This document shows, one piece after another, positions 1 to 64,000 of a DNA stretch of 64,000 bases; position 1 is the first letter of the stretch, and the number at the start of each line of letters is the position of its first letter. The stretch lies in contig WGMI01000030.1 of assembly GCA_016125155.1 (NCBI GenBank), positions 2,079 through 66,078 of the forward strand, in the 5' to 3' direction. The notes under the pieces are model-generated. The model worked only from the letters and a program-made list of their open reading frames with translations, had not been told where the DNA came from and did not search any database. The DNA is from a bacterium (GTDB lineage: Bacteria > Bacteroidota > Bacteroidia > Flavobacteriales > Schleiferiaceae). Position numbers and translations under genes: made by a program.

Positions 1-830
1 AGGTAAAACACCAAGGGGTGGTAGAGATAAATTGGCAGCGAATAGTCTCGACCCCATCGAACCAACCAATTCTCTTTCATTCGAATCAGACTGCTGCCGA
101 TAAACAGCGGCAAGGCGCACAACAGGGTGCCGAGCAGAAATTGGTGATCGTAGGCCGGGTAGCCCCAACGAAGGCTGAACCAGGCCACTTCTCCGAACTG
201 CACGAACAAGCCGAGGAGCGCGAGTGCGAACCAAAACAGAGGCCCACTGTTGCTGCGACCGTTGGCCGCTACACGCATTCCCAGATGCACCATGGGGATG
301 CCAAGCAACACCCGAAAAGGGTCGTAATTCCATCGGGCGCCCCAAAGCACATCGTAGCTGTCGCTCAGCAAGGCTGCGGCAATGAGTCCCAAACTGAGTA
401 CATCGAGGAGCCTGCGCCCACCCAGTTGTCGAAAAAACCACTGTCCGAGGGTGCCGACCGACAAGGCACCGATAAACCAGAGGTGGAAGTAGTTACCCAC
501 CAACAATTGTTCGACCCGAAACGGCTCGGGTCCCATCAGCATCTTTATTGGGAAGTACACGAAGCTGGCTACGAGCAAAATGCTCAACAAGCGCGTCAGG
601 TTCGGCTCGATGCGCCCCAGTGGCAAGTCACCATTTTCGTCTCGGCGCTTGTGCAGAAAATAACCGCTGGCGATGAAAAAGAAAGGCACGGCCCAGCGCG
701 AAAGGAGCCGAAACGTCTCCACCCATCTGGCATCGAGCGCGCCATAACTGCTGTGCAGCAAGACGATGCAAAAGGCGCCGATCAGCCGAAAGGCGTCGAT
801 TCCATGAGCTCTGTGCGGGGCCGGGTTCAT
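1..830 (-). CDS. Acyltransferase family 3-like integral membrane protein (3' end lies outside the window)
   Basis: Missing from the ORF track because it runs off the window edge. The reverse complement reads without stops from ATG (830..828): MNPAPHRAHGIDAFRLIGAFCIVLLHSSYG..RWAVPFFFIASGYFL..., continuing as a multi-TM hydrophobic protein to position 1. The HGIDxxR and VPxFFxxSG motifs are typical of Acyl_transf_3. The + ORF 18..905 is its antisense shadow. Confidence 0.6.
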   Translation of the reverse strand, partial: MNPAPHRAHGIDAFRLIGAFCIVLLHSSYGALDARWVETFRLLSRWAVPFFFIASGYFLHKRRDENGDLPLGRIEPNLTRLLSILLVASFVYFPIKMLMGPEPFRVEQLLVGNYFHLWFIGALSVGTLGQWFFRQLGGRRLLDVLSLGLIAAALLSDSYDVLWGARWNYDPFRVLLGIPMVHLGMRVAANGRSNSGPLFWFALALLGLFVQFGEVAWFSLRWGYPAYDHQFLLGTLLCALPLFIGSSLIRMKENWLVRWGRDYSLPIYLYHPLVFY

Positions 831-1116
831 GCGGATGGGGTGATTTTCTCAGGGAGCAAAGACACAAAGAAGCACTGTAAGAACGGGTCTGTTGAATTCG
901 GGTAAATTACGCAATGGCCGGGTTGTTTCGGCGGGAATTGGGTCCCGCAGAGAAACCCCAACCATGCGCGGAGCAACAAGGATGAAAGAGGCAGAAGGCT
1001 TCAAGCGCGGTTCCCTTCGGCGAACTACAGAAAACAGGGCCCCTAATCGGGTAATTCAGCCCCCCCTTTCCGCCGCACATCGCAGGCTTGCCTTCTTCCC
1101 GAACTACCTTTGCACT

Positions 1117-1788
1117 ATGCAAGAACCCATCCGGATCGGGCACGAACGGGATCACCATTCCGCCTCTCCCGAAACTCCGCTCAGAAGCGATGCTTTTGTG
1201 TTGAGCGACAGTGAAAAGCGCTCTATTATACAAGAACTTGTGCGGGGCATCTTAGAAACCCTCGGCATGGACCTCAACGACGACAGCCTCAAGGGAACCC
1301 CAGGCCGGGTGGCCGAAATGTTTGTCGACGAAATCTTTGGAGGGTTGCACCCCGACCGCATGCCCGAGTTGTCGACCTTCGAAAACAGCTATCAGTACGG
1401 CGAGATGCTCGTCGAAAAGAACATCGTGCTCTATTCGACCTGCGAGCACCATTTGTTGCCCATTGTCGGCCGGGCCCATGTGGCGTATCTCAGCCAGGGC
1501 AAGGTCATAGGGCTGAGCAAGATGAACCGCATTGTCGACTACTATGCCAAACGCCCCCAGGTGCAAGAGCGGCTTACACGTCAAATTGTCCACGCGCTTC
1601 AGCAGGCCTTGGGCACAGAAGACGTCGCTTGTGTTATCGATGCCAAACACCTCTGCGTCAACTCACGCGGCATTCGCGACATCGACAGCAGTACCGTGAC
1701 GGCCGAGTACGGTGGGCGTTTTCAGGAAGAAAGCGTCAAGCGGGAGTTTCTCGACCTCATTCGACTTCAAACCTCTTTTGGCGCATAA
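1117..1788 (+). CDS. folE: GTP cyclohydrolase I (FolE type 1)
   Basis: Core sequence [44 protein letters not shown] is characteristic of FolE. I moved the start to ATG 1117 (MQEPIR...) because the 75 aa upstream in ORF 892..1788 look non-coding. The exact start is uncertain. Confidence 0.9.
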
Positions 1789-1790
1789 CC

Positions 1791-3272
1791 ATGGCCCCAC
1801 GCGCACACCAGCTCCAGGTGTTCAACAGCCTGAGCGGACAAAAAGAACCCTTTTTTCCCCTCCACCCCGAACGCGTTGGGATGTATGTGTGCGGACCGAC
1901 CGTGTACAGCGATGTGCACCTCGGCAACTGCCGGACCTTTTTGAGCTTTGACCTGATTTATCGCTATTTGAGGCATTTGGGCTACAGCGTTCGCTATGTG
2001 CGCAACATCACCGATGCCGGACACCTCGAAAACGATGCGGACGAGGGCGAAGACAAAATCGCCAAAAAGGCACGGCTCGAGCAAATCGAACCCATGGAGA
2101 TTGTACAGCGCTATACCGTGGGCTTTCGCGACATTATGCAGCGGTTTAACGCCTTGCCTCCGAGCATAGAACCCACGGCCACGGGGCATATCGTCGAGCA
2201 GATCTCTATGATTGAAGCCCTGATCGAAAAGGGAATGGCTTATTCGATCAATGGTTCGGTGTACTTTGATGTGCCGCTTTACACCGCCCAAGGGGGCAAT
2301 TATGGGGTGCTGAGCGGTCGGGTCACCGACGAACTCATCCACAACACCCGCGAGCTCGAAGGACAGAGCGAAAAGCGCAGTCCCTTGGATTTTGCGCTGT
2401 GGAAGAAGGCTGGCCCGAACCACATTATGCGTTGGAAATCGCCCTGGGGCGAGGGATTTCCGGGTTGGCACCTCGAGTGCTCTGCCATGGGCAACAAATA
2501 CCTCGGGGAGACTTTTGACATCCATGGGGGCGGTATGGACCTCAAGTTTCCCCACCACGAATGCGAGATCGCCCAAAGCCAGTCGGCCCACGGCGCTCCT
2601 CCGGTGCGCTATTGGTTGCATGGCAATATGCTAACGCTCAACGGAAAACGAATGAGCAAAAGCACGGGCAACACCCTGTTGCCGCTGGAGTTGTTCGAAA
2701 CCGGAAGCCCGCTTCTCGACAAGACCTATTCGCCTTCGGTGGTTCGGTTTTTTATGATGCAAGCCCACTACCGCAGCGTGCTCGACTTCAGCAATGAAGC
2801 GCTCTTGGCCGCCGAAAAAGGCTACCACCGGCTGATGGAGGCCCTGGGTCGCTTGGAACGGATCCTCCCGGGGTCGGGTCCCTCCGACTTCGACTGGAAG
2901 GCTTGGGAACAGGAGTGTTATGCGGCCATGGACGACGACTTCAACAGCCCCATGCTCATCGCGCATCTCTTCGAAGCGGTCCGGGTGATCAACGCGCTAT
3001 CCGAAGGAAAGGGGCACATCTCCGAAACCGATCTGGACCGTGTGCGCAGCCAAATGAACGTCTTTGTCTTTGAACTGCTCGGATTGGAAACCCCCGTGCT
3101 TTCCAGCCAAGAAGGTCCCGTAGAAGGGCTGGTACAACTGCTCATCGAACTGCGCCTGGCCGCGCGCTCCGATCGCGACTGGGCGCTGAGCGACCGCATC
3201 CGGGACCGATTGCTCGAACTCGGCATCAGTCTCAAAGACGGAAAAGAGGGCACCGAATGGAGCCGGGTCTAG
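1791..3272 (+). CDS. cysS: Cysteine--tRNA ligase
   Basis: [20 protein letters not shown] (HIGH-type motif), [23 protein letters not shown] and [10 protein letters not shown] (KMSKS) are present. Start taken at ATG 1791 ([12 protein letters not shown]), 3 nt after the folE stop. Confidence 0.95.
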
Positions 3273-3532
3273 GCCGCTTCTTGAGCCGGGTCTTTTCCCT
3301 TCCGCTCGTCGGTCTCGTCAAGGTATATCAGTACACCCTCGGTGTGTTTCTCCCCAACTCGTGTCGCTATCAACCTACTTGCTCGAACTACGCGCTTGAG
3401 GCCTTGAGACTGTGGGGGCCATTCAAAGGAACTTGGTTGGCCATCAAACGCATCAGCCGCTGCCATCCCTGGGGAGGGCATGGATTCGACCCCGTGCCCA
3501 AACCCCCCCGGAGTTCATCCAAAGGGTCCTAG
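3257..3532 (+). CDS. yidD: Membrane protein insertion efficiency factor YidD
   Basis: [58 protein letters not shown] is the conserved YidD core. It overlaps the cysS 3' end. Confidence 0.85.
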
Positions 3533-3594
3533 AACAACAAACCCTCCTGAGCTAGAACTCAGAAGGGCTATTGGCTCAGTACAAGTCGATTGAC

Positions 3595-4098
3595 TTAACT
3601 CTTGACGAACAAAATGCCTTTCATGCTGCCGTAGTGACCTGGAAAGGTGCACAAAAACTTATACGGACCGGGTTCCGTCGGCACGGTAAAAGCGATGGTT
3701 TCTTCTTCACCGGGACCCAATATTTTAGTGGTGATCAGGACATTATCCGTCTGGTCGGGCACTTGATACCCATTGTCTTTGTACTTCATGGCCTCCATGG
3801 CGTAGGCATCGGCGTCGACGTCTTTGGCCAGCAAGGTCCAGTTATGCCCCATGGCTTCTACAGGCATACTTCCGACATTGACCAAGGTCAGTTGAATGGC
3901 TTCTCCGGCTTGGACCTCAATCATCTCGAGGTTGTACTTCATTTGGTCGTTGGCCTCGATTCGGAACAAGCGAGGGCCGTCGTGCACCGGGGTTACAGGG
4001 GTTTCTGATGCAGTTTCCGATGCATCAGGGCTCGGAGTCTCGGCCTGACCGCACGCGACGAGTAGGGGAATCAGGGTAAAGGCCGCAAGGGTTCTCAT
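3595..4098 (-). CDS. Azurin-like blue-copper (cupredoxin) lipoprotein
   Basis: Lipoprotein signal MRTLAAFTLIPLLVAC. MGHNWTLL plus CTFPGHYGSMKG gives the His/Cys/His/Met type-1 copper ligand pattern of azurins (compared from memory with MGHNWVL and CTFPGHSALMKG). Confidence 0.8.
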   Translation of the reverse strand: MRTLAAFTLIPLLVACGQAETPSPDASETASETPVTPVHDGPRLFRIEANDQMKYNLEMIEVQAGEAIQLTLVNVGSMPVEAMGHNWTLLAKDVDADAYAMEAMKYKDNGYQVPDQTDNVLITTKILGPGEEETIAFTVPTEPGPYKFLCTFPGHYGSMKGILFVKS

Positions 4099-4224
4099 GG
4101 GAATTCAGTTTACAGATTAACGCAATTGACGCTGCGAAGTTCGAGGTCAGCGCCCCGAAAAACCGTGACAAAAATCACCGGAATTGTACAAACTACAAGG
4201 GGAAGCGGCTTAGCTTAGAGCCCT

Positions 4225-5022
4225 ATGAACCTCGATCAAATCCTCTCCCAAACCGCTGATTTAGCACGGATTACCGGTCAATGGATCGCTTCAGAACAGC
4301 AGCGCTTTAGCGAGCAAAGAGTCGAAACCAAAGAACTCAACAGTTTGGTGAGCGATGTGGACCGAACAGCAGAGCGGCGGTTGGTCGAGGGACTGTCCGA
4401 ACTGCTGCCCGAAGCCGGATTTATCACAGAAGAGGAAACCGTGCGCAACGAACGCAAACCGTGGAGTTGGGTCATCGATCCTCTCGATGGTACGACCAAC
4501 TTCATCCACGGTTTGCCCATTTATGCAGTCAGCATTGGGCTGTTGCACGGAGACCAGATCGTATTGGGCGTGGTCTACGAATGCGGACGAGACGAATGCT
4601 TTACGGCCTTGCGGGGCGGTGGCGCTTTTTGCAATGGGCAGCCCATTCGCGTTTCTGGCAAAGCGACGCTGGCCGATTCGCTCTTTGCCACGGGATTTCC
4701 CTACCGGGACTACGGACGCATGGACGCCTTTGTGGCCTTGCTCACCGACTTTTTTCAAGGCAGCCGCGGACTGCGTCGGTTGGGCTCGGCGGCCACTGAT
4801 CTGGCCTGGGTAGCCTGCGGGCGCTTCGATGGTTTTTTTGAATACGGGTTGAGCCCTTGGGATGTAGCCGCCGGGAGCCTGTTGGTGGAAGAAGCCGGAG
4901 GACAGGTACGCGAATTCGACGGAGGCCTTGATTTTCTCTTCGGACAAACCCTGATTGCCTCCGGAACCGAGTTGTTTGAAGTGTTTCGAGCCACCGTGCA
5001 ACAGCGAATGGTAGGGTCCTGA
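4225..5022 (+). CDS. suhB: Inositol monophosphatase family protein (SuhB-like)
   Basis: WVIDPLDGTTNFIHGLPIYAVSIGL and the WDVAAG motif are typical of IMPase/SuhB. Confidence 0.85.
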   Translation: MNLDQILSQTADLARITGQWIASEQQRFSEQRVETKELNSLVSDVDRTAERRLVEGLSELLPEAGFITEEETVRNERKPWSWVIDPLDGTTNFIHGLPIYAVSIGLLHGDQIVLGVVYECGRDECFTALRGGGAFCNGQPIRVSGKATLADSLFATGFPYRDYGRMDAFVALLTDFFQGSRGLRRLGSAATDLAWVACGRFDGFFEYGLSPWDVAAGSLLVEEAGGQVREFDGGLDFLFGQTLIASGTELFEVFRATVQQRMVGS

Positions 5023-5079
5023 AAACGGATCGTGCAACTTTTGCGGCCACTATTTTGTTCCGTGATTCAACCCTTTTAA

Positions 5080-5541
5080 TTGAGTGTCATGCTTCGATGG
5101 AATGATGTGCTCCACCGCGCCCAACACGGCAACCCTAAACCGGCAACCCGGGTTGAGAAGACGGTGGAAGCATGGAAGGCCGAACTCGATCCCGAGGTGT
5201 TTCGCATTGCGCGATTGCACGGAACCGAACGCCCGCACAGCTCCGACTATTGCACCCGCTTTGAACCGGGACTGTATGCCTGCGCCTGTTGCCACACCCT
5301 GCTGTTTGACGCTGACCAAAAGTTTGAATCGGGAACCGGTTGGCCCAGTTTTACCCAACCCGCCGATCCGGATGTCATTCGCTATGTTCGAGACACTTCT
5401 TTTGGCATGATTCGCGTCGAAACCCTTTGCTCGGTCTGCGACGCCCACCTTGGCCACGTTTTTCCCGACGGCCCTCCCCCTTCGGGTCTTCGCTACTGCA
5501 TGAATGGGTTGGCGTTGGAAAAGCGAGAAGAACAACGCTGA
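5080..5541 (+). CDS. msrB: Peptide-methionine (R)-S-oxide reductase
   Basis: GLYACACCHTLLF..GTGWPSF..CSVCDAHLGHVFPDGP..GLRYCMNG shows two CxxC zinc motifs and the catalytic Cys region of MsrB. Confidence 0.9.
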   Translation: MSVMLRWNDVLHRAQHGNPKPATRVEKTVEAWKAELDPEVFRIARLHGTERPHSSDYCTRFEPGLYACACCHTLLFDADQKFESGTGWPSFTQPADPDVIRYVRDTSFGMIRVETLCSVCDAHLGHVFPDGPPPSGLRYCMNGLALEKREEQR

Positions 5542-5566
5542 CCCCCTTTTGGTCCGGCCCCACAAC

Positions 5567-5597
5567 AAAAAACCCCGGTCTCCCGGGGCTTTTTTTT
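5567..5597. terminator. Bidirectional rho-independent terminator between convergent msrB and the OmpA-family gene
   Basis: An A-run, then stem CCCCGG (5573..5578) pairing with CCGGGG (5583..5588) around a 4-nt loop, then a T-run at 5590..5597. Confidence 0.55.
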
Positions 5598-5635
5598 GAC
5601 TCACAGTGCAAGCGGTGAGTTGAAGGTGTTGGCGT

Positions 5636-8170
5636 TTACTTCACAAAGATATACAAACCAGGCTGTAGGTCTTTGTCCTTCAAATCGCCGTTGAGTTCCT
5701 TGAGCACTTTGTCGTCCATGTTCAATTTCTTGGCGATGGCCTTCAGACTGGTTTCTCCGGTTTGGACCTGATAGCGCTTGGAATCGAAATCGGAATAGTC
5801 TCCGTCTTTGGTCACCTTGAGTTCGAGCCCTTCAAAAACCCTGACCCCGCGCAATCCGTTGTTGAGCTTTTTGAGATCGGCTACGCTGATGCCGTACTCC
5901 TTGGCAATCTTCGCAAAGTTGTCGCCAGCCACACACGTGTGTATCTGTCCTTTTTGGCCCGCTTCTGCCTTGGCACCTGCTCCGGCCGCGGCTCCCGTCC
6001 CTACGGCGGCTCCTGTTCCCGTTCCCTGCTCTTCGGGAGCCGGCTGGTTGGGCACAAAGTCGTCGCGCAACACCTTGAAGTCGGTGCGTCGGTTGACCTG
6101 GTTGGCCACTTCCTGCAGATTGGGTGAAAGCGTCTTAATGTAATTCTCCGTCAAGGTGGCCCCGGTTTTCAACTGCCCTGCACCAAGTCCCTTATAGTTC
6201 TCTGGAATGGTAAAGGGCTCTGTCTCACCCTTGCCAACGGCTACCAAACGGCCCGACTCAATGCCTTTGCTGATCAGATAATCCACGCAGGAGTTCGCCC
6301 GGTTTTGAGAAAGTGTATTGTTCTTTTCGTCCGTGTCCCGATAGTCGGTGTGCGAACGAAGCTCAATCACCACCGTAGGGTTGTTTTTCAAAATAGTCAC
6401 CACCGAATCGAGCGCCTGCATCGACTCCGGACGCAAATCCCATTTGGCCAAATCGAACAGGACATTCGGCAATACGATGGGCACCTCGATGGGCTCCATG
6501 CCTTTGTCCAATTTGAGGGTATGCAGATAAAGGTTGTTGGCCGCATCGTATTCGAAGGCATTGAAGGGAACGCCGACCGTAGTCACATAACCCGCGTTGT
6601 TCAAGAATTTCTTCTTCTCGAAATTCAAGGTGTAGGCCACGTTTTCTTTCACCTTGTCTTTCTCGAAAACATATCGACCACTGCCATCGGAATTGGCGAC
6701 CACCGAACTCCCGTCAGAGCCGTCCAAACGCACCGTTACCTGTGGAATCGGCTTGCCGTCTTTGGTGCTGGTCACTACCCCTTCGATCTGGAAGTTGAGC
6801 GGTACTTCATAAATGCTGTAGATGTCGTCGCTGCCCCGACCGTCTTTGCGGTTGGAGGTAATGTAGCCCCGGCGCGCGCCCCCGGATTCGAGGATGATGG
6901 CAAAATCGTCGGCCTCCGTATTGATCGGATACTTCATGTTCTCCGCAGGACCCGTGGGCATGCCGTCGGCGCCCACCGGAACCCGGAAAATGTCCTGAGA
7001 ACCCATGCCGGGAAGCCCATCGGAAGAGAAATAGAGATAACCATCGTCGTGGGCAAAGGGAAACAGCTCATCGCCCTCTGTATTCACCTGGGGACCGAGG
7101 TTAGTGGCTTCTTTCCACTTCTTTTCCCGGCGATCGAAGGTGGTCACCCAGAGGTCTTTACCCCCTTTGGCCCCGGGCAAATCTCCCGAGAAATACAACA
7201 ACTTGTCGTCGGGGCTCAAGCTGGGGTGTCCCACCGAGTACGTAGAATCGGGAGCCAACACCACGAGTTCGGGCTCGGCCCAAGTTTGGCCTCTGCGCTC
7301 GGTGAAGTAAATGGCGCAGCCCAAAACCTGGCGCTTTTCATTCCGACAGCGGGTAAAATACATCTCCTTGCGGCGGCTGTCGAAGGCAAGAGTGCCCTCG
7401 TGGTGCTCGGTATTGATCATTTCGTCCAAAGCAGTGGGCGTGGCCCATTTGCTTTCTTCGACCGGGCCTTTACTCTTGCCCTTTCCCTTGGTGGTCTTGC
7501 GCTCACTTTTGGAGGACCAAATGTCCATAAAGCCTTGTCCGGTCCATCCATCTTCCTTCTTGCCGATGCCTCCTTCGCGGGACGAGGTCAGATAGATCTC
7601 ATTGTATTCCCCTGCCCTTCCGGCCCAAGCAGGCGCCATATCGCGGGCTGTCGTATTCAATTCCTTGACGTTGGTCACCTGGTAACGACTCGGATTGTTT
7701 TTCCATTCGGCTGCGGCTTTGGAACTCGCTATGCCCGTTTCCGCCCGCTTGTCGGAGGGATGCGCCTTGCGCAATTCCTCATAAGCTACGGTGGCGTCTT
7801 CGTACTTGCCCTGAGACTTCATCATTTCGGCCTCCCAATATTGCGCATCGGCACCGTAGCCCATTTTGGCTGCCTTTTTGAACTGGGCTTCCGCGTTTTT
7901 GTAGTCCGACATATTGCGGTAGCACTGACCCATCCAATAGGTAATCTCGGTCTTCATTTCCCGACTGTCCTCTTTGGCAAACGCTTCTTTGAGGGCGTCA
8001 AGAGCCAGAGCATATTCCTTGGCATCGTAATATTCCTTCGCTTTGGCGGTGGCTTTCGCCAACTTCGGCTCGGTCGGCTCGTCTCCCCCTTTGGGCTGAG
8101 CGTAGGCCAACGAACTTACAATCAGAGTAATCGCAAAAAGGGCGAAGCGGAAAACAGGGGGTTTGATCAT
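5636..8170 (-). CDS. OmpA-family outer-membrane/peptidoglycan-associated protein with TPR, PD40-type beta-propeller repeats and two C-terminal LysM modules
   Basis: Start set at MIKPPVFRFALFAITLIVSSLAYAQ (signal peptide; ATG 8170). TPR-like N-terminus (YYDAKEYALALDAL..). Repeated S.DG..LYF.S tolB/PD40-like motifs. OmpA_C core NVLFDLAKWDLRPES..ELRSHTDYRDTDEKNNTLSQNRANSCVDYL. A Gly/Ala linker, then two LysM-like segments (HTCVAGDNFAKIAKEYGISVADLKKLN and YQVQTGETSLKAIAKKLNMDDKVLKELN). Confidence 0.8.
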   Translation of the reverse strand: MIKPPVFRFALFAITLIVSSLAYAQPKGGDEPTEPKLAKATAKAKEYYDAKEYALALDALKEAFAKEDSREMKTEITYWMGQCYRNMSDYKNAEAQFKKAAKMGYGADAQYWEAEMMKSQGKYEDATVAYEELRKAHPSDKRAETGIASSKAAAEWKNNPSRYQVTNVKELNTTARDMAPAWAGRAGEYNEIYLTSSREGGIGKKEDGWTGQGFMDIWSSKSERKTTKGKGKSKGPVEESKWATPTALDEMINTEHHEGTLAFDSRRKEMYFTRCRNEKRQVLGCAIYFTERRGQTWAEPELVVLAPDSTYSVGHPSLSPDDKLLYFSGDLPGAKGGKDLWVTTFDRREKKWKEATNLGPQVNTEGDELFPFAHDDGYLYFSSDGLPGMGSQDIFRVPVGADGMPTGPAENMKYPINTEADDFAIILESGGARRGYITSNRKDGRGSDDIYSIYEVPLNFQIEGVVTSTKDGKPIPQVTVRLDGSDGSSVVANSDGSGRYVFEKDKVKENVAYTLNFEKKKFLNNAGYVTTVGVPFNAFEYDAANNLYLHTLKLDKGMEPIEVPIVLPNVLFDLAKWDLRPESMQALDSVVTILKNNPTVVIELRSHTDYRDTDEKNNTLSQNRANSCVDYLISKGIESGRLVAVGKGETEPFTIPENYKGLGAGQLKTGATLTENYIKTLSPNLQEVANQVNRRTDFKVLRDDFVPNQPAPEEQGTGTGAAVGTGAAAGAGAKAEAGQKGQIHTCVAGDNFAKIAKEYGISVADLKKLNNGLRGVRVFEGLELKVTKDGDYSDFDSKRYQVQTGETSLKAIAKKLNMDDKVLKELNGDLKDKDLQPGLYIFVK

Positions 8171-8264
8171 CCGAAACGGTTCTTTTGAGGCTGCTAATGT
8201 GCTAAAATACTCAATAGTGACGGGGCGAAACTCAGAAAACCATAAAAATGTTCCAACCGCGGAC

Positions 8265-8296
8265 AAAAAAGCCCGGTTCGAAGGTTCGAACCGGGC
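8265..8296 (-). terminator. Rho-independent terminator downstream of the glutamine synthetase gene
   Basis: Perfect 12-bp stem GCCCGGTTCGAA / TTCGAACCGGGC (8271..8296) with a 2-nt loop. On the minus strand it is followed by TTTTTT (8270..8265). Confidence 0.65.
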
Positions 8297-8317
8297 TGTG
8301 CATTAAATCCCAAGAAA

Positions 8318-10510
8318 TCAGCGCAAGAACATGAGTTCGCGATACTTGGGCAAGGGCCACAATTCGTCGTCCACCATCAACTCCAGTTTGTCGACCTCGT
8401 AGCGAATTTTTTCGAAATAGGGCAGTACTTCTTCGCAGTAGGCGATGGCTCGCTCCCGGCTCGAAGTGAGTTTGTTGGCCTTTTTTCGAGCTTCAATCAT
8501 GGCGTCTTTTTCGGTGAGAATAACGCTGACCCGTTCGCTGATTTCTTCGATCATCGCAATTTGAACCGCGGCCAGCTTTTTGAAGCGGTCGGCGGGCAGA
8601 ACATCCTTCATGCCCTGTACGTTTTCGGTCAAGAGCCGCTGGTAGCGCAACGCGGTGGGCACAATATGGTTGCCGGCAATGTCGCCGAGCAGACGCGACT
8701 CGATTTGAATTTTCTTGAAGTAGTCTTCGAGCAAAATCTCGTGCCGGGCGTGAAGTTCGACCCGGTTCATGACCCCGAGTTCTTCGAATAAGGCCTCTAC
8801 CTGGGGTTCGACGAGAAAATCGAGGGCGCGCGGAGTGGTTTTCACATTGCTCAAACCGCGCTTTTCAGCTTCCTTGGCCCACTCATCGCTGTAGCCATCG
8901 CCCTCAAAGCGAATCGGTTTACTGGTTTTGATGTAGTCTTTGAGCACCGTAAAAATGGCCTCGTCTTTCTTGAGCGATTTGGACTCGATCAAATGGTCGA
9001 CCTCTTTCTTGAAATCCCGCAGTTGCTGGGCCACGATGCTGTTGAGTACCGTCATGGCACCCGCGCAGTTGGCCGATGAACCCACGGCCCTCAATTCGAA
9101 TTTGTTCCCTGTAAACGCGAAGGGCGAAGTGCGGTTGCGGTCGGTGTTGTCGAGCAAAATTTCGGGAATTTTGCCCACCACATTGAGCTTGAGCTCGGTC
9201 TTTTGCTCAGCGGACAACTTGCCCCCTTCAATTTTTTCGAGTTCGTCCAATACCTCGGTGAGCTGGCTTCCGATGAAGGCCGAAATGATGGCCGGAGGGG
9301 CTTCGTTGGCGCCCAAACGGTGGTCGTTGCTCGCACTGGCAATCACCGAGCGCAGCAAATTGGCATGGCGGTGCAGTGCCTTGAGGGTGGTGATGAAAAA
9401 GGTCAGGAACTGAAGGTTGCCTTTGGGGTTTTTACCCGGGCTCAAGAGGTTGATGCCCGTGTCGGTGGCCAAGCTCCAATTGTTGTGTTTGCCCGAGCCG
9501 TTTACGCCGGCATAGGGTTTTTCGTGGAGCAACACCCGGAAGTGGTGACGGCGGGCTACGCGCTCCATCACATCCATGACGAGAGAGTTGTGGTCTACTG
9601 CGAGGTTGACTTCCTCATAGACGGGCGCCATTTCGTATTGGGCGGGCGCCACTTCGTTGTGCCGGGTCTTGACGGGAATGCCCAATTGATGGCACTCGTA
9701 TTCAAAGGCCCGCATAAACGACATAACCCGATCCGGAATCGAACCGAAGTAGTGGTCTTCGAGCTGTTGACCCTTGGCCGGAGCGTGTCCGAGCAAGGTG
9801 CGCCCGGTCATCAGCAAATCGGGACGGGCCTGGAACAAAGCCGCGTCGACGAGAAAATACTCCTGTTCCCAGCCCAGAGTGGCGACCACTTTGTTGACGT
9901 TGCGGTCAAAATAGCGGCATACGTCGGTGGCGGCTTCGTCGATGACGTTCAAGGCGCGCAACAAGGGGGTCTTGTAGTCGAGGGCTTCGCCGGTATACGA
10001 GACGAAAACAGTGGGTATACAAAGGGTGCTGCCGATCACAAAGGCCGGACTGGTCGGGTCCCAGGCCGTGTAGCCCCGGGCCTCGAACGTATTGCGAATG
10101 CCTCCGCTCGGAAAACTCGAGGCGTCGGGTTCTTGCTGAACCAGCATATTGCCCTCGAATCGCTCGATGGCGCGGCCGCCCGAAGTGGGTTCAAAAAAGC
10201 CGTCGTGTTTTTCGGCTGTGGTACCCGTAAGTGGTTGAAACCAATGCGTATAATGCGTGGCGCCTTTGGAGGTCGCCCAGGCCTTCATGCCGGAAGCCAC
10301 TTGATCGGCCATGGACCGTTCGATGCGGGTGCCCTTTTCGATGGCACTCATCACGGCTTTGTAGGCTTCCGCGCTCATAAACATGCGCATGGCCTGTTCG
10401 TTGAAGACGTTTTCGCCGAAGTAGTCGGTTACCCGTCCTTGGGGTGATTCAAATTCCACGGCCTGATGCGAAGCAGCCCTTTCGAGGGCAGAAAAGCGAA
10501 TGTTGGGCAT
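8318..10510 (-). CDS. glnN: Glutamine synthetase, type III
   Basis: 730 aa. The N-terminus FGENVFNEQAMRMFMS..YKAV..THYTHWFQPLTGTTAEKHDGFF and the overall length are characteristic of GSIII as found in Bacteroidota and cyanobacteria. Confidence 0.9.
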   Translation of the reverse strand: MPNIRFSALERAASHQAVEFESPQGRVTDYFGENVFNEQAMRMFMSAEAYKAVMSAIEKGTRIERSMADQVASGMKAWATSKGATHYTHWFQPLTGTTAEKHDGFFEPTSGGRAIERFEGNMLVQQEPDASSFPSGGIRNTFEARGYTAWDPTSPAFVIGSTLCIPTVFVSYTGEALDYKTPLLRALNVIDEAATDVCRYFDRNVNKVVATLGWEQEYFLVDAALFQARPDLLMTGRTLLGHAPAKGQQLEDHYFGSIPDRVMSFMRAFEYECHQLGIPVKTRHNEVAPAQYEMAPVYEEVNLAVDHNSLVMDVMERVARRHHFRVLLHEKPYAGVNGSGKHNNWSLATDTGINLLSPGKNPKGNLQFLTFFITTLKALHRHANLLRSVIASASNDHRLGANEAPPAIISAFIGSQLTEVLDELEKIEGGKLSAEQKTELKLNVVGKIPEILLDNTDRNRTSPFAFTGNKFELRAVGSSANCAGAMTVLNSIVAQQLRDFKKEVDHLIESKSLKKDEAIFTVLKDYIKTSKPIRFEGDGYSDEWAKEAEKRGLSNVKTTPRALDFLVEPQVEALFEELGVMNRVELHARHEILLEDYFKKIQIESRLLGDIAGNHIVPTALRYQRLLTENVQGMKDVLPADRFKKLAAVQIAMIEEISERVSVILTEKDAMIEARKKANKLTSSRERAIAYCEEVLPYFEKIRYEVDKLELMVDDELWPLPKYRELMFLR

Positions 10511-10553
10511 GGCGATAAGGGGTTGGGTGGTGAAGTTTTATGTTTTTCCGGTT

Positions 10554-10561
10554 CAAAGGTA
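10554..10561 (-). promoter_or_regulatory. Candidate Bacteroidota-type -7 box (TACCTTTG) upstream of the GS gene
   Basis: The minus strand reads TACCTTTG, matching TAnnTTTG, about 45 nt upstream of the ATG at 10510. A TTG lies about 15 nt further upstream, which is shorter than the canonical spacing. Confidence 0.3.
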
Positions 10562-11127
10562 AAAAAATTAAGGGGTCAACGTGAAAATTGTGTAATTTAT
10601 ATAGATGTAACCCCTATTGAATAGGGGTATATGAGTGAAAAATAAATTATTCAAGACATTCACCCCCTGAATCTCTGGAGATGGGTTCACTTGAAGGAGC
10701 CATGCCTCGGGTAAAACAATCCCGTCCCAGTCGCTTGCTTTCAGCGGATGACGACCATTCGGGAGGATAGAACAACCTGCGTTTCCACCGAATCCTCCTC
10801 ATCGCGTGAAGTTGCTGTTATGGTCTAACATCCCAACCATTTTCCACAGCTTCTTGCGGAATCACTCTTTATTGTACCATCAGACAGCCAAACTTTATGG
10901 GCCGCAATAGCCATTATTCGGCACAGCGAAATTCCTGCTTTCTTTCACCCAGTCGCTCGCTTTCAACGAATCACGACCATTCCGAAGTCCGGCGTTTTTT
11001 CCATAGGTACAATTCAAAGGTCGGGGCACGCCCCGGCGTCTTCCGAATTCTTCCACCCTATTGACCCCTCTATCCCATGAAACGGGGTTCAGGGCGCGGC
11101 TTTTTGCATCTTCTCCTCCCCGCCCCC

Positions 11128-11376
11128 CTATTTGCGCTCGATCGAATCTTTGAGTTCTTCGATTTGTCGCTTGACCTCGCGCACGCTCTCATCTTCGATA
11201 TCTGCGCTCCGGGCAATTTCGCGCTTTACGGCATCGCCGGCATCGCGCACCTGCCGGATTACTTTGGCCAACCCCCGCGCCAAATCAGGGATGCCCTTGG
11301 TTCCGAACAACAGCAAGAACGCCAGGCCAATGACCAAGAACTCCGCCCCTCCAATGTTCAGGAATCCGAGCATCAT
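11128..11376 (-). CDS. tatA: Twin-arginine translocase subunit TatA/TatE
   Basis: 82 aa. A single N-terminal TM followed by FGTKGIPDLARGLAK and an amphipathic, charged tail. Its start overlaps the folD stop by 4 nt. Confidence 0.85.
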   Translation of the reverse strand: MMLGFLNIGGAEFLVIGLAFLLLFGTKGIPDLARGLAKVIRQVRDAGDAVKREIARSADIEDESVREVKRQIEELKDSIERK

Positions 11377-12278
11377 TCAAGATCCGTGTTCGGAAAGCGC
11401 ATTTGGTGGGCTCTGCGCGTATTGGTCAACAGTCCGGCCCGGGTCATGGGCCCCACTCCTCCGGGAACGGGGGTGATCCACGAAGCCACAGGGGCGACGG
11501 CTTCAAAATCGACATCGCCCGAAAGCCGAAATCCGCTCTTGCGACTGGCATCGGCTACCCGGGTAATTCCGACGTCGATTACTACAGCTCCGGGCTTGAC
11601 CAGATCGCGACCGACAAAACCGGGCCGTCCGAGTGCGGCCACCAGGATGTCGGCACTCTGGCAATGCGCACGAAGATGGACGCTGCGGCTGTGGCATAGG
11701 GTCACCGTGGCATTGCCCGGACGGGCGTTGCGCGACAACAGGATGCTCATGGGGCGCCCCACGATGTTGCTCCGCCCAATCACCACGACATGCTTGCCCT
11801 CGGTTTCGACCCCGGTGCGCTCCAACATTTCGAGGATTCCGGCGGGGGTGGCGGGCAAAAAGCTCGACAATCCGAGACACATCTTGCCTACGTTCACGGG
11901 ATGAAATCCATCGACATCTTTGTCGGGATCGATGGAAAAGAGAATCTTTTGTTCGTCGATGTGCGCTGGGAGCGGGAGCTGAACAATAAATCCATCGACG
12001 CCCGGATTTTCGTTGAGCGATCGCACCACGCGGAGCAACTCCTGCTCCGACACATGGGCCGAAAGACGAATGACTTCGGAGTCGAAGCCCACCTCGGCAC
12101 AATCTTGGGCTTTGGCCGCCACATAGGTCTCGCTGGCCCCGTCGTTGCCGACCAAAATGGCGACCAATTTGGGCGGGCGATGTCCCTGCCGCACTGCGCG
12201 TTCTACATAGCCGCGTACCTCTTCCCGGATTTCCGAGGCCAAGGCCTTGCCATCGAGTATTTGAGCTTGGTCGTTCAA
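11373..12278 (-). CDS. folD: Bifunctional methylenetetrahydrofolate dehydrogenase/cyclohydrolase
   Basis: ILDGKALASEIREEV.., VGNDGASETYV, VVVIGRSNIVGRPM and PVPGGVGPMT motifs. It has 4-nt overlaps with ffh on one side and tatA on the other. Confidence 0.95.
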   Translation of the reverse strand: MNDQAQILDGKALASEIREEVRGYVERAVRQGHRPPKLVAILVGNDGASETYVAAKAQDCAEVGFDSEVIRLSAHVSEQELLRVVRSLNENPGVDGFIVQLPLPAHIDEQKILFSIDPDKDVDGFHPVNVGKMCLGLSSFLPATPAGILEMLERTGVETEGKHVVVIGRSNIVGRPMSILLSRNARPGNATVTLCHSRSVHLRAHCQSADILVAALGRPGFVGRDLVKPGAVVIDVGITRVADASRKSGFRLSGDVDFEAVAPVASWITPVPGGVGPMTRAGLLTNTRRAHQMRFPNTDLE

Positions 12279-13600
12279 CGTCTTCCCATCATTGAAGCGA
12301 GCTGTTTGGCGCCTCCTCCTTGCATTTTCTTCATCATCTTGCTCATGTCTTCAAACTGCTTGATGAGTTTGTTGACTTCGTTGATGCCCGTTCCCGAACC
12401 CGCTGCAATCCGCTTGCGCCGAGACCCATTGATTAAGGAAGGATTCTGCCGTTCCTGAGGGGTCATGCTGTGGATCATGGCCTCGATGTGCTTGAAGGCG
12501 TCGTCGCTGATGTCGAGGTCTTTGACGGCCTTGCCTACCCCGGGGATCATCCCCATCAGGTCTTTCATCGAGCCCATTTTCTTGATCTGTTGGATCTGGG
12601 CGAGGAAGTCGTCGAAGCCGAATTTGTTGGTGGCGATTTTTTTGGAAAGCGCCCTGGCCTGCTCGGCGTCGAATTGCTCTTGGGCGCGTTCTACGAGGCT
12701 GACTACATCGCCCATCCCGAGAATGCGGTCGGCCATCCGATCGGGATAGAATACGTCGAGGGCGTCGCTTTTCTCGCCGGTTCCGACGAATTTGATCGGT
12801 TTGTCGACGACGCTTCGGATGCTGAGCGCGGCTCCGCCCCGGGTGTCTCCATCGAGTTTGGTGAGGACGACCCCGTCGTAGGCGATGGCGTCGTGAAAGG
12901 CTTTGGCGGTGTTGACGGCGTCTTGCCCGGTCATGGAGTCGACCACAAACAGGGTTTCGCTCGGTTTGAGTTCGCGATGGAGGCGGACGATTTCGTCCAT
13001 CATTTCGGCATCTACGGCGAGTCGGCCGGCGGTGTCGACGATCAGGGTGCTGAATCCTTTGGCCTTGGCGTGGGCTACGGCTTGGGTGGCAATGTGTACG
13101 GGATCGGTCGATCCAGGTACCGAAAACACTTCGACCCCGACTTGTTCGCCGAGTATTTTGAGCTGATCGATGGCTGCGGGGCGGTAGACGTCGCAGGCGG
13201 CCAGCAGCACTTTTTGGCTGCGTTTGCGCTTGAGAAAAGAGGCGAGTTTGCCGCTAAAGGTGGTTTTGCCGGATCCTTGCAATCCTGCTACGAGCACGAT
13301 GGCGGGTTGGCCTTTGAGGTTGAGTTCGGCGGCCTGACCGCCCATCATCCGGGCCATTTCGTCCCGGACTATTTTGATCATCAACTGTCCGGGTTGCAGA
13401 CTGGTGATGACTTTTTGCCCCAGGGCTTGTTCTTTGACCCGATCGACGAAGTCCTTGGCCACTTTGTAGCTTACATCGGCTTCGACCAAGGCGCGCCGCA
13501 CTTCTTTGAGGGTCTCGGCTACGTTGATTTCTGTAATCTGCCCGCGGCCTTTAAGCAAGTGGAATGCGCCTTCGAGGCGTTCGCTCAGCTTTTCAAACAT
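12275..13600 (-). CDS. ffh: Signal recognition particle protein Ffh
   Basis: MFEKLSERLE.., GLQGSGKTTFSGKLA (P-loop), DTAGRL, TKLDGDTRGGAALS, and a Met-rich M domain at the C-terminus. Confidence 0.95.
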   Translation of the reverse strand: MFEKLSERLEGAFHLLKGRGQITEINVAETLKEVRRALVEADVSYKVAKDFVDRVKEQALGQKVITSLQPGQLMIKIVRDEMARMMGGQAAELNLKGQPAIVLVAGLQGSGKTTFSGKLASFLKRKRSQKVLLAACDVYRPAAIDQLKILGEQVGVEVFSVPGSTDPVHIATQAVAHAKAKGFSTLIVDTAGRLAVDAEMMDEIVRLHRELKPSETLFVVDSMTGQDAVNTAKAFHDAIAYDGVVLTKLDGDTRGGAALSIRSVVDKPIKFVGTGEKSDALDVFYPDRMADRILGMGDVVSLVERAQEQFDAEQARALSKKIATNKFGFDDFLAQIQQIKKMGSMKDLMGMIPGVGKAVKDLDISDDAFKHIEAMIHSMTPQERQNPSLINGSRRKRIAAGSGTGINEVNKLIKQFEDMSKMMKKMQGGGAKQLASMMGRR

Positions 13601-13733
13601 GCTTTTCTACCAATGTAGGACAAAGGTACGGAGGGGAAGGGGGATGATTATGGTCGTCGGGTTCCGGGCGTGCTGCAGCGCTTGCGGGCCCTCATTATTG
13701 CAGTGGCGAAAACAGACTGAAGCTCCATCGCTT

Positions 13734-13830
13734 CCATAACTGCGCTACGGCAGTGGCTCTTCAATTTAAAGCTCCAATCTGGCTAATATGAGGTTTATTG
13801 TGCAACAGTTACGTCTGTTATAGCCAGTGG
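13734..13830 (-). repeat. attC-like element C (distal end of cassette 2)
   Basis: The minus strand reads CTATAAC (13823..13817) ... GTTATGG (13740..13734). The two 7-mers can pair over their full length, allowing one G-U pair. The inner stem is weak. Confidence 0.35.
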
Positions 13831-13836
13831 ATTTTG

Positions 13837-14808
13837 TCATTCTTGGACTGTCGGCATATGTTTTTCCTTGCAATATTTTTCTACTTCTGTGTCGTTTGCA
13901 AAGTAGTCGTCACAAAAATCGTCAAGCTCTTTTTCTGCACCTGAAACATACCTTTCACTTGCTGTCACTATTTGTTCAGTTTTCTCAATGAACTTGTTGA
14001 AATTATCATTCATATTGCAGCGTTTGTCAATCGTTTTAAAATCCAAGTCATGATATGTTGCAGGAAAAAATATTTTGCTTTGGTAAGGATTTGAATTGAG
14101 TTCTATTATTCCAATTCCAAACGATTGATTTAGTCGTTCCATTTCTTCGTTCAAACTGTCGCTGAACTCAAAGGCTACCAAGTAACCATAGTTTGCCCAA
14201 CTAGAATTTGAAACTGCTTGAAAGAATGCTTTTTTAAGTTCGATGTCGCTGTTGATTTCCTTTTTCAATTCGTATGAACTCATTTTAAAGGTGTCAACAC
14301 GATTGATAGATTTTAAAAAGTTTTGGCTGGCTTTAGTCTGCCTGTTCAAAAACTTAATCCCAACCATATCTGGGTGTGTCCAAATTTAGTTGTTGTCCTT
14401 GCCGTTTGATTGTTCGTGAAAAATTGTCTTCGAGTAGGTGTCAGTATTTTTTAAGTAGCTAGTTAAAAGTTTATGTAAATCTCTTTCGTTAAAGGATTTT
14501 ACTTTGTCCATCTTTGTAACTTTAGTTATTTGTATTTCGGTTTCACCTGATAAAATGCCAATACCAATGTTTTGTTCGTTTTTTGTCAAGTAGTAGGAGT
14601 AAGTCCCACCTTCTTGTTTAATACGCTTGACTCTTGTGTCACCATTACGAATGAAGTCACCAAGACAAGCCGAAACTGTAGAGCCAGGAGTTTTACCTCC
14701 TCCAAAGTCAAAATACTTTTTAGTAAGAATGTGATTTAAAACTTCTGAGTAATTCGTCAATTTACCAATGTCTTCTAAACTTTTTATTACGGCTTCTTTT
14801 AATGTCAT
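13837..14808 (-). pseudogene. HARE-HTH / PD-(D/E)xK restriction-endonuclease-like protein interrupted by one in-frame TAA
   Basis: ORFs 14386..14808 and 13837..14367 are in the same frame. The junction reads ..SNGKDNN-TAA-IWTHPDMVGIKF... The N-terminus (LKEAVIKSLEDIG..YSEVLNHIL..GKTPGSTVSACL..D.RVKRI) looks like a HARE-type winged helix. ERDLHKLL..., then HPD...(about 30 aa)...YELKK fits a PD-ExK nuclease core. Confidence 0.7.
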
Positions 14809-14852
14809 TGTCTGTTCGTTTCAATATTACAATTCGGTCGTCCTACCATTCG

Positions 14853-14985
14853 CTTTAACGGTTTCGGGCTTTGCGTTCGGGCGGGTTTCGAGGCACAAAG
14901 TTTCAATTTACTACTAAAGTTCATTAGAAGCACAAAGTTCCAAGTTTGCACGTCAGCCCGCCTGACGCAAAACCCGTGTTAGCAC
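14853..14985 (-). repeat. attC-like element B between the two cassette ORFs
   Basis: The minus strand reads TGCTAAC (14985..14979), then a stem arm at 14977..14958 (CGGGTTTTGCGTCAGGCGGG). This pairs with 14885..14865 (CCCGCCCGAACGCAAAGCCCG) with bulged bases. Then comes a spacer and GTTAAAG (14859..14853). The loop carries two GCACAAAGTTYCAA direct repeats (14893..14906 and 14930..14943 on the + strand). Confidence 0.5.
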
Positions 14986-14991
14986 CAGTAT

Positions 14992-15936
14992 TTATTTTCT
15001 TTTGAATGTTTTTACAGCTTTTTTAATCTCTTCTATACTCTTATCGGACTCGTCATTTGTTGTTCCAAAAAGTATGTAATAAAGCTTGTCGCTGAATAAA
15101 ATTACTTGATAAATATTTTCTGTTTCATCCGTTTTTTTACTTTTCCCTTTTGCGTAAATCTCGTAACCTGAAATTCCGTCTATTATAGTAATTTCGTTTG
15201 TATATTCTATATTCTCTATTTCAATAGGTGTTTGTCTTAGTCTATTAATGCAGAACAGCTTTTTGTCTTCTGTCGTGATTTGAGAGAAAGACTTTGCAAC
15301 TACTAAGTTGGTTTTGTCGCTTGAAGTAGTTGGAACTTGTCCGTCAACGGAAAATGTTAAAGAGTTTGACATACTTTTTCCGAATTTCAATTTAGTTTCA
15401 GAAATGTCAATTGAGTAATCAAGAGCTTCAAATGGATTTATTTTTTTGTCAGCTTCGTAGAAAACAGTCAACATAGATTTTTTGATTTCATCACCAACCT
15501 TTTTTAAGTTTTCAGGATAAACACCATTTATCATTATGGTTTCAGTGTCTGTCCCAAATAAGAAAATACATTTTGTGTAAATGTTACCATAAGGATTTTG
15601 TGTTCCTGTAACGAAAATTGCTGGAAGTGAATTTATTGTCAGATTTTCAATTTTCTTTACTTCAACGCCTTTACTTAGCATATTTTCTTTTGTAATTCCT
15701 TTGGAAGTCTCAGAATAAGGTCAGTGAATGTCCAAAACCATTATACTTGAACCACTTTCTGTTTGTTGAAGTCCAAGAAAATTAAGTCCATCCGTAAATC
15801 CTTTGGGTGGAATTAGGCTAATTTTCGTCCCTTTAATATTTTTATGTTCATCAGACAGTTTGTTTTCAATTTTATTCTGTCCCCAAACGGTCAAAGAGAT
15901 AATAACTAAAAATGTTGTAAGAATTTGTTTTGTCAT
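14992..15936 (-). pseudogene. Secreted protein of unknown function interrupted by one in-frame TGA
   Basis: ORFs 15721..15936 (signal peptide MTKQILTTFLVIISLTVWGQ) and 14992..15681 share a frame. The junction reads ..IMVLDIH-TGA-PYSETSKGITKENMLSKGVEV.. with no other stop. No family recognised. Confidence 0.6.
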
Positions 15937-16322
15937 AATGTGTTGTTTTAATATTGGTGCTAACTAACTTACAGGCGCCATATCCTCACCTCATCTGCGC
16001 ATATGCCGTTGTACAGGCGTGATACCGTTGCGCTTTAAGGGCCCAAGATAATGGAAAGAACCTCAAAGGTCATGGAACAAACTCCGAAATTGCTCAAAAC
16101 CACGTGTACTGACCGGTTTGTCGTTTTCATAAGGAATCATGCGATTGGTGGTGCCCTTGCCACCCTGTGCCCACTGCCTAGCGCCCACGGCCTTGTGCGC
16201 TCGGTGTGATCCGGGAAAAGTATGTATTGGATTTCACCCAACTGTGCGGTACAGATCACCTAGGGCAGGGACGCATCCCATCCGCTCCGGATAAGCCATG
16301 CTGAACAGCCCCCCAGCATGGC

Positions 16323-16382
16323 GCGGAGCTGTGTATATTTCATCCAATTAAGGCGGAGCTGTGTATATTTCATCCAATTAAG
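16323..16382. repeat. Perfect 30-bp tandem duplication (2 copies)
   Basis: GCGGAGCTGTGTATATTTCATCCAATTAAG occurs at 16323..16352 and again, identically, at 16353..16382. This is about 50 bp upstream of the ATG at 16433. Confidence 0.9.
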
Positions 16383-16432
16383 AAAGATTCAATTCGAATT
16401 TCATGTTTCAGACTCGCCCAAAGCGGTAGATT

Positions 16433-17109
16433 GTGCTCGGATTCCTCCTCCTGCTTTCGGTCTCGGCCACGGCCTATTTCCGTGTCCAGCCCCAGCATTA
16501 CAAGCAAGCGCGTTACTGGCTGTACAGAACCGGTCAATCCGGCTGGAATCGATTGATGCGGGGCGTATCGTGGAAGACCGTCAAAACCGAAAAAGTCAAA
16601 GCGTCTCGATTTCGGAGCAATGCGTATACCTTGCACCGAGAATCGGCCAAAGCGCTTCAGCCGATGCTCATCCAAGGCGAAAAAGACCTCGAAACGCTGC
16701 GCAAGAAAGGCCGATTGGTTTCAGTGGAAAACGACCGTGGATATCGGGTGGCCTCAATGAACTTTGGAGAGCCACTGTTGACCCCGAGGCCAAGGCCCTG
16801 CTTCAACGACTGGGAACGTCCTTTTACGAAGAAAGCAGGGGGAGTTATTTTGTCGTAACCTCCATGACCCGAACGGTTTCAGACCAAAAGCGACTCACCC
16901 AAGTCAACGACAATGCCACCCGAAACCTGAGCACCCACAGCCACGGGGTTTCGTTCGACATTTCCTACACCCGGTTCAACGGCAACCGAGGACACAACCC
17001 CGAACTTCAACGAACCCTTGAACAAGTGCTCAGCGAACTGCAAAAAGAAGGTGCGCTGTATGCCATCTATGAGAAGAACGTTGCGTGTTTTCACGTAACG
17101 GTGCGGTGA
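16433..17109 (+). pseudogene. LAS/M15-type (VanY-like SxHxxGxxxD motif) peptidase-like membrane-anchored protein, frameshifted; possibly the DUF5715 family (name from memory)
   Basis: Frame of 16433 gives a TM segment then ..ENDRGYRVASMNFGEPLLTP. The other frame (C-terminal part of ORF 16318..17109) gives PEAKALLQRLGTSFYEESRGSYFVVTSMTRTVSDQKRL..NLSTHSHGVSFDISY. The two plausible halves join at a C-run at 16782..16785. Confidence 0.55.
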
Positions 17110-17130
17110 TCATCTTGGAGAACGAATGGC

Positions 17131-18909
17131 TCACATCCGCTCCGGACATTCAATGCCCAGCAGTCCCATCGCCTTGCGCAAAGTGCGGCCCACCTCGGCA
17201 CTGAGGCGGAGTCGGAAGGCCGAAACCGCGGGGTCGTCGTTGTTCAAGACCGAATGGTTCTGATACCAAGCGTTGTACATCTTGGTCAACTCATAGACAT
17301 AGTTCGCCACCAAAGCCGGATTGTAGCCCACCGCCGCGCTGTGCAGCGTACCCGACCACTGATCCAACTGCCTGATGAGCACAACCGAAGCCGCATCGGG
17401 CAAAACCCCATCCCACGAAGGCAAATTCATGCTCTGGGCCTTGCGCTCCAGCGACCGAATCCGCGCGTGGGTGTACTGGATAAAAGGCCCCGTATGTCCA
17501 TCAAAATCAATCGACTCCTTGGGATTGAACACCATATCCTTGACCGGATCGACCTTGAGGATAAAGTACTTCAAAGCCCCGTGCCCGAGCATTCGGTACA
17601 ACGCCTGTTTTTCGGCCTCGTCCATGCCCTCGGTCTTGCCCAATTCTTCCGACAAGGCACGGGCTGTATCGACCATTTCCCCGAGCAAATCGTCGGCATC
17701 CACCACCGTACCCTCCCTTGACTTCATCTTGCCCTCGGGCAGGCGCACCATCCCATAGCTCAAGTGATAGAGCGCACCCGCCCAGTCGTAACCCAGACGC
17801 CTGAGAATGGCAAACAACACCTGGAAATGGTATTCCTGCTCGTTGCCCACCACATAGACCATGCTCCGCATCCCAAAGTCCTCGTGCCGGCTGAGCGCCG
17901 TGCCCAAATCCTGGGTAATGTAGACCGAGGTCCCGTCTTTGCGCAGCAAGAGTTTTTCGTCGAGCTTTTCCGCGCTCAGGTCAATCCACACCGAACCATC
18001 GGGGCGGCGCTCGAACACCCCCTGAGACAATCCTTGCTCGACCACCGCCTTGCCCAACACATAGGTCTCGCTCTCGTAGTAGTTCCGATCAAAGCGCACT
18101 CCGAGGGCCGCGTAGGTCTGGGCAAAACCCGCATAGACCCATTCGTTCATCTGCGTCCAGAGCGCCCGCACCTCGGCATCGCCCTGCTCCCATTGCCGCA
18201 GCATTTCCTGGGCCTCGAGCAAAATCGGCGCTTGCTTGCCCGCCGACTCCTCGTCTCTGCCTTGGGCTTTGAGCTCTTCGATTTGCCGTTTGTATTCGCG
18301 GTCAAAAGCCACGTAGTACTTGCCGACCAGATGATCGCCCTTGAGGCCCGCCGTTTCCGGGGTCTCTCCCGCCCCGAAGTGACGATAGGCCACCATCGAT
18401 TTGCAAATGTGGATGCCCCGGTCGTTGATAACCTGTACCCGAACCACCTTGCGTCCAATGGCTTGCAGCATTTCTGCCACCGAATGCCCGAGGAGGTTGT
18501 TGCGGACATGCCCTAGGTGCAAAGGCTTGTTGGTATTGGGAGACGAATATTCCACCACTTCAGGAGCGGCATTCTCGTCGGTGGCCCGCCCTCCGCAGTG
18601 CACATCGGCCACCATCTGATCGAGGCGTTCTGCCCAGTACTTCGGGTGCAGCGACAGATTCAAGAACCCTTTCACCACATTGAACCCCTCGACTTCGTCT
18701 AAACTTTCGACCAACGCGGCCCCCAATTCTTGCCCCAGCGCCTCGGGGCTTTTTTTGCTTGGTCCGGTGTAGGGAAACAGCACCAGGGTCCAGGCCCCTT
18801 CAAATTCCTTGCGCGTAGGTTGAACCGCGGGCTCGGGACGCTCAATGCCAAAGTGTTCCAACAACCAGGCCGCTGCCGTCCGGGCAATGCGCTCGGGCAT
18901 TTCGCTCAT
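17131..18909 (-). CDS. argS: Arginine--tRNA ligase
   Basis: 592 aa. SSPNTNKPLHLGHVRNNLLG (HIGH region), an anticodon-binding C-terminus, typical ArgRS length. Confidence 0.95.
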   Translation of the reverse strand: MSEMPERIARTAAAWLLEHFGIERPEPAVQPTRKEFEGAWTLVLFPYTGPSKKSPEALGQELGAALVESLDEVEGFNVVKGFLNLSLHPKYWAERLDQMVADVHCGGRATDENAAPEVVEYSSPNTNKPLHLGHVRNNLLGHSVAEMLQAIGRKVVRVQVINDRGIHICKSMVAYRHFGAGETPETAGLKGDHLVGKYYVAFDREYKRQIEELKAQGRDEESAGKQAPILLEAQEMLRQWEQGDAEVRALWTQMNEWVYAGFAQTYAALGVRFDRNYYESETYVLGKAVVEQGLSQGVFERRPDGSVWIDLSAEKLDEKLLLRKDGTSVYITQDLGTALSRHEDFGMRSMVYVVGNEQEYHFQVLFAILRRLGYDWAGALYHLSYGMVRLPEGKMKSREGTVVDADDLLGEMVDTARALSEELGKTEGMDEAEKQALYRMLGHGALKYFILKVDPVKDMVFNPKESIDFDGHTGPFIQYTHARIRSLERKAQSMNLPSWDGVLPDAASVVLIRQLDQWSGTLHSAAVGYNPALVANYVYELTKMYNAWYQNHSVLNNDDPAVSAFRLRLSAEVGRTLRKAMGLLGIECPERM

Positions 18910-19847
18910 TTTCCTTGGTTTTCCAATTTTTCAAACACCGACTTCAGAATGCGGAAGGCGGTTTCGGCCATGGCATTGCCCTTGTCGTCCAGCACCGGAT
19001 TGACCTCGGTAAACTCAATACAGCACAGCCGCGGATCGTCGATAAGTCGGAGAATGATCTGTTCGACCTCTTCGACTTTAAACCCTCCCGGAACCGGCGT
19101 TCCCGTTCCCCGCGAAATCGAAGGGTCCATACTGTCGACGTCGAAACTCACATAAATCTTGTCGCAGTGTTCGAGCCGTTGAGTGACGATGTCCATCGAA
19201 CCCTCCAGCCCCAAATCGCGGTAGCGAGGTACCGTGATGTTCTCGATCCGATGGCGTATCATGAGGTATTCTTCGGGCTTCTCAAAATCGCGCACCCCGA
19301 TGTAGATCAGGTCCTCGTAGCGGATTCTCGGGTTGTCGCCCTTGAGTTTGTTCCACAACCGAGCGGTTTCTTCGGGCACCTTCACAATCTTGCAATCGAG
19401 GTTGTCTTCGCCCAAGGCTGTGGCCAAAGGCATGCCGTGCATATTGCCCGAAGGGCTGGTGTACGGGGAGTGAATATCCGCATGCGCATCGATCCAAATC
19501 ACCCCGAGCCGTTGCTCGCCCCAGTGGCGTTTGAGCCCGGCCAGCGTGCCTCCGGCGTTGCTGTGGTCGCCGCTGATCACAATCGGAAAATCTCCATCGG
19601 TCAACACTTCGTCGACCTTGGCCTCGACCCGTCCATACACCTTGGTTATCCCGTCCAATCGCTTGGCAAAAGGCGTCTTGATGTCCTCGAACAGACGGTG
19701 ATTTTCGTGCTGGATGAATTCCGGGCGGAGTTTCTTGAAAAACTTCCGGTCCTCTTTGAACGAAGCAATCATCATGGCATCGAAACCGAGGCTCGCACCC
19801 CGGGTTCCGGCACCGAGTTCTGACATATTGCAGATGAGTCGAATCAC
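18906..19847 (-). CDS. Arginase/agmatinase/formimidoylglutamase (ureohydrolase) family protein
   Basis: ISGDHSNAGG, WIDAHADIHSP, and SFDVDSMDP..GTGTPVPGG are the Mn-binding motifs of the arginase fold. Its stop overlaps the argS start (ATGA). Confidence 0.8.
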   Translation of the reverse strand: MIRLICNMSELGAGTRGASLGFDAMMIASFKEDRKFFKKLRPEFIQHENHRLFEDIKTPFAKRLDGITKVYGRVEAKVDEVLTDGDFPIVISGDHSNAGGTLAGLKRHWGEQRLGVIWIDAHADIHSPYTSPSGNMHGMPLATALGEDNLDCKIVKVPEETARLWNKLKGDNPRIRYEDLIYIGVRDFEKPEEYLMIRHRIENITVPRYRDLGLEGSMDIVTQRLEHCDKIYVSFDVDSMDPSISRGTGTPVPGGFKVEEVEQIILRLIDDPRLCCIEFTEVNPVLDDKGNAMAETAFRILKSVFEKLENQGK

Positions 19848-19952
19848 GCGGCTAAGTTAGAAGCCGATGAGCGAGTCCGCCCAACATGGACGCAAAACCT
19901 GCGCAAATGGCTCCTGCGCAAAACTGGGTTCCCTCCTGCTACCTTTGTCCAC

Positions 19953-20789
19953 ATGAGCAAACACATCGTCGACGTGCATGGCATAGCCTGCGGGGCTCCC
20001 GGACTGTTTCTGATTTCGGGACCCTGTGTGATCGAAGAAGAGCACACCATGATGACCGTGGCCGAAAAGCTGGTCAAAATTTCGGAGCGCACGGGCGTTC
20101 CGGTCATCTACAAATCGTCTTTCCAAAAAGACAACCGCAGTTCGGTCAATTACTACCAAGGGCCCGGACTGGACGAAGGCCTCCGCATCCTCGAAAAAGT
20201 CAAGGCGGAAACCGGTTTGCCCCTGCTCTCCGACGTGCACTATCCCGATCAGGTAGCGGCCGCTGCCCAAGTGCTCGATGTCCTTCAAATTCCGGCTTAT
20301 CTGTGTATGCAAACCACGCTCGTGGTCGAAACAGCCAAGACCGGAGCTGTGGTCAACCTCAAGCACGGACAGTTTTTGGCACCCGAAAACATGATCAAGC
20401 CCGTGCAAAAAGTCGAATCGACGGGCAACCACAAAATCATCCTGACCGAAAGGGGCTACACCTTCGGGTACAACGATTTGGTGGTTGATCCCCGCTCTTT
20501 TCACCACCTGCAGCAAACGGGCTATCCGGTCGTATTCGACGTAACCCACTCGATTCGCAAATACGGCATCCCCAGCGCCGATCCTTCCGGAGGTGCGCGT
20601 CAATACCTCGGGGTGTTGGCGAGGGCCGCTGTCGGTGCCGGGGTCGATGGGCTGTTTATCGAAACCCACCCTTGCCCGAGCGAAGCCCTGTGCGACGCCG
20701 CCAGCCAAATGGACATCGACCACCTCGAGGCCTTTCTCAAACCCCTGATCGAGCTCCACGCCATCGAACGCGCGCATCGGCCTGACTGA
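19953..20789 (+). CDS. kdsA: 3-deoxy-8-phosphooctulonate (Kdo-8-P) synthase
   Basis: FLISGPCVIEEE..VPVIYKSSFQKDNRSS..LSDVH..LQIPAYLCMQT..VNLKHGQF..TERGYTFGYN..FDVTHS is the KdsA signature. Confidence 0.9.
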   Translation: MSKHIVDVHGIACGAPGLFLISGPCVIEEEHTMMTVAEKLVKISERTGVPVIYKSSFQKDNRSSVNYYQGPGLDEGLRILEKVKAETGLPLLSDVHYPDQVAAAAQVLDVLQIPAYLCMQTTLVVETAKTGAVVNLKHGQFLAPENMIKPVQKVESTGNHKIILTERGYTFGYNDLVVDPRSFHHLQQTGYPVVFDVTHSIRKYGIPSADPSGGARQYLGVLARAAVGAGVDGLFIETHPCPSEALCDAASQMDIDHLEAFLKPLIELHAIERAHRPD

Positions 20790-20840
20790 TTCGGGACTCG
20801 CTCTATCTTCGCACACTCACAACCTTCAGCCCTCCACACC

Positions 20841-21854
20841 ATGGAACTGTATTTGGACTCTGCGGACATCCGCGAAATCGAAGATGCCTTTCAACTCGGT
20901 TTTCTGGCCGGGCTCACCACCACCCCGACCTTCATGCATCGGCATGGGATTACCGACATTGACGGTACGATCCTGAAGTTGGCGAAAATCGTTCCCGTTT
21001 TGCAGATCGAAGCCTTGGGTCAAACCGCCGAAGAGATTGTCTCAGAGGCCTATCGTCAGGATGCCCTCGGTCTGGACCGCAAAAAGACGGTCTACAAAAT
21101 TCCCGTATCGCTCGAAGGGGTCAAAGCGTGTAAAAAGCTGGTGGACGAAGGCTTTATGGTCAACGTCCATTTGGTTTATACCCTGCAACAAGCCTATATG
21201 GCCATGGCGGCGGGCGCCACCTATGTATGCCCCTTGGTCGGTCGTCTTCAGGATCAGGGACAAGACGCCCTTCAACTCGTTGAGCAGTGCGTGGATGCCG
21301 TGGAGTACTATGGGTACGACACCAAAGTCATGTTCTCTTCGGTGCGCAATGTGGAGCACGTCCGCAACGCCATCAACCTCGGTGTCCACACCGTTACGGT
21401 GCCTTGGAAACTGATGAAACAGTTGACCGAAAACCACTTTACGAGCATTGGTACCCAGGAGTTTTACGAACACACCCGGTTGATGACGCTCAAGGTCCGC
21501 GATTTGCTCAACGGCAAAAATCCCATGGCTCAGATCGAGCACACCGTGGCCGAGGCCCTGCTCCGGATGACGGAAGGCGGGTTTGGAGCGGTGACCATCG
21601 TGGATGCGGCACACAAGCCGATCGGGATGTTTACCGACGGCGATCTTCGCCGCTTGATGAGCGCCGGAGACAACCAGTTGTTGGGCCGTTCGCTGGGCAC
21701 CCTCGACCTCAAAGTGCCCGTCTCGGTGGAGGCCGATGAACTCCTGTTCGAAGCCAATAAATTGTTCCGCGAACGCCAAATCGATACGCTGGTAGTGACT
21801 GAAGGCGGTAAGGTGATCGGCATGCTGGACATCCAGGAAATGATGCAGGGGTGA
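20841..21854 (+). CDS. Fusion protein: FSA/TalC-type class I aldolase (transaldolase family) N-domain plus a KdsD-like CBS pair
   Basis: N-terminus: MELYLDSADIREI.., LAGLTTTPTF, TVYKIPVS (position of the Schiff-base Lys in E. coli FSA, VVKVPVT, from memory), GATYVCPLVGRL. C-terminus of about 120 aa: ..AVTIVDAAHKPIGMFTDGDLRRLM...TLVVTEGGKVIGMLDIQEMM. This resembles the CBS pair of arabinose-5-phosphate isomerase KdsD (GIFTDGDLRR). No SIS domain is present. Confidence 0.75.
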   Translation: MELYLDSADIREIEDAFQLGFLAGLTTTPTFMHRHGITDIDGTILKLAKIVPVLQIEALGQTAEEIVSEAYRQDALGLDRKKTVYKIPVSLEGVKACKKLVDEGFMVNVHLVYTLQQAYMAMAAGATYVCPLVGRLQDQGQDALQLVEQCVDAVEYYGYDTKVMFSSVRNVEHVRNAINLGVHTVTVPWKLMKQLTENHFTSIGTQEFYEHTRLMTLKVRDLLNGKNPMAQIEHTVAEALLRMTEGGFGAVTIVDAAHKPIGMFTDGDLRRLMSAGDNQLLGRSLGTLDLKVPVSVEADELLFEANKLFRERQIDTLVVTEGGKVIGMLDIQEMMQG

Positions 21855-22528
21855 ACCTCGAAGCCCTGAACGCTTACGAACAGCGCGGTGCGCGTTTTCC
21901 ACGAGGCGTGGAACAGGTATCTGTCGCAGTTCGAAAAGTGCGGTTGCTGTTGTTCGATTGGGACGGGGTCTTCAACAACGGGTCCAAATCGGGGATGGAA
22001 GGCAGCGGCTTTAGCGAGGTCGATTCGCTGGGAACCAACTTGTTGCGCTATGGTCTCTACCTCCACCACGGAAGCCTGCCGAGGACTGCGATCCTGAGCG
22101 GGGCCCGCAACGAAACTGCCGAAGCCTTTGCAGCCAGAGAACATTTTGACGCAGTCTATACCCAATTCAAAGACAAATCGGAAGCCTTGAGCCATTTGTG
22201 TTCTCAGTGGCAACTCGAACCCGAACAAGTCGGCTTTTTCTTTGACGATGTTCTCGATCTGGCTCCCGCCACCCGCTGCGGACTGAGGGTGTTTCTCGGC
22301 TCGGGGCACAGCGCTTCGCTGGCTGATTTTGTCGAGACCCGCGAACTGGCCGATGTTGTACCTGCCCGGTCTGGGGGTCAGGGTGGGGTGAGGGAAAGTT
22401 GCGACCTCTTGCTCGAGGCACTCGGAGTCTATGCTGCCTGCGTAGAAGATCGAATGGCCTTGAACGAGCGCTACCTCCATTTTTGGAATTGGAGACAAAC
22501 CCTCGAAACCCAGGTACAGCGCGCCTGA
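21851..22528 (+). CDS. kdsC: Kdo-8-phosphate phosphatase-like HAD hydrolase
   Basis: VRLLLFDWDGVFNNG (DxDG HAD motif I), FFFDDVLDL, and GGQGGVRESCDLLLEALG (compare KdsC GGRGAVREVCDLLL, from memory). The GTG start overlaps the upstream stop. The N-terminus is about 40 aa longer than a typical KdsC, so the start is uncertain. Confidence 0.75.
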   Translation: MNLEALNAYEQRGARFPRGVEQVSVAVRKVRLLLFDWDGVFNNGSKSGMEGSGFSEVDSLGTNLLRYGLYLHHGSLPRTAILSGARNETAEAFAAREHFDAVYTQFKDKSEALSHLCSQWQLEPEQVGFFFDDVLDLAPATRCGLRVFLGSGHSASLADFVETRELADVVPARSGGQGGVRESCDLLLEALGVYAACVEDRMALNERYLHFWNWRQTLETQVQRA

Positions 22529-22535
22529 TCGAACC

Positions 22536-23012
22536 ATGGCTCAGCCCTCGCTCCACCCCACCCAAATCAGGGAACTCAAGGTGATTGGTTCCACCGACTG
22601 CCTCGATTTTCCCGACTTCGGGTTGGAAAACATCGATTGCAAAATCGATACCGGCGCCGGAATCTCTGCTCTGCATTGCCACAGTGTTCGCTTGGTCGAA
22701 AAAGACGGACAGCAATACGTCAGTTTCAAACTGCTCGACCCCAAACACCCCGCCTACCAAAAACGGGAATTCCGCAGCAGCGATTTTAAAGAGCGCAAAG
22801 TAAAAAGTTCGTTCGGGGCCTCGGAGTTCCGTTTTTCGATTCGAACCCGAATCACGGTGATGGGCAAGACCTATAAAGCCGAATTTACCCTGACCGACCG
22901 CAAGCGGATGAAATACCCTGTCTTGTTGGGCAAGCGCTTTTTGAAAAATCGTTTTTTGGTCGACGTAGCTCTAAAAAATCAAAGTTTTTTCTTGAAAAAC
23001 GAAGCCGAGTAA
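22536..23012 (+). CDS. Retropepsin-like aspartic peptidase / 'ATP-dependent zinc protease' family protein (RimB-like partner of RimK)
   Basis: CKIDTGAGISALH (DTGA active-site-like motif), YPVLLGKRFL, and its position directly upstream of rimK. Confidence 0.7.
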   Translation: MAQPSLHPTQIRELKVIGSTDCLDFPDFGLENIDCKIDTGAGISALHCHSVRLVEKDGQQYVSFKLLDPKHPAYQKREFRSSDFKERKVKSSFGASEFRFSIRTRITVMGKTYKAEFTLTDRKRMKYPVLLGKRFLKNRFLVDVALKNQSFFLKNEAE

Positions 23013-23150
23013 GCCGACTCACACCATGCATAATCTTATCTTTTCACACCGAGTGGTGCTTCGATGCGCATCGTTCATTCAAAACCGTTTCTCCGCGTCC
23101 GGAACCCTTTTTTAAACAGTTATTTTCGCCTGATGGGCGAATGAACCTCC

Positions 23151-24080
23151 ATGAAATCCAAACCTCTGGACATTCTGATTCTCTCCACCAACGCAGAATT
23201 GTATTCTACGAAGAGACTCAAAGAATCGGCCGAAAAAAGGGGGCATGTAGCCAAGGTGATGAACCACACCCGCTGTTATGCCCTGATGGAAACCGGACAC
23301 AACGAGATTTTCTTCAAAGACCACGCGGTCAGCAATGTCGACGCAGTCATTCCGCGGATCGGGGCGAGTGTTACGTTTTACGGGAGCTCGATCATTCGGC
23401 AATTCGAAATGAAAAAGGTCTTTACCACCACGGGTTCGCTCGCCTTGGTGCGTTCACGGGACAAACTGAGGGCCACCCAAATCCTGGCACGGCACGGCAT
23501 CGGCATTCCGAAAACCGTGTTTGCGCGCAACCCGGACGACGTAGACAGCCTGATTGCCCAAGTAGGTGGCGCACCGCTCATCGTCAAACTCCTCGAAGGC
23601 ACCCAGGGTTTGGGGGTGGTGCTGGCCGAAACCAAAAAGGCGGCGCGCAGCGTGATTGAGGCCTTTTATGGACTCAACGCCAATATTTTGGTGCAAGAGT
23701 TTATCGCAGAGGCCAACGGAGCCGATTTGCGGTGCATTGTGGTCGATGGTAAAGTGGTCGCTGCCTATCGCCGACAGGGATTGGAAGGAGAGTTTCGCTC
23801 CAACCTCCATCGGGGGGGCATCGGCAGTCCGGTGCGGCTCAAAAAAGCCGAGCGCGAAATGGCCATCAAAGCCACCAAGGCCCTTGGGCTTTCAATAGCG
23901 GGCGTCGATATGCTCCAGAGCAACCGGGGCCCCTTGATCCTCGAGGTCAATTCGTCTCCGGGACTCGAAGGAGTCGAAAAGGCCACGGGCATCGATGTGG
24001 CCGGGGCCATCATCGAGTATATAGAACGCCAATTGCTCTTGCCGCGCAAAAAGAGCGCGACCGATCAGGTAGGCGCATGA
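23151..24080 (+). CDS. rimK: Ribosomal protein S6 glutamate ligase / alpha-L-glutamate ligase, ATP-grasp
   Basis: [62 protein letters not shown], and [12 protein letters not shown]. Confidence 0.9.
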
Positions 24081-24763
24081 TGCCGCGGTTTTTTGACCCT
24101 GCGCTCGGGGCATCCGGGGGTTTGGACGAGGACGAAGCCCGGCATGCGCTCAAGGTGCTCAGACTCGGCACGGGCAGCGAAATCGAACTCTGCGATGGAC
24201 GAGGCGGACTGGCCCGGGCCGTACTCGCCGATGCTCAGGCGAACTTCTCCGTGCTTCAATCGGAACAACACCCTCGGATCACCCCCGGTCTAACGGTAGC
24301 CATGGCGCCGACCAAACAAATGGATCGGGTAGAATGGGCGGTCGAAAAATTGGCCGAAATGGGGGTCGATCGATTTGTTCCACTGCTGACCACCCGCACC
24401 GAACGCGGCGCAGTGCGGACCGACCGACTCGAGCGCATCGCCCTGAGCGCGCTCAAACAGAGTCGTTCGCTGTTTTTGATGGAGATTGCTCCGCTTACCC
24501 CGTTGAACGCTGTGCTTGAGCAGTTTTCCAAAACGCAAATCCTTCTGGCCCATTGCGCGGAGGCACCCAAAACACCGCTGTCGGACGTTCCCCTATCAAC
24601 AGACACGGTGCTCCTGATTGGGCCGGAAGGCGATTTTACCCCTGAGGAGATTGCGCTCGCTTTGGATCGGCAGGCAACGGGCATCAATTTGGGCCCCAGG
24701 CGATTGCGCACCGAAACGGCGGCGCTTTACGGAAGTGCGGTCTTGCTCGGATCGCGCCGGTAA
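24077..24763 (+). CDS. rsmE: 16S rRNA (uracil1498-N3)-methyltransferase
   Basis: MPRFFDP...[24 protein letters not shown]; a C-terminal SPOUT motif [26 protein letters not shown]. Confidence 0.85.
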
Positions 24764-26388
24764 AACACAAAGCCATTTTCCGACTTCAACCGTCGGGCAT
24801 CGGGGGCCTTGGCCTCGAACTCGGCTTGCTTGTCGATTTTCACGACAAAGTAAACAGGCAAAGCGAGGGAGTCGGTCAAGAGTTCAACCCCGGATTGAGG
24901 CACATCCGTCGGCTGTCGTTCCGAATAATAAAAGGGAACGTAACTTTTAAAACCATAAGTCGCTACATGCGCGGGTTCACCCCGAAGTCTCTTATAAAAA
25001 GCGACGTTGGCGTGCTGAGAGTACCGTTCGATGCGGGCGGGAAACAAATAGACCGCGCTCTGAATCCACAATAGGTGCAGCCCCAATATCCAAAATGGCT
25101 TGGCCCGAAACATCCAAACGAGTGCGGAGGCCAAGGCGAACAAACCGGCTAAGAAGGTAAACCAAGGCCATTCGACCACGGCTTCAAAATTGGCCCGGGC
25201 AAAGGGGTCTCCCTCGAGCCGCTCGGTCAGCCACTCCGGGTTCTGCCCGATGCCCACCAAGGCGAACGAGGCCAGGGCATACACCAGCGCAACTCCCGCG
25301 CCCAGCGCTTTGAAACCCCTGGGAATGCGCCACCCCTCGCGCTGAAGCTGCTCAATGCCCATCGCCGCCCAATAGGCCAAGGGGAAATACGCCAACGAGG
25401 AATAGTGGACAATCTTGGAGCGCACCAAACTGAACAAAATCAACACCACCCACAGCAAGGCACTCATCCACAATCCATAACCTGCGGCCTTAGAGCCGCC
25501 TATGCGGGGTTTGGGCTGCCCCCAGAGCGAGGCGATGGCGCCGACCGAAGCAGGAAAACACCCGAGAAGCAACACCACAAAATGGTAGCCCGGAAACCCG
25601 CCGTGTCCGGCATCGGGGGTGGTGAGCAGCGCCCATTGGCGCTGTGTAAATTCGATGGCAAAGCCGGGGCCGTTCATCAACGTGATGCTGCCGTACCACA
25701 ACAGCGACACCCCAATGCAGGCCAAACCGAACACCAAAGGCTCGAGGGGTCTGCGCAGCCAGCGAAAGCCCTGAAAAACTTCGATGGACAAAACCACCAG
25801 TCCGACGATGAGCACCGCCGCAGGCCCTTTGGTCAACACGGCCAGACCCAGCGCCGTCCCCCCCCACAACAACGAACTCCAATTCCGAGGGTTTGTCTGG
25901 TTTTGATGGGCATACAACTCGTTCAATGCGAGAAAGATGAACAAGTTGAACCAAGGATCGATCAGCCCGGAACGGAAGTACAGATGGGGCAAAGTGCTGG
26001 CCGCGTAACAGCCCATCCACAGCAGACCAAAACCCACCCCTCTGACGCGCTTTCCGGCCAGGAACAAGGCCATCAGCGTCACAAATCCCGCGACCGCATT
26101 CGGAAAACGGGCGCCAAACTCCCCGGTGCCAAAGCACTGCATAGAGAGCGCCTGCAACCAAAAGAACAGAGGCGGTTTTTCGGTAAAGGGCCGGAATTCG
26201 AACTGGGGCTGTAGGTAGTTTCCCGTAACCACCATTTCCCGAGCCAATTCCGCAAAATTGACCTCGTCCCAATCGAACAAGGGAACCGCCGATTGAAACG
26301 GCAAAAACCACAGCGCGCACAACAACGCGACTCCGATCCAAAAGCGAACCGGGCTGCGCGCATAGAACTGAATGAGCGACTCCATCAT
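24727..26388 (-). CDS. ArnT/PMT-like glycosyltransferase family 39 membrane protein
   Basis: Polytopic protein. The N-terminal loop PLFDWDEVNFAELAREM..FEFRPFTEKPPLFFWL is the DE-containing motif of the GT39/ArnT family. Confidence 0.75.
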   Translation of the reverse strand: MMESLIQFYARSPVRFWIGVALLCALWFLPFQSAVPLFDWDEVNFAELAREMVVTGNYLQPQFEFRPFTEKPPLFFWLQALSMQCFGTGEFGARFPNAVAGFVTLMALFLAGKRVRGVGFGLLWMGCYAASTLPHLYFRSGLIDPWFNLFIFLALNELYAHQNQTNPRNWSSLLWGGTALGLAVLTKGPAAVLIVGLVVLSIEVFQGFRWLRRPLEPLVFGLACIGVSLLWYGSITLMNGPGFAIEFTQRQWALLTTPDAGHGGFPGYHFVVLLLGCFPASVGAIASLWGQPKPRIGGSKAAGYGLWMSALLWVVLILFSLVRSKIVHYSSLAYFPLAYWAAMGIEQLQREGWRIPRGFKALGAGVALVYALASFALVGIGQNPEWLTERLEGDPFARANFEAVVEWPWFTFLAGLFALASALVWMFRAKPFWILGLHLLWIQSAVYLFPARIERYSQHANVAFYKRLRGEPAHVATYGFKSYVPFYYSERQPTDVPQSGVELLTDSLALPVYFVVKIDKQAEFEAKAPDARRLKSENGFVFYRRDPSKTALP

Positions 26389-26469
26389 TCCCGCTTTCGT
26401 TTATACGCCGAAGTGAACCGCGGCTTTAAGCGCCCCTCGAACCGGCTTCGAAGCAAAGGGCTTGCGCGG

Positions 26470-27342
26470 TTACGCCTTGAGCAACTCGGCCATCCGCTTG
26501 CCGATGTGCGCCGGAGAATCGACTACGTGCACCCCGCATTCGCGCAAAATGGCTTTTTTGGCTTGGGCAGTGTCTTCGGCTCCTCCGACAATGGCTCCGG
26601 CATGCCCCATGGTCCGGCCTTTGGGCGCTGTTTCTCCCGCAATAAAGCCCACCACCGGCTTGGTGCCGTGCTCTTTGATCCAGCGCGCGGCTTCGGCTTC
26701 GAGGCTGCCACCGATTTCCCCAATCATCACAATGCCATAGGTTTCGGGGTCCTTCATCAGCAATTCAACCGCCTGACGCGTCGTCGTGCCAATAATCGGG
26801 TCTCCCCCGATGCCGATGGCGGTCGTAACCCCCAATCCGGCCTTCGAAATTTGATCGGCGGCCTCGTAGGTCAAGGTGCCCGACTTCGAAACAATGCCCA
26901 CCTTGCCAGGTACAAAGACAAAACCGGGCATGATGCCCACTTTGGCTTCTCCCGCGGTTATGACACCAGGGCAGTTTGGGCCGATCAACACGCAATCGCG
27001 CTCAGCCACATAGGCCTTGACCTTCACCATATCCTTGACGGGGATGCCCTCGGTAATGGTGACGATCACCTTGATGCCCGCTTCGGCGGCTTCCAAAATA
27101 GCGTCGGCGGCAAAGGCCGGAGGAACAAACAAAATCGACACATCGGCCCCCGTTTGGGCCACGGCCTGGGCCACAGTGTCAAAAACCGGACGGTCCAAAT
27201 GCCTCTGCCCCCCTTTTCCCGGGGTCACTCCACCCACCACATTGGTGCCGTATTCGATCATTTGACTGGCGTGGAAGGTTCCTTCACTGCCGGTAAAGCC
27301 CTGTACGATGACTTTCGAATGTTTGTTGACCAAAACGCTCAT
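26470..27342 (-). CDS. sucD: Succinate--CoA ligase subunit alpha
   Basis: [47 protein letters not shown]. Confidence 0.95.
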
Positions 27343-27395
27343 ATGCTTTCGAGTTTAGGTGGGGTGGGCGCAAAAATAGACTGAAAAGCCCGGGT

Positions 27396-29672
27396 TCAAC
27401 CACCCAAGGCCTTGCTCTTTGCCGAACGGCTCAAGGTGTAGGTGGTCATGGTGCCCAACCCCTTGACTTCTACAGGGGCATGGGGGTCAAACCCAAAACC
27501 ATCCGTTTGGGCCCCGAGGTAGGTCTTGAAGCGCTCGGTGGTTCGAATGGTGTTGGGGGCGGCCAGTTGTTCCATGCGCGCGGCTGCATTGACCACTTCT
27601 CCCCAGAGGTCGTAGATAAACTTGTGTTTTCCAATCACGCCCGCCACGAGGGGGCCAGAATCAATCCCGATCCGGTGGGGCAAACCGCGTTCGCACAAGT
27701 TCTCTTGCACGGCCAAAGCGAATTCTGCTGCTTGGATCGCGTGTTGAGGGTCGGCCAAAGGAACCCCCGCCGCAGCCATATAGGCATCGCCGATGGTCTT
27801 GATTTTCTCCAAACCAAAGGCACTGCACATACCGTCCAGCTCTTCAAAGAATTCTTCGAGAAAACGGCTCAGGGCTTCAGCACTCATCTTTTTACTCTTG
27901 GCGGTAAATCCCACCAAATCGATAAATACCAAAGAAGCCTGCTCCACTTCCTCCACCAAGGCCCCCTGCCCCGTCTTCAAACGAATGCCAATGCTCTTGG
28001 GCAAAATATTGTCGAGCAAGGCGTCGCTTTGACGGCGCAGGTCCCGAATCCGCCGGTAGGCGATCCCTGTGGCCACAACAGCTGCGAGCGCGAGGACACT
28101 GAATCCAAAAAGCGTCCAGTTGCGCCTGCGCGCCTTTTCGGCCTTGGAAACTTCGAGGGTCAAAGCGCGTTGCGATCGTTCGAGTTCCACGGCCAGGTTC
28201 ATTTCTTCCAGACTGGCCCCCAGTTCTGTATCTAATAACGAAGCCCGAAGTTGATTGGATCTCATGACATAGGCATAAGCCGAATCGCCTTGCCCTTGGA
28301 GAAACAACAACTGGGAGAGCTTTTCGAGGAGCACGGCCCGTTCGAGGTTAAAATCGGTGCGCTGCACGCGCGTTAGCGCCCTGCGACCCGCTTGTTCCGC
28401 TTCGGTCAAATAGACTGGCTTTGCTTTCAATCCCGGAGGATGCGGCGGATGGCTCCATGGATCCACTTCCATCAATCGAAGCACGAGATTGATTCTGCCC
28501 AGCGCCCGCGTGAGGTGTTCGTACTCGTCCAAATCCGTGGTGTCTGTCAAGGCCTCAGACTGAAACCGTGCTCTCAATTCGGTAAAGTCGCGCCGAATCA
28601 GGGCGAGCTCCGCTTCGAGCAAAGACCACTGAAGTCGTTCCCCCCGCATCCCGGTGTTGAAATCCGAAGATCGCAGCCTGCCGAGCGCAGCCGAGGCGCT
28701 GTCCGGTTGTTCCAAATCGAGCATCAAACTTGCGAGTTCGAGCGAAGGCGGCGCAACCCAACGAGGAGCACCGCGCTCCGAAGCCCAACGCAACGCCGCG
28801 CGAAAATGCCCTTTTGCTCGATGAGGAGCGCCCGCCATTTGGCGATACATACGCCCTTGCAACATCTCCCAGCGCGACTGCCAGTCTGGGTCTGAGGGAT
28901 TGTGGTCCGAAAGTCTGAGTGCCTTGAGCTGGGTCAGAGCTTCCCGAAAATCAGCGCTCCAAAATGCCAACTCGGCCCGCACCAAACCCAGACGGGCCCT
29001 CTGGCCGGGCACCCGACTGCCCTGTGCGCTCCGGAGAAGGGCCTCTGCCCGATCCAAAACGGTGTTGCCGGCAGCGTAGTGGCCGCGGCGCATGTGCAAT
29101 TGGGCCCATTGCTCCAATCCGAAAACGGCATTCAAGGTGTCACTCAGCGCGAGCAACCCGTCGACCGAAGAATCGAATCGCTCATCGGCTTTGACCCATT
29201 GCCCCAATTCCCGGTAACACACCCCCACGCGCCCCCCCAACAAATGCACCTTTTCATGATTTCCCTGGGCCGCGTACAACCGCGCACTGTATTCGAAATC
29301 CATCAAAGCCCGCTCCGGGAAACCTTCCGACAGCCATCGTTCTGCCCGGGCCCACAAGAGAAATGCCAGCGAACTGGAATCGGGGGCCGCTCGTTTGAGT
29401 TCGGCAAACCGCATCTCGGCCCATCTGCTGTGGACAGCACCCGGTTTGGTCAACGCTTGCAGCACTTCCCACGTCCATCGTTGGCTGGCCTTCACCGGAC
29501 GACGGCGGGTCATGGTTCGTTCTGCAGCCATGGAAGTGCTGTCGGGGTAGTTGATCCACTGCCAGACCAACCGATCCTCACGTTCAAACACCAGAGGCCT
29601 TTGACTAGCACCCAAAGCCCCCGAAAACACAAATACCGAAAGCACCAGTGCGAACACTGCCCTTATGTGCAT
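27396..29672 (-). CDS. TPR-repeat sensor with one TM segment and a C-terminal class III adenylate cyclase domain
   Basis: Start set at MHIRAVFALVLSVFVFSGALG (ATG 29672). Long TPR-like periplasmic region, then a TM (WTLFGFSVLALAAVVATGIAY). Cyclase core ASLVFIDLVGFT..IKTIGDAYMAAAG..YDLWGEVVNAAARME. The Lys (IKTIG) and Asp (DLWG) specificity residues suggest ATP. Confidence 0.8.
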   Translation of the reverse strand: MHIRAVFALVLSVFVFSGALGASQRPLVFEREDRLVWQWINYPDSTSMAAERTMTRRRPVKASQRWTWEVLQALTKPGAVHSRWAEMRFAELKRAAPDSSSLAFLLWARAERWLSEGFPERALMDFEYSARLYAAQGNHEKVHLLGGRVGVCYRELGQWVKADERFDSSVDGLLALSDTLNAVFGLEQWAQLHMRRGHYAAGNTVLDRAEALLRSAQGSRVPGQRARLGLVRAELAFWSADFREALTQLKALRLSDHNPSDPDWQSRWEMLQGRMYRQMAGAPHRAKGHFRAALRWASERGAPRWVAPPSLELASLMLDLEQPDSASAALGRLRSSDFNTGMRGERLQWSLLEAELALIRRDFTELRARFQSEALTDTTDLDEYEHLTRALGRINLVLRLMEVDPWSHPPHPPGLKAKPVYLTEAEQAGRRALTRVQRTDFNLERAVLLEKLSQLLFLQGQGDSAYAYVMRSNQLRASLLDTELGASLEEMNLAVELERSQRALTLEVSKAEKARRRNWTLFGFSVLALAAVVATGIAYRRIRDLRRQSDALLDNILPKSIGIRLKTGQGALVEEVEQASLVFIDLVGFTAKSKKMSAEALSRFLEEFFEELDGMCSAFGLEKIKTIGDAYMAAAGVPLADPQHAIQAAEFALAVQENLCERGLPHRIGIDSGPLVAGVIGKHKFIYDLWGEVVNAAARMEQLAAPNTIRTTERFKTYLGAQTDGFGFDPHAPVEVKGLGTMTTYTLSRSAKSKALGG

Positions 29673-29932
29673 GGGCTCATGGGTTGATAAAAGCACTTGA
29701 AAAGGGACTCCAAAAAAGAGTGCTTCGATTTGCCGCACAAAGCACCGAACTTTCCTTGAACTGGGAAACCCCGAGGACCGTTCTCGCTGGAACCAGTTCG
29801 ATCGGCTCCAAACCCGCACATATTGTGGCATCAGAAGGTTGGTCCGAGTCAAATAGGGCTTTGACTGATTCTCTGTACGAACTCTGGAGCCCAATCTTCT
29901 GTTCTCATTGCTTAACCCCTAATTCACACATC

Positions 29933-30916
29933 ATGAAGTTCCACAATTGGGTTTTTGGTGCCCTGAGCGTCTTGGCCATCGGATTTTCCGGAATTGGCTG
30001 CAGCGAAGACGACGACAACAACAACAATACGCCAGCCCTGGGCACCATAGCCGATCGGGCAGCCGCCGATCCTGAATTGACTTCTTTGGTCGCGGCGCTT
30101 CAGGCAACCGGCTTGGACGCATTGGTTGACGATCCCACCCAACGGCTAACGGTCTTTGCCCCGACCAATGCAGCATTCGATCAATTGCTGTCTGATTTGG
30201 GCTTAACCTCCTTGGATGAACTGGTCTCGACCTTGGGTGTAGACGCAGTAACCAATATTGTCGCCTACCACGTCTTGGCCACCGAGCAAGCCTCTGGAAG
30301 TTTGACGACTTCGTATGCGAATACCCTCGGCACTGCAGCAGGCACCACAGACGAATACCTCAGCCTGTTCGTCAACACGGCTAGTGGCGTCAAAATCAAT
30401 GAGGCCAACGTGACCGCGGCCGATATTGAGGCAGACAACGGCGTAATCCACAAAATCGACAAAGTGTTGTTGCCTTTGGGATTGGTGGAATTGCTGCAAA
30501 TCAACCCCAACTACAGCACTTTGGTGGCCGCTGTTTTGGCCGCCGATCCTGCGGTGTTGACGGCCGTAAACGATCCCAACGCCAACCTTACCGTTTTGGC
30601 CCCAAACAATGCCGCCTTTACCGCGCTTTTGGCAGCGTTGGGCGTCAATGATTTGGCTGGCGTGATCGGCGCAATCGGACAAGATGGCCTCACCACGGTA
30701 TTGCTGTACCACGCCATTCCAAGCGTCGTATACTCATCCGATTTGACCAATGGGCCCGTGGCGACCGCCGCTGCGCAAAACGTCACGGTCGATCTGAGCA
30801 GCGGGGTTCGTTTTGTAGACACCAATGGAGATGCCGCCTCGGTAACGGTTGCCAACGTACGGGGCACCAATGGAATCATCCACGGCATCAATGCCGTGCT
30901 CCTTCCCCAGTTGTAA
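29933..30916 (+). CDS. Fasciclin (FAS1) domain lipoprotein, two FAS1 repeats
   Basis: Start set at MKFHNWVFGALSVLAIGFSGIGC (lipobox). LTVFAPTNAAFDQL..NGVIHKIDKVLLP and LTVLAPNNAAFTAL..NGIIHGINAVLLP are the H1/H2 FAS1 motifs. Confidence 0.85.
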   Translation: MKFHNWVFGALSVLAIGFSGIGCSEDDDNNNNTPALGTIADRAAADPELTSLVAALQATGLDALVDDPTQRLTVFAPTNAAFDQLLSDLGLTSLDELVSTLGVDAVTNIVAYHVLATEQASGSLTTSYANTLGTAAGTTDEYLSLFVNTASGVKINEANVTAADIEADNGVIHKIDKVLLPLGLVELLQINPNYSTLVAAVLAADPAVLTAVNDPNANLTVLAPNNAAFTALLAALGVNDLAGVIGAIGQDGLTTVLLYHAIPSVVYSSDLTNGPVATAAAQNVTVDLSSGVRFVDTNGDAASVTVANVRGTNGIIHGINAVLLPQL

Positions 30917-30939
30917 CCAACAAGCGCAAGAAGGTTCAA

Positions 30940-30975
30940 CCACCCTTGTTTCGGCAGGGGTGGTATTTATTTTTG
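30940..30975 (+). terminator. Candidate rho-independent terminator after the fasciclin gene
   Basis: Stem CCACCC (30940..30945) pairs with GGGTGG (30958..30963), followed by the T-rich TATTTATTTTT. Confidence 0.45.
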
Positions 30976-31018
30976 ATAAAACTCGACCGGGATTGCATTT
31001 TTTTTCCTTTATTTAAGT

Positions 31019-31225
31019 GTGTCGAATTCATGGATTACAGAACCCGAAGTCAACGGCCCCGTCGATCGAGCGCAGTTGTTCGCTCACGCATTGAGGCGAT
31101 TGGGCATACAGGCACTTCGCCAATCGGAATTGTGGGAGCAACTCGACGACTTCGGACGGGCTATGCTCCTCGATGGGTATTCTCCCCCTGAACTGGACGA
31201 ATTGAGAAAATTGTCCGAGTCCTAA
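31019..31225 (+). CDS. Small hypothetical protein (68 aa)
   Basis: ORF only. It has plausible helical, acidic composition, but no family was recognised. Confidence 0.3.
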   Translation: MSNSWITEPEVNGPVDRAQLFAHALRRLGIQALRQSELWEQLDDFGRAMLLDGYSPPELDELRKLSES

Positions 31226-31257
31226 AAGGGGGGCGGGCAGCGCAGTAATTTCGCGCC

Positions 31258-31773
31258 ATGTCCACACAATTGTTGCGCATCGTTTTGGCGGCCCTTTTGG
31301 GGGTAGGTTCCGTGGTATTGATGTTGACCGGAAGCATTGGCTGGGGTATTCTGGGGCTGTTGATCGCCGGGCTCGTCTTGTTGACTTATTATCGCAATGA
31401 GCGCATTCTCTGGGCTTTCTACCATTTGCGCAGCCAGCGGTTCGACAAGGCCAAAGCGGCCTTGAGCGGCATCCGCAACCCCGAACGCGATTTGATTCAA
31501 GGCCAAAGGGCCTATTTCTACTTTTTAAACGGTCTGCTCGAGGCCCAAACCAATTTGAGCAAATCGGAAACCTGGATGCGCAAGGCCCTGAGTACAGGAC
31601 TGCGCATGAAGCACGATCAGGCCATGGCCAAACTAAATCTTGCGGGCATTGCGGTGGCGAAACGCCGTCGGAGGGAAGCCGAATTGCTTCTTTCGGAAGT
31701 TAAAAAACTGGACGAACGCGGGATGCTGACCGAACAGGTCAAAATGATCAAGCAACAGCTCAAACACCTCTGA
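31258..31773 (+). CDS. Hypothetical membrane protein (two TM segments plus a TPR-like helical tail)
   Basis: LRIVLAALLGVGSVVLMLTGSIGWGILGLLIAGLVLL, then helical repeat-like sequence. No family recognised. Confidence 0.5.
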   Translation: MSTQLLRIVLAALLGVGSVVLMLTGSIGWGILGLLIAGLVLLTYYRNERILWAFYHLRSQRFDKAKAALSGIRNPERDLIQGQRAYFYFLNGLLEAQTNLSKSETWMRKALSTGLRMKHDQAMAKLNLAGIAVAKRRRREAELLLSEVKKLDERGMLTEQVKMIKQQLKHL

Positions 31774-31856
31774 ATACCGCTCCCCCCATTCTGCTGATTC
31801 CCGGTCTGGGGAGCAACGGCAAAAGACTCCGGTCGCTCTTTCCAGCGAAGGCCGAG

Positions 31857-32450
31857 GTGCACACGGCCCTGTGGAGCGACACCCTTCCCGAAGATACCCC
31901 TCGCTCACTGACCGAGCGGTGGATGAAGCGGTTGCCCGATTCGAGAAGCTATTCTTTGGTAGTGCAATCGCTCGGCGCGTCTTTGGTTTCCGAATTCTGT
32001 GCTTTGCGTCCTCCTCAGAAATTGGTGGTCCTGTCTGCTCCCATCCAGTATGAGGAACTGCCGCTTTGGGCTCGTTGGCCTGGGGTCAAGCAACTCATCG
32101 CCTTGCTTCCTGCGCCCCGATTGCACGCGTTCCTCAGGTTGTGTCTGAAACGATGGGGAAAGCTTGTGGGGCTTCCCAGCACGCTATCCGAATTCGAACA
32201 CCTCTCGTCTGTTCTATATAAAGCGTTGATTATGAACTATTATAGTCCATTATCGCCCGAATTGGGGGCAGGCGCCTATGCCGTTGAACTCCATCGAATC
32301 TTTGATCCTTCCGATCCGCTGTCGGGAATTCCCAAATCAGGAATACTCCATGAACTTCGAAGCGCGGGACATTTGGTTGAGCGCGAAAGCCCAAAGTGTG
32401 TTCGGGATATTTTCTATTCTATATTTAACAATGACAACACTTTACAATAA
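31857..32450 (+). CDS. Alpha/beta-hydrolase-like protein; the first canonical start appears to truncate the fold
   Basis: The frame is open from 31704. Codons 31773..31856 read NTAPPILLIPGLGSNGKRLRSLFPAKAE, a typical first strand and oxyanion-loop region. VVQSLGASL sits at the nucleophile-elbow position. There is no ATG/GTG/TTG upstream of 31857 in this frame. Confidence 0.45.
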   Translation: MHTALWSDTLPEDTPRSLTERWMKRLPDSRSYSLVVQSLGASLVSEFCALRPPQKLVVLSAPIQYEELPLWARWPGVKQLIALLPAPRLHAFLRLCLKRWGKLVGLPSTLSEFEHLSSVLYKALIMNYYSPLSPELGAGAYAVELHRIFDPSDPLSGIPKSGILHELRSAGHLVERESPKCVRDIFYSIFNNDNTLQ

Positions 32451-32659
32451 TTACATATTGCCTAACCTCAAGAAGACGCGCGCTCCGATGCTTTGGGAAT
32501 AAAAAGACTTCTGATTCTCTATTATTATCGAGTGTATCCCAAATAGGGAAATCCCATTTGATCACCCATTATAAAAATTCTCTAATTATCAGCATTTTAA
32601 GAAAAAACCTCGCTTTGGCACGATTCTCACTAATAGAGGGAAACACTCAACCTTCTGCC

Positions 32660-34576
32660 ATGAGCAAAATCAAGTATTCAATTTTCGCAGCCGGCCTGAT
32701 CGGTCTCGCTGTGGGGTCTTGCAAGCAAGATCTCGACTCTTCGATCCAAACGCCCGGTACATTCAATTATGAAACCAGCGGAACGGTTCGAGTTGCACTG
32801 AACGGCCAAGACTTTATGGCCGGTGCTGTATTTAGCATCTACACTGCCGCTCCCCAGGACGGTGGCAAGTTGATCGCTACAGCCATGCTCGACGAAAACG
32901 GTCGTTTCGAGAGCAACTTCCGCTTGGCCACCGCGGCTCAATCGGTCTACCTCGTGTCAAACTACATCGGTATGCCCGGCAACTTCCCCATCGCCATCAG
33001 CAATGGTGTTGCCAGCGTAGACTTCAACCGCACCGGTGCTGGTAAAAACGGAGGCAGCATCCAAGGTCCTTCGGCCAAGGTTGCCGCTACGGTCTACGAC
33101 TACTTCGGTACGTACAACGCTTTGGGTGTGCCTTCTTATTTGTTGGCTCCCGATGCCATCACTCCTTTGTTGTTGGCCCAAATCAATGCTACCCTTCCCG
33201 AATACGTAGACAACTCTGCTCTGGCCGTTCTTGGCAACAGCGACCTCGTTGTTACGCAGACCACGGAAGTGTTCTTTACGTGGGTTTTCGAAGGCGCCGG
33301 TTTCCAGAATGCCGTAGGTTTCTACACCTATAACACGGGTACTCCCCCCGTCAACGTTACCGACATCGACAGCGTTCAGATCATCATCCCAAACTCTTCG
33401 TTTTCGCCCCAGGGTGGGTTGGTTGCCGGTGACAAGATCAGCCTCGGTGTGATTCCCGCTGGAAAGTCGATCGGTTGGGTATTGTTCAAGTATGGTTGGA
33501 ACAGCGGTACGCAAACCGTAAACTTCAACAACCCCAAGGTGTACTCGAACCCCGACTTCAACGACGAAGCTACGCCCGCCAACCGTCGCCACGTGGTCAA
33601 CCTGTACCACGCTCCTCAGAACCTGATCTTGGTTGGTTTCGAAGACCAAGACCGCGACAACCCCGCTACCGACAACGACTTCAACGACCTGTTGTTCTAC
33701 ATTACGACCAGCGTACCCAACGGTTGCAACACCAGCGGTTTCCCCTTCGTGAACACCCAGGGTGGAACGGACAGCGACAACGACGGTGTCAACGACCAGT
33801 TCGACGCTTTCCCGAACGATCCCACCAAGGCCTTCATCTGCTACCATCCGTTTGACGGTGGTTTCAACAGCGTTGCTTTCGAAGATTTGTGGCCCGCTCA
33901 AGGCGACTACGACTTCAACGACCTCGTGATGGACATGAACTATGCCGCTTATATGGACGTGAACTTCGACGTGGTCGAGATCGACGTAACCGGCTATGTT
34001 CGTCATATCGGTGCCTCGTACAACAACGGTTATGGCATCCGCTGGCCCTTCCCTTACAGCGACGTTGCCGGCGTAACCGGTAGCCAATTGCTGCACGGCA
34101 TCGTTACGGTGAATGGAAATGGAACGGAAGCGGGTCAAACCGACGCCGTGAGCATGATGTTTGACGATGCTTTCGACCACGAAAACGACACCGTCAAGTT
34201 GAACATCTTGATGAGCAACCCTTATCCGCTCACCCAGCTGCAAGCCAACATGTGCGATCCCTTCCTCTTCGTAGACGGCAACCGCGGACGTGAGGTCCAC
34301 CTCGCCGGCAAGCAGCCTACCGATCTGGCCAATGTCGCCCTGTTCGGCACCGGTGACGACGCTACCGTACTCCCCGGCTTCACCTACAAGAATGGTCAGA
34401 ACATGCCTTGGGCCATCGAAATCAACCACAACTTCTCTGTGGTAGTCGAGAAAGTCCGCATCGAAGCTGCCTACTTGAAGTTCGCCGACTGGGCTCAGAG
34501 CAACGGTGCCTTGTTCCCCGATTGGTACTACAACCTGTCGCCCTTCTATCGCAACAACGCCAACCTGATCCCCTAA
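32660..34576 (+). CDS. LruC-domain lipoprotein (DUF4114-like N-region, Asp-rich Ca-binding-type repeat, LruC domain)
   Basis: Start set at MSKIKYSIFAAGLIGLAVGSC. VFFTWVFEGAGFQNAVGFYTY..GFEDQDRDNPATDNDFNDLLFYI; DSDNDGVNDQFDAFPNDP; VAFEDLWPAQGDYDFNDLVMDMNY (LruC-domain signature, from memory). Confidence 0.8.
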   Translation: MSKIKYSIFAAGLIGLAVGSCKQDLDSSIQTPGTFNYETSGTVRVALNGQDFMAGAVFSIYTAAPQDGGKLIATAMLDENGRFESNFRLATAAQSVYLVSNYIGMPGNFPIAISNGVASVDFNRTGAGKNGGSIQGPSAKVAATVYDYFGTYNALGVPSYLLAPDAITPLLLAQINATLPEYVDNSALAVLGNSDLVVTQTTEVFFTWVFEGAGFQNAVGFYTYNTGTPPVNVTDIDSVQIIIPNSSFSPQGGLVAGDKISLGVIPAGKSIGWVLFKYGWNSGTQTVNFNNPKVYSNPDFNDEATPANRRHVVNLYHAPQNLILVGFEDQDRDNPATDNDFNDLLFYITTSVPNGCNTSGFPFVNTQGGTDSDNDGVNDQFDAFPNDPTKAFICYHPFDGGFNSVAFEDLWPAQGDYDFNDLVMDMNYAAYMDVNFDVVEIDVTGYVRHIGASYNNGYGIRWPFPYSDVAGVTGSQLLHGIVTVNGNGTEAGQTDAVSMMFDDAFDHENDTVKLNILMSNPYPLTQLQANMCDPFLFVDGNRGREVHLAGKQPTDLANVALFGTGDDATVLPGFTYKNGQNMPWAIEINHNFSVVVEKVRIEAAYLKFADWAQSNGALFPDWYYNLSPFYRNNANLIP

Positions 34577-34609
34577 GGGAAATTCGAGGAGTCCAATCCT
34601 TGGAAGAAG

Positions 34610-34635
34610 CCCCGCCACTTGGCGGGGTTTTTTTT
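34610..34635 (+). terminator. Rho-independent terminator after LruC paralog 1
   Basis: Stem CCCCGCC / GGCGGGG with loop ACTT, followed by an 8-nt T-run (34628..34635). Confidence 0.7.
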
Positions 34636-34936
34636 GCCCTATTTCCTGGCAGTTTGGCTTCCACCCGTGCTGAACCTCTCCGAAAAAAAACGACCCGACT
34701 CCGAAAGAACGAGGTCAAACTCCGAAGAAGCGCTCGTTTCAAAATCCGATCGGCGCAGTTTTGTCGCATGAAAAAAACCGGCTTCCTCTCGTTGCTTCCC
34801 TCAATCCACCTGAATCTGCACCGCTGGATTTTTTGGGACCCACAAAGTACATCGCTTGATTTCAGTTTAATACGAATAAAACCGGCCAATGAAAAAAAAT
34901 TAAACAAGTGTTATTCTTACAAAGAAATTACTTTGT

Positions 34937-34944
34937 TATTTTTG
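34937..34944 (+). promoter_or_regulatory. Candidate -7 box TATTTTTG for LruC paralog 2
   Basis: Matches the Bacteroidota TAnnTTTG consensus. It lies 22 nt upstream of ATG 34966 in an AT-rich stretch. Confidence 0.35.
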
Positions 34945-34965
34945 TGGTCATAATCAACCTACAAA

Positions 34966-36888
34966 ATGAAAAAGAACCTCTTTTGGATGACGGGCTCCAT
35001 GCTGCTCGTCTTCTCGTGCAATCCGGACCCATCCAGTCCAACGCCCCCTTCGAACAAGCAATTCGACTATTCGACTTCCGAAGCGGTCTCGGTCGAAATC
35101 AGGACTTTCGATTTTCAGGCCGGAGCCTCCTTCTCCCTGTTCACCGATGCCCCGGAAATCGGAGGGGCTCTGCTGAGCCGGGGTCGCATCGAGGCGGATG
35201 GGCGATTTTCGACCACCCTTCGCCTCGGCATCGACCGGCCCTCGGTGTACTTGGTCAGTGACTATGTAGGCCTGCCAGGCGGGTTCGAACTTCCTGTGGT
35301 CAATGGTCGCATCCAATTTGACTATACCACCTTGGCCGGTCCGAGTCAAAGCGGCAAAAGCATGGGCAGCCCTCAGAAAATCGGATCCACGGTCTACGGG
35401 TATCACGGTCCGTACTCTTCTGATGGCAAACCCTTGGTTCTGGCGACGCCCGATGCCATCGATGCGAGCCTGTTGGCCGACATCAATGCCTCCTTGCCGG
35501 AACGCGATCCCGTCCCGGTCAAAAATCCCCAATATTTGGCCCAGGGCAATGACACCGAGATTCACCTCACCGAACCCTGCGACGTATGGGTGACTTGGCT
35601 GCACGAAGGGGCGGGTTACCGCAATGCCATCGGCTATTACGTCTACAATACCAACAACCCTCCGTCTAGTCCAGCCGACATCGATTCGATCAAAGTGATT
35701 TTGCCGAACGCCTCCAACGCGGGTTCGGGGGGACAATTGGTTCCGGGAGACAAGGTCTATCTCGGCGCCTACCCGACGGGCACTTCGGTGGGTTGGGTGC
35801 TGTTTCAAGATGCTTGGAACGGCAACAATCAAAGCGTCAATTTTGGAAAGACCAAGTACTTCTCGAACCCGGCTTTTAATCCAGATCCTGTTGGTAAAAA
35901 GCAACACAATGTTTTGCTCCATCACACCCAACGGGGTTTGATCCTGATCGGTTTTGAAGACCTCGATCGGGGCGGTTCGAGCGACGACGATTTCAACGAT
36001 GCCGTGTTCTACGTGACGGCAAACCCCATAGAAGCCATCGACACCGACAACATGCCCCCTGTAACCGACGGCGGTGGAAACGACTGCGACAACGACGGGG
36101 TCGACGACTCCAACGACCTGTATCCCTGCGATCCCGAAAAGGCCTTCGATCACTTCTATCCCTTTGAATCGGGCTTTTCGAGCGTGGCGTTCGAAGACCT
36201 GTGGCCCGCAGAAGGCGACTACGACTTCAATGATTTGGTGATGGGAATGAATTTCCGGTTCGTGACCAACGCCCGGAACGAAATTGTCGAAATAGATATG
36301 AAATTGCATGTCCGCCACATTGGCGCTGCTTATACCAACGGCTTTGGCATAGGCTTCCCCTTTCCGGCTACGGATGTTTTAAGCACCGTCGGCCCTGGGA
36401 ATCGAGGTACGATTACCTCGTTGGCCGCCAATGGTTTGGAAAACGGTCATACCAACGCGGTGTTCGTCGCCTTCGACAATGCTTTTGACCACGAAGGCGA
36501 TACGCTGCAAATCCTCATGACACTCCAGACCCCCTACAGCCTCGCGGCCCTCAACGCCTCAGGACTTGATCCCTTCCTGTTCGTCAATGGAGACCGCGGT
36601 CGCGAAGTGCACCTCAAAGGACGCCAGCCCAGCGCCTTGGCGAATCCCGCTCTGTTTGGCACCGGAAACGACGCCAGCCAGCCCGGAAGCTCCGACACTT
36701 ACCTCAATGCAGATGGTTTGCCCTGGGCGATCGAAATCAACCACAACTACCGGCCTCCGGTGGAAAAAGTGCGCATCGAAAACGCCTATTTGCGCTTCGA
36801 CGAATGGGCCGGATCGAATGGTGCACAGTACAAAGACTGGTTTTCCAATTCGGGTGGCGACTACCGGAACAACGCCAACCTACAGTAA
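34966..36888 (+). CDS. LruC-domain lipoprotein, paralog 2
   Basis: MKKNLFWMTGSMLLVFSC lipobox. Same architecture as 32660..34576: VWVTWLHEGAGYRNAIGYYVY..GFEDLDRGGSSDDDFNDAVFYV; DCDNDGVDDSNDLYPCDP; VAFEDLWPAEGDYDFNDLVMGMNF; C-terminal WAIEINHNY..EKVRIENAYLRFDEWA. Confidence 0.8.
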   Translation: MKKNLFWMTGSMLLVFSCNPDPSSPTPPSNKQFDYSTSEAVSVEIRTFDFQAGASFSLFTDAPEIGGALLSRGRIEADGRFSTTLRLGIDRPSVYLVSDYVGLPGGFELPVVNGRIQFDYTTLAGPSQSGKSMGSPQKIGSTVYGYHGPYSSDGKPLVLATPDAIDASLLADINASLPERDPVPVKNPQYLAQGNDTEIHLTEPCDVWVTWLHEGAGYRNAIGYYVYNTNNPPSSPADIDSIKVILPNASNAGSGGQLVPGDKVYLGAYPTGTSVGWVLFQDAWNGNNQSVNFGKTKYFSNPAFNPDPVGKKQHNVLLHHTQRGLILIGFEDLDRGGSSDDDFNDAVFYVTANPIEAIDTDNMPPVTDGGGNDCDNDGVDDSNDLYPCDPEKAFDHFYPFESGFSSVAFEDLWPAEGDYDFNDLVMGMNFRFVTNARNEIVEIDMKLHVRHIGAAYTNGFGIGFPFPATDVLSTVGPGNRGTITSLAANGLENGHTNAVFVAFDNAFDHEGDTLQILMTLQTPYSLAALNASGLDPFLFVNGDRGREVHLKGRQPSALANPALFGTGNDASQPGSSDTYLNADGLPWAIEINHNYRPPVEKVRIENAYLRFDEWAGSNGAQYKDWFSNSGGDYRNNANLQ

Positions 36889-36931
36889 ACGCGGCCCCAA
36901 CTTCCTACGGGAATCCGATATTGGGTACGCA

Positions 36932-36960
36932 GGGCAGTCCGTTGGGCTGCCCTTTTTTTT
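36932..36960 (+). terminator. Rho-independent terminator after LruC paralog 2
   Basis: Stem GGGCAG / CTGCCC, followed by TTTTTTTT (36953..36960). Confidence 0.65.
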
Positions 36961-37039
36961 ATACCCCCTTCCCCGAGTTGGGACAGTCGGTGTGGGCGGG
37001 TTCTCTGCCGTACTTTTGGCCGTAAACCGCTCTACCGAC

Positions 37040-38230
37040 ATGAATCTGCACGAATACCAGGGAAAGGAAATTCTCAACAGTTTTGGGGTCGCCATCCAAC
37101 GAGGCATTGTTGCCACTACGCCCGATGAAGCCGCGGCCGCTGCTCAAAAGTTGACCGAACAGACCGGTACCTCTTGGCATGTGGTGAAGGCCCAAATTCA
37201 CGCAGGGGGACGCGGAAAAGGTGGAGGCGTCAAACTCGCCAAAAACCTCGACGAAGTGCGTTCCAAATCGAGCGAAATCCTCGGGATGATGCTCATTACC
37301 CCTCAGACTTCTCAAGAGGGCAAAAAGGTGCACCAAGTGCTGATCGCCGAGGACGTATACTATCCGGGCGAAAGTGAAACCAAGGAGTTCTATATGAGCG
37401 TATTGCTCGATCGCCAGCAAGGCCGAAACGCCATTTTGTACAGCACCGAAGGCGGTATGGACATCGAGGAGGTGGCCGAAAAAACGCCCCATCTCATTTT
37501 TAAAGAAATCATCGATCCTCTAGTGGGTCTCGGCGACTTTCAAGCGCGCAAAATTGCGTTCAACCTGGGCTTGAGTGGAAAAGCCTTTAAGGAAATGGTC
37601 GCTTTTGTCAAAGCGCTCTACAGGGCCTACGATTCGATCGACGCGGGGTTGTTTGAAATCAACCCGGTTTTGAAAACCTCTGATGACCGCATCATTGCCG
37701 TAGACGCCAAGGTGAGTTTGGACGGCAATGGCTTGTTCCGCCACGCCGATTATGCCGCCCTGCGCGACAAACGCGAGGAAGATCCCATGGACGTCGAGGC
37801 TGGAGAAGCAGGGCTCAACTTCGTCAAATTGGATGGCAACGTGGCGTGCATGGTGAATGGGGCTGGTCTGGCCATGGCCACCATGGACATCATCAAAATG
37901 GCCGGGGGCAATCCGGCCAACTTCCTCGACGTGGGGGGAACCGCGGACGCCAAGCGCGTAGAAACTGCCTTTCGCTTGATTCTGAAAGATCCCAACGTCA
38001 AAGCCATTTTGGTTAACATCTTTGGAGGCATTGTGCGCTGCGACCGGGTGGCTCAGGGCATTGTCGATGCCTATCAGAGCATTGGTGATATTCCCGTACC
38101 CATCATTGTGCGTCTCGAAGGAACCAATGCGAAGGAAGCCAAGGAGTTGATCGACAAGAGCGGCTTGGCCGTGCACTCGGCTATCCTGCTTCAGGAAGCC
38201 GCCGATTTGGTTCAAAAGATGGTGCGCTAA
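37040..38230 (+). CDS. sucC: Succinate--CoA ligase (ADP-forming) subunit beta
   Basis: Start set at [17 protein letters not shown] (ATG 37040). [51 protein letters not shown]. Confidence 0.95.
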
Positions 38231-38303
38231 CCCTCGGAGCGCTCCTCCATAACCCGATATTGTCTACCGACGCCCCGGACCGAGCCGCGGAAGGCATCCT
38301 CGC

Positions 38304-39077
38304 ATGAACGATCTCGAACGCTATTTCAGAGCCAATACGGATAAGCAGATCCACAAGTGGCTGCACTATTTTGAGGCCTACGATGCGCACTTTTCCCGCT
38401 TTAGGGGCCGAGAGGTGCACTTGTTGGAAATCGGGGTATTTCAGGGTGGCAGTTTGCAGATGTGGAAGCACTATTTCGGCCCACAGGCCAAGATTTACGG
38501 TGTCGACATCCACCCCGAATGCGCCTCTCTAGAAGAGGAGAACGTCAAAATCTTTATTGGCTCCCAAAGCGATCGCCATTTTTTGCGCAAGCTCAAGACC
38601 GAGATTCCTAAAATCGATATTCTCATCGACGACGGAGGGCATACCATGCGTCAACAGATCGTGACCTTTGAAGAACTCTACGACCATGTGGACGAGCATG
38701 GGGTCTATTTATGCGAAGACACCCATACCTCATATTGGTTGAAATATGGAGGAGGGCACCGCCGGCGGGGGACCTTTATGGAATACAGTAAAAACCTCGT
38801 CGATCGGCTCAATGCCTTTCACTCGGAACAAGGGAGCCTCAAACCCGATGCCTTTAGCCGCTCGGTGCGCTCTATCCACTTTTACGACAGCATCGTCGTT
38901 TTCGAGAAAAAGCCGCACGGGGCACCTGTTCATGAAAAAACGGGTCAGGCGAGCATCGATCGTCAACCTGTCCAAAGTGCCGGGGTCCGATTTCGCAAAC
39001 GGGTGACCCGGAATGTGATCGGGGGCATCAACCAGATGCTCCGCGCACTGAGGTTGCCTGGTTTTATCTGGCGCTAA
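38304..39077 (+). CDS. Class I SAM-dependent methyltransferase, CmcI/'cephalosporin hydroxylase'-like family
   Basis: KWLHYFEAYDAHF..LLEIGVFQGGSLQMW..IYGVDI..DILIDDGGH. The family assignment is from memory of the CmcI-type motif order. Confidence 0.65.
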   Translation: MNDLERYFRANTDKQIHKWLHYFEAYDAHFSRFRGREVHLLEIGVFQGGSLQMWKHYFGPQAKIYGVDIHPECASLEEENVKIFIGSQSDRHFLRKLKTEIPKIDILIDDGGHTMRQQIVTFEELYDHVDEHGVYLCEDTHTSYWLKYGGGHRRRGTFMEYSKNLVDRLNAFHSEQGSLKPDAFSRSVRSIHFYDSIVVFEKKPHGAPVHEKTGQASIDRQPVQSAGVRFRKRVTRNVIGGINQMLRALRLPGFIWR

Positions 39078-39156
39078 TACACCGTCGCTTTTAGACACCC
39101 GCCTCCCCTCTCAATCCCGAACCATTCGGAACTCGCTCGATGGTAAATCTATGGTG

Positions 39157-39756
39157 TCAATCCTCGTCCGAATCTGAATCATCCTCGGCAGTGTCATCGG
39201 CATCCATATCGGCATCCGCATCGGTATCGGATGGAGCGGGTACCGCCGTTGGGGCCGAGGATTTCCGTCCTCCACCAGTTTGAAAAATGAACGGGTCTTC
39301 AAAGAGATACGCATTGTTTTCTCGTTTCTCTTCAAAGGCTTCGTTCGAGTTGACCCACACCCCGACGCGGTAGGTTTTGCCAACCCTATAATTCGATGCT
39401 GGGCCCAAATCGATGGTTTCGTTGCGGAATTCCAAACTCCCCATATGATACAATCCCTCGAGGCGATATGTCTTGAGGATGCGCACCGTTTCGGGGCGGA
39501 TGTCGTCGGCCGGCGCGATGTAAATCGAGACCTCAAAGCCCGGGGTCACATGCTTGGAATTGTTGCCATCGGCCAACACCAAAAAATGCACCCCTTCCAG
39601 CGTTTGATTGTTGGGATTGTAGCGACTGTAGTACATGTTCTCGGCCAAATTGGTCGAGTAGATGTCGGCAGGTTCAACGGTTTGGGCCAAGAGTGCCCCA
39701 GGAAAAAGCCCCGTCAAGACCGCACCCATTCCAAACGCCATCTTTCTTTTATTCAT
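39157..39756 (-). CDS. Secreted hypothetical protein with a poly-acidic C-terminal tail
   Basis: Signal peptide MNKRKMAFGMGAVLTGLFPGALLAQ. A beta-rich body. The tail reads SDTDADADMDADDTAEDDSDSDED. Confidence 0.55.
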   Translation of the reverse strand: MNKRKMAFGMGAVLTGLFPGALLAQTVEPADIYSTNLAENMYYSRYNPNNQTLEGVHFLVLADGNNSKHVTPGFEVSIYIAPADDIRPETVRILKTYRLEGLYHMGSLEFRNETIDLGPASNYRVGKTYRVGVWVNSNEAFEEKRENNAYLFEDPFIFQTGGGRKSSAPTAVPAPSDTDADADMDADDTAEDDSDSDED

Positions 39757-39770
39757 GATGTACCCCTATT

Positions 39771-40610
39771 TTATTTCGGTTCGTTCGCTCCCTGTTCCGC
39801 AGCCGACTGAAACACCTGCATCACGGCATCGCTTACCCCCATGCTGCTAAAGCCCCCGTCGTTGAAGAGATTCTGCATCGTAACCCGGCGACAAAGATCC
39901 GAAAACAGACCGACGCAAAGCTGGGCACAGTCTTCGCCTGTGGCGTTGCCCAATGGCGACATTTTTTCGGCAAAATCGATGAATCCATCGAACCCCTTCA
40001 CCCCGCTTCCCGCGGTAGTGCGCGTCGGGGATTGGCTAATGGTGTTGATGCGCACTTTTTTGCGCATGCCATAGTGGTATCCGAAGCTCCGGGCAATGCT
40101 CTCGAGGTAGGCCTTGTTGTCGGCCATATCGCTATAGTCCGGAAAGCTCCTCTGAGCCGCGATGTAACTCAAGGCGACCACGCTGCCCCATTCGTTGAGC
40201 GCATCGAGCTTCCAAGCCGATTGCAGCACTTTGTGAAAACTTACGGCCGAGACATCCCATCCCTTGTGCAGCCATTCGTAGTTGAGGTCGGTGTAGTGCT
40301 TGCCTTTGCGCACATTGACCGACATCCCGATGGAGTGCAGGACAAAATCGAGGCCGCCTCCCAATTCGGTCAAAGCTCCCCGAAAAAGGGCTTCGAGATC
40401 GGTCTCGGACGTGGCGTCGGCGGGAATAATTTTCGATCCCGTCCGCTCGGCCAGGGCATTGATTTCGCCCATGCGCATGGCGATGGGCGCATTGGTCAAT
40501 ACGAACCGTCCCCCCTGAGCGTGAACCGCTTCTGCGACTTTCCAAGCGATGGAATTCGCGTCCAAGGCGCCGAAAATGATTCCTTTTTTGCCGTGCAACA
40601 GTCCGTTCAT
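39771..40610 (-). CDS. fabI: Enoyl-[acyl-carrier-protein] reductase (NADH)
   Basis: GKKGIIFGALDANSIAW, LDFVLHSIG, the YxxxxxxK region (SYIAAQRSFPDYSDMADNKAYLES), and INTISQSP. Confidence 0.9.
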   Translation of the reverse strand: MNGLLHGKKGIIFGALDANSIAWKVAEAVHAQGGRFVLTNAPIAMRMGEINALAERTGSKIIPADATSETDLEALFRGALTELGGGLDFVLHSIGMSVNVRKGKHYTDLNYEWLHKGWDVSAVSFHKVLQSAWKLDALNEWGSVVALSYIAAQRSFPDYSDMADNKAYLESIARSFGYHYGMRKKVRINTISQSPTRTTAGSGVKGFDGFIDFAEKMSPLGNATGEDCAQLCVGLFSDLCRRVTMQNLFNDGGFSSMGVSDAVMQVFQSAAEQGANEPK

Positions 40611-40669
40611 GGGAGTTTTGCGTTGTTTTAGTGGGGAAAACTACGAAAATAGGCGTCCTCGCGAACGCA

Positions 40670-42328
40670 TCAACCTTTGCGGTTCAACAGGATTTCTGCT
40701 TGGGTTCGGGCGGCTTCTGTCAATTCGCTTCCACTCAACATCCGGGCCAATTCATCCCTGCGCTCTTCGGGGTTGAGCCTGCGAATATGGGTATGGGTTT
40801 GTCCTTGCTCAATCCGCTTTTCTACCTTGAAATGCGCATCGGCTGCACCCGCAATCTGGGGAAGGTGGGTAATGGCGACAATTTGGCTTCCCGACGCGCC
40901 CATGGAGTGCAACACGGCCGCCATTTGTGCCGCGGTGCGCCCTGAAACACCCGTATCGATCTCGTCAAAGATCAACACCGGCAGGTCCCGGTAACGTCCG
41001 AGGACCGATTTAAAGGCCAACATCACACGGCTGATTTCGCCACCGGAAGCCGCTTTTTTAAGGGGCACAGGCGTTTGACCCGGATTGGCGCTAAACAGTA
41101 TTTCCGGGCGATCCCATCCCATTGCACCCGGTTCGTTCAAAGGGTGTAGTTCGATGTGAAAACGGGCTTGACTGAGGTCCAGTTGGTCGAGTACGGCTTG
41201 CAAATCGGCCGTCAATTGGGGAATGGCGTGTATTCGACGGGTGCGCAATTCGAGTCCAATGTGCTCCAATTCACCCCTGTAGGCCTCCATCGCCTCTTTT
41301 AAAGCCGCCCGCTCGGTTTCAAGACCGTGGGCCCGCTCAATGCGCTCCTGCACTTCTAGGGCAAATTGCACCAAGGCTTCAAACGAGTCCAGTCGGTGTT
41401 TGTGCATCAAGTTCCGCCCCGCATCGATCCGGTTCTTCAGTTGCTCCAGACGCGCGGGGTCGGGTTCGTTGACCTCCGCCCTTTTCTCCAGATCGAGCAC
41501 CACATCGTCCAACTCAATGCGGATTGATTCGAGTCGATCCATCAAAGCTCCGAGCGAGGGATCGTACCCCAGGGACGAACGCAATGCCCCAGCGCTTCGG
41601 ATCAATCCGTCGCGAACGGCCCATTCCGATTGGGACAACAAGCGCAAGGCTTCTGAGAGCGACTGCCCAATTTGTTCGGAGTGACTCAACAGCTCAAACT
41701 CTTGCTCAAGGGCCGCAAATTGTTCGGCGTCCATCTTGAGTTGGGCGAACTCGTCGAGCTGATGATTCCAATAATCCAAATCGCGCACGGCCGCAATCTG
41801 ATCTTCGAGTTCGCCCCATTGCTTGATCGCCTTCCGGTAATCGGCCAGCCGCAACCGATAGGCATCCAGCCATTCTGCAGTGGCTCCCACAGCATCGAGC
41901 GCCTCCAATTGAAATTCAGGCTCGAGAACGGCCATTTGATCGTTCTGAGAATGGATGTCTACCAACAAGGCAGACAAAGCCTTGAGGGTTTCGAGCCGAA
42001 CGGGTACATCGTTGACAAACGAACGGGAGCGTCCGTTGGGGGCAATTTCTCTGCGGAACAAAGCCGGATCGGCGTAATCGAGTTCCTGGGCTTCGAAGAA
42101 ATCCTGAAACCGGCCTTGAAGATCGAATTCGGCTTCCACAACGCACTTGAGGTCAGGGGTTCGCAATACCGCCGGGTCGGCGCGTTCTCCCAAGGCCAGC
42201 GACAGAGCACCGAGCAAAATCGACTTACCCGCCCCGGTCTCTCCGCTCAAAGCAATAAACCCCTCAGGCCATTCCAGGTCGAGCGCATCGATGAGCGCAT
42301 AATTCGAAATGCGCAGGGCGATGAGCAC
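40670..42328 (-). CDS. recN: DNA repair protein RecN
   Basis: MLIALRISNYALID..LSGETGAGKSILLGAL (Walker A), a long coiled coil, and a C-terminal SGGEISRVMLA..LIFDEIDTGVSG. Confidence 0.95.
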   Translation of the reverse strand: MLIALRISNYALIDALDLEWPEGFIALSGETGAGKSILLGALSLALGERADPAVLRTPDLKCVVEAEFDLQGRFQDFFEAQELDYADPALFRREIAPNGRSRSFVNDVPVRLETLKALSALLVDIHSQNDQMAVLEPEFQLEALDAVGATAEWLDAYRLRLADYRKAIKQWGELEDQIAAVRDLDYWNHQLDEFAQLKMDAEQFAALEQEFELLSHSEQIGQSLSEALRLLSQSEWAVRDGLIRSAGALRSSLGYDPSLGALMDRLESIRIELDDVVLDLEKRAEVNEPDPARLEQLKNRIDAGRNLMHKHRLDSFEALVQFALEVQERIERAHGLETERAALKEAMEAYRGELEHIGLELRTRRIHAIPQLTADLQAVLDQLDLSQARFHIELHPLNEPGAMGWDRPEILFSANPGQTPVPLKKAASGGEISRVMLAFKSVLGRYRDLPVLIFDEIDTGVSGRTAAQMAAVLHSMGASGSQIVAITHLPQIAGAADAHFKVEKRIEQGQTHTHIRRLNPEERRDELARMLSGSELTEAARTQAEILLNRKG

Positions 42329-42334
42329 TTCAGG

Positions 42335-43261
42335 CTATTTGGGTTGACCCAGCGCTTGATAGAGCTGGCTGTTGTTGGCGTCAATCAAGAGCAATGTGCT
42401 CTGCATGGCTTTGAGGTCTATTGCGGCCCCATCGCCAAAAACGCTGACGAATTCCTGAGACTTGGCGTCCATAACAACGCCCATCAAATAGCTGTTGGGG
42501 CGCTTTTGATGGACGGCGCGCAAACCCGCAATCGAATTGGCCATGGCCGCTTTGGCGGTTTTTTGCTGAGCCGCGTCATGGAGTAGATCGAGCCCTTGAC
42601 GGTGGTAGGTGTAGAGAAACTCAATGAGATTGTCGAAGGCCGGATTGAGTAAGTTGTCCACCAGCCAAAACCGGTTATTGTTCCCGTCCAAACTCCTCCA
42701 ACCCGCGCCCTGAGGATCGTTTTGGGCATTGTTGACCACCCCTTGGGCCTTGGCATAAAAGGGTTCCCCACTGCCCTTTTGAAAGGTATCGTGGTCGAGA
42801 CCGATAATGATATACGCATAGTACGCCAACACCGAGCTGAGATTCGACAAATGGGTATTTTCGACAAACTCAATGCGGTCGTTCTCGAGATAGGTAAAGC
42901 TGAACTGTTTGTCGATGAGGTTGAGCACAGGGCTCTTGTAGCTGCTATTGAAAACAGGGCGGGAATATTGAACCTGGAGCGTCGCCTTAAAACTGCTCAC
43001 CGAACTCTGTTCCGTAATGTTGAACACAAAACTGCACTCGATGCGCTCGTCGGGTTCGTAGCGCTCCCGCGTCCATTGGGTCGAGTTCAGATACTCCCGA
43101 ACTGCGGTCTCCAAAGTGGTAAAGACCTGTTTGCTCGTGTTCTGAATGCCTGGGCTCAGCACCTGAACCGTGGCCCGCAATTCCTGGGCGGCCGCGGGAA
43201 TCACCGTTCCCAGCCCGAAAATAACGACCCCAAAAAAGAACTGTAGCTTAAGGCGCTGCAT
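42335..43261 (-). CDS. DUF4835-family secreted protein (conserved Bacteroidota neighbour of recN/coaBC)
   Basis: Signal peptide, then LRATVQVLSPGIQNTSKQVFTTLETAVREYLN..W. The family name and the coaBC-X-recN synteny are recalled from memory. Confidence 0.6.
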   Translation of the reverse strand: MQRLKLQFFFGVVIFGLGTVIPAAAQELRATVQVLSPGIQNTSKQVFTTLETAVREYLNSTQWTRERYEPDERIECSFVFNITEQSSVSSFKATLQVQYSRPVFNSSYKSPVLNLIDKQFSFTYLENDRIEFVENTHLSNLSSVLAYYAYIIIGLDHDTFQKGSGEPFYAKAQGVVNNAQNDPQGAGWRSLDGNNNRFWLVDNLLNPAFDNLIEFLYTYHRQGLDLLHDAAQQKTAKAAMANSIAGLRAVHQKRPNSYLMGVVMDAKSQEFVSVFGDGAAIDLKAMQSTLLLIDANNSQLYQALGQPK

Positions 43262-44453
43262 GCGTCAGTACATCGAGAATCTGTCCTGCAAGTTCGGCTT
43301 TGGAAACCAAACCCGAGTCGCGTTTTTCGCCACTCTTATGCACCAACCAGGCGCGATTGGTCTCGGTGCCAAAACCTGTTTCCGGCCCCGGTTCGTTCAA
43401 CACAATCCAATCCAGATTTTTGCGCGTCAGTTTTTTCCACGCATTGTCCAAGCCGTTGTCGGTCTCGAGCGCAAAGCCGATCAAGGTCTGATTGGTGCGT
43501 TTTTTGGTCCCTAGCCCCGCCAGAATGTCCGGTGTCGGCTCGAGCTGAATGGCCTCCGGAGCCTGGTCTTTTTTGATTTTGTTCGCCTTGGGGTCGGCCG
43601 GTCTAAAATCGGCTACGGCCGCTGACAAAATGGCCCCATCGCATCGATCGAACCACTCGGAACAAGCGCGTTCCATTTCAGCCGCAGTCACCACGGGCAC
43701 CACCTGAGCAAAGGCAGCGTCGGGCAGTGTAAAGCGCAGGGGCCCGTGCACCAAATACACTTCGGCGCCCCGACGAACGGCCTCGAGCGCAATTTCAACA
43801 CCCATTTTCCCGCTGCTGTGGTTGCCGATAAACCGAACGGCATCGATGGGTTCGTAGGTAGGTCCCGCGTTGATAAGGAGTTTGAACCCGCTCAATGGAC
43901 CTCGACCCATTCGAGTCTGGATGCGCTCCAACAAGTGTTCGGGTTCGGGCATTCTTCCCTTCCCCTCCAAACCCGAAGCCAAAAACCCAAATTCGGGTTC
44001 TACGACCTCTATCCCGTAGGATGTGAGCTGTTTGAGGTTGGACTGCACCGAGGGATGCGCCATCATGTCCAAATCCATGGCTGGGGCTACGAGAACCGGA
44101 CAACGAGCGCTCAAATATGTGGCGGTAAGCAAGTTATCAGATTGACCATGCGCCAGTTTGGCAAGGGTATTCGCCGTTAGCGGCGCGATGAGGAAAACAT
44201 CGGCCCACAGCCCCAATTCAACATGGCTATTCCAAACCGCACTCCCCGACTCTTGGGCGGTATAGGCACTCAGAGCCGGGTAGCCACTCAGGGTAGACAA
44301 CACCAAGGGCGAAACAAATTGCCCGGCCTCAGAGGTCATCACACAGCGTACCTCGGCCCCCTCCTTGATTAAGGCGCGCACCAACATCGGGATTTTATAG
44401 GCGGCAATGCCACCGCAAATCCCCAACAATACTTTTTTGCCCCGAAGCAACAC
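43248..44453 (-). CDS. coaBC: Bifunctional phosphopantothenoylcysteine decarboxylase / phosphopantothenate--cysteine ligase
   Basis: GKKVLLGICGGIAAYK, APAMDLDMM, INAGPTYEPIDAVRFIGNHSSGKMG. I set the start at GTG 44453 (VLLRGKKV), just downstream of the rpoZ stop. The track ORF extends to 44528, inside rpoZ. Confidence 0.85.
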   Translation of the reverse strand: MLLRGKKVLLGICGGIAAYKIPMLVRALIKEGAEVRCVMTSEAGQFVSPLVLSTLSGYPALSAYTAQESGSAVWNSHVELGLWADVFLIAPLTANTLAKLAHGQSDNLLTATYLSARCPVLVAPAMDLDMMAHPSVQSNLKQLTSYGIEVVEPEFGFLASGLEGKGRMPEPEHLLERIQTRMGRGPLSGFKLLINAGPTYEPIDAVRFIGNHSSGKMGVEIALEAVRRGAEVYLVHGPLRFTLPDAAFAQVVPVVTAAEMERACSEWFDRCDGAILSAAVADFRPADPKANKIKKDQAPEAIQLEPTPDILAGLGTKKRTNQTLIGFALETDNGLDNAWKKLTRKNLDWIVLNEPGPETGFGTETNRAWLVHKSGEKRDSGLVSKAELAGQILDVLTHAAP

Positions 44454-44458
44454 GGAGT

Positions 44459-44803
44459 TTACAGCGGGCTTTCTTCCCGATCTCCTTCCTGTTCTGGACG
44501 GCGGAAATACACCTTGCCCTCCAACCATTCCTGGATGGCCATCAACGTCCCTTTCGGTAAATTCTCATAAAACTTCGAAAGCTCGATTTGCTCCTTGTTC
44601 TCGAAAATTTCCTCGAGCGATTCAGTGTGCACGTTGAATTCTTCCAGTTTCTCGGACAATTCCTGGCGGATGTCCTCACCGATTTGAACAGCGCGCTTGC
44701 TCAAAATGGCTACGGTTTCGTAGATGTTCCCGGTGGGGGCGTCCAAATCGGCCAGGTTCAGGGTCGTGGTGTTGCGGGGAGCGTGGCTCTTTTTGAAATC
44801 CAT
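44459..44803 (-). CDS. rpoZ: DNA-directed RNA polymerase subunit omega
   Basis: Start set at MDFKKSHAPRN (ATG 44803). NIYETVAILSKRAVQI.. is the omega core. About 114 aa, as in Bacteroidota. Confidence 0.75.
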   Translation of the reverse strand: MDFKKSHAPRNTTTLNLADLDAPTGNIYETVAILSKRAVQIGEDIRQELSEKLEEFNVHTESLEEIFENKEQIELSKFYENLPKGTLMAIQEWLEGKVYFRRPEQEGDREESPL

Positions 44804-44819
44804 GCGATGGAGGGTTGAA

Positions 44820-45620
44820 TTAAAGTCGTTGCATTTTCTCGAGGGCCTCTGCCTTGATGGCTTCCGTGCGCTTGAGATAGTCCGAATTCGGAAAGGCCTG
44901 CCGGAATTCGTTGCACGCGGTGACTGTTTCCCGATAGCGCTGTTTTTTCTTGGCGTCAATGCTGTTTTTGGCCAGTTCATGGGCCGAAATCACCTTGTAA
45001 AACAAGATGCTCTCTCGGTATTCCGTGTCCGGAAAATCGCTGAGCGTATTGGTAAACGCAACGGTTGCGCTCTGGTACATCTCTCGGTGATAAAACTGAC
45101 GTGCAATTTCGTACGATTTGCGCTCCAGTTTGCTCCTGAGCTCATCCATCAGCCGATTGGCTTCTTCGATGCGCGGACTTCCTGGATGGGTATTGACGTA
45201 CAATTGGAATTCGTTGATGGCCTTGTAGGTATAACTCTGATCCAAACTGTATACAGGCGACTCCAAATAGGTGCAATAGGCCGCCATAAAGGCCGCTTCG
45301 TCGGCGTACACGCTGTTGGGGAAGGTCTTGTACAGGTTTTTGAAGTGGTAGGCCGCTAAAATGTTGTCGCGAAGCTTGTGTTGCGTCTGGGCGTAGTAGT
45401 AATAGACCTCTTCTGCCCTTTTCGAACCCCGGGTGGTGGTGAGCAAGACCTCAAACAAGGGGTAGCACTTGTTGTAGTTCTGCTTGTTGTAATATTCGAT
45501 GGCCTTGTTCAACTTGTATTCCATATCTGGACTCTTGAGTACTTTTTGATACTCGCTACAGGAGAACAAGGGCAACAACAACCATAACGCCCAACGCGCT
45601 TTCAAGGATCCCAAACCCAT
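44820..45620 (-). CDS. bamD: Outer membrane protein assembly factor BamD (TPR lipoprotein)
   Basis: Lipobox LLLPLFSC. TPR-like repeats (AIEYYNKQNYNKCYPLFEVLL.., YYYAQTQHKL..). Conserved position next to rpoZ. Confidence 0.8.
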   Translation of the reverse strand: MGLGSLKARWALWLLLPLFSCSEYQKVLKSPDMEYKLNKAIEYYNKQNYNKCYPLFEVLLTTTRGSKRAEEVYYYYAQTQHKLRDNILAAYHFKNLYKTFPNSVYADEAAFMAAYCTYLESPVYSLDQSYTYKAINEFQLYVNTHPGSPRIEEANRLMDELRSKLERKSYEIARQFYHREMYQSATVAFTNTLSDFPDTEYRESILFYKVISAHELAKNSIDAKKKQRYRETVTACNEFRQAFPNSDYLKRTEAIKAEALEKMQRL

Positions 45621-45713
45621 TCCTGATTCGTGTGAATTGAAGCCTACAAAGTTACGACCTTAAGCGCGATCCTTGAGGATCGTCCTCTTCCGTTGTACGA
45701 GAACGCACGGACT

Positions 45714-46601
45714 TCAGTTTCCGTGTGTGGGAAAGGTATCGAGGGCTTTGTTGTGGGCGTATTGAAATCGGTGAATCTCGACGGTGTGTCGGGCCTGCAC
45801 CACTTCTGCAAAACTGAGCAATTTCTCCGTCGAGATGTTCCCGAGCAGTTCGTCTTCGGCAAACGGGCACCCTCCCAAGCCGAGCATGGCCGCGTCGAAC
45901 CGACGACAACCTGCATCCCAGGCCGCCTGCAATTTGGCGTGGGTATTTTCGGGGCGAGCGTGCAAATGAACACCGAGCTCCAGGTCGGGAAATGCCTGCC
46001 GAACTCGAGAAAAAAACCCGCCAATGCGTTCTGGGGGTGCAATTCCAACGGTATCGGACAGCGAAATCCAATCGACCCCGAGCTCGGCCAACCGACCTAC
46101 ATCTTCTGCGATGCGCTCTTCCGACCATTCCTCTCCGTAGGGATTGCCAAACGCCATCGAGAGATAGACCACTAGATGCTTGTTCCCCGTGGCACAGCGA
46201 TCCAATAATTGTTGGACAAGGGTCCAAGACGCCTCTTTGGTGGTACCCAGATTGCGCCTTTGAAACTCCTCTGAGACCCCAAAGGGAAACCCCAAATGAC
46301 GGATTATATCAAATTCCATGGCCTCTTGGGCGCCGCGTTCGTTGCCTACAATGGCCAAGAGTTCAGTAGAACTGTTGCCCAAGTCCAACCTTCGCGCCAC
46401 CTCTGCGGTGTCGCGCAGTTGAGGCACGGCCTTGGCCGATACAAAACTGCCAAAATCGAGCACGTCAAAACCCACCTGCAAGAGCTGGTTCAGATAGGCC
46501 ACTTTGGCATCGGTCGGAATAAAAGTCTCGATGCCTTGCATAGCATCTCTGGGACACTCCACCGTAAACATACGGGCCGGATCTAAAGTCATCTGACTCA
46601 T
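45714..46601 (-). CDS. Hydroxymethylglutaryl-CoA lyase (HMGL-like DRE-TIM aldolase)
   Basis: ECPRDAMQG, the FVSAKAVPQLRD region, and HLHARPENTHAKLQAAWDAGCRRFD..GLGGCPFA. Confidence 0.85.
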   Translation of the reverse strand: MSQMTLDPARMFTVECPRDAMQGIETFIPTDAKVAYLNQLLQVGFDVLDFGSFVSAKAVPQLRDTAEVARRLDLGNSSTELLAIVGNERGAQEAMEFDIIRHLGFPFGVSEEFQRRNLGTTKEASWTLVQQLLDRCATGNKHLVVYLSMAFGNPYGEEWSEERIAEDVGRLAELGVDWISLSDTVGIAPPERIGGFFSRVRQAFPDLELGVHLHARPENTHAKLQAAWDAGCRRFDAAMLGLGGCPFAEDELLGNISTEKLLSFAEVVQARHTVEIHRFQYAHNKALDTFPTHGN

Positions 46602-47716
46602 ACAGCCGCGAATTCGGGTCCAGATTCCCTTGGGGAAGAAGGGGGGCTAAAACGCGACCGCCAGATCCATTGTCCCGTCTCCAATGCGTGATTGAGTTCG
46701 GTTACGATGTTTCGAATCACTCCGGGACCTTCATAGATGAACCCCGTATAAAGCTGCACCAAATCGGCACCTGCTGCCAGTTTTTCAATGACGTCCGAAG
46801 CGGTAAAAATGCCCCCGACGCCCACAATGATCTTTTCGGGGCCAAGGGTATTTCGCAACAACCGCACAGCCTCTGTAGACTTATGGCGCAACGGGGCTCC
46901 GCTCAGTCCACCTGCACCCAACGATTCAATGATGGGTGCGGGGGTCTTTAATCCATTTCGATCGAGGGTCGTATTGGTCGCGATAACGCCGTCCAGGCGG
47001 TATTCGTTGACCAACTCTGCCGCTTCCATCATGGCGGTTTCCGTCAAATCCGGGGCCAATTTGAGCAATATAGGCATGGGGCTTTGGCGGTGGTTCTCCA
47101 ATTGTATGGCTTCGAGAAGTTGGCTCAGTGGTTCTTTGTCCTGCAGGGCCCTCAATCCAGGCGTATTGGGAGAACTGATGTTGATGGTGAAATAGTCGAC
47201 CTTGCCCCGGAGGGCGCGCAGGGCATAACAGTAGTCGTGGGCTGCTTGCTCGTTCGGGGTCGCTTTGTTCTTGCCAATATTGCCCCCCAAAAGAGGCCGA
47301 ACTCCCGGTGCAATGCGCCCGGCCGCTCGATCTACCCCTTCGTTATTGAACCCCATCCGATTGATCAAGGCACGGTCCTCTTTGAGGCGAAACAACCGAG
47401 GCCGGTCATTGCCCGGTTGGGGTTTCGGCGTCAGGGTTCCGATTTCGACATGGCTAAAGCCCAGCGCCCCCAAAGCTTGATAGACGCGGGCGTCTTTGTC
47501 GAATCCGGCCGCCAGCCCAACGGGGTGGGCAAAGTCCATCCCCATGATGCGCTGCCTTAAGCGGGTGTCTGGTGCGACCCGAAACGACCGCTGCAGCAAA
47601 TGCCTCGTCAGAGCGAGTTTTCCCGTCTGTTCCAACAAATAGTAAGCACTGTGATGCACCGACTCTGGATCGAATCGAAACAACAGAGGCGCCAACAACG
47701 AACGGTAGGCATTCAT
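46598..47716 (-). CDS. pyrD: Dihydroorotate dehydrogenase (quinone), class 2
   Basis: N-terminal membrane-association helices (LLFRFDPESVHH), GLAAGFDKDA, NRMGFNN, INISSPNTPGLR, SGAPL, GVGGI. Its stop overlaps the start of the downstream HMG-CoA lyase gene by 4 nt. Confidence 0.9.
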   Translation of the reverse strand: MNAYRSLLAPLLFRFDPESVHHSAYYLLEQTGKLALTRHLLQRSFRVAPDTRLRQRIMGMDFAHPVGLAAGFDKDARVYQALGALGFSHVEIGTLTPKPQPGNDRPRLFRLKEDRALINRMGFNNEGVDRAAGRIAPGVRPLLGGNIGKNKATPNEQAAHDYCYALRALRGKVDYFTINISSPNTPGLRALQDKEPLSQLLEAIQLENHRQSPMPILLKLAPDLTETAMMEAAELVNEYRLDGVIATNTTLDRNGLKTPAPIIESLGAGGLSGAPLRHKSTEAVRLLRNTLGPEKIIVGVGGIFTASDVIEKLAAGADLVQLYTGFIYEGPGVIRNIVTELNHALETGQWIWRSRFSPPSSPRESGPEFAAV

Positions 47717-47789
47717 TCCGGCAAAACTACATCCGCGCAGACGAAGGCCCCCTGCGCGGAATGCAGTGCAAAACGGTTTTTACTTGGGT

Positions 47790-50700
47790 TTATCGAATCA
47801 ATACCCTTCGGGAGGTTCGCGTGGATCCGGACTCGAGTTCCAAGGTGTAGACTCCTGGAGCCAGATGGGACACATCAAGGGCCTGTTCGATTTTGTCCCG
47901 GTTGTCCCATTGACCTTTCATACACGACTTTCCGAGGGCATCATACAACTCCCAACGAACTGCTGAAGCACTCGGACTGATCCAATGCATCCACAGGACG
48001 TCGTCGGCGGGCACAGGGTAGACCTCCACAGATGCCGAACCCGAACCCGGGTCGTCCGTGCCGATCGAGGCCAAGGTCGAAGTGAGCGTATCGGAATCTC
48101 CGCATTGGTTGTACACAATCAGGGTAACCTGCCAGAAAAAGCCCGGTACCGGATAGGTGTGCAGCGGATACCCCGAAGTGAAGTTGGTCCCTCCATCGCC
48201 GAAATACCAAGCATAGCTTGTCGCGCCCAGCGAGGTAGACGCATCGAACTGGACATCCATTCCACCCGGTCCAGACTGCACAACGGTAAATGTCCAAGCG
48301 GCTTTGGGTTTCACACAAACCACGATGGGAACCGAAATCGAATCCCGATAACCGCAGGCATTGACCACGACAAGCGAAACGTCATAATTGCCCGAGACGG
48401 TATAGGTATAATTGGGCTGTGCTACGGTATCTGTACTGCCATCTCCGAAATACCAGAGATAACTCGCGACATCTGGACCTGAAATGTTTCCGTCGAACGC
48501 AAAACTGGTTCCCGAGAAGGTATACGTAAAGTTGGCCGCAATGGTATCGCACACCTGCACGGCCTGGGTAATGCTGTCGGTAAATCCGCACGCATTGGAA
48601 ATGGCCAGAACGACGTTGTAGGTACCCGCATTGGGATAGGCGTAGGTAGGGTTCAACCCGCTGCCCGTGGCCCCGTTGCCATAGTACCAGGTATAAGACG
48701 TCGGAACACCGGTAGAAGGTGTCGCGTCAAACGCGGTGCTCAGGAAAGTGCTGGCATGCGTAAATCCAGCAGCAATCGGAGTACACACATCGACCATTTG
48801 GGTGAGGGTATCGAAACCGCCGCAGGCATTGCTGTTGATCAGGGTAATGGCATACGTTCCTTCTGCCCCAAAAGCAAAGTTGGCCGTGGGTTGGAAACTT
48901 CCGCCCAATCCTCCAAAATCCCAATCGAAGAAAGCTCCGGTCGAAGCGCTTCCATCTACCGAAATGGTCGTTCCCGAAAGCGTGTACGTAAACGAAGCCA
49001 CCGGGGGGGTACAGCTCTGGGTGGTGAAGGAAACCGGCCCCACCCATGTCGAACTATTTCCAGGACCACATTGGGTCTGAACATAGAACTGATACGTTGT
49101 ATTCTGATTCAATCCATTGATGGAGTAAGGACTCGTCACGTTGGGAATCAAAATACCCGTTCCCAACACAAAGCCTGTGGGACCAAACTGAATCGACGAG
49201 GTTCCTCCGGCTCCGGGGGTCCAGGATACCGTAGCGTTGTTCAATCCCGTGCTGACCACCGCCAAAGCCGTCGGGTCCGGGCAAGCCAGTTGGGGACAAT
49301 TGAGGGTGTCGCTATACAGAGCACCGGTGTTGATATTGGCTCCGGGAACCCGCTGATAGAGCAAGCCTCCACTGCCGTCGAACAACTGAATGCCGCATTC
49401 GTTCGACCAAACTCCGGCATTGACAAAACTCAAGGCCACGAAATCTCCATCGCAAAACTGGAGGGGGAAGGTCTGCAGGGTGCCCGCTGCCAGCGTATAG
49501 TTCGTCGGCGCTCCCCCATTTACTGCGATTTGCAATTGATGGAAATTTCCACCGGTACTAATCCAACCGTCTCCGAAATTGTCCGTCAACTGAAGGCTGA
49601 AGGAACAACTTGAAGCACAGTTGAGGGTTGTGGCCGAAATCGGGCCCAGCCAGGTGCTCACATCGCCTGCACCGCAACTGTCTCGGACGTATACATCGTA
49701 GGTCGTTGTGGCCATCAATCCTGAAATCGTGAAGGGATTGCTCGACGCATTCACCAAGGTTCCTGTACCGGGGGCAAATCCTGTCGGACCGTATTCGATC
49801 TGCCAATTCGATGCCCCACCACTCGTCCAACCAACGACGAGCGTAGAGTCCGTGCCTCCCACTAAAGCCAATGCGGTCGGCTCGTTGCACGAAGGGCCAT
49901 CGTGAATCAAAAGGTCGTCGATGGCGATATCGCCAAATTGGGTCGGCGCTGTCCCAGCCACAGAAATGAACCGCACTTTGATCGTCATATTGTCGTAGTC
50001 CGACAAATTCACTACGCGCTCAAACCAGGCATTGCCTTGGTCGCCTACGACGCTGTCGACGGCCAAATCCCATTGGGTTCCGTCAAAAACATCCATCCGG
50101 TATTTGCCAATGGTATTGCCATTCATGCTGACCCATACCCTCAGTTCGGGATACGTCAATGGGGTCAAATCTATGCTCGGCGTTTCGAGGGCGGCGGTAG
50201 CATTGGTCACACTTCCGCTGGATTCCGCATACACATAGTGCCCAGCGGCTGTTCCGAAGGTATGGTCGTTGGTCGGCCCTGTCCCCCCTGTTGGAACCGT
50301 TCCTTGTCCCCCGCCCCAATGGAATCCGGTGGCCGGGGTTCTCGTCCAACAAGGGTTGATGGTGCTTCCGACGTTGTTCGTGCCTGTCCCTTCGTCAAAA
50401 CCCGACTCGAAATTTTCAAAATAGGGCGTAAGCACAGTTCCACAGGCCGTACTGCCTTGAGTGGGGCCCTCCCACTGGGACACGTTTCCGACTCCGCAGC
50501 TGTCTCTCACGTAAAAATCATAGCTCTGAGAAGCACTCAATCCGTTGACCACAAAGGGATTCGATCCGGCGCTGACCAGCGTCCCTGTACCCGGTACAAA
50601 ACCTACAGGACCGTATTCCACCTGCCAGTTGCTCGCCCCCCCTGTGGTCCACGCCAAAGTGACACTGTTGGCCGTAGAAGTGGTAACGCTAAGGTTGGTC

Positions 50701-53700
50701 GGATACAAGCAAGAGGGCCCCTCAGCCAGCGAAAAATCGTCGATGGCAATGTCGCCCAACTGGGTCGGGGTGGTCCCGGTAAAGGCTGTGAGTCGGATTT
50801 TCACCGTTTGACCCACAAAGCCAGCAAGGATCTTTTGATATTCGATCCATTGGTTGCCTTGGTTGCCTACAATCGAATCGTAGCCGTTGGTCCACGTGGT
50901 GCCATTGTAGACATCAATCATCAATTTTCCGAGATTGGCACCATACATATGATACCAAAACATGAGCTCCGGATTGACCAATCCCGTCAGGTTGACGCTG
51001 GGCGACTCGAGCAGAGTGCTTTGACCCGGCGTGGTAAAGCTGGCTTCTGCATACACATAGTTTCCGAATCCGGTGGTGTGGTCAGCGGGAGGGCCCGTAT
51101 TGCCCGTGGGGGTGGTTCCCTGACCTCCGCCCCAGTGGTAGCCGGCGGTATCGCTGCGGAACCAACAAGCGTCAATGGTGCTGCCGAGGTTGTCGTTGCC
51201 CGTTCCCTCGAGGAAGTCCTGATCAAAATTCTCTGCAAAAGGCGCTGTGGCTACCCCACACAACGTTGATCCATTGACCGGACCGGCCCAAGCCGAAACT
51301 ACACCGATGCCACAGCTGTCGCGCACATAGAAATGATAGCTTGCGGATGGACTGAGTCCGGTTACCGTAAATGGATTCGCCGTGGCATTGACAAGCGTAC
51401 CCGTTCCCGGTGCAAAACCGGGAAATCCGTATTCAATTTGCCAGTTGGTCGCACCGCCGGTGGTCCAGCCTACCTGAATAGAAGTAGCGGAAATAGCCGT
51501 CGTTGTAAGTGCAGTCGGCGCGGGACAAGACGGCGCATTCGCTACTCCGATGTCATCGATGGCAATGTCTACTTGGTTGTTGGCACCTGCCAAACGACTG
51601 GCGACAAACCGTATTTGAATCGTGTCTCCAACATAGGACGAAAGTGCTTGGACCGATTCCAGCCAAGGCGCGTTCACAGAGGTCTGTTGTTGCCCGCTCA
51701 GTGTGGTGATATTGTTCCAAGAAGCCCCATTGTCGTTGGAAACTTCAACCGTCAAGGAACCAATTTGCGCCCCGTACATATGGTACCAGAAACGGAGCTC
51801 GGGTGCCGTCAATCCTACCAAACTAATCAGGGGTGAGGTCAACAAGGTGCTCGTGGCCGGGGTGTTCACCGTCTCGGTATAGGCATAGCTGCCGCTGCCC
51901 GTGGTGTGGTCTGAGGACGGCCCGGTATTGTTGGATGGCGTAACCCCTGTATTGCCCTTCCACCAATAGGGAGTTGTTTGGTTCCGATTCCAGCAAGGAT
52001 CGATGGTGCCCGCCCCGAAAGTGGTGCCCAGGGTCCATAAACCATTGTCAAAATTCTCGGTGTACGGCGTCGACACTACAGCACATAGGGTCGTAAAAGA
52101 AATCGGGCCCGTCCAAGTCGACGTATTGCCCACCCCGCAACTGTCGCGCACATAAAATTGATAGGCCGTATTGGGCGCTAGTCCAGTAATCAACTGCGGA
52201 CTCACCGCATTGGCAATCAACGTGCCCGATCCCAATGCGAAGCCCGTTGGACCATATTCAATCTGACTAAACGGGGTTCCCAAGGGGTCCCAAGAAACCG
52301 TGCTGTTGTTGGAGCCAACGCTGACGACTGTAGCATTAATGGGGGGAATGCAACTCAAGTTCTGCCCGCAATCGGCCGAATCGGTGTACAATACCGCAGG
52401 AGGTGTTCCACCGGGACTCAATTGGTAAACCGTTGTCCCAAAGGGATCGACCAGTGTAAGTCCACATTCGTTGACCCAAGCACCGCCATTGAAGAAATTG
52501 AGTTGAATGGGATCGTCTTGACAGAGATAAACCTGATAGCTGATGTTGTTTCCGGCTGGCAGGGTGAAAGGCTGTGGAAGACCTCCATTGACCACCAATT
52601 CTACACGGTGGAAGGCTCCGGTCCCAGACCATCCATCGCCAAAAGTGTCGGTCAGATTTAGGGTAAACAAACAACCGTTCGAACAACTGTAGGTCGTGGC
52701 GACCACCGGACCAATAGCAAAACTGACATCGTTCAGCCCGCAGCTATCGCGCACGTAAAACTCATAAGTCGTGGCCGGGGTCAAACCCGAAACGACCGCG
52801 GAAGTACCTGTGGCAGGAACAAAAGTGCCTGTGCCGGGGGCAAAGCCGGGCGGACCATACTCGATCAAGGCGTTGGGTGATCCGCCGCTGACCCACGCCA
52901 AGGTTACGCTGACATCGGTTTGGGCCGTGATGCTGAGCATCGAGGGGGCTGGGCAAGTCGGAGCATTGTCTACCCGAAAATCATCGATGGCGGCATCGCC
53001 AGTCCCTCCCAGTCGGGTTCCTGTGATCCGGAACTGAACCGTGTCGCCCGAATAGGCTGACAGGGGAACAATGGCTTCGAGCCAAGGTGCGGTAAGAGAC
53101 GCTTGTTGTTGACCGCTCAAGGTCCAAATGCTGATCCAACCAGAGCCATTGTTGGCTTCTACAGATACGGTTCCTGTCAAACCACCGTACATATGATACC
53201 AAAAGCGAAGTTCAGGTGTCGCCAAAGGAACCAAGCTAATCTGAGGGCTGAGCAGTTGGGCTGTAGTACCCGATGCGCCAAAAGTGGATTCCACATAAAC
53301 ATATTGTCCTGTTCCATTGGTATGATCGCCAGAAGGACCCGTGTTAATACTAGGAGTTTGTCCTGTACGGGTTCCCCAGAAGAATACACCGGCCGTTCCA
53401 CTGGGGGCGCCAGGGTTCCTCGACCAACAAGGATTGATGACATCGTTCAAGTTGTTGGTTCCGGTCCCTGTGACCCAATCCGACCCATCGAAGTTTTCAA
53501 AATAGGGCGCAATACTGGGTATACATGTGGTCACCAAGGTAACCGGGCCCACCCATGCACTGCTGCCACCGGTACAACTGTCTTTTACATAAACCTGATA
53601 GGTCGTTCCCGGAGACAGTCCAGACAGGGTTCCAGGGTTGGTCAATATAGGCACTTGAACACCACTGCCGGGGGCGAATCCGGGGGCCCCGTAGGAGAAA

Positions 53701-56700
53701 ACCCACGTAGACGCCCCACCCGTGGTCCATGACAAAACCCCAGAATTGGCGCTGGTCGAAACCACGGTCAACCCAGACGGCTGCGGACAGGCTGGTGCTT
53801 CGAGCAGAGCAACATCGTCGATAGAAACGTCTCCGAATCCCCCCAGCCGGTTGGTTGAAAAACGAATTCGAACGGTATCGTCCACAAAAGCAGCCATGGG
53901 CACTACGGCTTCTAGCCAAGGTGCCGATTCAGTGGTTTGCTGTTGTCCCGTCAGAGACCAAACAGGGGTCCAACCGCTGCCGTTGTCTGCTTCTACGGTT
54001 AAAGTGCCGATGTTGGTGCCGTACATATGGTACCAAAACCGCAATTCGGGCACATTGAGGGGCCCTAAATCAATTTGTGGACTCGTGATGGTTGCTGTCG
54101 TTCCCGCTGCGTTGGTCGCCTCGGTAAAGATGTACTTGCCTTGATTGGTTCCCAAGGTATGGTCAACCGCAGGGCCCGTATTAAAGCTTTGAGTGATTCC
54201 CAAAGCTGTTCCCCAAAAAAACGAGGAGGGAAAACCCGTTTGGGTTCCAGGACTCCGGGTCCAACAAGGATCGATGGCGTCGTTTTGGTTGTTCCCGCCC
54301 GTTCCCGCCGTCCACAGGTTACCGTCGAAATTCTGGTTGTACGGCGCGGCAAAAGGAAGACAGGTCGTGGTGAACAACACGGGACCCGTCCACTGACTGA
54401 CATCGCCTGGGGCACAACTGTCTCGAACCCAGGCTTCGTAGGCCGTATTGGGAGTCAATCCTGTCAGCGTAAAGGGGTTGACAGATGCCGAAACGACTGC
54501 ACCTCCTCCGGCACCCACTCCCGGGGCCCCGAAGGACACATTCCACTGGGTGGCTCCACCTGTGGTCCAACCCAGGGTAGCAGCCGTCGATCCAACGGAC
54601 ACAGCGCTGAAGGCCGTTGGTGAGAAACAAGTCGGGGCGCTGTCGACGCGAAAATCGTCCACTGCCCCATCTCCTTGACCCCCATTGCGCACCCCTCTAA
54701 AGCGAAACTGAACGGTATCGCCGGCATAGGCCGTAAGCGCCACGATGGCTTCCAACCATGGCGCACCTGCGCTCGTTTGCTGTTGGCCCGCCAACGACCA
54801 CAGATTGGTCCAACCCGATCCGTTGTTGATGGCGAGCTCCATTGTGCCCATAGAAAACCCGTACATATGGTACCAGAAACGAACCTCCGGTTGGGTCAAA
54901 CTGCCCAGATCGATCAAAGGACTCAGGATTTCTGCAGTGGCCCCGACTGTTCCAAATGTGGATTCGAGATAGATGTATTTACCCGCCGTGGTGGCCGTGG
55001 TATGGTCTACCGAGGGACCCGTGTTGAAGGTCCCGGGAGCTCCTGCTTTGGTTCCCCAGAAAAAGGCCCCCGCAAAACCGCTTTGAGCTCCAGGCGTTCT
55101 CCGCCAACAAGGGTCAATCGCATCGCCGGCATTGTTTGTTCCGGTACCTGATACCCAGACTGAAGAGGTAAAAGGTTCAAAATAAGGAACGGAAACGGGA
55201 AGGCAATTGGTTCTAAATGAAATGGGACCAACCCAAACACTGACATCGCCCACACCGCAACTGTCGCGCACATATACCTGATAATCGGTATTGGGCGTCA
55301 AACCCGGCAAAACAAAGGGATGCGTCGTGGCTGTTACCACCGTGCCCGCCCCCAAGGCGAACCCCGGGGGGCCGTATTGCACGTTCCAAAAGTTGGCAAC
55401 TCCGGGCGTCCAATCCAAATTGGCATCGACGGCCCCCACGCTCAGAGCGCTGAAATTGTTGGGCTGAGGGCAGGTTGGAGCCTCCTGCAAGCTGATGTCG
55501 TCGATTCCGATATCGCCGAATCCGCCCAATCGGGTGGTGCTGAACCGAACCCGAACGGTATCGTCGGCAAAAGTGGGCAAAGGCACAATCGCTTCAAGCC
55601 ATGGAGCAGCCTCAGAGGTCTGTTGTGCCCCGGTCAAACTCCATACATTTTGCCATCCGGCGCCCCCATTGACTTCCACATTCAAAGTGCCGATGTTCGT
55701 CCCGTACATATGGTACCAAAACCGCAATTCGGGAACATTGAGTGGAACGAGGTCCACGGGAATGGTCACAAAATTGGCTGAGTTGCCGACCTGACCCAAA
55801 CTCGACTCTACGTAGAGATATTTGCCTGTTCCCGTGGTGTGGTCTGCACTAGGACCGGTATTAAACGTATTGGTGGTTGCGCTCTGGATCCCCCAGAAAT
55901 AACTACCCGTAAATCCACCGGCCGGATTGCCTCCAGGATTGCGCGTATAACAAGCATCGATCGCATCTCCCCCATTGCTGAACCCCGAACCCGAAACCCA
56001 TGAAGTTCCCGAGAAATTCTGTACAAATGGCGCGAGCACGGGCAAACAAGTCGTACGGAAACCCACAGCATTCGTCCAAATGCTTACATCGCCTGGGGCA
56101 CAACTGTCCCGAACAATAAAAGAATATTGTGTATTGGGATTGAGTCCAGTGAGTAAAAAAGGATTGCTCGGAACATTCAGCAGGGTTCCCGTTCCCGGGG
56201 TAAAACCGGGTGCACCGTATTCAATTTGCCATTGAGAGGCTCCCCCGCTCGTCCAAGTCAATGTAGCCGAAGTCGGCCCGATGTTGAGTACCTGGGGCGC
56301 GCTCGGAAACAGGCAGGTAGGAGGCGGAATATGGGTCACGGTGACCGACCAGTTGTTGTCGAGTTTGTTGATGGAGGTCGTACACCCTCCCGCAGTATTA
56401 AAGGTTCGGAAGGGGTGTAAGTAGAACTTGAGGACCCCCGTGGCGCTGACTCCGTTTGCCACCGTCAAACCCGTTCTTGAATAAGTCATGGTACCTGCGG
56501 AATTGCCAACTCCTGCGGTTACCGATGCTTCCTTTTGACCTGTGGTGACACATTCCAGATAGCTGCGTTGTTCCGACATCCACCCGGCACCCCCGGCCGT
56601 CATCGCGTAATTGACCGAAACGCTGGTCACAACATTGCCCGCGGGTATGGTTACCGAAAGTGTGTCCCCGCAACTGCTCTCCAAGGAGGTTGAGATGGCA

Positions 56701-56828
56701 GCCGCAGTACTGAATTGGGTCCCTCGATCGCCCAATGCATAGGTTGCGGTTGTGTTGACCTGAGCGCGCAAAACAAAGCTCAATCCGCTAAAAGAGAGCG
56801 CAATAAAAGCCAAATACCAGTTTCTCAT
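47790..56828 (-). CDS. Giant (~3012 aa) multidomain secreted protein: T9SS cargo with 10 FN3-like, 7 MAM-like, 2 GDGW and 4 PKD-like modules plus a C-terminal sorting domain
   Basis: Start set at MRNWYLAFIALSFSGLSFVLRAQ (ATG 56828). Repeated unit: CP.P..L......A.L.WT.GGA..W..EYGP.GF..G.GT.V....NPF...GL.P.T.Y.FYVRDSCG.G.VS.W.GP (FN3-like). It is followed by D.CW.R...FFWG...NTGPS.DHT.G.G.Y.Y.ES......A.L.SP.I.L....PELRFWYHMYG..IG.L.VE...G.GW...W.L.GQQQ....PW.EA......GDT...RF...R.GG..D.AIDD (MAM-like). See the sub-features. Confidence 0.9.
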   Translation of the reverse strand: MRNWYLAFIALSFSGLSFVLRAQVNTTATYALGDRGTQFSTAAAISTSLESSCGDTLSVTIPAGNVVTSVSVNYAMTAGGAGWMSEQRSYLECVTTGQKEASVTAGVGNSAGTMTYSRTGLTVANGVSATGVLKFYLHPFRTFNTAGGCTTSINKLDNNWSVTVTHIPPPTCLFPSAPQVLNIGPTSATLTWTSGGASQWQIEYGAPGFTPGTGTLLNVPSNPFLLTGLNPNTQYSFIVRDSCAPGDVSIWTNAVGFRTTCLPVLAPFVQNFSGTSWVSGSGFSNGGDAIDACYTRNPGGNPAGGFTGSYFWGIQSATTNTFNTGPSADHTTGTGKYLYVESSLGQVGNSANFVTIPVDLVPLNVPELRFWYHMYGTNIGTLNVEVNGGAGWQNVWSLTGAQQTSEAAPWLEAIVPLPTFADDTVRVRFSTTRLGGFGDIGIDDISLQEAPTCPQPNNFSALSVGAVDANLDWTPGVANFWNVQYGPPGFALGAGTVVTATTHPFVLPGLTPNTDYQVYVRDSCGVGDVSVWVGPISFRTNCLPVSVPYFEPFTSSVWVSGTGTNNAGDAIDPCWRRTPGAQSGFAGAFFWGTKAGAPGTFNTGPSVDHTTATTAGKYIYLESTFGTVGATAEILSPLIDLGSLTQPEVRFWYHMYGFSMGTMELAINNGSGWTNLWSLAGQQQTSAGAPWLEAIVALTAYAGDTVQFRFRGVRNGGQGDGAVDDFRVDSAPTCFSPTAFSAVSVGSTAATLGWTTGGATQWNVSFGAPGVGAGGGAVVSASVNPFTLTGLTPNTAYEAWVRDSCAPGDVSQWTGPVLFTTTCLPFAAPYNQNFDGNLWTAGTGGNNQNDAIDPCWTRSPGTQTGFPSSFFWGTALGITQSFNTGPAVDHTLGTNQGKYIFTEATNAAGTTATITSPQIDLGPLNVPELRFWYHMYGTNIGTLTVEADNGSGWTPVWSLTGQQQTTESAPWLEAVVPMAAFVDDTVRIRFSTNRLGGFGDVSIDDVALLEAPACPQPSGLTVVSTSANSGVLSWTTGGASTWVFSYGAPGFAPGSGVQVPILTNPGTLSGLSPGTTYQVYVKDSCTGGSSAWVGPVTLVTTCIPSIAPYFENFDGSDWVTGTGTNNLNDVINPCWSRNPGAPSGTAGVFFWGTRTGQTPSINTGPSGDHTNGTGQYVYVESTFGASGTTAQLLSPQISLVPLATPELRFWYHMYGGLTGTVSVEANNGSGWISIWTLSGQQQASLTAPWLEAIVPLSAYSGDTVQFRITGTRLGGTGDAAIDDFRVDNAPTCPAPSMLSITAQTDVSVTLAWVSGGSPNALIEYGPPGFAPGTGTFVPATGTSAVVSGLTPATTYEFYVRDSCGLNDVSFAIGPVVATTYSCSNGCLFTLNLTDTFGDGWSGTGAFHRVELVVNGGLPQPFTLPAGNNISYQVYLCQDDPIQLNFFNGGAWVNECGLTLVDPFGTTVYQLSPGGTPPAVLYTDSADCGQNLSCIPPINATVVSVGSNNSTVSWDPLGTPFSQIEYGPTGFALGSGTLIANAVSPQLITGLAPNTAYQFYVRDSCGVGNTSTWTGPISFTTLCAVVSTPYTENFDNGLWTLGTTFGAGTIDPCWNRNQTTPYWWKGNTGVTPSNNTGPSSDHTTGSGSYAYTETVNTPATSTLLTSPLISLVGLTAPELRFWYHMYGAQIGSLTVEVSNDNGASWNNITTLSGQQQTSVNAPWLESVQALSSYVGDTIQIRFVASRLAGANNQVDIAIDDIGVANAPSCPAPTALTTTAISATSIQVGWTTGGATNWQIEYGFPGFAPGTGTLVNATANPFTVTGLSPSASYHFYVRDSCGIGVVSAWAGPVNGSTLCGVATAPFAENFDQDFLEGTGNDNLGSTIDACWFRSDTAGYHWGGGQGTTPTGNTGPPADHTTGFGNYVYAEASFTTPGQSTLLESPSVNLTGLVNPELMFWYHMYGANLGKLMIDVYNGTTWTNGYDSIVGNQGNQWIEYQKILAGFVGQTVKIRLTAFTGTTPTQLGDIAIDDFSLAEGPSCLYPTNLSVTTSTANSVTLAWTTGGASNWQVEYGPVGFVPGTGTLVSAGSNPFVVNGLSASQSYDFYVRDSCGVGNVSQWEGPTQGSTACGTVLTPYFENFESGFDEGTGTNNVGSTINPCWTRTPATGFHWGGGQGTVPTGGTGPTNDHTFGTAAGHYVYAESSGSVTNATAALETPSIDLTPLTYPELRVWVSMNGNTIGKYRMDVFDGTQWDLAVDSVVGDQGNAWFERVVNLSDYDNMTIKVRFISVAGTAPTQFGDIAIDDLLIHDGPSCNEPTALALVGGTDSTLVVGWTSGGASNWQIEYGPTGFAPGTGTLVNASSNPFTISGLMATTTYDVYVRDSCGAGDVSTWLGPISATTLNCASSCSFSLQLTDNFGDGWISTGGNFHQLQIAVNGGAPTNYTLAAGTLQTFPLQFCDGDFVALSFVNAGVWSNECGIQLFDGSGGLLYQRVPGANINTGALYSDTLNCPQLACPDPTALAVVSTGLNNATVSWTPGAGGTSSIQFGPTGFVLGTGILIPNVTSPYSINGLNQNTTYQFYVQTQCGPGNSSTWVGPVSFTTQSCTPPVASFTYTLSGTTISVDGSASTGAFFDWDFGGLGGSFQPTANFAFGAEGTYAITLINSNACGGFDTLTQMVDVCTPIAAGFTHASTFLSTAFDATPSTGVPTSYTWYYGNGATGSGLNPTYAYPNAGTYNVVLAISNACGFTDSITQAVQVCDTIAANFTYTFSGTSFAFDGNISGPDVASYLWYFGDGSTDTVAQPNYTYTVSGNYDVSLVVVNACGYRDSISVPIVVCVKPKAAWTFTVVQSGPGGMDVQFDASTSLGATSYAWYFGDGGTNFTSGYPLHTYPVPGFFWQVTLIVYNQCGDSDTLTSTLASIGTDDPGSGSASVEVYPVPADDVLWMHWISPSASAVRWELYDALGKSCMKGQWDNRDKIEQALDVSHLAPGVYTLELESGSTRTSRRVLIR
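47793..48032 (-). other. T9SS (Por) C-terminal sorting domain of the giant protein
   Basis: The last ~80 aa read SVEVYPVPADDVLWMHW...VRWELYDALGKSCMKG......LDVSHLAPGVYTLELESGSTRTSRRVLIR. This is the typical 'YPNP..., L.D..G., L..G.Y...i' CTD pattern. Confidence 0.75.
48075..49010 (-). repeat. Four tandem PKD-like domains (coordinates approximate)
   Basis: A ~78-aa unit occurs four times: F....G....FD.S.S.G...Y.W.FGDG.......P.Y.Y...G.Y.V.L...N.CG..D.. Confidence 0.7.
49284..49625 (-). other. GDGW module copy 2 (~114 aa Cys-framed insert)
   Basis: LNCASSCSFSLQLTDNFGDGWISTGGNFHQLQIAVNGGAPTNYTLAAGTLQTFPLQFCDGDFVALSFVNAGVWSNECGIQLFDGSGGLLYQ...LYSDTLNC. Confidence 0.7.
52353..52691 (-). other. GDGW module copy 1 (~113 aa Cys-framed insert)
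   Basis: YSCSNGCLFTLNLTDTFGDGWSGTGAFHRVELVVNGGLPQPFTLPAGNNISYQVYLCQDDPIQLNFFNGGAWVNECGLTLVDPFGTTVYQ...LYTDSADC. Confidence 0.7.
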
Positions 56829-57054
56829 CGCAGCTAGGGGGGGGTTACAACCAAACGAAAATAGTGTCCCAACCAGAACTTTGGGTCTTCCGATATCGAT
56901 GGTCGCGTAAAAAGCGACTTTCAATGAGTTATGAAGCTTGTGATTCCCATGGGGCAATTCGTTTTAACAAACTAATTATGAGGCTCGTAAAGAACTCCTC
57001 GAGGCTTACCCAATGCGCTTTAACTTCGCCCCAATCCCTTTATTCTCCCGAGTT

Positions 57055-57702
57055 ATGCGCGGATTTCGATCGATGTTCCAGTTGTTCCTGTTGGGTTCAG
57101 GGCTGCTCGAAGCACAGAGCATCGGTTTGTTAAAATACCGCGGTGGGGGCGATTGGTACGCCAACCCTACGGCTTTGAGTAACTTGATCGACTATTGCAA
57201 CCAAAACTTGGGCACCCAATTGGACGCTGAACCGGTTACAGTCGAACCGTCTTCGAACGAGCTCTTTGCCCAGCCTTTTGTCCATATGACCGGACACGGC
57301 AACGTGGTGTTTTCAGACATGGAATTGGACCAATTGCAGCGTTGGTTGGATGGAGGCGGCTTTTTACACATCGACGACAACTATGGTATGGATCCATTTA
57401 TTCGACCCTATTTGGAGCGCCTGTTCGATGACAGTCCGCTGGAAAGAATCCCTCCGGATCACCCTATTTTTACAAAGCCCTTTTCTTTTCCCGACGGTCT
57501 CCCCAAAGTCCACGAGCACAACAACCGGGCTCCTGAAGCTTGGGGGATTTTTCGAAATGGCCGATTGGTCCTTATGTACAGTTTTGAATCAGACCTCGGC
57601 GATGGATGGGAAGACGCCGGGGTGCACAACGATCCGGAAGAGCTCAGAGAACAAGCGCTGAGAATGGGTGCCAATTTGGTCTGGTGGGCTTTTGTCCGCT
57701 GA
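57055..57702 (+). CDS. DUF4159-family protein
   Basis: Start set at MRGFRSMFQLFLLGSGLL (signal-like). LKYRGGGDWYANPTALSNL..FVHMTGHGNVVFSD.E...L..WL..GGFLHIDDNYG. The family name is from memory. Confidence 0.65.
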   Translation: MRGFRSMFQLFLLGSGLLEAQSIGLLKYRGGGDWYANPTALSNLIDYCNQNLGTQLDAEPVTVEPSSNELFAQPFVHMTGHGNVVFSDMELDQLQRWLDGGGFLHIDDNYGMDPFIRPYLERLFDDSPLERIPPDHPIFTKPFSFPDGLPKVHEHNNRAPEAWGIFRNGRLVLMYSFESDLGDGWEDAGVHNDPEELREQALRMGANLVWWAFVR

Positions 57703-57747
57703 ATAAACACTGTAGAACAGAGGAGTGTAAATTGGACTTTTTCGCTT

Positions 57748-58911
57748 TTAGGCTTTGCGTTGTGCCCGTTCCCACACCGCCGATTGACGCTTGTTCAACC
57801 ACCGGTAAAAGCCAGCAATAACCGCATAGTTCATAAAGCAGAAATAAAAGGGAACATAGCCAATGCCCTTCTTCCCTTTTTGGGCATCCAACCAACCCTT
57901 GGCTGCCAAAACATAGAAGCCCCCTTGCCCGATTAGAAGCCCTAGGTATAAGTTGCCTTGGGACGCCAGAAAGGCATTCAGCACCAGGAGCAAGGGGAGG
58001 GCGAAAGCGGCAATCGACCAGCGCAACACCCGGTGCGAAACATACATCCAACTCAACAAGGGTTGCCGAAGTGGATTGAGTATAAAACCCAACCGAGACA
58101 TGGCTTGCCATCCCCCCGCCGCAATCCGAACTTTTCTCTTGAATTCTTCAGAAAAGTGGGCTGAAGACGACTCCATAGCGTAGGCCTCGGGTTCGTACAA
58201 AAAGCGATATCCCTTTTGGGCAATGCGCATAGATTGAACGAAGTCGTCGAGAATGGTGTCCTCCTCAAGCGGTTCAAACAAATCCGTTCGAAAACTCACC
58301 AATTCACCGGCCGCACCGACAAGACTCCATAGCTCTGAATCCCAGCGCTTTAATGTGCTTTCATACTTCCAATACAACCCTTCTCCTTCTGCTTCTGTCG
58401 TTCCATCCATCTTGACCCGCTTTTCTCCGGAGACCCCTCCCACTTTGGGATCTTGATAGTGGCGAACCAATCGCTTGATCGATTCTGGATTGAGCCAAGT
58501 GTTGGCATCGCAAAACACCACGTAGGGCGTTTGAATGAATTGCATGGCTCGATTTTCGGCCGCACTCTTCCCGGCGCGCACAGGTTGGTGCAGACTGACG
58601 ACATCCGATTGCGCCCGGAGGTACTCTTGGCTCCCATCGGTCGATCCATCGGTGATAAACACCACCGTGAGCCGATCGCTAGGATAGTCCAATTGTCTGG
58701 TATTCTGAAGCTTTTCAGCCAACACAGACTTCTCGTTGTAGCAAGGAATCACCAAGGTAACCGAAGGCCATGGATCAGGGTCTTGAGGAACGCCTGATGA
58801 GCGAAAAATCCGCTTGATTCGGATCGCGACAAACAGGACCACGCCGTACCCCAAATAGGTATAGCCCACCAACCCCACCAACACCCAAAAAAGTCCGCTC
58901 GAGTAGATCAT
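57748..58911 (-). CDS. Membrane-embedded family 2 glycosyltransferase (synthase-like, TM segments at both ends)
   Basis: Start set at MIYSSGLFWVLVGLVGYTYLGYGVVLF (ATG 58911, forming an ATGA overlap with the upstream stop). VTLVIPCYNEKSVL..VVFITDGSTDGS..FCDANT (DxD-type). Several C-terminal TM helices. Confidence 0.8.
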   Translation of the reverse strand: MIYSSGLFWVLVGLVGYTYLGYGVVLFVAIRIKRIFRSSGVPQDPDPWPSVTLVIPCYNEKSVLAEKLQNTRQLDYPSDRLTVVFITDGSTDGSQEYLRAQSDVVSLHQPVRAGKSAAENRAMQFIQTPYVVFCDANTWLNPESIKRLVRHYQDPKVGGVSGEKRVKMDGTTEAEGEGLYWKYESTLKRWDSELWSLVGAAGELVSFRTDLFEPLEEDTILDDFVQSMRIAQKGYRFLYEPEAYAMESSSAHFSEEFKRKVRIAAGGWQAMSRLGFILNPLRQPLLSWMYVSHRVLRWSIAAFALPLLLVLNAFLASQGNLYLGLLIGQGGFYVLAAKGWLDAQKGKKGIGYVPFYFCFMNYAVIAGFYRWLNKRQSAVWERAQRKA

Positions 58912-59750
58912 CGTTCCTTTTGAGGGCTGAAATAGTGCAGAAAATAGCGCATTTGAAGAGCGAACCGCTTCCAAAAGGCATTCCATAGGCTTCCGTCCAA
59001 CTCCGTGCGCCTCATGCTGGTCCAAATTTGACCGTGTACGGAACGCACCATGCGCACCGCACCGAGCTTGCCCAATTCAAACGCCAAAGTTCCGTCGGAA
59101 CCGCGCACTACGTTGACATCATAGCCCCCAACCTGCACGGCCAAATCCTTCGGGAATCCCATCCCCGCCCCTCCACAATTCAAATGAGGACGCTTAAAAT
59201 CCTTGATCCAAATACCTACGTATTTCAGCCATTGGTATACCATCAAACCCAATGGATATCGGCCGTCTTGGGTAAAAAAAGCATGGAGCGCATACGTGCA
59301 GGCTATTTGGGGTTTATCGAGGGCTTTTACCATGGTTTCTACCCATAGTTCGGGGTACACTGTATCGGCATCGGCAGAGAGAATAAACCGTCCTCTGGCT
59401 TCAACCACCCCTCTTTGCCGAGCCCATGCATAGCCCTGATTGGATTCGGAGACATATCGAGCCCCTAAAGCGCGAATGGTCTCGGCCGTTCGATCGGCCG
59501 AATTGTTGTCTACCACAATGATCTCCATAGGATAGCGAGAACGCTGTTGCGACAAACTGCTCAAGGCGGCCACAATGTTGCGCTCTTCATTCCAGGCAAT
59601 CATGCAGACAGAAACAACCGGGGCCTCCGATTGCAATTGCCGCAATCGCGCTCGAATGCCCTCCAATTCTTCTTTTTGAACATCGGCAATGGTCTTGCCG
59701 AAATAATTCAAATGAGACTGAACCGAACGACTGGGTTTAAATCGCAGCAT
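58908..59750 (-). CDS. Family 2 glycosyltransferase
   Basis: VSVCMIAWNEERNI..IIVVDNNSADRT..ILSADADTVYPE. Confidence 0.8.
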   Translation of the reverse strand: MLRFKPSRSVQSHLNYFGKTIADVQKEELEGIRARLRQLQSEAPVVSVCMIAWNEERNIVAALSSLSQQRSRYPMEIIVVDNNSADRTAETIRALGARYVSESNQGYAWARQRGVVEARGRFILSADADTVYPELWVETMVKALDKPQIACTYALHAFFTQDGRYPLGLMVYQWLKYVGIWIKDFKRPHLNCGGAGMGFPKDLAVQVGGYDVNVVRGSDGTLAFELGKLGAVRMVRSVHGQIWTSMRRTELDGSLWNAFWKRFALQMRYFLHYFSPQKER

Positions 59751-60882
59751 CGTAAACTTCTTTGTAGTGCTCGAGCACGCTTTTCGCCATACGTTTCCGA
59801 CTAAAGAATTCTACTCGTTTCAAACCCATTGTTCTCATGCGATGTCGCTCGTCGGGATCGTTCAAAACGGTCCGCAACCCGCGCTTCATATCTTCGATAT
59901 CATCAGGATTGACATAATGGGCAGCCTCCATTCCAATTTCCGGCATGGACGAAGTATTTGAACAAATCACCGGACAACCACTGGCCATGCCTTCAAGAAT
60001 AGGAATCCCGAAGCTTTCTCGCTTAGAAGGATAATACAAGGCTTCGGCCAGATTCAATACAACAGGCAAATCTCGATTGTCCAGATACCCCGTGAAATGA
60101 AGGCGGCCTTCCAATAGACGACGCTGCTCCAACCCAAACCATAGAATTAAAACGGAAGGATCCAAATCACCTAAAACCAGCGTTATACGTGAATCTAAAT
60201 CGGGCAATACACTCAAAAAACTCTCTATGGCCATGCGGGTATTCTTCTTGGGATCTGTATTGCCCAACATCAACACAAAGCGATCGGGAAGTCCATATCG
60301 CTTTCGTACCTCCATTTTAACCTTTTCCTCCTTGACTACTCCAAAATGAGCGCCTACTGAATTGTAGACCACTTTGACTTTCGATAGATCTAGAAAGGGA
60401 AATAAACGGGCAAAACTGGACGCTTCAAACTGAGAAACAGTGAGAATTCTCTTGGCCTTATTCAAAACACTCCGGACGATCACGCGTCGATAGTAATTTC
60501 CGAAGCGCTGATAACTCGTATACCCCTTTGCCAAAAGAGGATGCGTTTCAAAATAAATGAGATCATGAACTGTGACAAGCAGCGGAACAGTAGTATTCAA
60601 GGGCGCCGTATTGGCGGTGCAATGGAGCACGTCTATTCTATATTTCTCGATCAACTTTGGCAATGTCCATTGTTCCCACCATGCATACATTCCTTTGCGC
60701 ACAATAACAGTAAAGTTGTCTGCTTTCGGTATGCGGTCCAGTTCTTCGCCTGAATTGACAAAGATGAAATATTCATTGTCGTGGTCTATCTCTTGAAGTC
60801 CTTGAATCAATTCCAGCGCAACGAAATCCATACCGTGCTTTTGCCGGCGTCCTAGTCTTTGTGCTTCGATACCAATCCTCAT
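59737..60882 (-). CDS. Family 4 (GT-B, 'glycosyl transferases group 1') glycosyltransferase
   Basis: Start set at MRIGIEAQRL. C-terminal PSKRESFGIPILEGMASGCPVICSNTSSMPEI (the EX7E region). Confidence 0.8.
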   Translation of the reverse strand: MRIGIEAQRLGRRQKHGMDFVALELIQGLQEIDHDNEYFIFVNSGEELDRIPKADNFTVIVRKGMYAWWEQWTLPKLIEKYRIDVLHCTANTAPLNTTVPLLVTVHDLIYFETHPLLAKGYTSYQRFGNYYRRVIVRSVLNKAKRILTVSQFEASSFARLFPFLDLSKVKVVYNSVGAHFGVVKEEKVKMEVRKRYGLPDRFVLMLGNTDPKKNTRMAIESFLSVLPDLDSRITLVLGDLDPSVLILWFGLEQRRLLEGRLHFTGYLDNRDLPVVLNLAEALYYPSKRESFGIPILEGMASGCPVICSNTSSMPEIGMEAAHYVNPDDIEDMKRGLRTVLNDPDERHRMRTMGLKRVEFFSRKRMAKSVLEHYKEVYDAAI

Positions 60883-60887
60883 AATAA

Positions 60888-61766
60888 TTAGTGTATTATA
60901 TTCCAATAAACACCCTTGAGGAAGGCCCCGGCAAGGGCGAATTCACCCTTGACTAAGTATACAATGAGTCCTTTGGGTACACTGACAAAACAAAAAAACA
61001 GCATGGAAATCAATCGCTCTTTAAAGGGAAAATTTCTCCGTGCATAGAGCAATCGATTGCGGGTCATATAATAAATTTTCAACGAACTCATCTTCCCGAC
61101 TGAAACCGACTCCTTGTGGTGAACCAGCGAAGTACCAACATAAATAACCTGATAACCCGATCGAACAATGCGGCTACACCAATCCAATTCCTCGTAGTAC
61201 AGAAAGTAATCGTCGGACATCGTCCCGACCGTCTCTATGACCTCTCTGGAAACCACCATGGCTGCTCCATGAATGAAGGCCGTAGGTCGAACATCCAAAT
61301 ATTGTCCGACATCTTTTTGGCGAAACCCTATGGTTGCATTGCGGATGGTAAACGGACTCATGGGAGTACTTCCCGCATATTGAATCAAACCAGGTTCGCC
61401 GAAATAATGGATGCGCGGACTCACCATCCCTACCTTCGGAAATTCCTCAAACGCTTTGATTAAAGGCTCGAGAAAATCCGGTTCAACTTCGACGTCATTA
61501 TTGATGAACAATACATAGGCACCTGAGCAAAAAGGCAAACCGTAATTATTCCCCCCGGCAAAGCCCAAATTTTTTCCCGTTAAGAGCAGCCGAATTTCTG
61601 AAAAGGACTCTGACAACCAGCGACAGTCTTCCCGAGATCCATTGTCTACGACAACAATTTCTATGTTGGGGTACCGAATTCTGCGCAGCGAACGCAACAA
61701 ATCGGCCGTAACTGCGGCCTGATTGTAGTTCACTGTCAGAATACTGACCAAGGGCGCATCTGACAA
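60888..61766 (-). CDS. Family 2 glycosyltransferase (rhamnosyltransferase-like)
   Basis: VSILTVNYNQAAVT..IVVVDNGSREDC..GFAGGNNYG..LFINNDVEV..EELDWCSR. Confidence 0.8.
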   Translation of the reverse strand: MSDAPLVSILTVNYNQAAVTADLLRSLRRIRYPNIEIVVVDNGSREDCRWLSESFSEIRLLLTGKNLGFAGGNNYGLPFCSGAYVLFINNDVEVEPDFLEPLIKAFEEFPKVGMVSPRIHYFGEPGLIQYAGSTPMSPFTIRNATIGFRQKDVGQYLDVRPTAFIHGAAMVVSREVIETVGTMSDDYFLYYEELDWCSRIVRSGYQVIYVGTSLVHHKESVSVGKMSSLKIYYMTRNRLLYARRNFPFKERLISMLFFCFVSVPKGLIVYLVKGEFALAGAFLKGVYWNIIH

Positions 61767-61837
61767 GGCTTTATGGGGGCTTTATCCGGCCAAAAGTAGT
61801 ACTTTCGGCTTGCCCTATGAATCGAGGCACTGTGAAT

Positions 61838-62599
61838 ATGCGTTATTTTATTTCTCTTCTTGTCGCAGGGCTGTCTGCGGCTTCCATCCTCGCACAGAAC
61901 CATCAAAACGCTCCCCTGCTCGAATTGGGGAAAAAGCCCATGGGCACCCTTGAAAAAGACATCGATGGGTGGATGTTGAGTTTGGATGGCCAATGGATGC
62001 GTGCAGACAACACCTTGCTGATTCGCGCCAACGCCCGAGACGAAAAAGCTTTTGAGAACAAAGACGCCCGTTTGGGGCTCGACAACATCGAGCGTTTGGA
62101 GATACGCGAGGCTTTTTGGGGAACGCACCGAATTTTTTGCTTGACCAAGTTCATCCAAGAAGGAAGCTATCGATACACCCAGCGGCAAAGCGGGTGGCAA
62201 GACCGCACCGATGCGTGGTACTGCCTGATTGATCCCGCCGATCTCGACCAACTGGCCATGATCGACGACACCTTGATGCACAAACTCGACATTCGGCTAC
62301 TCGATGCGGGCTGGCTTCGCAATACCAAACCGAGTGATTCCAAAGAAGCCTTAGAAGCCCGAGCGCGTCCCAATACCCGATTTGAGCGCACCCTCACCTT
62401 GTATGTAAAGTACAGTAGCGATCGACAAAAAGTACGCTACTATCTCGTGTCACTTCATCCTGTTTTTGGGCAGCCCGAAGGAGTACGAAAGGACTTTCAG
62501 ATCAATGGAGAAAGTCTAAACGGCCAAGACGAACTGTTCCAATTGTGCCATTACGAAAGTCCAACTTCCGAATTCCAAAAGGTATTTCCTCTTAAGTAG
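61838..62599 (+). CDS. Secreted hypothetical protein
   Basis: Start set at MRYFISLLVAGLSAASILAQ (signal peptide). No family recognised. Confidence 0.5.
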   Translation: MRYFISLLVAGLSAASILAQNHQNAPLLELGKKPMGTLEKDIDGWMLSLDGQWMRADNTLLIRANARDEKAFENKDARLGLDNIERLEIREAFWGTHRIFCLTKFIQEGSYRYTQRQSGWQDRTDAWYCLIDPADLDQLAMIDDTLMHKLDIRLLDAGWLRNTKPSDSKEALEARARPNTRFERTLTLYVKYSSDRQKVRYYLVSLHPVFGQPEGVRKDFQINGESLNGQDELFQLCHYESPTSEFQKVFPLK

Positions 62600-64000
62600 A
62601 TGGCACGATCGACTGCGTCCTATGGCACCCTCGCATCGGCTCCAAAAATGGGTCCCGGGGTGCTTATTCTCATCGGAGTTGTCTTGCTCTTGGGTTTGGG
62701 ATATGTCATTGTGGCCTACGGCGCCTCTCCCGGATTGGGTGCCATCGCCATTCCTCCGCTTATCTTGGGTCTGCGAAGCGTCTATCTCGATCCTAAAAAG
62801 GCCATCTGGTCTGTATTGGCATTTGGCTTTTTACTTTCCTTCTTTAGTCGCTATTTCCCGGTGTTCACTTTTGGATTGGTGGTGGACATTGCCCTGGCAG
62901 CTACATTCCTACTTCTGTTTATCAAAGACTATCGAAAAATGCGCTTCGAGCGCGCGGGAAATATCATTACGCTCTTGATGATGTTGTGGATGATCTATAT
63001 GCTGCTCGAGCTGGTCAATCCTGAAGCGCACAGCGCCCAGGCATGGTTCTATTCGATGCGCGGAATTGCGCTGTACCAAGTTTTGCTCATCCCCTTGGGC
63101 TTTATGCTCCTCGACTCAAGAAAGGATTTTTACACCTATCTGTACATCTGGATTGGTCTGTCGTGGCTTGGGATTTTCTGGGGCATGAAACAACAGTATT
63201 TCGGATTGGGACCGGTAGAACAAGCCTGGCTCGACAACGGGCAATACAAAACCCATTTGCTCTTTGGGCAATTGCGCATTTTCTCTTATTACTTTGATGC
63301 GGCCACTTTTGGTGCCGCCATGGCCCAGTTGTGCATCGTTTGTGCCATCATGATGCTCGGCCCTTTTTCCAAGAGAAAAAAGTTCTTTTTTGCCGCCACG
63401 GCGCTCTTTTCTTTCTATGGGATGATGCTGAGCGGAACCCGCGGTGCTTTGTCGATCCCGGGCGTTGGCGCACTGTTGTTTTTGATTCTCACCAAACAAA
63501 CCCGGATTCTCCTCTTCGGGGTTTTGTTCCTGCTTGGCAGCTTTTACTTTCTCAAATACACGAGCATCGGCCACTCGAATTACCACGTTCAGCGCTTGCG
63601 CACGGCACTGGATCCGAACGATGCCTCGCTCAATACCCGGTTTAGAAACAGGGCCTTGCTGACGGTATACCTCAAAGGCAAACCATTTGGCGGAGGGGTG
63701 GGCACTACTTCGAGTTTTGGAAGACGCTTTAGTCCGGGCACTTGGCTGTCCAACTTCGAACCGGATGGGCTCTATACCCGGATTCGGGCCGAAACCGGGA
63801 TTGTAGGGCGGAATTTTTATGTCGGAATGTGGCTGCTCATCTTGATCCGAGGATCGTGGCGAACCCTGCACATGGCTCCCGGAGAAAACAAAACCATTGC
63901 CATGGCTTTGTTGGCTGCATTTGCGGGTATTTTGATGTCCAATTACGGCAATCCGGTGATGTCTCAGTTTCCGATTTCGCTGTTGACGTTTCTCTCGCTT
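62600..64000 (+). CDS. O-antigen ligase/polymerase-like (Wzy_C family) polytopic membrane protein, 3' end outside the window
   Basis: Missing from the ORF track because it is open-ended. The frame from ATG 62600 reads without stops to 64000: MARSTASYG..GVLILIGVVLLLGLGYVIVAYG... with 10 or more hydrophobic segments and YGMMLSGTRGALSIPG (compare the SGSRGA loop of O-antigen ligase-like proteins). Confidence 0.65.
   Translation, partial: MARSTASYGTLASAPKMGPGVLILIGVVLLLGLGYVIVAYGASPGLGAIAIPPLILGLRSVYLDPKKAIWSVLAFGFLLSFFSRYFPVFTFGLVVDIALAATFLLLFIKDYRKMRFERAGNIITLLMMLWMIYMLLELVNPEAHSAQAWFYSMRGIALYQVLLIPLGFMLLDSRKDFYTYLYIWIGLSWLGIFWGMKQQYFGLGPVEQAWLDNGQYKTHLLFGQLRIFSYYFDAATFGAAMAQLCIVCAIMMLGPFSKRKKFFFAATALFSFYGMMLSGTRGALSIPGVGALLFLILTKQTRILLFGVLFLLGSFYFLKYTSIGHSNYHVQRLRTALDPNDASLNTRFRNRALLTVYLKGKPFGGGVGTTSSFGRRFSPGTWLSNFEPDGLYTRIRAETGIVGRNFYVGMWLLILIRGSWRTLHMAPGENKTIAMALLAAFAGILMSNYGNPVMSQFPISLLTFLSL

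Follow-up and report, generated by a model that had tools for sequence, protein, structure and literature searches.

Upstream of ffh, between this gene and a DUF5715 gene, the window (the whole 64-kb stretch of DNA analysed) contains an insert with two genes on the minus strand, ORF1 and ORF2, separated by an imperfect hairpin here called element 1 (Table 1). The G+C content of the insert is 33.7%, versus 54.3% elsewhere in the window, and this is the sole such trough in the 64 kb, in agreement with the abrupt drop beside ffh described in a previous reading of the DNA made without database searches (hereafter the sequence-only reading).

Table 1. Features of the low-GC insert
Feature	Position	Strand	Description
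Left junction	15965..15974	-	CTGTAAGTTA, directly 5' of the GTT of the first cassette
Cassette 1 (integron convention)	14859..15963	-	Begins at the TT of GTTAGCACC, takes in ORF1 and the hairpin, and stops at the G of GTTAAAG
ORF1 (pseudogene)	14992..15936	-	Signal-peptide protein; in-frame TGA at 15723..15721
Element 1	14853..14984	-	132-nt attC-like imperfect hairpin, TGCTAAC-A-(stem/loop/stem)-AAACC-GTTAAAG
Cassette 2 (body)	13817..14858	-	Begins at the TT of GTTAAAGCGAATGG and closes with the conserved end CCACTGGCTATAAC
ORF2 (pseudogene)	13837..14808	-	'COG2958 family', weak N-terminal HARE-HTH match; in-frame TAA at 14388..14386
Candidate second element	13701..13816	-	3' of CTATAAC; foldable; its last bases, GTCT-GTTTTCGCCACTG, pair with the end of the cassette

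Genes and surroundings of the insert

Both genes are pseudogenes, and the locus is thus a relic. Homologues of ORF1 are 313 aa long and uninterrupted, with identities of up to 91%, and read DIPGPY where the window reads DIH*PY; no matching family was found in Pfam, NCBIfam or PADLOC. ORF2 has thousands of homologues of 323 aa with 80-91% identity, and its stop results from a change of CAA to TAA at a position where glutamine is invariant in 90/90 homologues. The in-frame stops of both genes went unnoticed in the sequence-only reading.

Relatives whose Ffh is 90% identical lack the cassettes, and in them ffh directly adjoins the DUF5715 gene. A comparison of this flank with related genomes, proposed earlier as a way to find the empty site, confirmed that the insert is missing from them but did not define the site to the base pair, as the intergenic DNA of these closest relatives has diverged; homology to them ends at ~13648 on one side and at 16353 on the other. 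The composition step, together with the many homologues located on short contigs, could also be produced by an assembly chimera, with foreign low-GC DNA joined to a high-GC contig. However, in an independent Logan assembly (L131) cassette 2 adjoins the same ffh-folD-tatA-glnN gene neighbourhood, and this assembly reproduces the junction of cassette 2 with ffh as well as the nonsense codon of ORF2, the left junction of the insert being read from the window sequence alone. A chimera seems exceedingly improbable.

No tyrosine recombinase was detected near the insert, as noted previously, or anywhere in the 64-kb window, where no match was better than E = 0.037. The window also has no tRNA gene that could have served as an integration target, and blastn and tblastx of positions 15965..16360 gave neither a recombinase remnant nor attI homology. 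Searches of Rfam, which has no attC model, retrieved nothing relevant, either for the region at E <= 10 or for the whole window at gathering thresholds.

Cassette boundaries and hairpin of the insert

Between the start of cassette 1 (15964..15950) and the inverse complement of its end (14992..14978), 14/15 positions agree, a relationship that was correctly recognized in the sequence-only reading. By our own arithmetic, the chance of such an inverted match for a fixed 15-mer within 1.2 kb is ~5e-5. The GTTAGCA motif reported before ORF1 is present, although it lies at 15964..15958, one base from the place given. The boundaries of this cassette are the same around the orthologous gene in two other loci (L268 and L269).

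For cassette 2, the previous count of 11/15 positions matching between the start (14859..14845) and the inverted end (13831..13817) was reproduced. Orthologous cassettes in ~80 other loci start with GTTATAGCCAATGG and end with CCACTGGCTATAAC, and compared with them the window start has drifted at two positions; ancestrally, the inverted ends of the ORF2 cassette matched at 13-14/15 positions.

Element 1, located directly after the ORF1 stop codon, has a stable fold with an imperfect stem of ~21 bp, as estimated by DNA folding. The TGCTAAC and GTTAAAG motifs and the stem described earlier are therefore real, although the element spans 132 nt (14984..14853) and not 133. A profile HMM trained on 39 copies from other genomes, with the window copy excluded, matched it with E = 2.8e-38 (126 bits), and the covariance model (CM) of the same family with 142.9 bits, making it the only family copy in the 64 kb by either model. 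Element 1 is supported as a genuine structured recombination-type site. Another CM match (33328..33362, E = 0.07) falls within a native ORF of normal GC and was regarded as a chance hit.

The sequence-only reading had proposed a second attC after ORF2, of which only the CTATAAC cassette end and the six nucleotides AGACGT remain. CTATAAC is located at 13823..13817, not at 13830, and GTTATGG, though present at 13740..13734, has nothing that marks it as an R' box. An inverted repeat matching at 14/17 positions (arms 13829..13813 and 13717..13701) is better than the pairing first proposed and would set the pairing GTT at 13713..13711. Folding gave z = -2.3 for the bottom strand and z = -1.0 for the top strand. 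Neither the family HMM nor the CM matched this element, and its best local score against the family was equalled by 77/200 shuffles, so it is not claimed as a site. As a decayed family member it was likewise rejected, since a MAFFT alignment shows only the hexamer AGACGT shared with hairpins bearing it. Two IMG/VR contigs matching a 20-mer of the element have only this short stretch (ITDVTVG if translated) in common with the window; given the lack of likeness on either side of it, these matches were taken as chance. As the second element is unrecognisable, the locus contains strictly one verified site, element 1.

A conserved hairpin family in Bacteroidota

The family to which element 1 belongs numbers 294 copies, distributed over 178 loci that are almost all in Bacteroidota. 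In all loci with at least two copies (69/69) the copies are co-oriented, always lying directly 3' of an ORF in the same orientation. The length is exactly 132 nt in 78 of 135 distinct copies. Compensatory changes occur at 12 of the 14 predicted stem pairs, 95.4% of stem cells are paired versus 81.1% in shuffles, and the covariation score is 0.322, compared with 0.086 for shuffles and <= 0.06 for slid controls. The attC-like layout with fixed AAC and GTT triplets, which the sequence-only reading had recognized, extends to the family: both triplets are invariant in 40/40 diverse copies, with flanks that loosely approximate RYYYAAC/GTTRRRY. The geometry combines a 1x5 asymmetric loop and a small internal loop with a T.G / C.A position that is conserved; the loop is conserved too, carrying AnnTTTGTGC motifs, and the T.G wobble is conserved on the sense strand in 36/40 copies.

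The conserved loop and the sense-strand wobble would also fit a role at the RNA level, in which the element is a REP/BIME or terminator palindrome without a role in mobility and the genes would have arrived by ordinary horizontal transfer; the position of element 1 after a stop codon and its stable fold are consistent with this. However, the 64 kb contain a single copy, no Rfam family matches it, a recombinase heads the array in 20/20 cases (see below), one gene retains its boundaries unchanged across dozens of unrelated contexts, and terminators are not expected to show cassette-specific complementarity of 15-nt ends. An RNA-level palindrome appears quite improbable. A REP/BIME or MITE family, named in the sequence-only reading as a case that would speak against cassettes, does not correspond to the single copy in 64 kb and the uniform orientation of the arrays, and no target duplications were seen.

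The complementarity between cassette ends is also a property of the family. In 43 adjacent pairs, the mean number of positions beyond the GTT at which a cassette start matched its own end was 8.1/12, versus 4.8/12 for the start of the next cassette, and a match of at least 8/12 was found with the own cassette in 27/43 pairs and with the neighbouring one in 4/43. Position 11 is mismatched in all the well-matched pairs (27/27), and likewise in cassette 1 of the window. The matches in both window cassettes and in these pairs agree with the previous suggestion that the boundaries are products of crossover at G|TT.

A MITE-like or passenger-carrying transposable unit, with terminal inverted repeats, an unlinked transposase and a preference for insertion next to hairpins, would explain the inverted repeats flanking ORF1 (14/15) and, ancestrally, ORF2 (13-14/15). 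Against it, the repeats always abut the AAC and GTT of the hairpin, target-site duplications are absent, no transposase was found in the window or the arrays, and the polarity of the arrays and the recombinase at their head are left unaccounted for; we consider such a unit very unlikely.

One cassette occurs with at least eight different hairpin modules; if this results from exchange at both flanks of the hairpin, cassette and site would be separable modules. Several hairpin subtypes are mixed in a single array (L154), and one subtype was found across orders of Bacteroidota. Insertions without a recombinase beside housekeeping genes were also observed, for example after a serine dehydratase gene (L007) and after sdhB (L268), so that the integrase-less array next to ffh, previously regarded as unusual, is of a kind common in this family. 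A comparison of L008 with L010 as a possible cassette indel was not clean, the downstream flank being only 94.6% identical.

Head recombinases and comparison with integrons

Where a recombinase gene is nearby, it invariably (20/20 cases) occupies the 5' head of its array, either divergent from or co-oriented with the array; adjacency and polarity suggest a functional link between the two. The best-scoring models for these proteins are TIGR02249 and NF040815 (integron-integrase and XerA models), and they carry PF13495 and PF00589. Their scores of 166-232 bits are below the TIGR02249 cut-off of 265, and they match this model in two pieces, skipping positions 177-240. Alignment with VchIntIA (PDB 2A3V) is similarly in two pieces, with approximately residues 214-248 skipped. 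The IntI-specific insertion is absent from every linked recombinase found. The sequence used as the IntI1 query was validated with NCBIfam, scoring 799 bits against PRK15417.

Clusters of at least two neighbouring attC sites without an integron-integrase are known as CALINs and are detected with IntegronFinder (PMC4889954, PMC9024848). The insert could be a canonical CALIN, with ordinary attC sites and a bona fide IntI elsewhere in the genome. This would account for the invariant AAC and GTT with flanks resembling RYYYAAC/GTTRRRY, for the complementarity of each cassette start to its own end and for the co-oriented arrays, and group II introns, which in L100 and L205 occupy one and the same position in the site, recall IIC-attC introns (PMC7923331). 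Nevertheless, all the linked recombinases lack the IntI-specific insertion and score below the TIGR02249 cut-off. In the attC bottom strand, the R box, an unpaired central spacer (UCS), the L box with two extrahelical bases (G and T) and a variable terminal structure have been described (PMC7439510), whereas in the family a 1x5 asymmetric loop replaces the UCS and the extrahelical bases, with a 15-bp outer stem, a fixed length of 132 nt and a conserved loop. In addition, the only Bacteroidetes integrons in IntegronFinder surveys are In0 elements and one Salinibacter integron (PMC9024848), and a 2024 preprint places Bacteroidota among clades 'previously found without any integrons'. A canonical CALIN is thus unlikely, and of the integrase-less integron proposed in the sequence-only reading, the cassettes without a nearby integrase stand, while the canonical integron is not supported, given the missing IntI domain and the site geometry.

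The insert consists of two horizontally acquired mobile gene cassettes, both inactivated. We consider it the probable two-cassette remnant of a Bacteroidota-wide integron-like system, with its own 132-nt hairpin and an IntI/XerA-related recombinase without the insertion. The arrays of this family share with integrons the co-oriented single-gene units parted by imperfect hairpins bounded by AAC and GTT, cassette starts that are the inverse complement of the proximal end of their own site, a tyrosine recombinase at the array head, and recombinase-less clusters elsewhere in chromosomes. The family differs in the missing insertion, in a complementarity that extends over ~15 nt instead of 7 and always has a mismatch at position 11, and in its host phylum, regarded as almost devoid of integrons.

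Each unit begins with G|TT and ~12 cassette-specific bases, followed by a single gene and the inverse complement of the own start plus AAC, after which a conserved hairpin module of ~118 nt completes the 132-nt site. Elsewhere, such units are lined up in co-oriented arrays headed by the insertion-less IntI/XerA-related recombinase. In the mechanism proposed by analogy with integrons, this enzyme may act on the folded, single-stranded hairpin, with strand exchange at G|TT; in the excised circle both cassette ends would pair as the 15-bp outer stem, and the circle may re-insert at the array-head site or at a look-alike secondary site. An enzyme of this type would have moved both cassettes of the window, which were presumably inserted between the DUF5715 gene and ffh in the source lineage and later acquired the nonsense mutations, with decay of the distal site. 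Since no recombinase is nearby, both genes carry nonsense mutations and the distal site is decayed, the locus is probably inert.

The left junction bears a weak resemblance to the array-head (attI-like) core ATATAA(A/G)YRA|GTT. With a PWM built from 10 recombinase-adjacent array heads, it scored in the top 0.76% of the 2227 GTT sites of the window, which is modest support. Cassettes located off-platform beside housekeeping genes, with a GTT junction, are also reported for IntI-mediated insertion into secondary sites of the genome (bioRxiv 2022.09.11.507474); those cases concern IntI1 and IntIA with canonical attC, whereas the window junction is weakly like the head core of its own family.

Other known systems share part of these features. 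The VCR attC sites of Vibrio are also long (~120-130 nt), highly conserved repeats between cassettes of unknown function, many of them defence-like; in contrast, a single array of the hairpin family (L154) mixes several subtypes, and one subtype crosses orders of Bacteroidota and is not species-specific. The recombinases resemble the 'integron-like' simple tyrosine recombinases of Smyshlyaev et al. (bioRxiv 542381), as well as archaeal XerA, in their best-scoring models and the PF13495 plus PF00589 content. The closest relatives of IntI lack the insertion according to that study (bioRxiv 542381), but were described from IS91 and IS3 contexts, while those found here head hairpin-separated cassette arrays. 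No published description of this hairpin/recombinase family was found in the full-text literature searched, although one may exist.

More broadly, and with slightly less than even confidence, we propose that Bacteroidota (and Ignavibacteriota) hold a widespread, unrecognised second kind of integron, formed by 132-nt hairpin arrays and an IntI-related recombinase that never had, or has lost, the I2 insertion, of which the window would be a decayed orphan. Bacteroidota are considered almost free of integrons, and the IntI-specific insertion is regarded as the hallmark of integron-integrases and the innovation behind recombination of folded single-strand sites. A large family of polar arrays with an insertion-less IntI relative makes the origin of integrons directly testable, through hairpin use and strand. 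It also exposes a large pool of cassette genes, probably missed by current integron finders, with many cassettes in defence-island contexts, and accounts for some of the low-GC 'orphan' genes beside Bacteroidota housekeeping genes. A dead relic, the window copy is of little functional consequence; it is valuable because it leads to the family.

The group II introns of L100 and L205 (Rfam RF01999 and RF00029), of which none is present in the window, start exactly where the 3' flank of the hairpin ends, at AAAAC|GTGTG. This is similar to group IIC-attC introns, but the known ones use the attC bottom strand, opposite to the cassettes (PMC7923331), whereas the L100 and L205 introns lie on the cassette strand. 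In a single recombinase copy (L117), the downstream ORF might be a transposase.

The low-GC insert beside ffh and its broken genes

Between the DUF5715 gene and ffh the G+C content is 33.7%, against 54.3% elsewhere in the window, bearing out the low-GC insert that the sequence-only reading had placed next to ffh; no second comparable trough was found across the 64-kb window. Two relatives with a 90% identical Ffh (L214 and L212) keep the gene order and lack the cassettes, indicating that the insert is lineage-specific. Their DUF5715-ffh spacing is 243 bp and 819 bp, respectively, and window homology to them picks up again at ~13648 and ~16353. The proposed comparison of this flank thus gave cassette-free sites, but the exact target is not reconstructable from these relatives. 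L131, another assembly that differs slightly, also carries the junction of cassette 2 with ffh.

Both ORFs of the insert are interrupted by in-frame stops that the sequence-only reading had overlooked (see the table). The ORF2 product, 323 aa long, is assigned to the "COG2958 family" and matches HARE-HTH weakly at its N-terminus. Homologues with an uninterrupted frame number in the thousands; they are 80-91% identical, are spread over Bacteroidota orders and in many cases sit on very short contigs. The TAA of ORF2 takes the place of a glutamine that 90/90 homologues share, and the same stop was found in L131. ORF1 encodes a signal-peptide protein, whose homologues in Algoriphagus, Crocinitomicaceae, Hanamia, Fluviicola and others are uninterrupted, 313 aa long and up to 91% identical; the window reads DIH*PY where they read DIPGPY. 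Neither ORF has an above-threshold family match in Pfam, NCBIfam or PADLOC. Both genes were thus acquired horizontally and are dead in this lineage.

Coordinates of the features in the window
Feature	Position	Strand	Remark
DUF5715 gene	16318..17109	+	
GTTAGCA	15964..15958	-	cassette 1 start
ORF1	15936..14992	-	in-frame TGA at 15723..15721
Element 1, TGCTAAC...GTTAAAG	14984..14853	-	132 nt
ORF2	14808..13837	-	in-frame TAA at 14388..14386
CTATAAC	13823..13817	-	cassette 2 end
GTTATGG	13740..13734	-	
ffh	13600..12275	-	
Glycosyltransferase-like ORFs	59737..60906, 60888..61766	-	covered by the 60000-61200 GC dip

The cassettes next to ORF1 and ORF2 homologues (L001-L003, L269) often look defence-related, including HipA/HipB, HEPN/NTase, a type I R-M system, MotA/OmpA-like (Zorya-type) genes, SduA_C and a DEAD/ResIII helicase; such arrays may serve as a store of defence genes.

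A perfect 30-bp tandem duplication (GCGGAGCTGTGTATATTTCATCCAATTAAG x2, 16323-16382) lies just upstream of, or within, the annotated DUF5715 5' end, and relative L212 has one related copy of the unit. As homologues have 232-235 aa, the 263-aa call for the DUF5715 ORF probably overstates its length. At 60000-61200 the GC content dips again, less deeply (43-44%), over glycosyltransferase-like genes; this stretch may be part of a polysaccharide locus gained by horizontal transfer.

Element 1 and its hairpin family

The flanks of ORF2 homologues in Cecembia and metagenomes show the element 1 pattern AAC-A-CGGGTTTTGCGTCAGGCGGG ... CCCGCCCGAACGCAAAGCCCG-AAAMC-GTT. Scanning one genome per species for the pattern, together with an ORF2-centred metagenome sample and an IMG/VR scan, gave 294 copies at 178 loci, with a length of exactly 132 nt in 78 of 135 distinct copies. 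Judging from record titles, the 48 titled genome loci with matches comprise 42 Bacteroidota, 2 Ignavibacteriaceae, 3 MAGs labelled as other phyla and 1 unclassified "uncultured bacterium". An HMM built from 39 copies, the window's left out, recovered 14983..14855 (E = 2.8e-38) and no other real match in the window, and the covariance model (CM) scored element 1 at 142.9 bits. The hairpin stem is under structural selection: compensatory changes occur at 12 of 14 RNAalifold pairs, paired cells reach 95.4% (81.1% in shuffles), and the covariation score is 0.322, where shuffles give 0.086 and slid controls 0.06 or less. In the window this hairpin-array family is represented by a decayed, orphan copy.

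The units behave as cassettes. Each of the 69 multi-copy loci has all its copies in one orientation, and ORFs run the same way as the elements, ending a few nt short of them. In 43 distinct adjacent pairs, the 12 nt past GTT match the complement of their own cassette end at a mean of 8.1/12 positions, against 4.8/12 for the start of the following cassette. Position 11 is a mismatch, with A in the cassette start, in 27/27 well-matched pairs, and cassette 1 of the window conforms. The ORF2 cassette keeps its start (GTTATAGCCAATGG) and end (CCACTGGCTATAAC) over dozens of unrelated neighbourhoods, and in L268 and L269 the ORF1 cassette likewise has GTTAGCACCAAT... and ...ACTGGTGCTAAC at its ends. 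These family pairs and shared boundaries confirm, far above chance, the cassette signature already seen in the window, where the first 15 nt of cassette 1 are the inverse complement of 14992..14978 at 14/15 positions and those of cassette 2 of their own end at 11/15. All four quoted boundary motifs are present, with small coordinate offsets for GTTAGCA, element 1 and CTATAAC.

Element 2, proposed as another attC-like site, keeps the cassette end and folds (z = -2.3 on the bottom strand, -1.0 on the top), but has neither an HMM nor a CM match, and shuffled sequences resemble the family equally well. Past CCACTGGCTATAAC, only AGACGT is shared with family hairpins. An inverted repeat that matches at 14/17 positions (13829..13813 with 13717..13701) would set the pairing GTT at 13713..13711 instead of 13740..13738; by calculation, such a match to the fixed cassette end within 150 nt has a chance of ~2e-4. 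Element 2 is kept as an unverified candidate or decayed site.

In alignment A1 of family copies, an inner-stem T.G on the cassette strand is kept in 36/40 copies (columns 13/120). Together with the obligatory position-11 mismatch, it leaves one wobble and one mismatch on each strand, which may play the role of attC extrahelical bases. The loop is also conserved (A1 columns ~84-95; window 14896..14885), in contrast to the variable terminal structure of attC, with repeated GTGC motifs and AnnTTTGTGC. The Bacteroidota -7 promoter element is TAnnTTTG, which the latter motif resembles; it might be an outward promoter for the next cassette.

At least eight different inner hairpins follow the ORF2 cassette of constant start and end (L132-L211), and hairpin subtypes are mixed within one array (L154). 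These sequence patterns suggest that hairpin and cassette may reassort, by exchange on both hairpin sides, unlike integron cassettes. In L100 (two sites), L205, L133/L134 and L089, the sequence after the last hairpin is AAAAC|GTGTGTGACTTGA...; in L100 and L205 this is a group II intron 5' end (Rfam RF01999, 75-98 bits; RF00029, 64 bits), inserted exactly at the hairpin 3' boundary on the cassette strand, whereas known IIC-attC introns lie on the strand opposite to the cassettes (PMC7923331).

A further candidate copy at 33328-33362 (CTATAACACGGG-N7-CCCGTCAACGTTACCG), a loop-collapsed mimic with a CM E of 0.07, was judged a chance match because it falls within a native ORF whose GC content is normal.

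Head recombinases and comparison with integrons

A tblastn search with IntI1, a query validated by NCBIfam, found tyrosine recombinases in array-bearing loci and none in the 64-kb window, in agreement with the sequence-only reading. The recombinase lies at the array 5' head, relative to cassette orientation, in 20/20 cases, a count that leaves out one XerD-like gene (L130); of 18 with recorded strand, 13 run in the same direction as the cassettes and 5 are divergent. Linkage frequencies are lower bounds, since loci sampled around pattern matches are short. Where the recombinase gene is co-oriented, the first cassette begins ~100-200 bp past its stop codon, after a conserved core, ATATAA(A/G)YRA|GTT, which is also found at 9/12 recombinase-less first cassettes. 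The window junction CTGTAAGTTA|GTT is a weak match to this core, in the top 0.76% of window GTT sites.

Head recombinases carry PF00589 and PF13495, and their best models are integron-integrase TIGR02249 (166-232 bits, under the 265-bit cut-off) and XerA/integron-integrase NF040815. The TIGR02249 match comes in two pieces, skipping model positions 177-240, and alignment with VchIntIA (PDB 2A3V) also skips ~residues 214-248. The skipped region is the IntI-specific insertion, which defines integron integrases (PMC9668308).

The system works like an integron but departs from one on two defining points: head recombinases lack the insertion present in integron integrases, and the family hairpin does not appear to reproduce the unpaired central spacer, two extrahelical bases and variable terminal structure of canonical attC sites. 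By analogy with integrons (PMC7439510), the recombinase would act on a folded strand, with strand exchange at G|TT. The excised circle would join the two cassette ends as a 15-bp outer stem beside AAC/GTT and the conserved inner stem, and could re-insert either at the head core or at a secondary site that looks like it. When folded, the site is similar to a complete tyrosine-recombinase core, with an arm, an asymmetric central region and a second arm.

For Bacteroidetes, IntegronFinder 2.0 reported only In0 elements and one Salinibacter integron (PMC9024848), and a 2024 preprint lists Bacteroidota among clades previously found without integrons. According to Smyshlyaev et al. (bioRxiv 542381), the insertion is missing from the closest relatives of IntI, which they described from IS91 and IS3 contexts. 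No account of this hairpin/recombinase family was found in the literature accessible without subscription.

Among the IMG/VR contigs (L217-L267), full elements were found in 48 of 51 core-pattern matches (79 copies, at most four per locus), and the head recombinase is present in two of these "viral" contigs. In L117, which has the most divergent head recombinase, a 385-aa ORF that might be an IS91-type transposase, as with known insertion-less IntI relatives, follows directly after it (span 4635-5792).

What the first reader, a model, noticed from the sequence alone, without database searches (positions are those of the whole stretch)
19953..22528. Kdo operon in which the arabinose-5-phosphate isomerase slot holds an FSA/TalC-type aldolase fused to a KdsD-like CBS pair
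Seen in sequence: kdsA (19953..20789), ORF 20841..21854 and a kdsC-like phosphatase (21851..22528, start overlapping the upstream stop) form a tight same-strand cluster. The middle gene sits where kdsD (SIS domain plus CBS pair) normally sits. Its C-terminal ~120 aa look like the KdsD CBS pair (IGMFTDGDLRRLM ... VIGMLDIQEMM). Its N-terminal ~215 aa are not a SIS domain. They are a transaldolase-family fructose-6-phosphate-aldolase/TalC-like domain (MELYLDSADI.., LAGLTTTPTF, TVYKIPVS with a Lys at the Schiff-base position, GATYVCPLVGRL). Established knowledge: E. coli FSA can form D-arabinose-5-phosphate by aldol addition of glycolaldehyde to glyceraldehyde-3-phosphate. Inference: a domain swap may have created a non-orthologous, aldolase-based supply of A5P for Kdo-8-P synthesis that bypasses Ru5P isomerisation while keeping the KdsD regulatory CBS module. 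I am not aware of this fusion being characterised.
Basis: partly seen in the sequence, partly recalled or inferred. Interest (0 to 1): 0.85.

Follow-up and report, generated by a model that had tools for sequence, protein, structure and literature searches.

The report
Transaldolase-like enzyme replaces KdsD in Kdo operons
In this Bacteroidota genome, and in hundreds of others, the gene slot that normally holds the isomerase making arabinose-5-phosphate for the LPS sugar Kdo is filled by an uncharacterised transaldolase-family enzyme with a rebuilt active site, pointing to an unrecognised way of feeding an essential cell-envelope pathway.

Summary
kdsA (19953-20789), a 337-aa TAL_FSA+CBS-pair gene (20841-21854) and a KdsC-like phosphatase (21851-22528, GTGA overlap) form one same-strand cluster. 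No SIS domain occurs in the 64-kb window.

The fusion is widespread, in at least 589 GTDB species, mostly Bacteroidota. In 63 of 80 genomes kdsA lies directly upstream, and in 63 of 80 kdsC lies directly downstream. No other neighbour is conserved.

The aldolase domain is not FSA-like. It belongs to an undescribed "His-type" clade of small transaldolase-like proteins. These keep Asp6, Glu57, the Schiff-base Lys86 and the phosphate site. They invariably carry Thr110->His, Phe/Tyr132->Leu and Ser130->Cys.

The clade also exists without CBS. In a metagenome scan, 67 of 80 members had a KdsA-type gene next to them, which is about 96% of the loci with enough flank. kdsB, kdsC and waaA recur nearby, and a SIS isomerase never does.

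The CBS pair is homologous to that of genuine KdsD. The enzyme therefore very probably supplies arabinose-5-phosphate in place of KdsD.

The exact chemistry is unproven. It could be glycolaldehyde plus G3P, or interconversion from R5P. Whole-genome absence of SIS-type KdsD could not be tested. I found no prior description.

The parts
19953..20789 (+). kdsA, 3-deoxy-8-phosphooctulonate (Kdo-8-P) synthase, 278 aa. Its GPC motif suggests the metal-dependent class.
   Evidence: It passes NCBIfam equivalogs NF003543 (342.9 against 242) and TIGR01362 (330 against 314), and matches Pfam DAHP_synth_1 at 1.5e-62. The N-terminal sequence is shown. Assignment to the metal-dependent class rests on my own knowledge.
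20841..21854 (+). His-type transaldolase-like enzyme fused to a KdsD-type CBS pair (337 aa). Proposed arabinose-5-phosphate supplier.
   Evidence: Domain architecture. Linkage to kdsA and kdsC in 63 of 80 genomes. AF2 model with pLDDT 89.6.
20841..21476 (+). TAL_FSA (TIM-barrel, class I aldolase) domain, aa 1-212.
   Evidence: Pfam PF00923. Foldseek top hits are 1VPX, 3S0C and 3R8R, with TM about 0.9 and rmsd 1.7-2.3 A. phmmer against 3R8R gives 2.6e-33.
21096..21098 (+). Codon of Lys86, the predicted Schiff-base lysine.
   Evidence: It aligns with FSA Lys85 and transaldolase Lys86 and is invariant in 48 of 48 family members.
21168..21170 (+). Codon of His110, which replaces the catalytic-water Thr of all canonical transaldolases and FSA.
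   Evidence: His in 114 of 114 His-type sequences and 0 of 76 canonical ones. The role of Thr109 in FSA is described in PMC13259622.
21228..21236 (+). Codons of Cys130-Pro131-Leu132. Cys130 replaces the donor-pocket Ser/Ala. Leu132 replaces the Phe (transaldolase) or Tyr (FSA) acid/base position.
21477..21851 (+). CBS pair homologous to the regulatory CBS module of SIS-type arabinose-5-phosphate isomerases.
   Evidence: It aligns end to end with 4O9K (2.2e-14), 3K2V and 3FNA. It also matches the C-termini of the kpsF, KdsD and GutQ models.
21851..22528 (+). KdsC-like HAD phosphatase (probable Kdo-8-P phosphatase). Its GTG start overlaps the fusion's stop codon. The exact start is uncertain.
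   Evidence: A homologue lies directly downstream of the fusion in 63 of 80 genomes.

Best explanation
The 337-aa protein is the arabinose-5-phosphate (A5P) supplier of a kdsA-X-kdsC operon. It does the job that the SIS-domain isomerase KdsD does in textbook Kdo biosynthesis.

Proposed mechanism:
- The catalytic domain is a class I (Schiff-base) enzyme of the small-transaldolase/FSA fold.
- Lys86 forms an imine at C1 of the pentose phosphate. This places the 5-phosphate in the retained Arg135/Ser167/Arg169 site, exactly as C2-bound fructose-6-P does in transaldolase.
- The key step is C2-C3 aldol chemistry. A Lys86-bound two-carbon (glycolaldehyde) enamine attacks D-glyceraldehyde-3-P to give A5P, which KdsA then condenses with PEP.
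- The clade-defining His110 replaces the catalytic-water Thr, and Leu132 replaces the Phe/Tyr. His110 is proposed to be the new acid/base.
- Cys130, replacing Ser, fits a donor that lacks the C1 hydroxymethyl group of dihydroxyacetone.
- The C-terminal CBS pair, inherited from KdsD, is proposed to give ligand-dependent (probably nucleotide or CMP-Kdo) control of this first committed step.

Shown: the anatomy, the conservation, the operon linkage and the homology of the CBS pair.

Inferred: the product (A5P), the role of each residue and the regulation.

Unresolved: whether the two-carbon unit comes from free glycolaldehyde (true aldolase, as E. coli FsaA can do) or is taken from ribose-5-P and re-added without release (net R5P-to-A5P 2-epimerisation).

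My estimates: about 0.75-0.8 for 'supplies A5P (or the KdsA aldose substrate) in place of KdsD', and about 0.5 for that claim plus the aldol-type mechanism described here.
For: 1. Position and linkage in genomes. kdsA lies directly upstream on the same strand in 63 of 80 species genomes spanning Flavobacteriales, Cytophagales, Bacteroidales, Saprospiraceae and Ignavibacteriales. A kdsC-like gene lies directly downstream in 63 of 80. The other window neighbours are conserved in 2 or fewer. Loci without Kdo genes have heterogeneous neighbours.

2. Linkage in divergent members. A fusion at 37% identity (P0136) sits in kdsB-kdsA-X-kdsC with overlapping genes on four contigs. Others sit beside KdsA-like and KdsB-like genes. 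A stand-alone member overlaps the kdsA stop codon.

3. Metagenome scan. All 80 relatives carry the His-type signature and 67 have a KdsA-type gene adjacent. Ten of the 13 without it have under 450 bp of upstream flank. Gene order varies, so the adjacency has been kept through rearrangements.

4. Unbiased neighbour clustering gives KdsA, KdsB-type cytidylyltransferases, KdsC-type HAD phosphatases and the Kdo transferase.

5. No SIS domain in the window or in 2.0 Mb around the His-type or related TAL-like genes of all 174 held loci, using four SIS-API probes including the B. fragilis one.

6. The catalytic machinery is kept: D6, E57, K86, N108, R135, S167 and R169 are invariant. H110, C130 and L132 are specific to the clade.

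7. It is an extra paralogue. A canonical small transaldolase (TTNP / NCT / SPFxGR) lies about 7 kb away in four loci.

8. It evolves as slowly as KdsA: median identity 67% against 71%, compared with 39% for KdsC.

9. The CBS pair is KdsD-type.

10. Chemical precedent. E. coli FsaA makes Ara5P from glycolaldehyde plus GA3P, and TalB-F178Y makes Ara5P and also R5P (PMC9947464). The roles of the FSA residues are described in PMC13259622.
Against: - No biochemical data exist.
- Whole-genome absence of a SIS-type KdsD in fusion-bearing organisms could not be tested. Only 6-10 kb flanks were available.
- Free glycolaldehyde is not a known abundant metabolite, and no candidate source is co-located.
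- FSA's proton-shuttle Tyr131 is absent, so aldolase-type turnover would need His110 to take over. That is inference.
- About 15-20% of genome loci lack adjacent Kdo genes.
- A related fusion clade has lost the Lys altogether. This shows the scaffold can serve non-catalytic or different roles, though that clade is not linked to Kdo genes.
Confidence: 0.5

Rival explanations
1. Same physiological role (A5P supply) but different chemistry. The enzyme converts a central pentose phosphate directly, most plausibly ribose-5-P to arabinose-5-P (C2 epimers). It would do this either through a C1 aldimine/enamine with two-sided protonation, His110 being the added second base, or through retro-aldol and re-addition without releasing the fragments. 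Free glycolaldehyde would not be needed.
For: The operons contain only kdsA, kdsB, kdsC and waaA plus this gene, and no glycolaldehyde source. The substrate should therefore be a central metabolite, as it is for KdsD. A transaldolase active site can hold both C2 epimers, since TalB-F178Y yields R5P as well as Ara5P (PMC9947464). The clade-defining change adds an ionisable His beside the Lys86/Glu57 pair and removes the aromatic residue at position 132.
Against: I know of no natural enzyme of this fold that acts as an epimerase, and the literature search found nothing. Inverting the donor carbon is stereochemically demanding. A Schiff-base route from the ketose Ru5P would end in a dead-end Heyns/Amadori adduct (chemical reasoning), so only the R5P route is plausible.
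Confidence: 0.3
2. It is an ordinary, CBS-regulated transaldolase or F6P aldolase that tunes pentose-phosphate flux toward Ru5P. A5P would still be made by a canonical SIS-type KdsD encoded elsewhere.
For: It belongs to PF00923 and keeps the Lys, Asp, Glu and phosphate site. Absence of kdsD from these genomes was not tested. Databases call it 'transaldolase' or 'fructose-6-phosphate aldolase'.
Against: Two of the three catalytic-water ligands and a donor-pocket residue are replaced in 100% of members and in 0-7% of canonical enzymes. A canonical transaldolase is encoded nearby in four loci. The gene is never linked to pentose-phosphate genes, yet it is linked to kdsA in about 96% of testable divergent loci. 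It scores below every transaldolase and FSA equivalog cut-off.
Confidence: 0.1
3. It makes or edits a different sugar phosphate for KdsA-family synthases, for example a precursor of a modified Kdo-like ulosonic acid, or it acts on Kdo-8-P itself rather than supplying A5P.
For: Some divergent members sit in polysaccharide clusters with radical SAM/SPASM enzymes, methyltransferases and GFO/IDH/MocA oxidoreductases.
Against: In the window and in most Bacteroidota the partner is a genuine equivalog-level KdsA, the cluster is a minimal kdsA-X-kdsC or kdsB-kdsA-X-kdsC set, and a Kdo transferase lies nearby in some loci. The canonical pathway has exactly one unfilled step.
Confidence: 0.07
4. It is a non-catalytic regulatory partner (pseudoenzyme) that senses a Kdo-pathway metabolite through the CBS pair and modulates KdsA.
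For: A sister clade of TAL-like+CBS fusions has lost Lys86, Asp6 and the phosphate arginines while keeping the CBS motifs.
Against: That Lys-less clade is linked to Peptidase_M61 and not to Kdo genes. In the Kdo-linked clade every catalytic and phosphate-binding residue is invariant. Stand-alone forms without CBS keep the kdsA linkage.
Confidence: 0.03

Closest known systems
Small (subfamily 4, TalC-type) transaldolases, e.g. B. subtilis 3R8R, T. maritima 1VPX, T. acidophilum 3S0C
   Same: They are the best sequence and fold matches: 2.6e-33, TM about 0.9, about 32% identity. Asp6, Glu, the Schiff-base Lys, Asn108 and the Arg/Ser/Arg phosphate site are shared.
   Different: Thr110 is replaced by His, Ser130 by Cys and Phe132 by Leu, and Ala166 by Ser in about 91% of members. 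In this branch a CBS pair is added. The gene is linked to kdsA, not to pentose-phosphate genes. A canonical transaldolase coexists in the same genome.
E. coli fructose-6-phosphate aldolase FsaA (1L6W)
   Same: Same fold and same Schiff-base Lys.
   Different: It is a more distant relative (3e-16). Its defining Gln59 and Tyr131 are Glu57 and Leu132 here, its Leu107 and Ala129 are Asn108 and Cys130, and the protein scores below the TIGR00875 cut-off. A5P formation by FsaA is a promiscuous or engineered use, with no known role in Kdo synthesis.
KdsD / GutQ / KpsF arabinose-5-phosphate isomerase (SIS domain + CBS pair)
   Same: It occupies the same place in the operon, next to kdsC. It has a homologous CBS pair with the shared FTDGDLRR motif, aligning end to end with 4O9K, 3K2V and 3FNA. 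It is presumed to give the same product.
   Different: There is no SIS domain at all. The catalytic domain has an unrelated fold (TIM-barrel class I aldolase) with, presumably, different chemistry.
Sulfofructose transaldolase (BmSF-TAL, 8BC3/8C4I)
   Same: It is a precedent for a small transaldolase recruited into a specialised sugar pathway and encoded in that pathway's gene cluster (PMC7491151).
   Different: It matches the query only weakly (6e-20) and acts on a different substrate in a different pathway. It is catabolic, not biosynthetic. Its active-site residues were not examined here.

Membership tests
Transaldolase/FSA superfamily (Pfam PF00923) | HMM match above the gathering score | tested here: met
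   120.2 bits against a cut-off of 27, aa 3-202.
Transaldolase/FSA superfamily (Pfam PF00923) | Schiff-base lysine on the barrel strand, plus Asp6 and the phosphate-binding Arg/Ser/Arg | tested here: met
   K86, D6, R135, S167 and R169 are invariant in the family.
Transaldolase/FSA superfamily (Pfam PF00923) | TIM-barrel fold of the small decameric transaldolases | tested here: met
   AF2 model pLDDT 89.6. Foldseek TM about 0.9 to 1VPX, 3S0C and 3R8R. Oligomeric state was not tested.
Fructose-6-phosphate aldolase (FSA; TIGR00875 equivalog) | Score above the equivalog cut-off | tested here: not met
   151.8 bits against a cut-off of 245.95.
Fructose-6-phosphate aldolase (FSA; TIGR00875 equivalog) | Tyr131 proton shuttle and Gln59 (catalytic-water triad Gln59/Thr109/Tyr131) | tested here: not met
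   The equivalent residues here are Leu132, Glu57 and His110.
Canonical small transaldolase (EC 2.2.1.2) | Glu60 / Thr110 / Phe132 / Ser130 active-site set | tested here: not met
   Glu is kept, but the other three positions are His110, Leu132 and Cys130. Among 76 canonical sequences, none has His or Leu at these positions.
KdsD/GutQ/KpsF arabinose-5-phosphate isomerase (TIGR00393, NF008141) | N-terminal SIS (sugar isomerase) domain | tested here: not met
   No SIS hit by Pfam or NCBIfam. Only model positions 153-267 (kpsF) and 200-324 (KdsD) match, which is the CBS part.
KdsD/GutQ/KpsF arabinose-5-phosphate isomerase (TIGR00393, NF008141) | C-terminal KdsD-type CBS pair | tested here: met
   It aligns end to end with the API CBS modules 4O9K (2.2e-14), 3K2V and 3FNA.
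KdsD/GutQ/KpsF arabinose-5-phosphate isomerase (TIGR00393, NF008141) | Catalyses Ru5P <-> A5P | not testable with these tools
   Needs an enzyme assay or complementation.
Kdo-8-P synthase KdsA (neighbour 19953-20789) | Equivalog-level HMM score | tested here: met
   NF003543 scores 342.9 against 242. TIGR01362 scores 330 against 314.
Kdo-8-P phosphatase KdsC (neighbour 21851-22528) | Equivalog-level HMM score and YrbI-type HAD motifs | tested here: inconclusive
   61 bits against a cut-off of 208. However, the top six PDB hits are KdsC/YrbI-type Kdo-8-P phosphatases and the DxDG motif is kept.

The most novel reading that the evidence does not exclude
A large, unnamed 'His-type' clade of transaldolase-fold enzymes (Lys86/Glu57/His110/Cys130/Leu132) is the natural A5P-forming enzyme of Kdo biosynthesis in most non-Bacteroidales Bacteroidota and in many other uncultured lineages. 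It occurs with or without a KdsD-derived CBS sensor, and it displaces the SIS isomerase KdsD non-orthologously. Its chemistry is new for a biosynthetic pathway. It is either a physiological glycolaldehyde + G3P aldolase or, more radically, a Schiff-base ribose-5-P/arabinose-5-P 2-epimerase, a reaction class not known for this fold.
Probability: 0.6. Interest if true: 0.9.

Novelty: new variant of a known kind. Interest (0 to 1): 0.8.

Why it matters
Kdo is an essential, near-universal component of the LPS inner core. The textbook pathway (KdsD, KdsA, KdsC, KdsB) is treated as invariant and is an antibacterial target.

If this enzyme supplies A5P, several things follow:
- A core step of envelope biogenesis is carried out by an unrelated fold, with different chemistry, in a major bacterial phylum and beyond.
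- Hundreds to thousands of genes now named 'transaldolase', 'fructose-6-phosphate aldolase' or 'CBS domain-containing protein' are mis-annotated.
- CBS-only fragments are even auto-named 'arabinose-5-phosphate isomerase', which hides the gap in the pathway.
- Metabolic models of Bacteroidota would carry a false extra transaldolase and a masked gap.
- Aldolase enzymology would gain a third natural acid/base solution, His, alongside the Glu-water system of transaldolase and the Tyr of FSA.
- There would be a natural catalyst for A5P synthesis, of interest to synthetic glycolaldehyde-assimilation pathways that now rely on promiscuous FsaA.
- Retention of the KdsD CBS pair on a different catalytic domain gives a clean natural experiment on what that module senses.

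Tried and rejected
- **SIS-type kdsD.** I looked for it in the window and in all held DNA (2.0 Mb, four probes including B. fragilis 3ETN) and found none. This says nothing about the rest of the genomes. I found no way, with the capped tools, to scan whole genomes or build a phyletic profile.
- **Literature.** Ten full-text searches on combinations of arabinose-5-phosphate, transaldolase, FSA, CBS, kdsD, kdsA, kdsC, Flavobacteria and 2-epimerase found no description of this fusion or clade. Subscription-only papers are not covered.
- **Housekeeping transaldolase.** Rejected, because canonical transaldolase paralogues lie nearby and the active site is altered.
- **Schiff-base Ru5P-to-A5P isomerase.** Rejected on chemical grounds, because it would end in a dead-end Heyns/Amadori adduct.
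- **Promoter and terminator scan of the operon.** Uninformative: the counts equal those of shuffled sequence, and Bacteroidota promoters are not covered.
- **Rfam and tRNA scans of the window.** Nothing found.
- **Organism names for divergent clusters.** Mostly unavailable, apart from one archaeal-MAG label.
- **Plasmid collection.** Only ordinary FSA or transaldolase genes, no fusion.
- **First metagenome query.** The 8-sequence alignment was too divergent for pattern design. I repeated the scan with 4 sequences.
- **CMP-Kdo in the 4O9K structure.** I could not confirm from the tools my recollection that the KdsD CBS-pair structure 4O9K contains bound CMP-Kdo. The proposed feedback ligand rests on memory only.


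Full report
**Observation**

- kdsA (19953-20789) passes two NCBIfam Kdo-8-P synthase equivalog cut-offs.
- The 337-aa ORF (20841-21854) has Pfam TAL_FSA at aa 3-202 and a CBS pair. Its last ~120 residues match the C-terminal (CBS) parts of the KpsF, KdsD and GutQ models. No SIS domain is detected.
- The third ORF (21851-22528) begins at a GTG that overlaps the fusion's TGA. It scores below the KdsC cut-off, but its top six solved-structure matches are KdsC/YrbI-type Kdo-8-P phosphatases and it keeps the DxDG motif.

The rest of the 64-kb window is ordinary Bacteroidota chromosome, with a T9SS-tailed giant protein, GSIII, DUF4835 and housekeeping genes. It has no RNA genes and no SIS domain.

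**Anatomy of the aldolase domain**

The nearest solved relatives are the small TalC-type transaldolases: 3R8R at 2.6e-33, then 1VPX, 1WX0 and 3S0C. E. coli FSA is much further away (3e-16). An AlphaFold model (pLDDT 89.6) superposes on these transaldolases with TM about 0.9.

Residue mapping gives the following:

| State in 48 family members | Residues |
|---|---|
| Invariant, kept from the superfamily | Asp6, Glu57, Lys86 (Schiff base), Asn108, Arg135, Ser167, Arg169 |
| Replaced | Asn28->Thr, Thr110->His, Ser/Ala130->Cys, Phe/Tyr132->Leu |

[quoted passage not shown] Gln59, Thr109 and Tyr131 hold the catalytic water. Asp6, Asn28 and Ala129 shape the donor pocket (PMC13259622). Two of the three water ligands and one donor-pocket residue are therefore changed, while imine formation and phosphate binding are preserved. 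The protein fails the FSA equivalog cut-off (151.8 against 245.95).

**Distribution and linkage in genomes**

The same architecture fills the top 120 hits of the protein search at 67-100% identity. The organism names that sources give are almost all Bacteroidota (the query's own record is labelled only 'bacterium'). The best 80 come from Flavobacteriales, Cytophagales, Bacteroidales, Saprospiraceae and Ignavibacteriales, and include the isolates Thermonema rossianum and Thermoflexibacter ruber.

In 63 of 80 loci kdsA lies immediately upstream on the same strand. In 63 of 80 the KdsC-like gene lies immediately downstream. The window's other neighbours (argS, rsmE, rimK, Zn-protease, arginase) recur in 2 or fewer loci. 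Loci lacking both Kdo genes have unrelated, heterogeneous neighbours.

The fusion is as conserved as KdsA (median identity 67% against 71%, with KdsC-like at 39%). In four loci a canonical small transaldolase with the standard TTNP / N-C-T / SPFxGR residues lies about 7 kb away. The fusion is therefore an additional, specialised paralogue.

**A broader His-type clade**

The exhaustive search of 1.84 billion cluster representatives returned three kinds of relative:
- fusions down to 29% identity that keep the D6/E57/K86/N108/H110/C130/L132/R135/S167/R169 signature
- stand-alone proteins of about 215 aa with the same signature
- four fusion clusters that have lost Lys86, Asp6 and the phosphate arginines

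Gene contexts separate these groups.
- The Lys-less clusters whose contexts were examined (three of the four) follow a Peptidase_M61 gene, with no Kdo genes nearby.
- The His-type fusion P0136 (37% identity) lies in kdsB-kdsA-X-kdsC with overlapping genes on four contigs.
- P0140 and P0142 lie beside KdsA-like and KdsB-like genes in glycan clusters.
- The stand-alone P0132 starts at the stop codon of kdsA.

A metagenome scan seeded with stand-alone members gave 80 loci at 39-62% identity. All 80 carry the His-type signature, and 67 have a KdsA-type gene adjacent. Ten of the 13 exceptions have under 450 bp of upstream sequence. Both gene orders occur.

Unbiased clustering of all neighbours in these loci returned:

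| Neighbour family | Loci |
|---|---|
| KdsA | 55 |
| CTP_transf_3 cytidylyltransferases (two clusters) | 22 + 12 |
| KdsC-type HAD phosphatase | 17 |
| Kdo transferase | 8 |

Sugar-modifying enzymes also recur (GFO/IDH/MocA oxidoreductases, radical SAM/SPASM enzymes, methyltransferases). No SIS isomerase appears anywhere in the 2.0 Mb held.

Comparing 114 His-type with 76 canonical sequences gives these specificity-determining positions:

| Position | His-type | Same residue in canonical sequences |
|---|---|---|
| 110 | His, 100% | 0% |
| 132 | Leu, 100% | 0% |
| 130 | Cys, 98% | 7% |
| 166 | Ser | 7% (mostly Ala) |

Thr28 is peculiar to the Bacteroidota branch.

**The CBS pair**

It aligns end to end with the CBS modules of genuine arabinose-5-phosphate isomerases: 4O9K at 2.2e-14, K. 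pneumoniae 3K2V and E. coli 3FNA. The G-x-FTDGDLRR motif is shared. Together with the retained adjacency to kdsC, this fits replacement of the SIS domain of an ancestral kdsD by a His-type TAL domain. The existence of stand-alone His-type genes next to kdsA shows that the catalytic clade pre-exists, or is independent of, the fusion.

**Interpretation**

The Kdo pathway genes kdsA, kdsB, kdsC and waaA all recur around this gene. The one step never represented is A5P formation. The gene carries the KdsD regulatory module and sits in the KdsD slot. The best-supported function is therefore supply of A5P to KdsA; I put this at about 0.75-0.8.

For the mechanism, the preserved Lys/Asp/Glu imine machinery and the phosphate site fit A5P bound through C1. 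This places the 5-phosphate where the 6-phosphate of C2-bound F6P lies. Ser130->Cys fits a donor without a C1 hydroxymethyl group. His110 is a plausible new acid/base.

E. coli FsaA does form Ara5P from glycolaldehyde plus GA3P, and TalB-F178Y forms both Ara5P and R5P (PMC9947464). The core step I propose is attack of a Lys-bound glycolaldehyde enamine on G3P.

None is co-encoded, and I know of no abundant cellular pool. A net R5P-to-A5P conversion on the same scaffold would remove that problem, but it has no precedent. A Schiff-base Ru5P isomerase is chemically implausible.

**Novelty and limits**

No NCBIfam or Pfam model separates this clade. Databases call it 'transaldolase', 'FSA' or 'CBS domain-containing protein'. 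One CBS-only fragment is even auto-named 'arabinose-5-phosphate isomerase'. Ten literature searches found no description.

Not established:
- the reaction catalysed
- the CBS ligand (my recollection that 4O9K holds CMP-Kdo is unverified)
- whether fusion-bearing genomes truly lack a SIS-type KdsD, which the available tools could not test

Noticed in passing
L081 1434-2438; L083 2862-3872; L084 2780-3790 (proteins P0126, P0127, P0129, P0152): A sister family of TAL-like+CBS fusions has lost the Schiff-base Lys (Arg or Ser instead), Asp6 and the phosphate arginines, but keeps the KdsD-type CBS motifs. In the three clusters whose contexts were examined (P0126, P0127, P0129) it lies directly downstream of a Peptidase_M61 gene, never near Kdo genes. 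It is probably a pseudoenzyme or regulator with a different role.
   Followed up: partly
window 13800-16000 and 16323-16382: A 2.2-kb low-GC island (GC 0.30-0.39 against about 0.55) carries three minus-strand ORFs (13837-14367, 14386-14808, 14992-15681) with no Pfam or PADLOC match. A perfect 30-bp x2 tandem duplication lies just to its right, inside the mechanically called start of ORF 16318-17109 (DUF5715). This may be a horizontally acquired insertion.
   Followed up: partly
L058 8639-9277; L064 13262-13900; L077 17572-18228; L078 10279-10944: A canonical small transaldolase (TTNP / N-C-T / SPFxGR) is encoded about 7 kb from the fusion in four Flavobacteriales genomes. Both paralogues therefore coexist.
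   Followed up: yes
L090 (P0140), L091 (P0142), and several of L095-L174: In some divergent lineages the His-type TAL and a KdsA-like synthase sit in polysaccharide clusters with radical SAM/SPASM enzymes, TylF-type and other methyltransferases, GFO/IDH/MocA oxidoreductases, FrhB-like proteins, glycosyltransferases and Wzy. This hints at modified Kdo-like ulosonic acids.
   Followed up: partly
L128 4719-5411 (cluster containing RLG43170.1): A stand-alone His-type protein next to a KdsA-like gene belongs to a 90% cluster with an NCBI member labelled as a Thermoproteota/Korarchaeota archaeon MAG. This is either an archaeal Kdo-like pathway or a binning artefact.
   Followed up: no
protein P0271 (cluster of P0128): IMG names a 104-aa fragment of a fusion cluster (P0128) 'arabinose-5-phosphate isomerase'; by that name it is presumably the CBS part. 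Automated annotation can therefore hide the missing-KdsD gap.
   Followed up: no
window 22536-24080: A Zn_protease (PF05618) gene and a RimK ATP-grasp gene directly follow the KdsC-like gene on the same strand. This pairing is not conserved with the Kdo cluster in other genomes (1 of 80).
   Followed up: yes
window 32558-34576 and 34966-36888: Two tandem paralogues, each with DUF4114 + DUF4842 domains.
   Followed up: no
window 47790-56957 (minus strand): A 3055-aa protein has seven MAM domains, fn3 and PKD repeats and a T9SS C-terminal sorting domain. This marks the organism as Bacteroidota.
   Followed up: no
window 19953-20789: KdsA carries a Gly-Pro-Cys motif at the position where, as I remember it, metal-dependent (Aquifex-type) Kdo-8-P synthases have the metal-binding Cys and E. 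coli has Asn.
   Followed up: no
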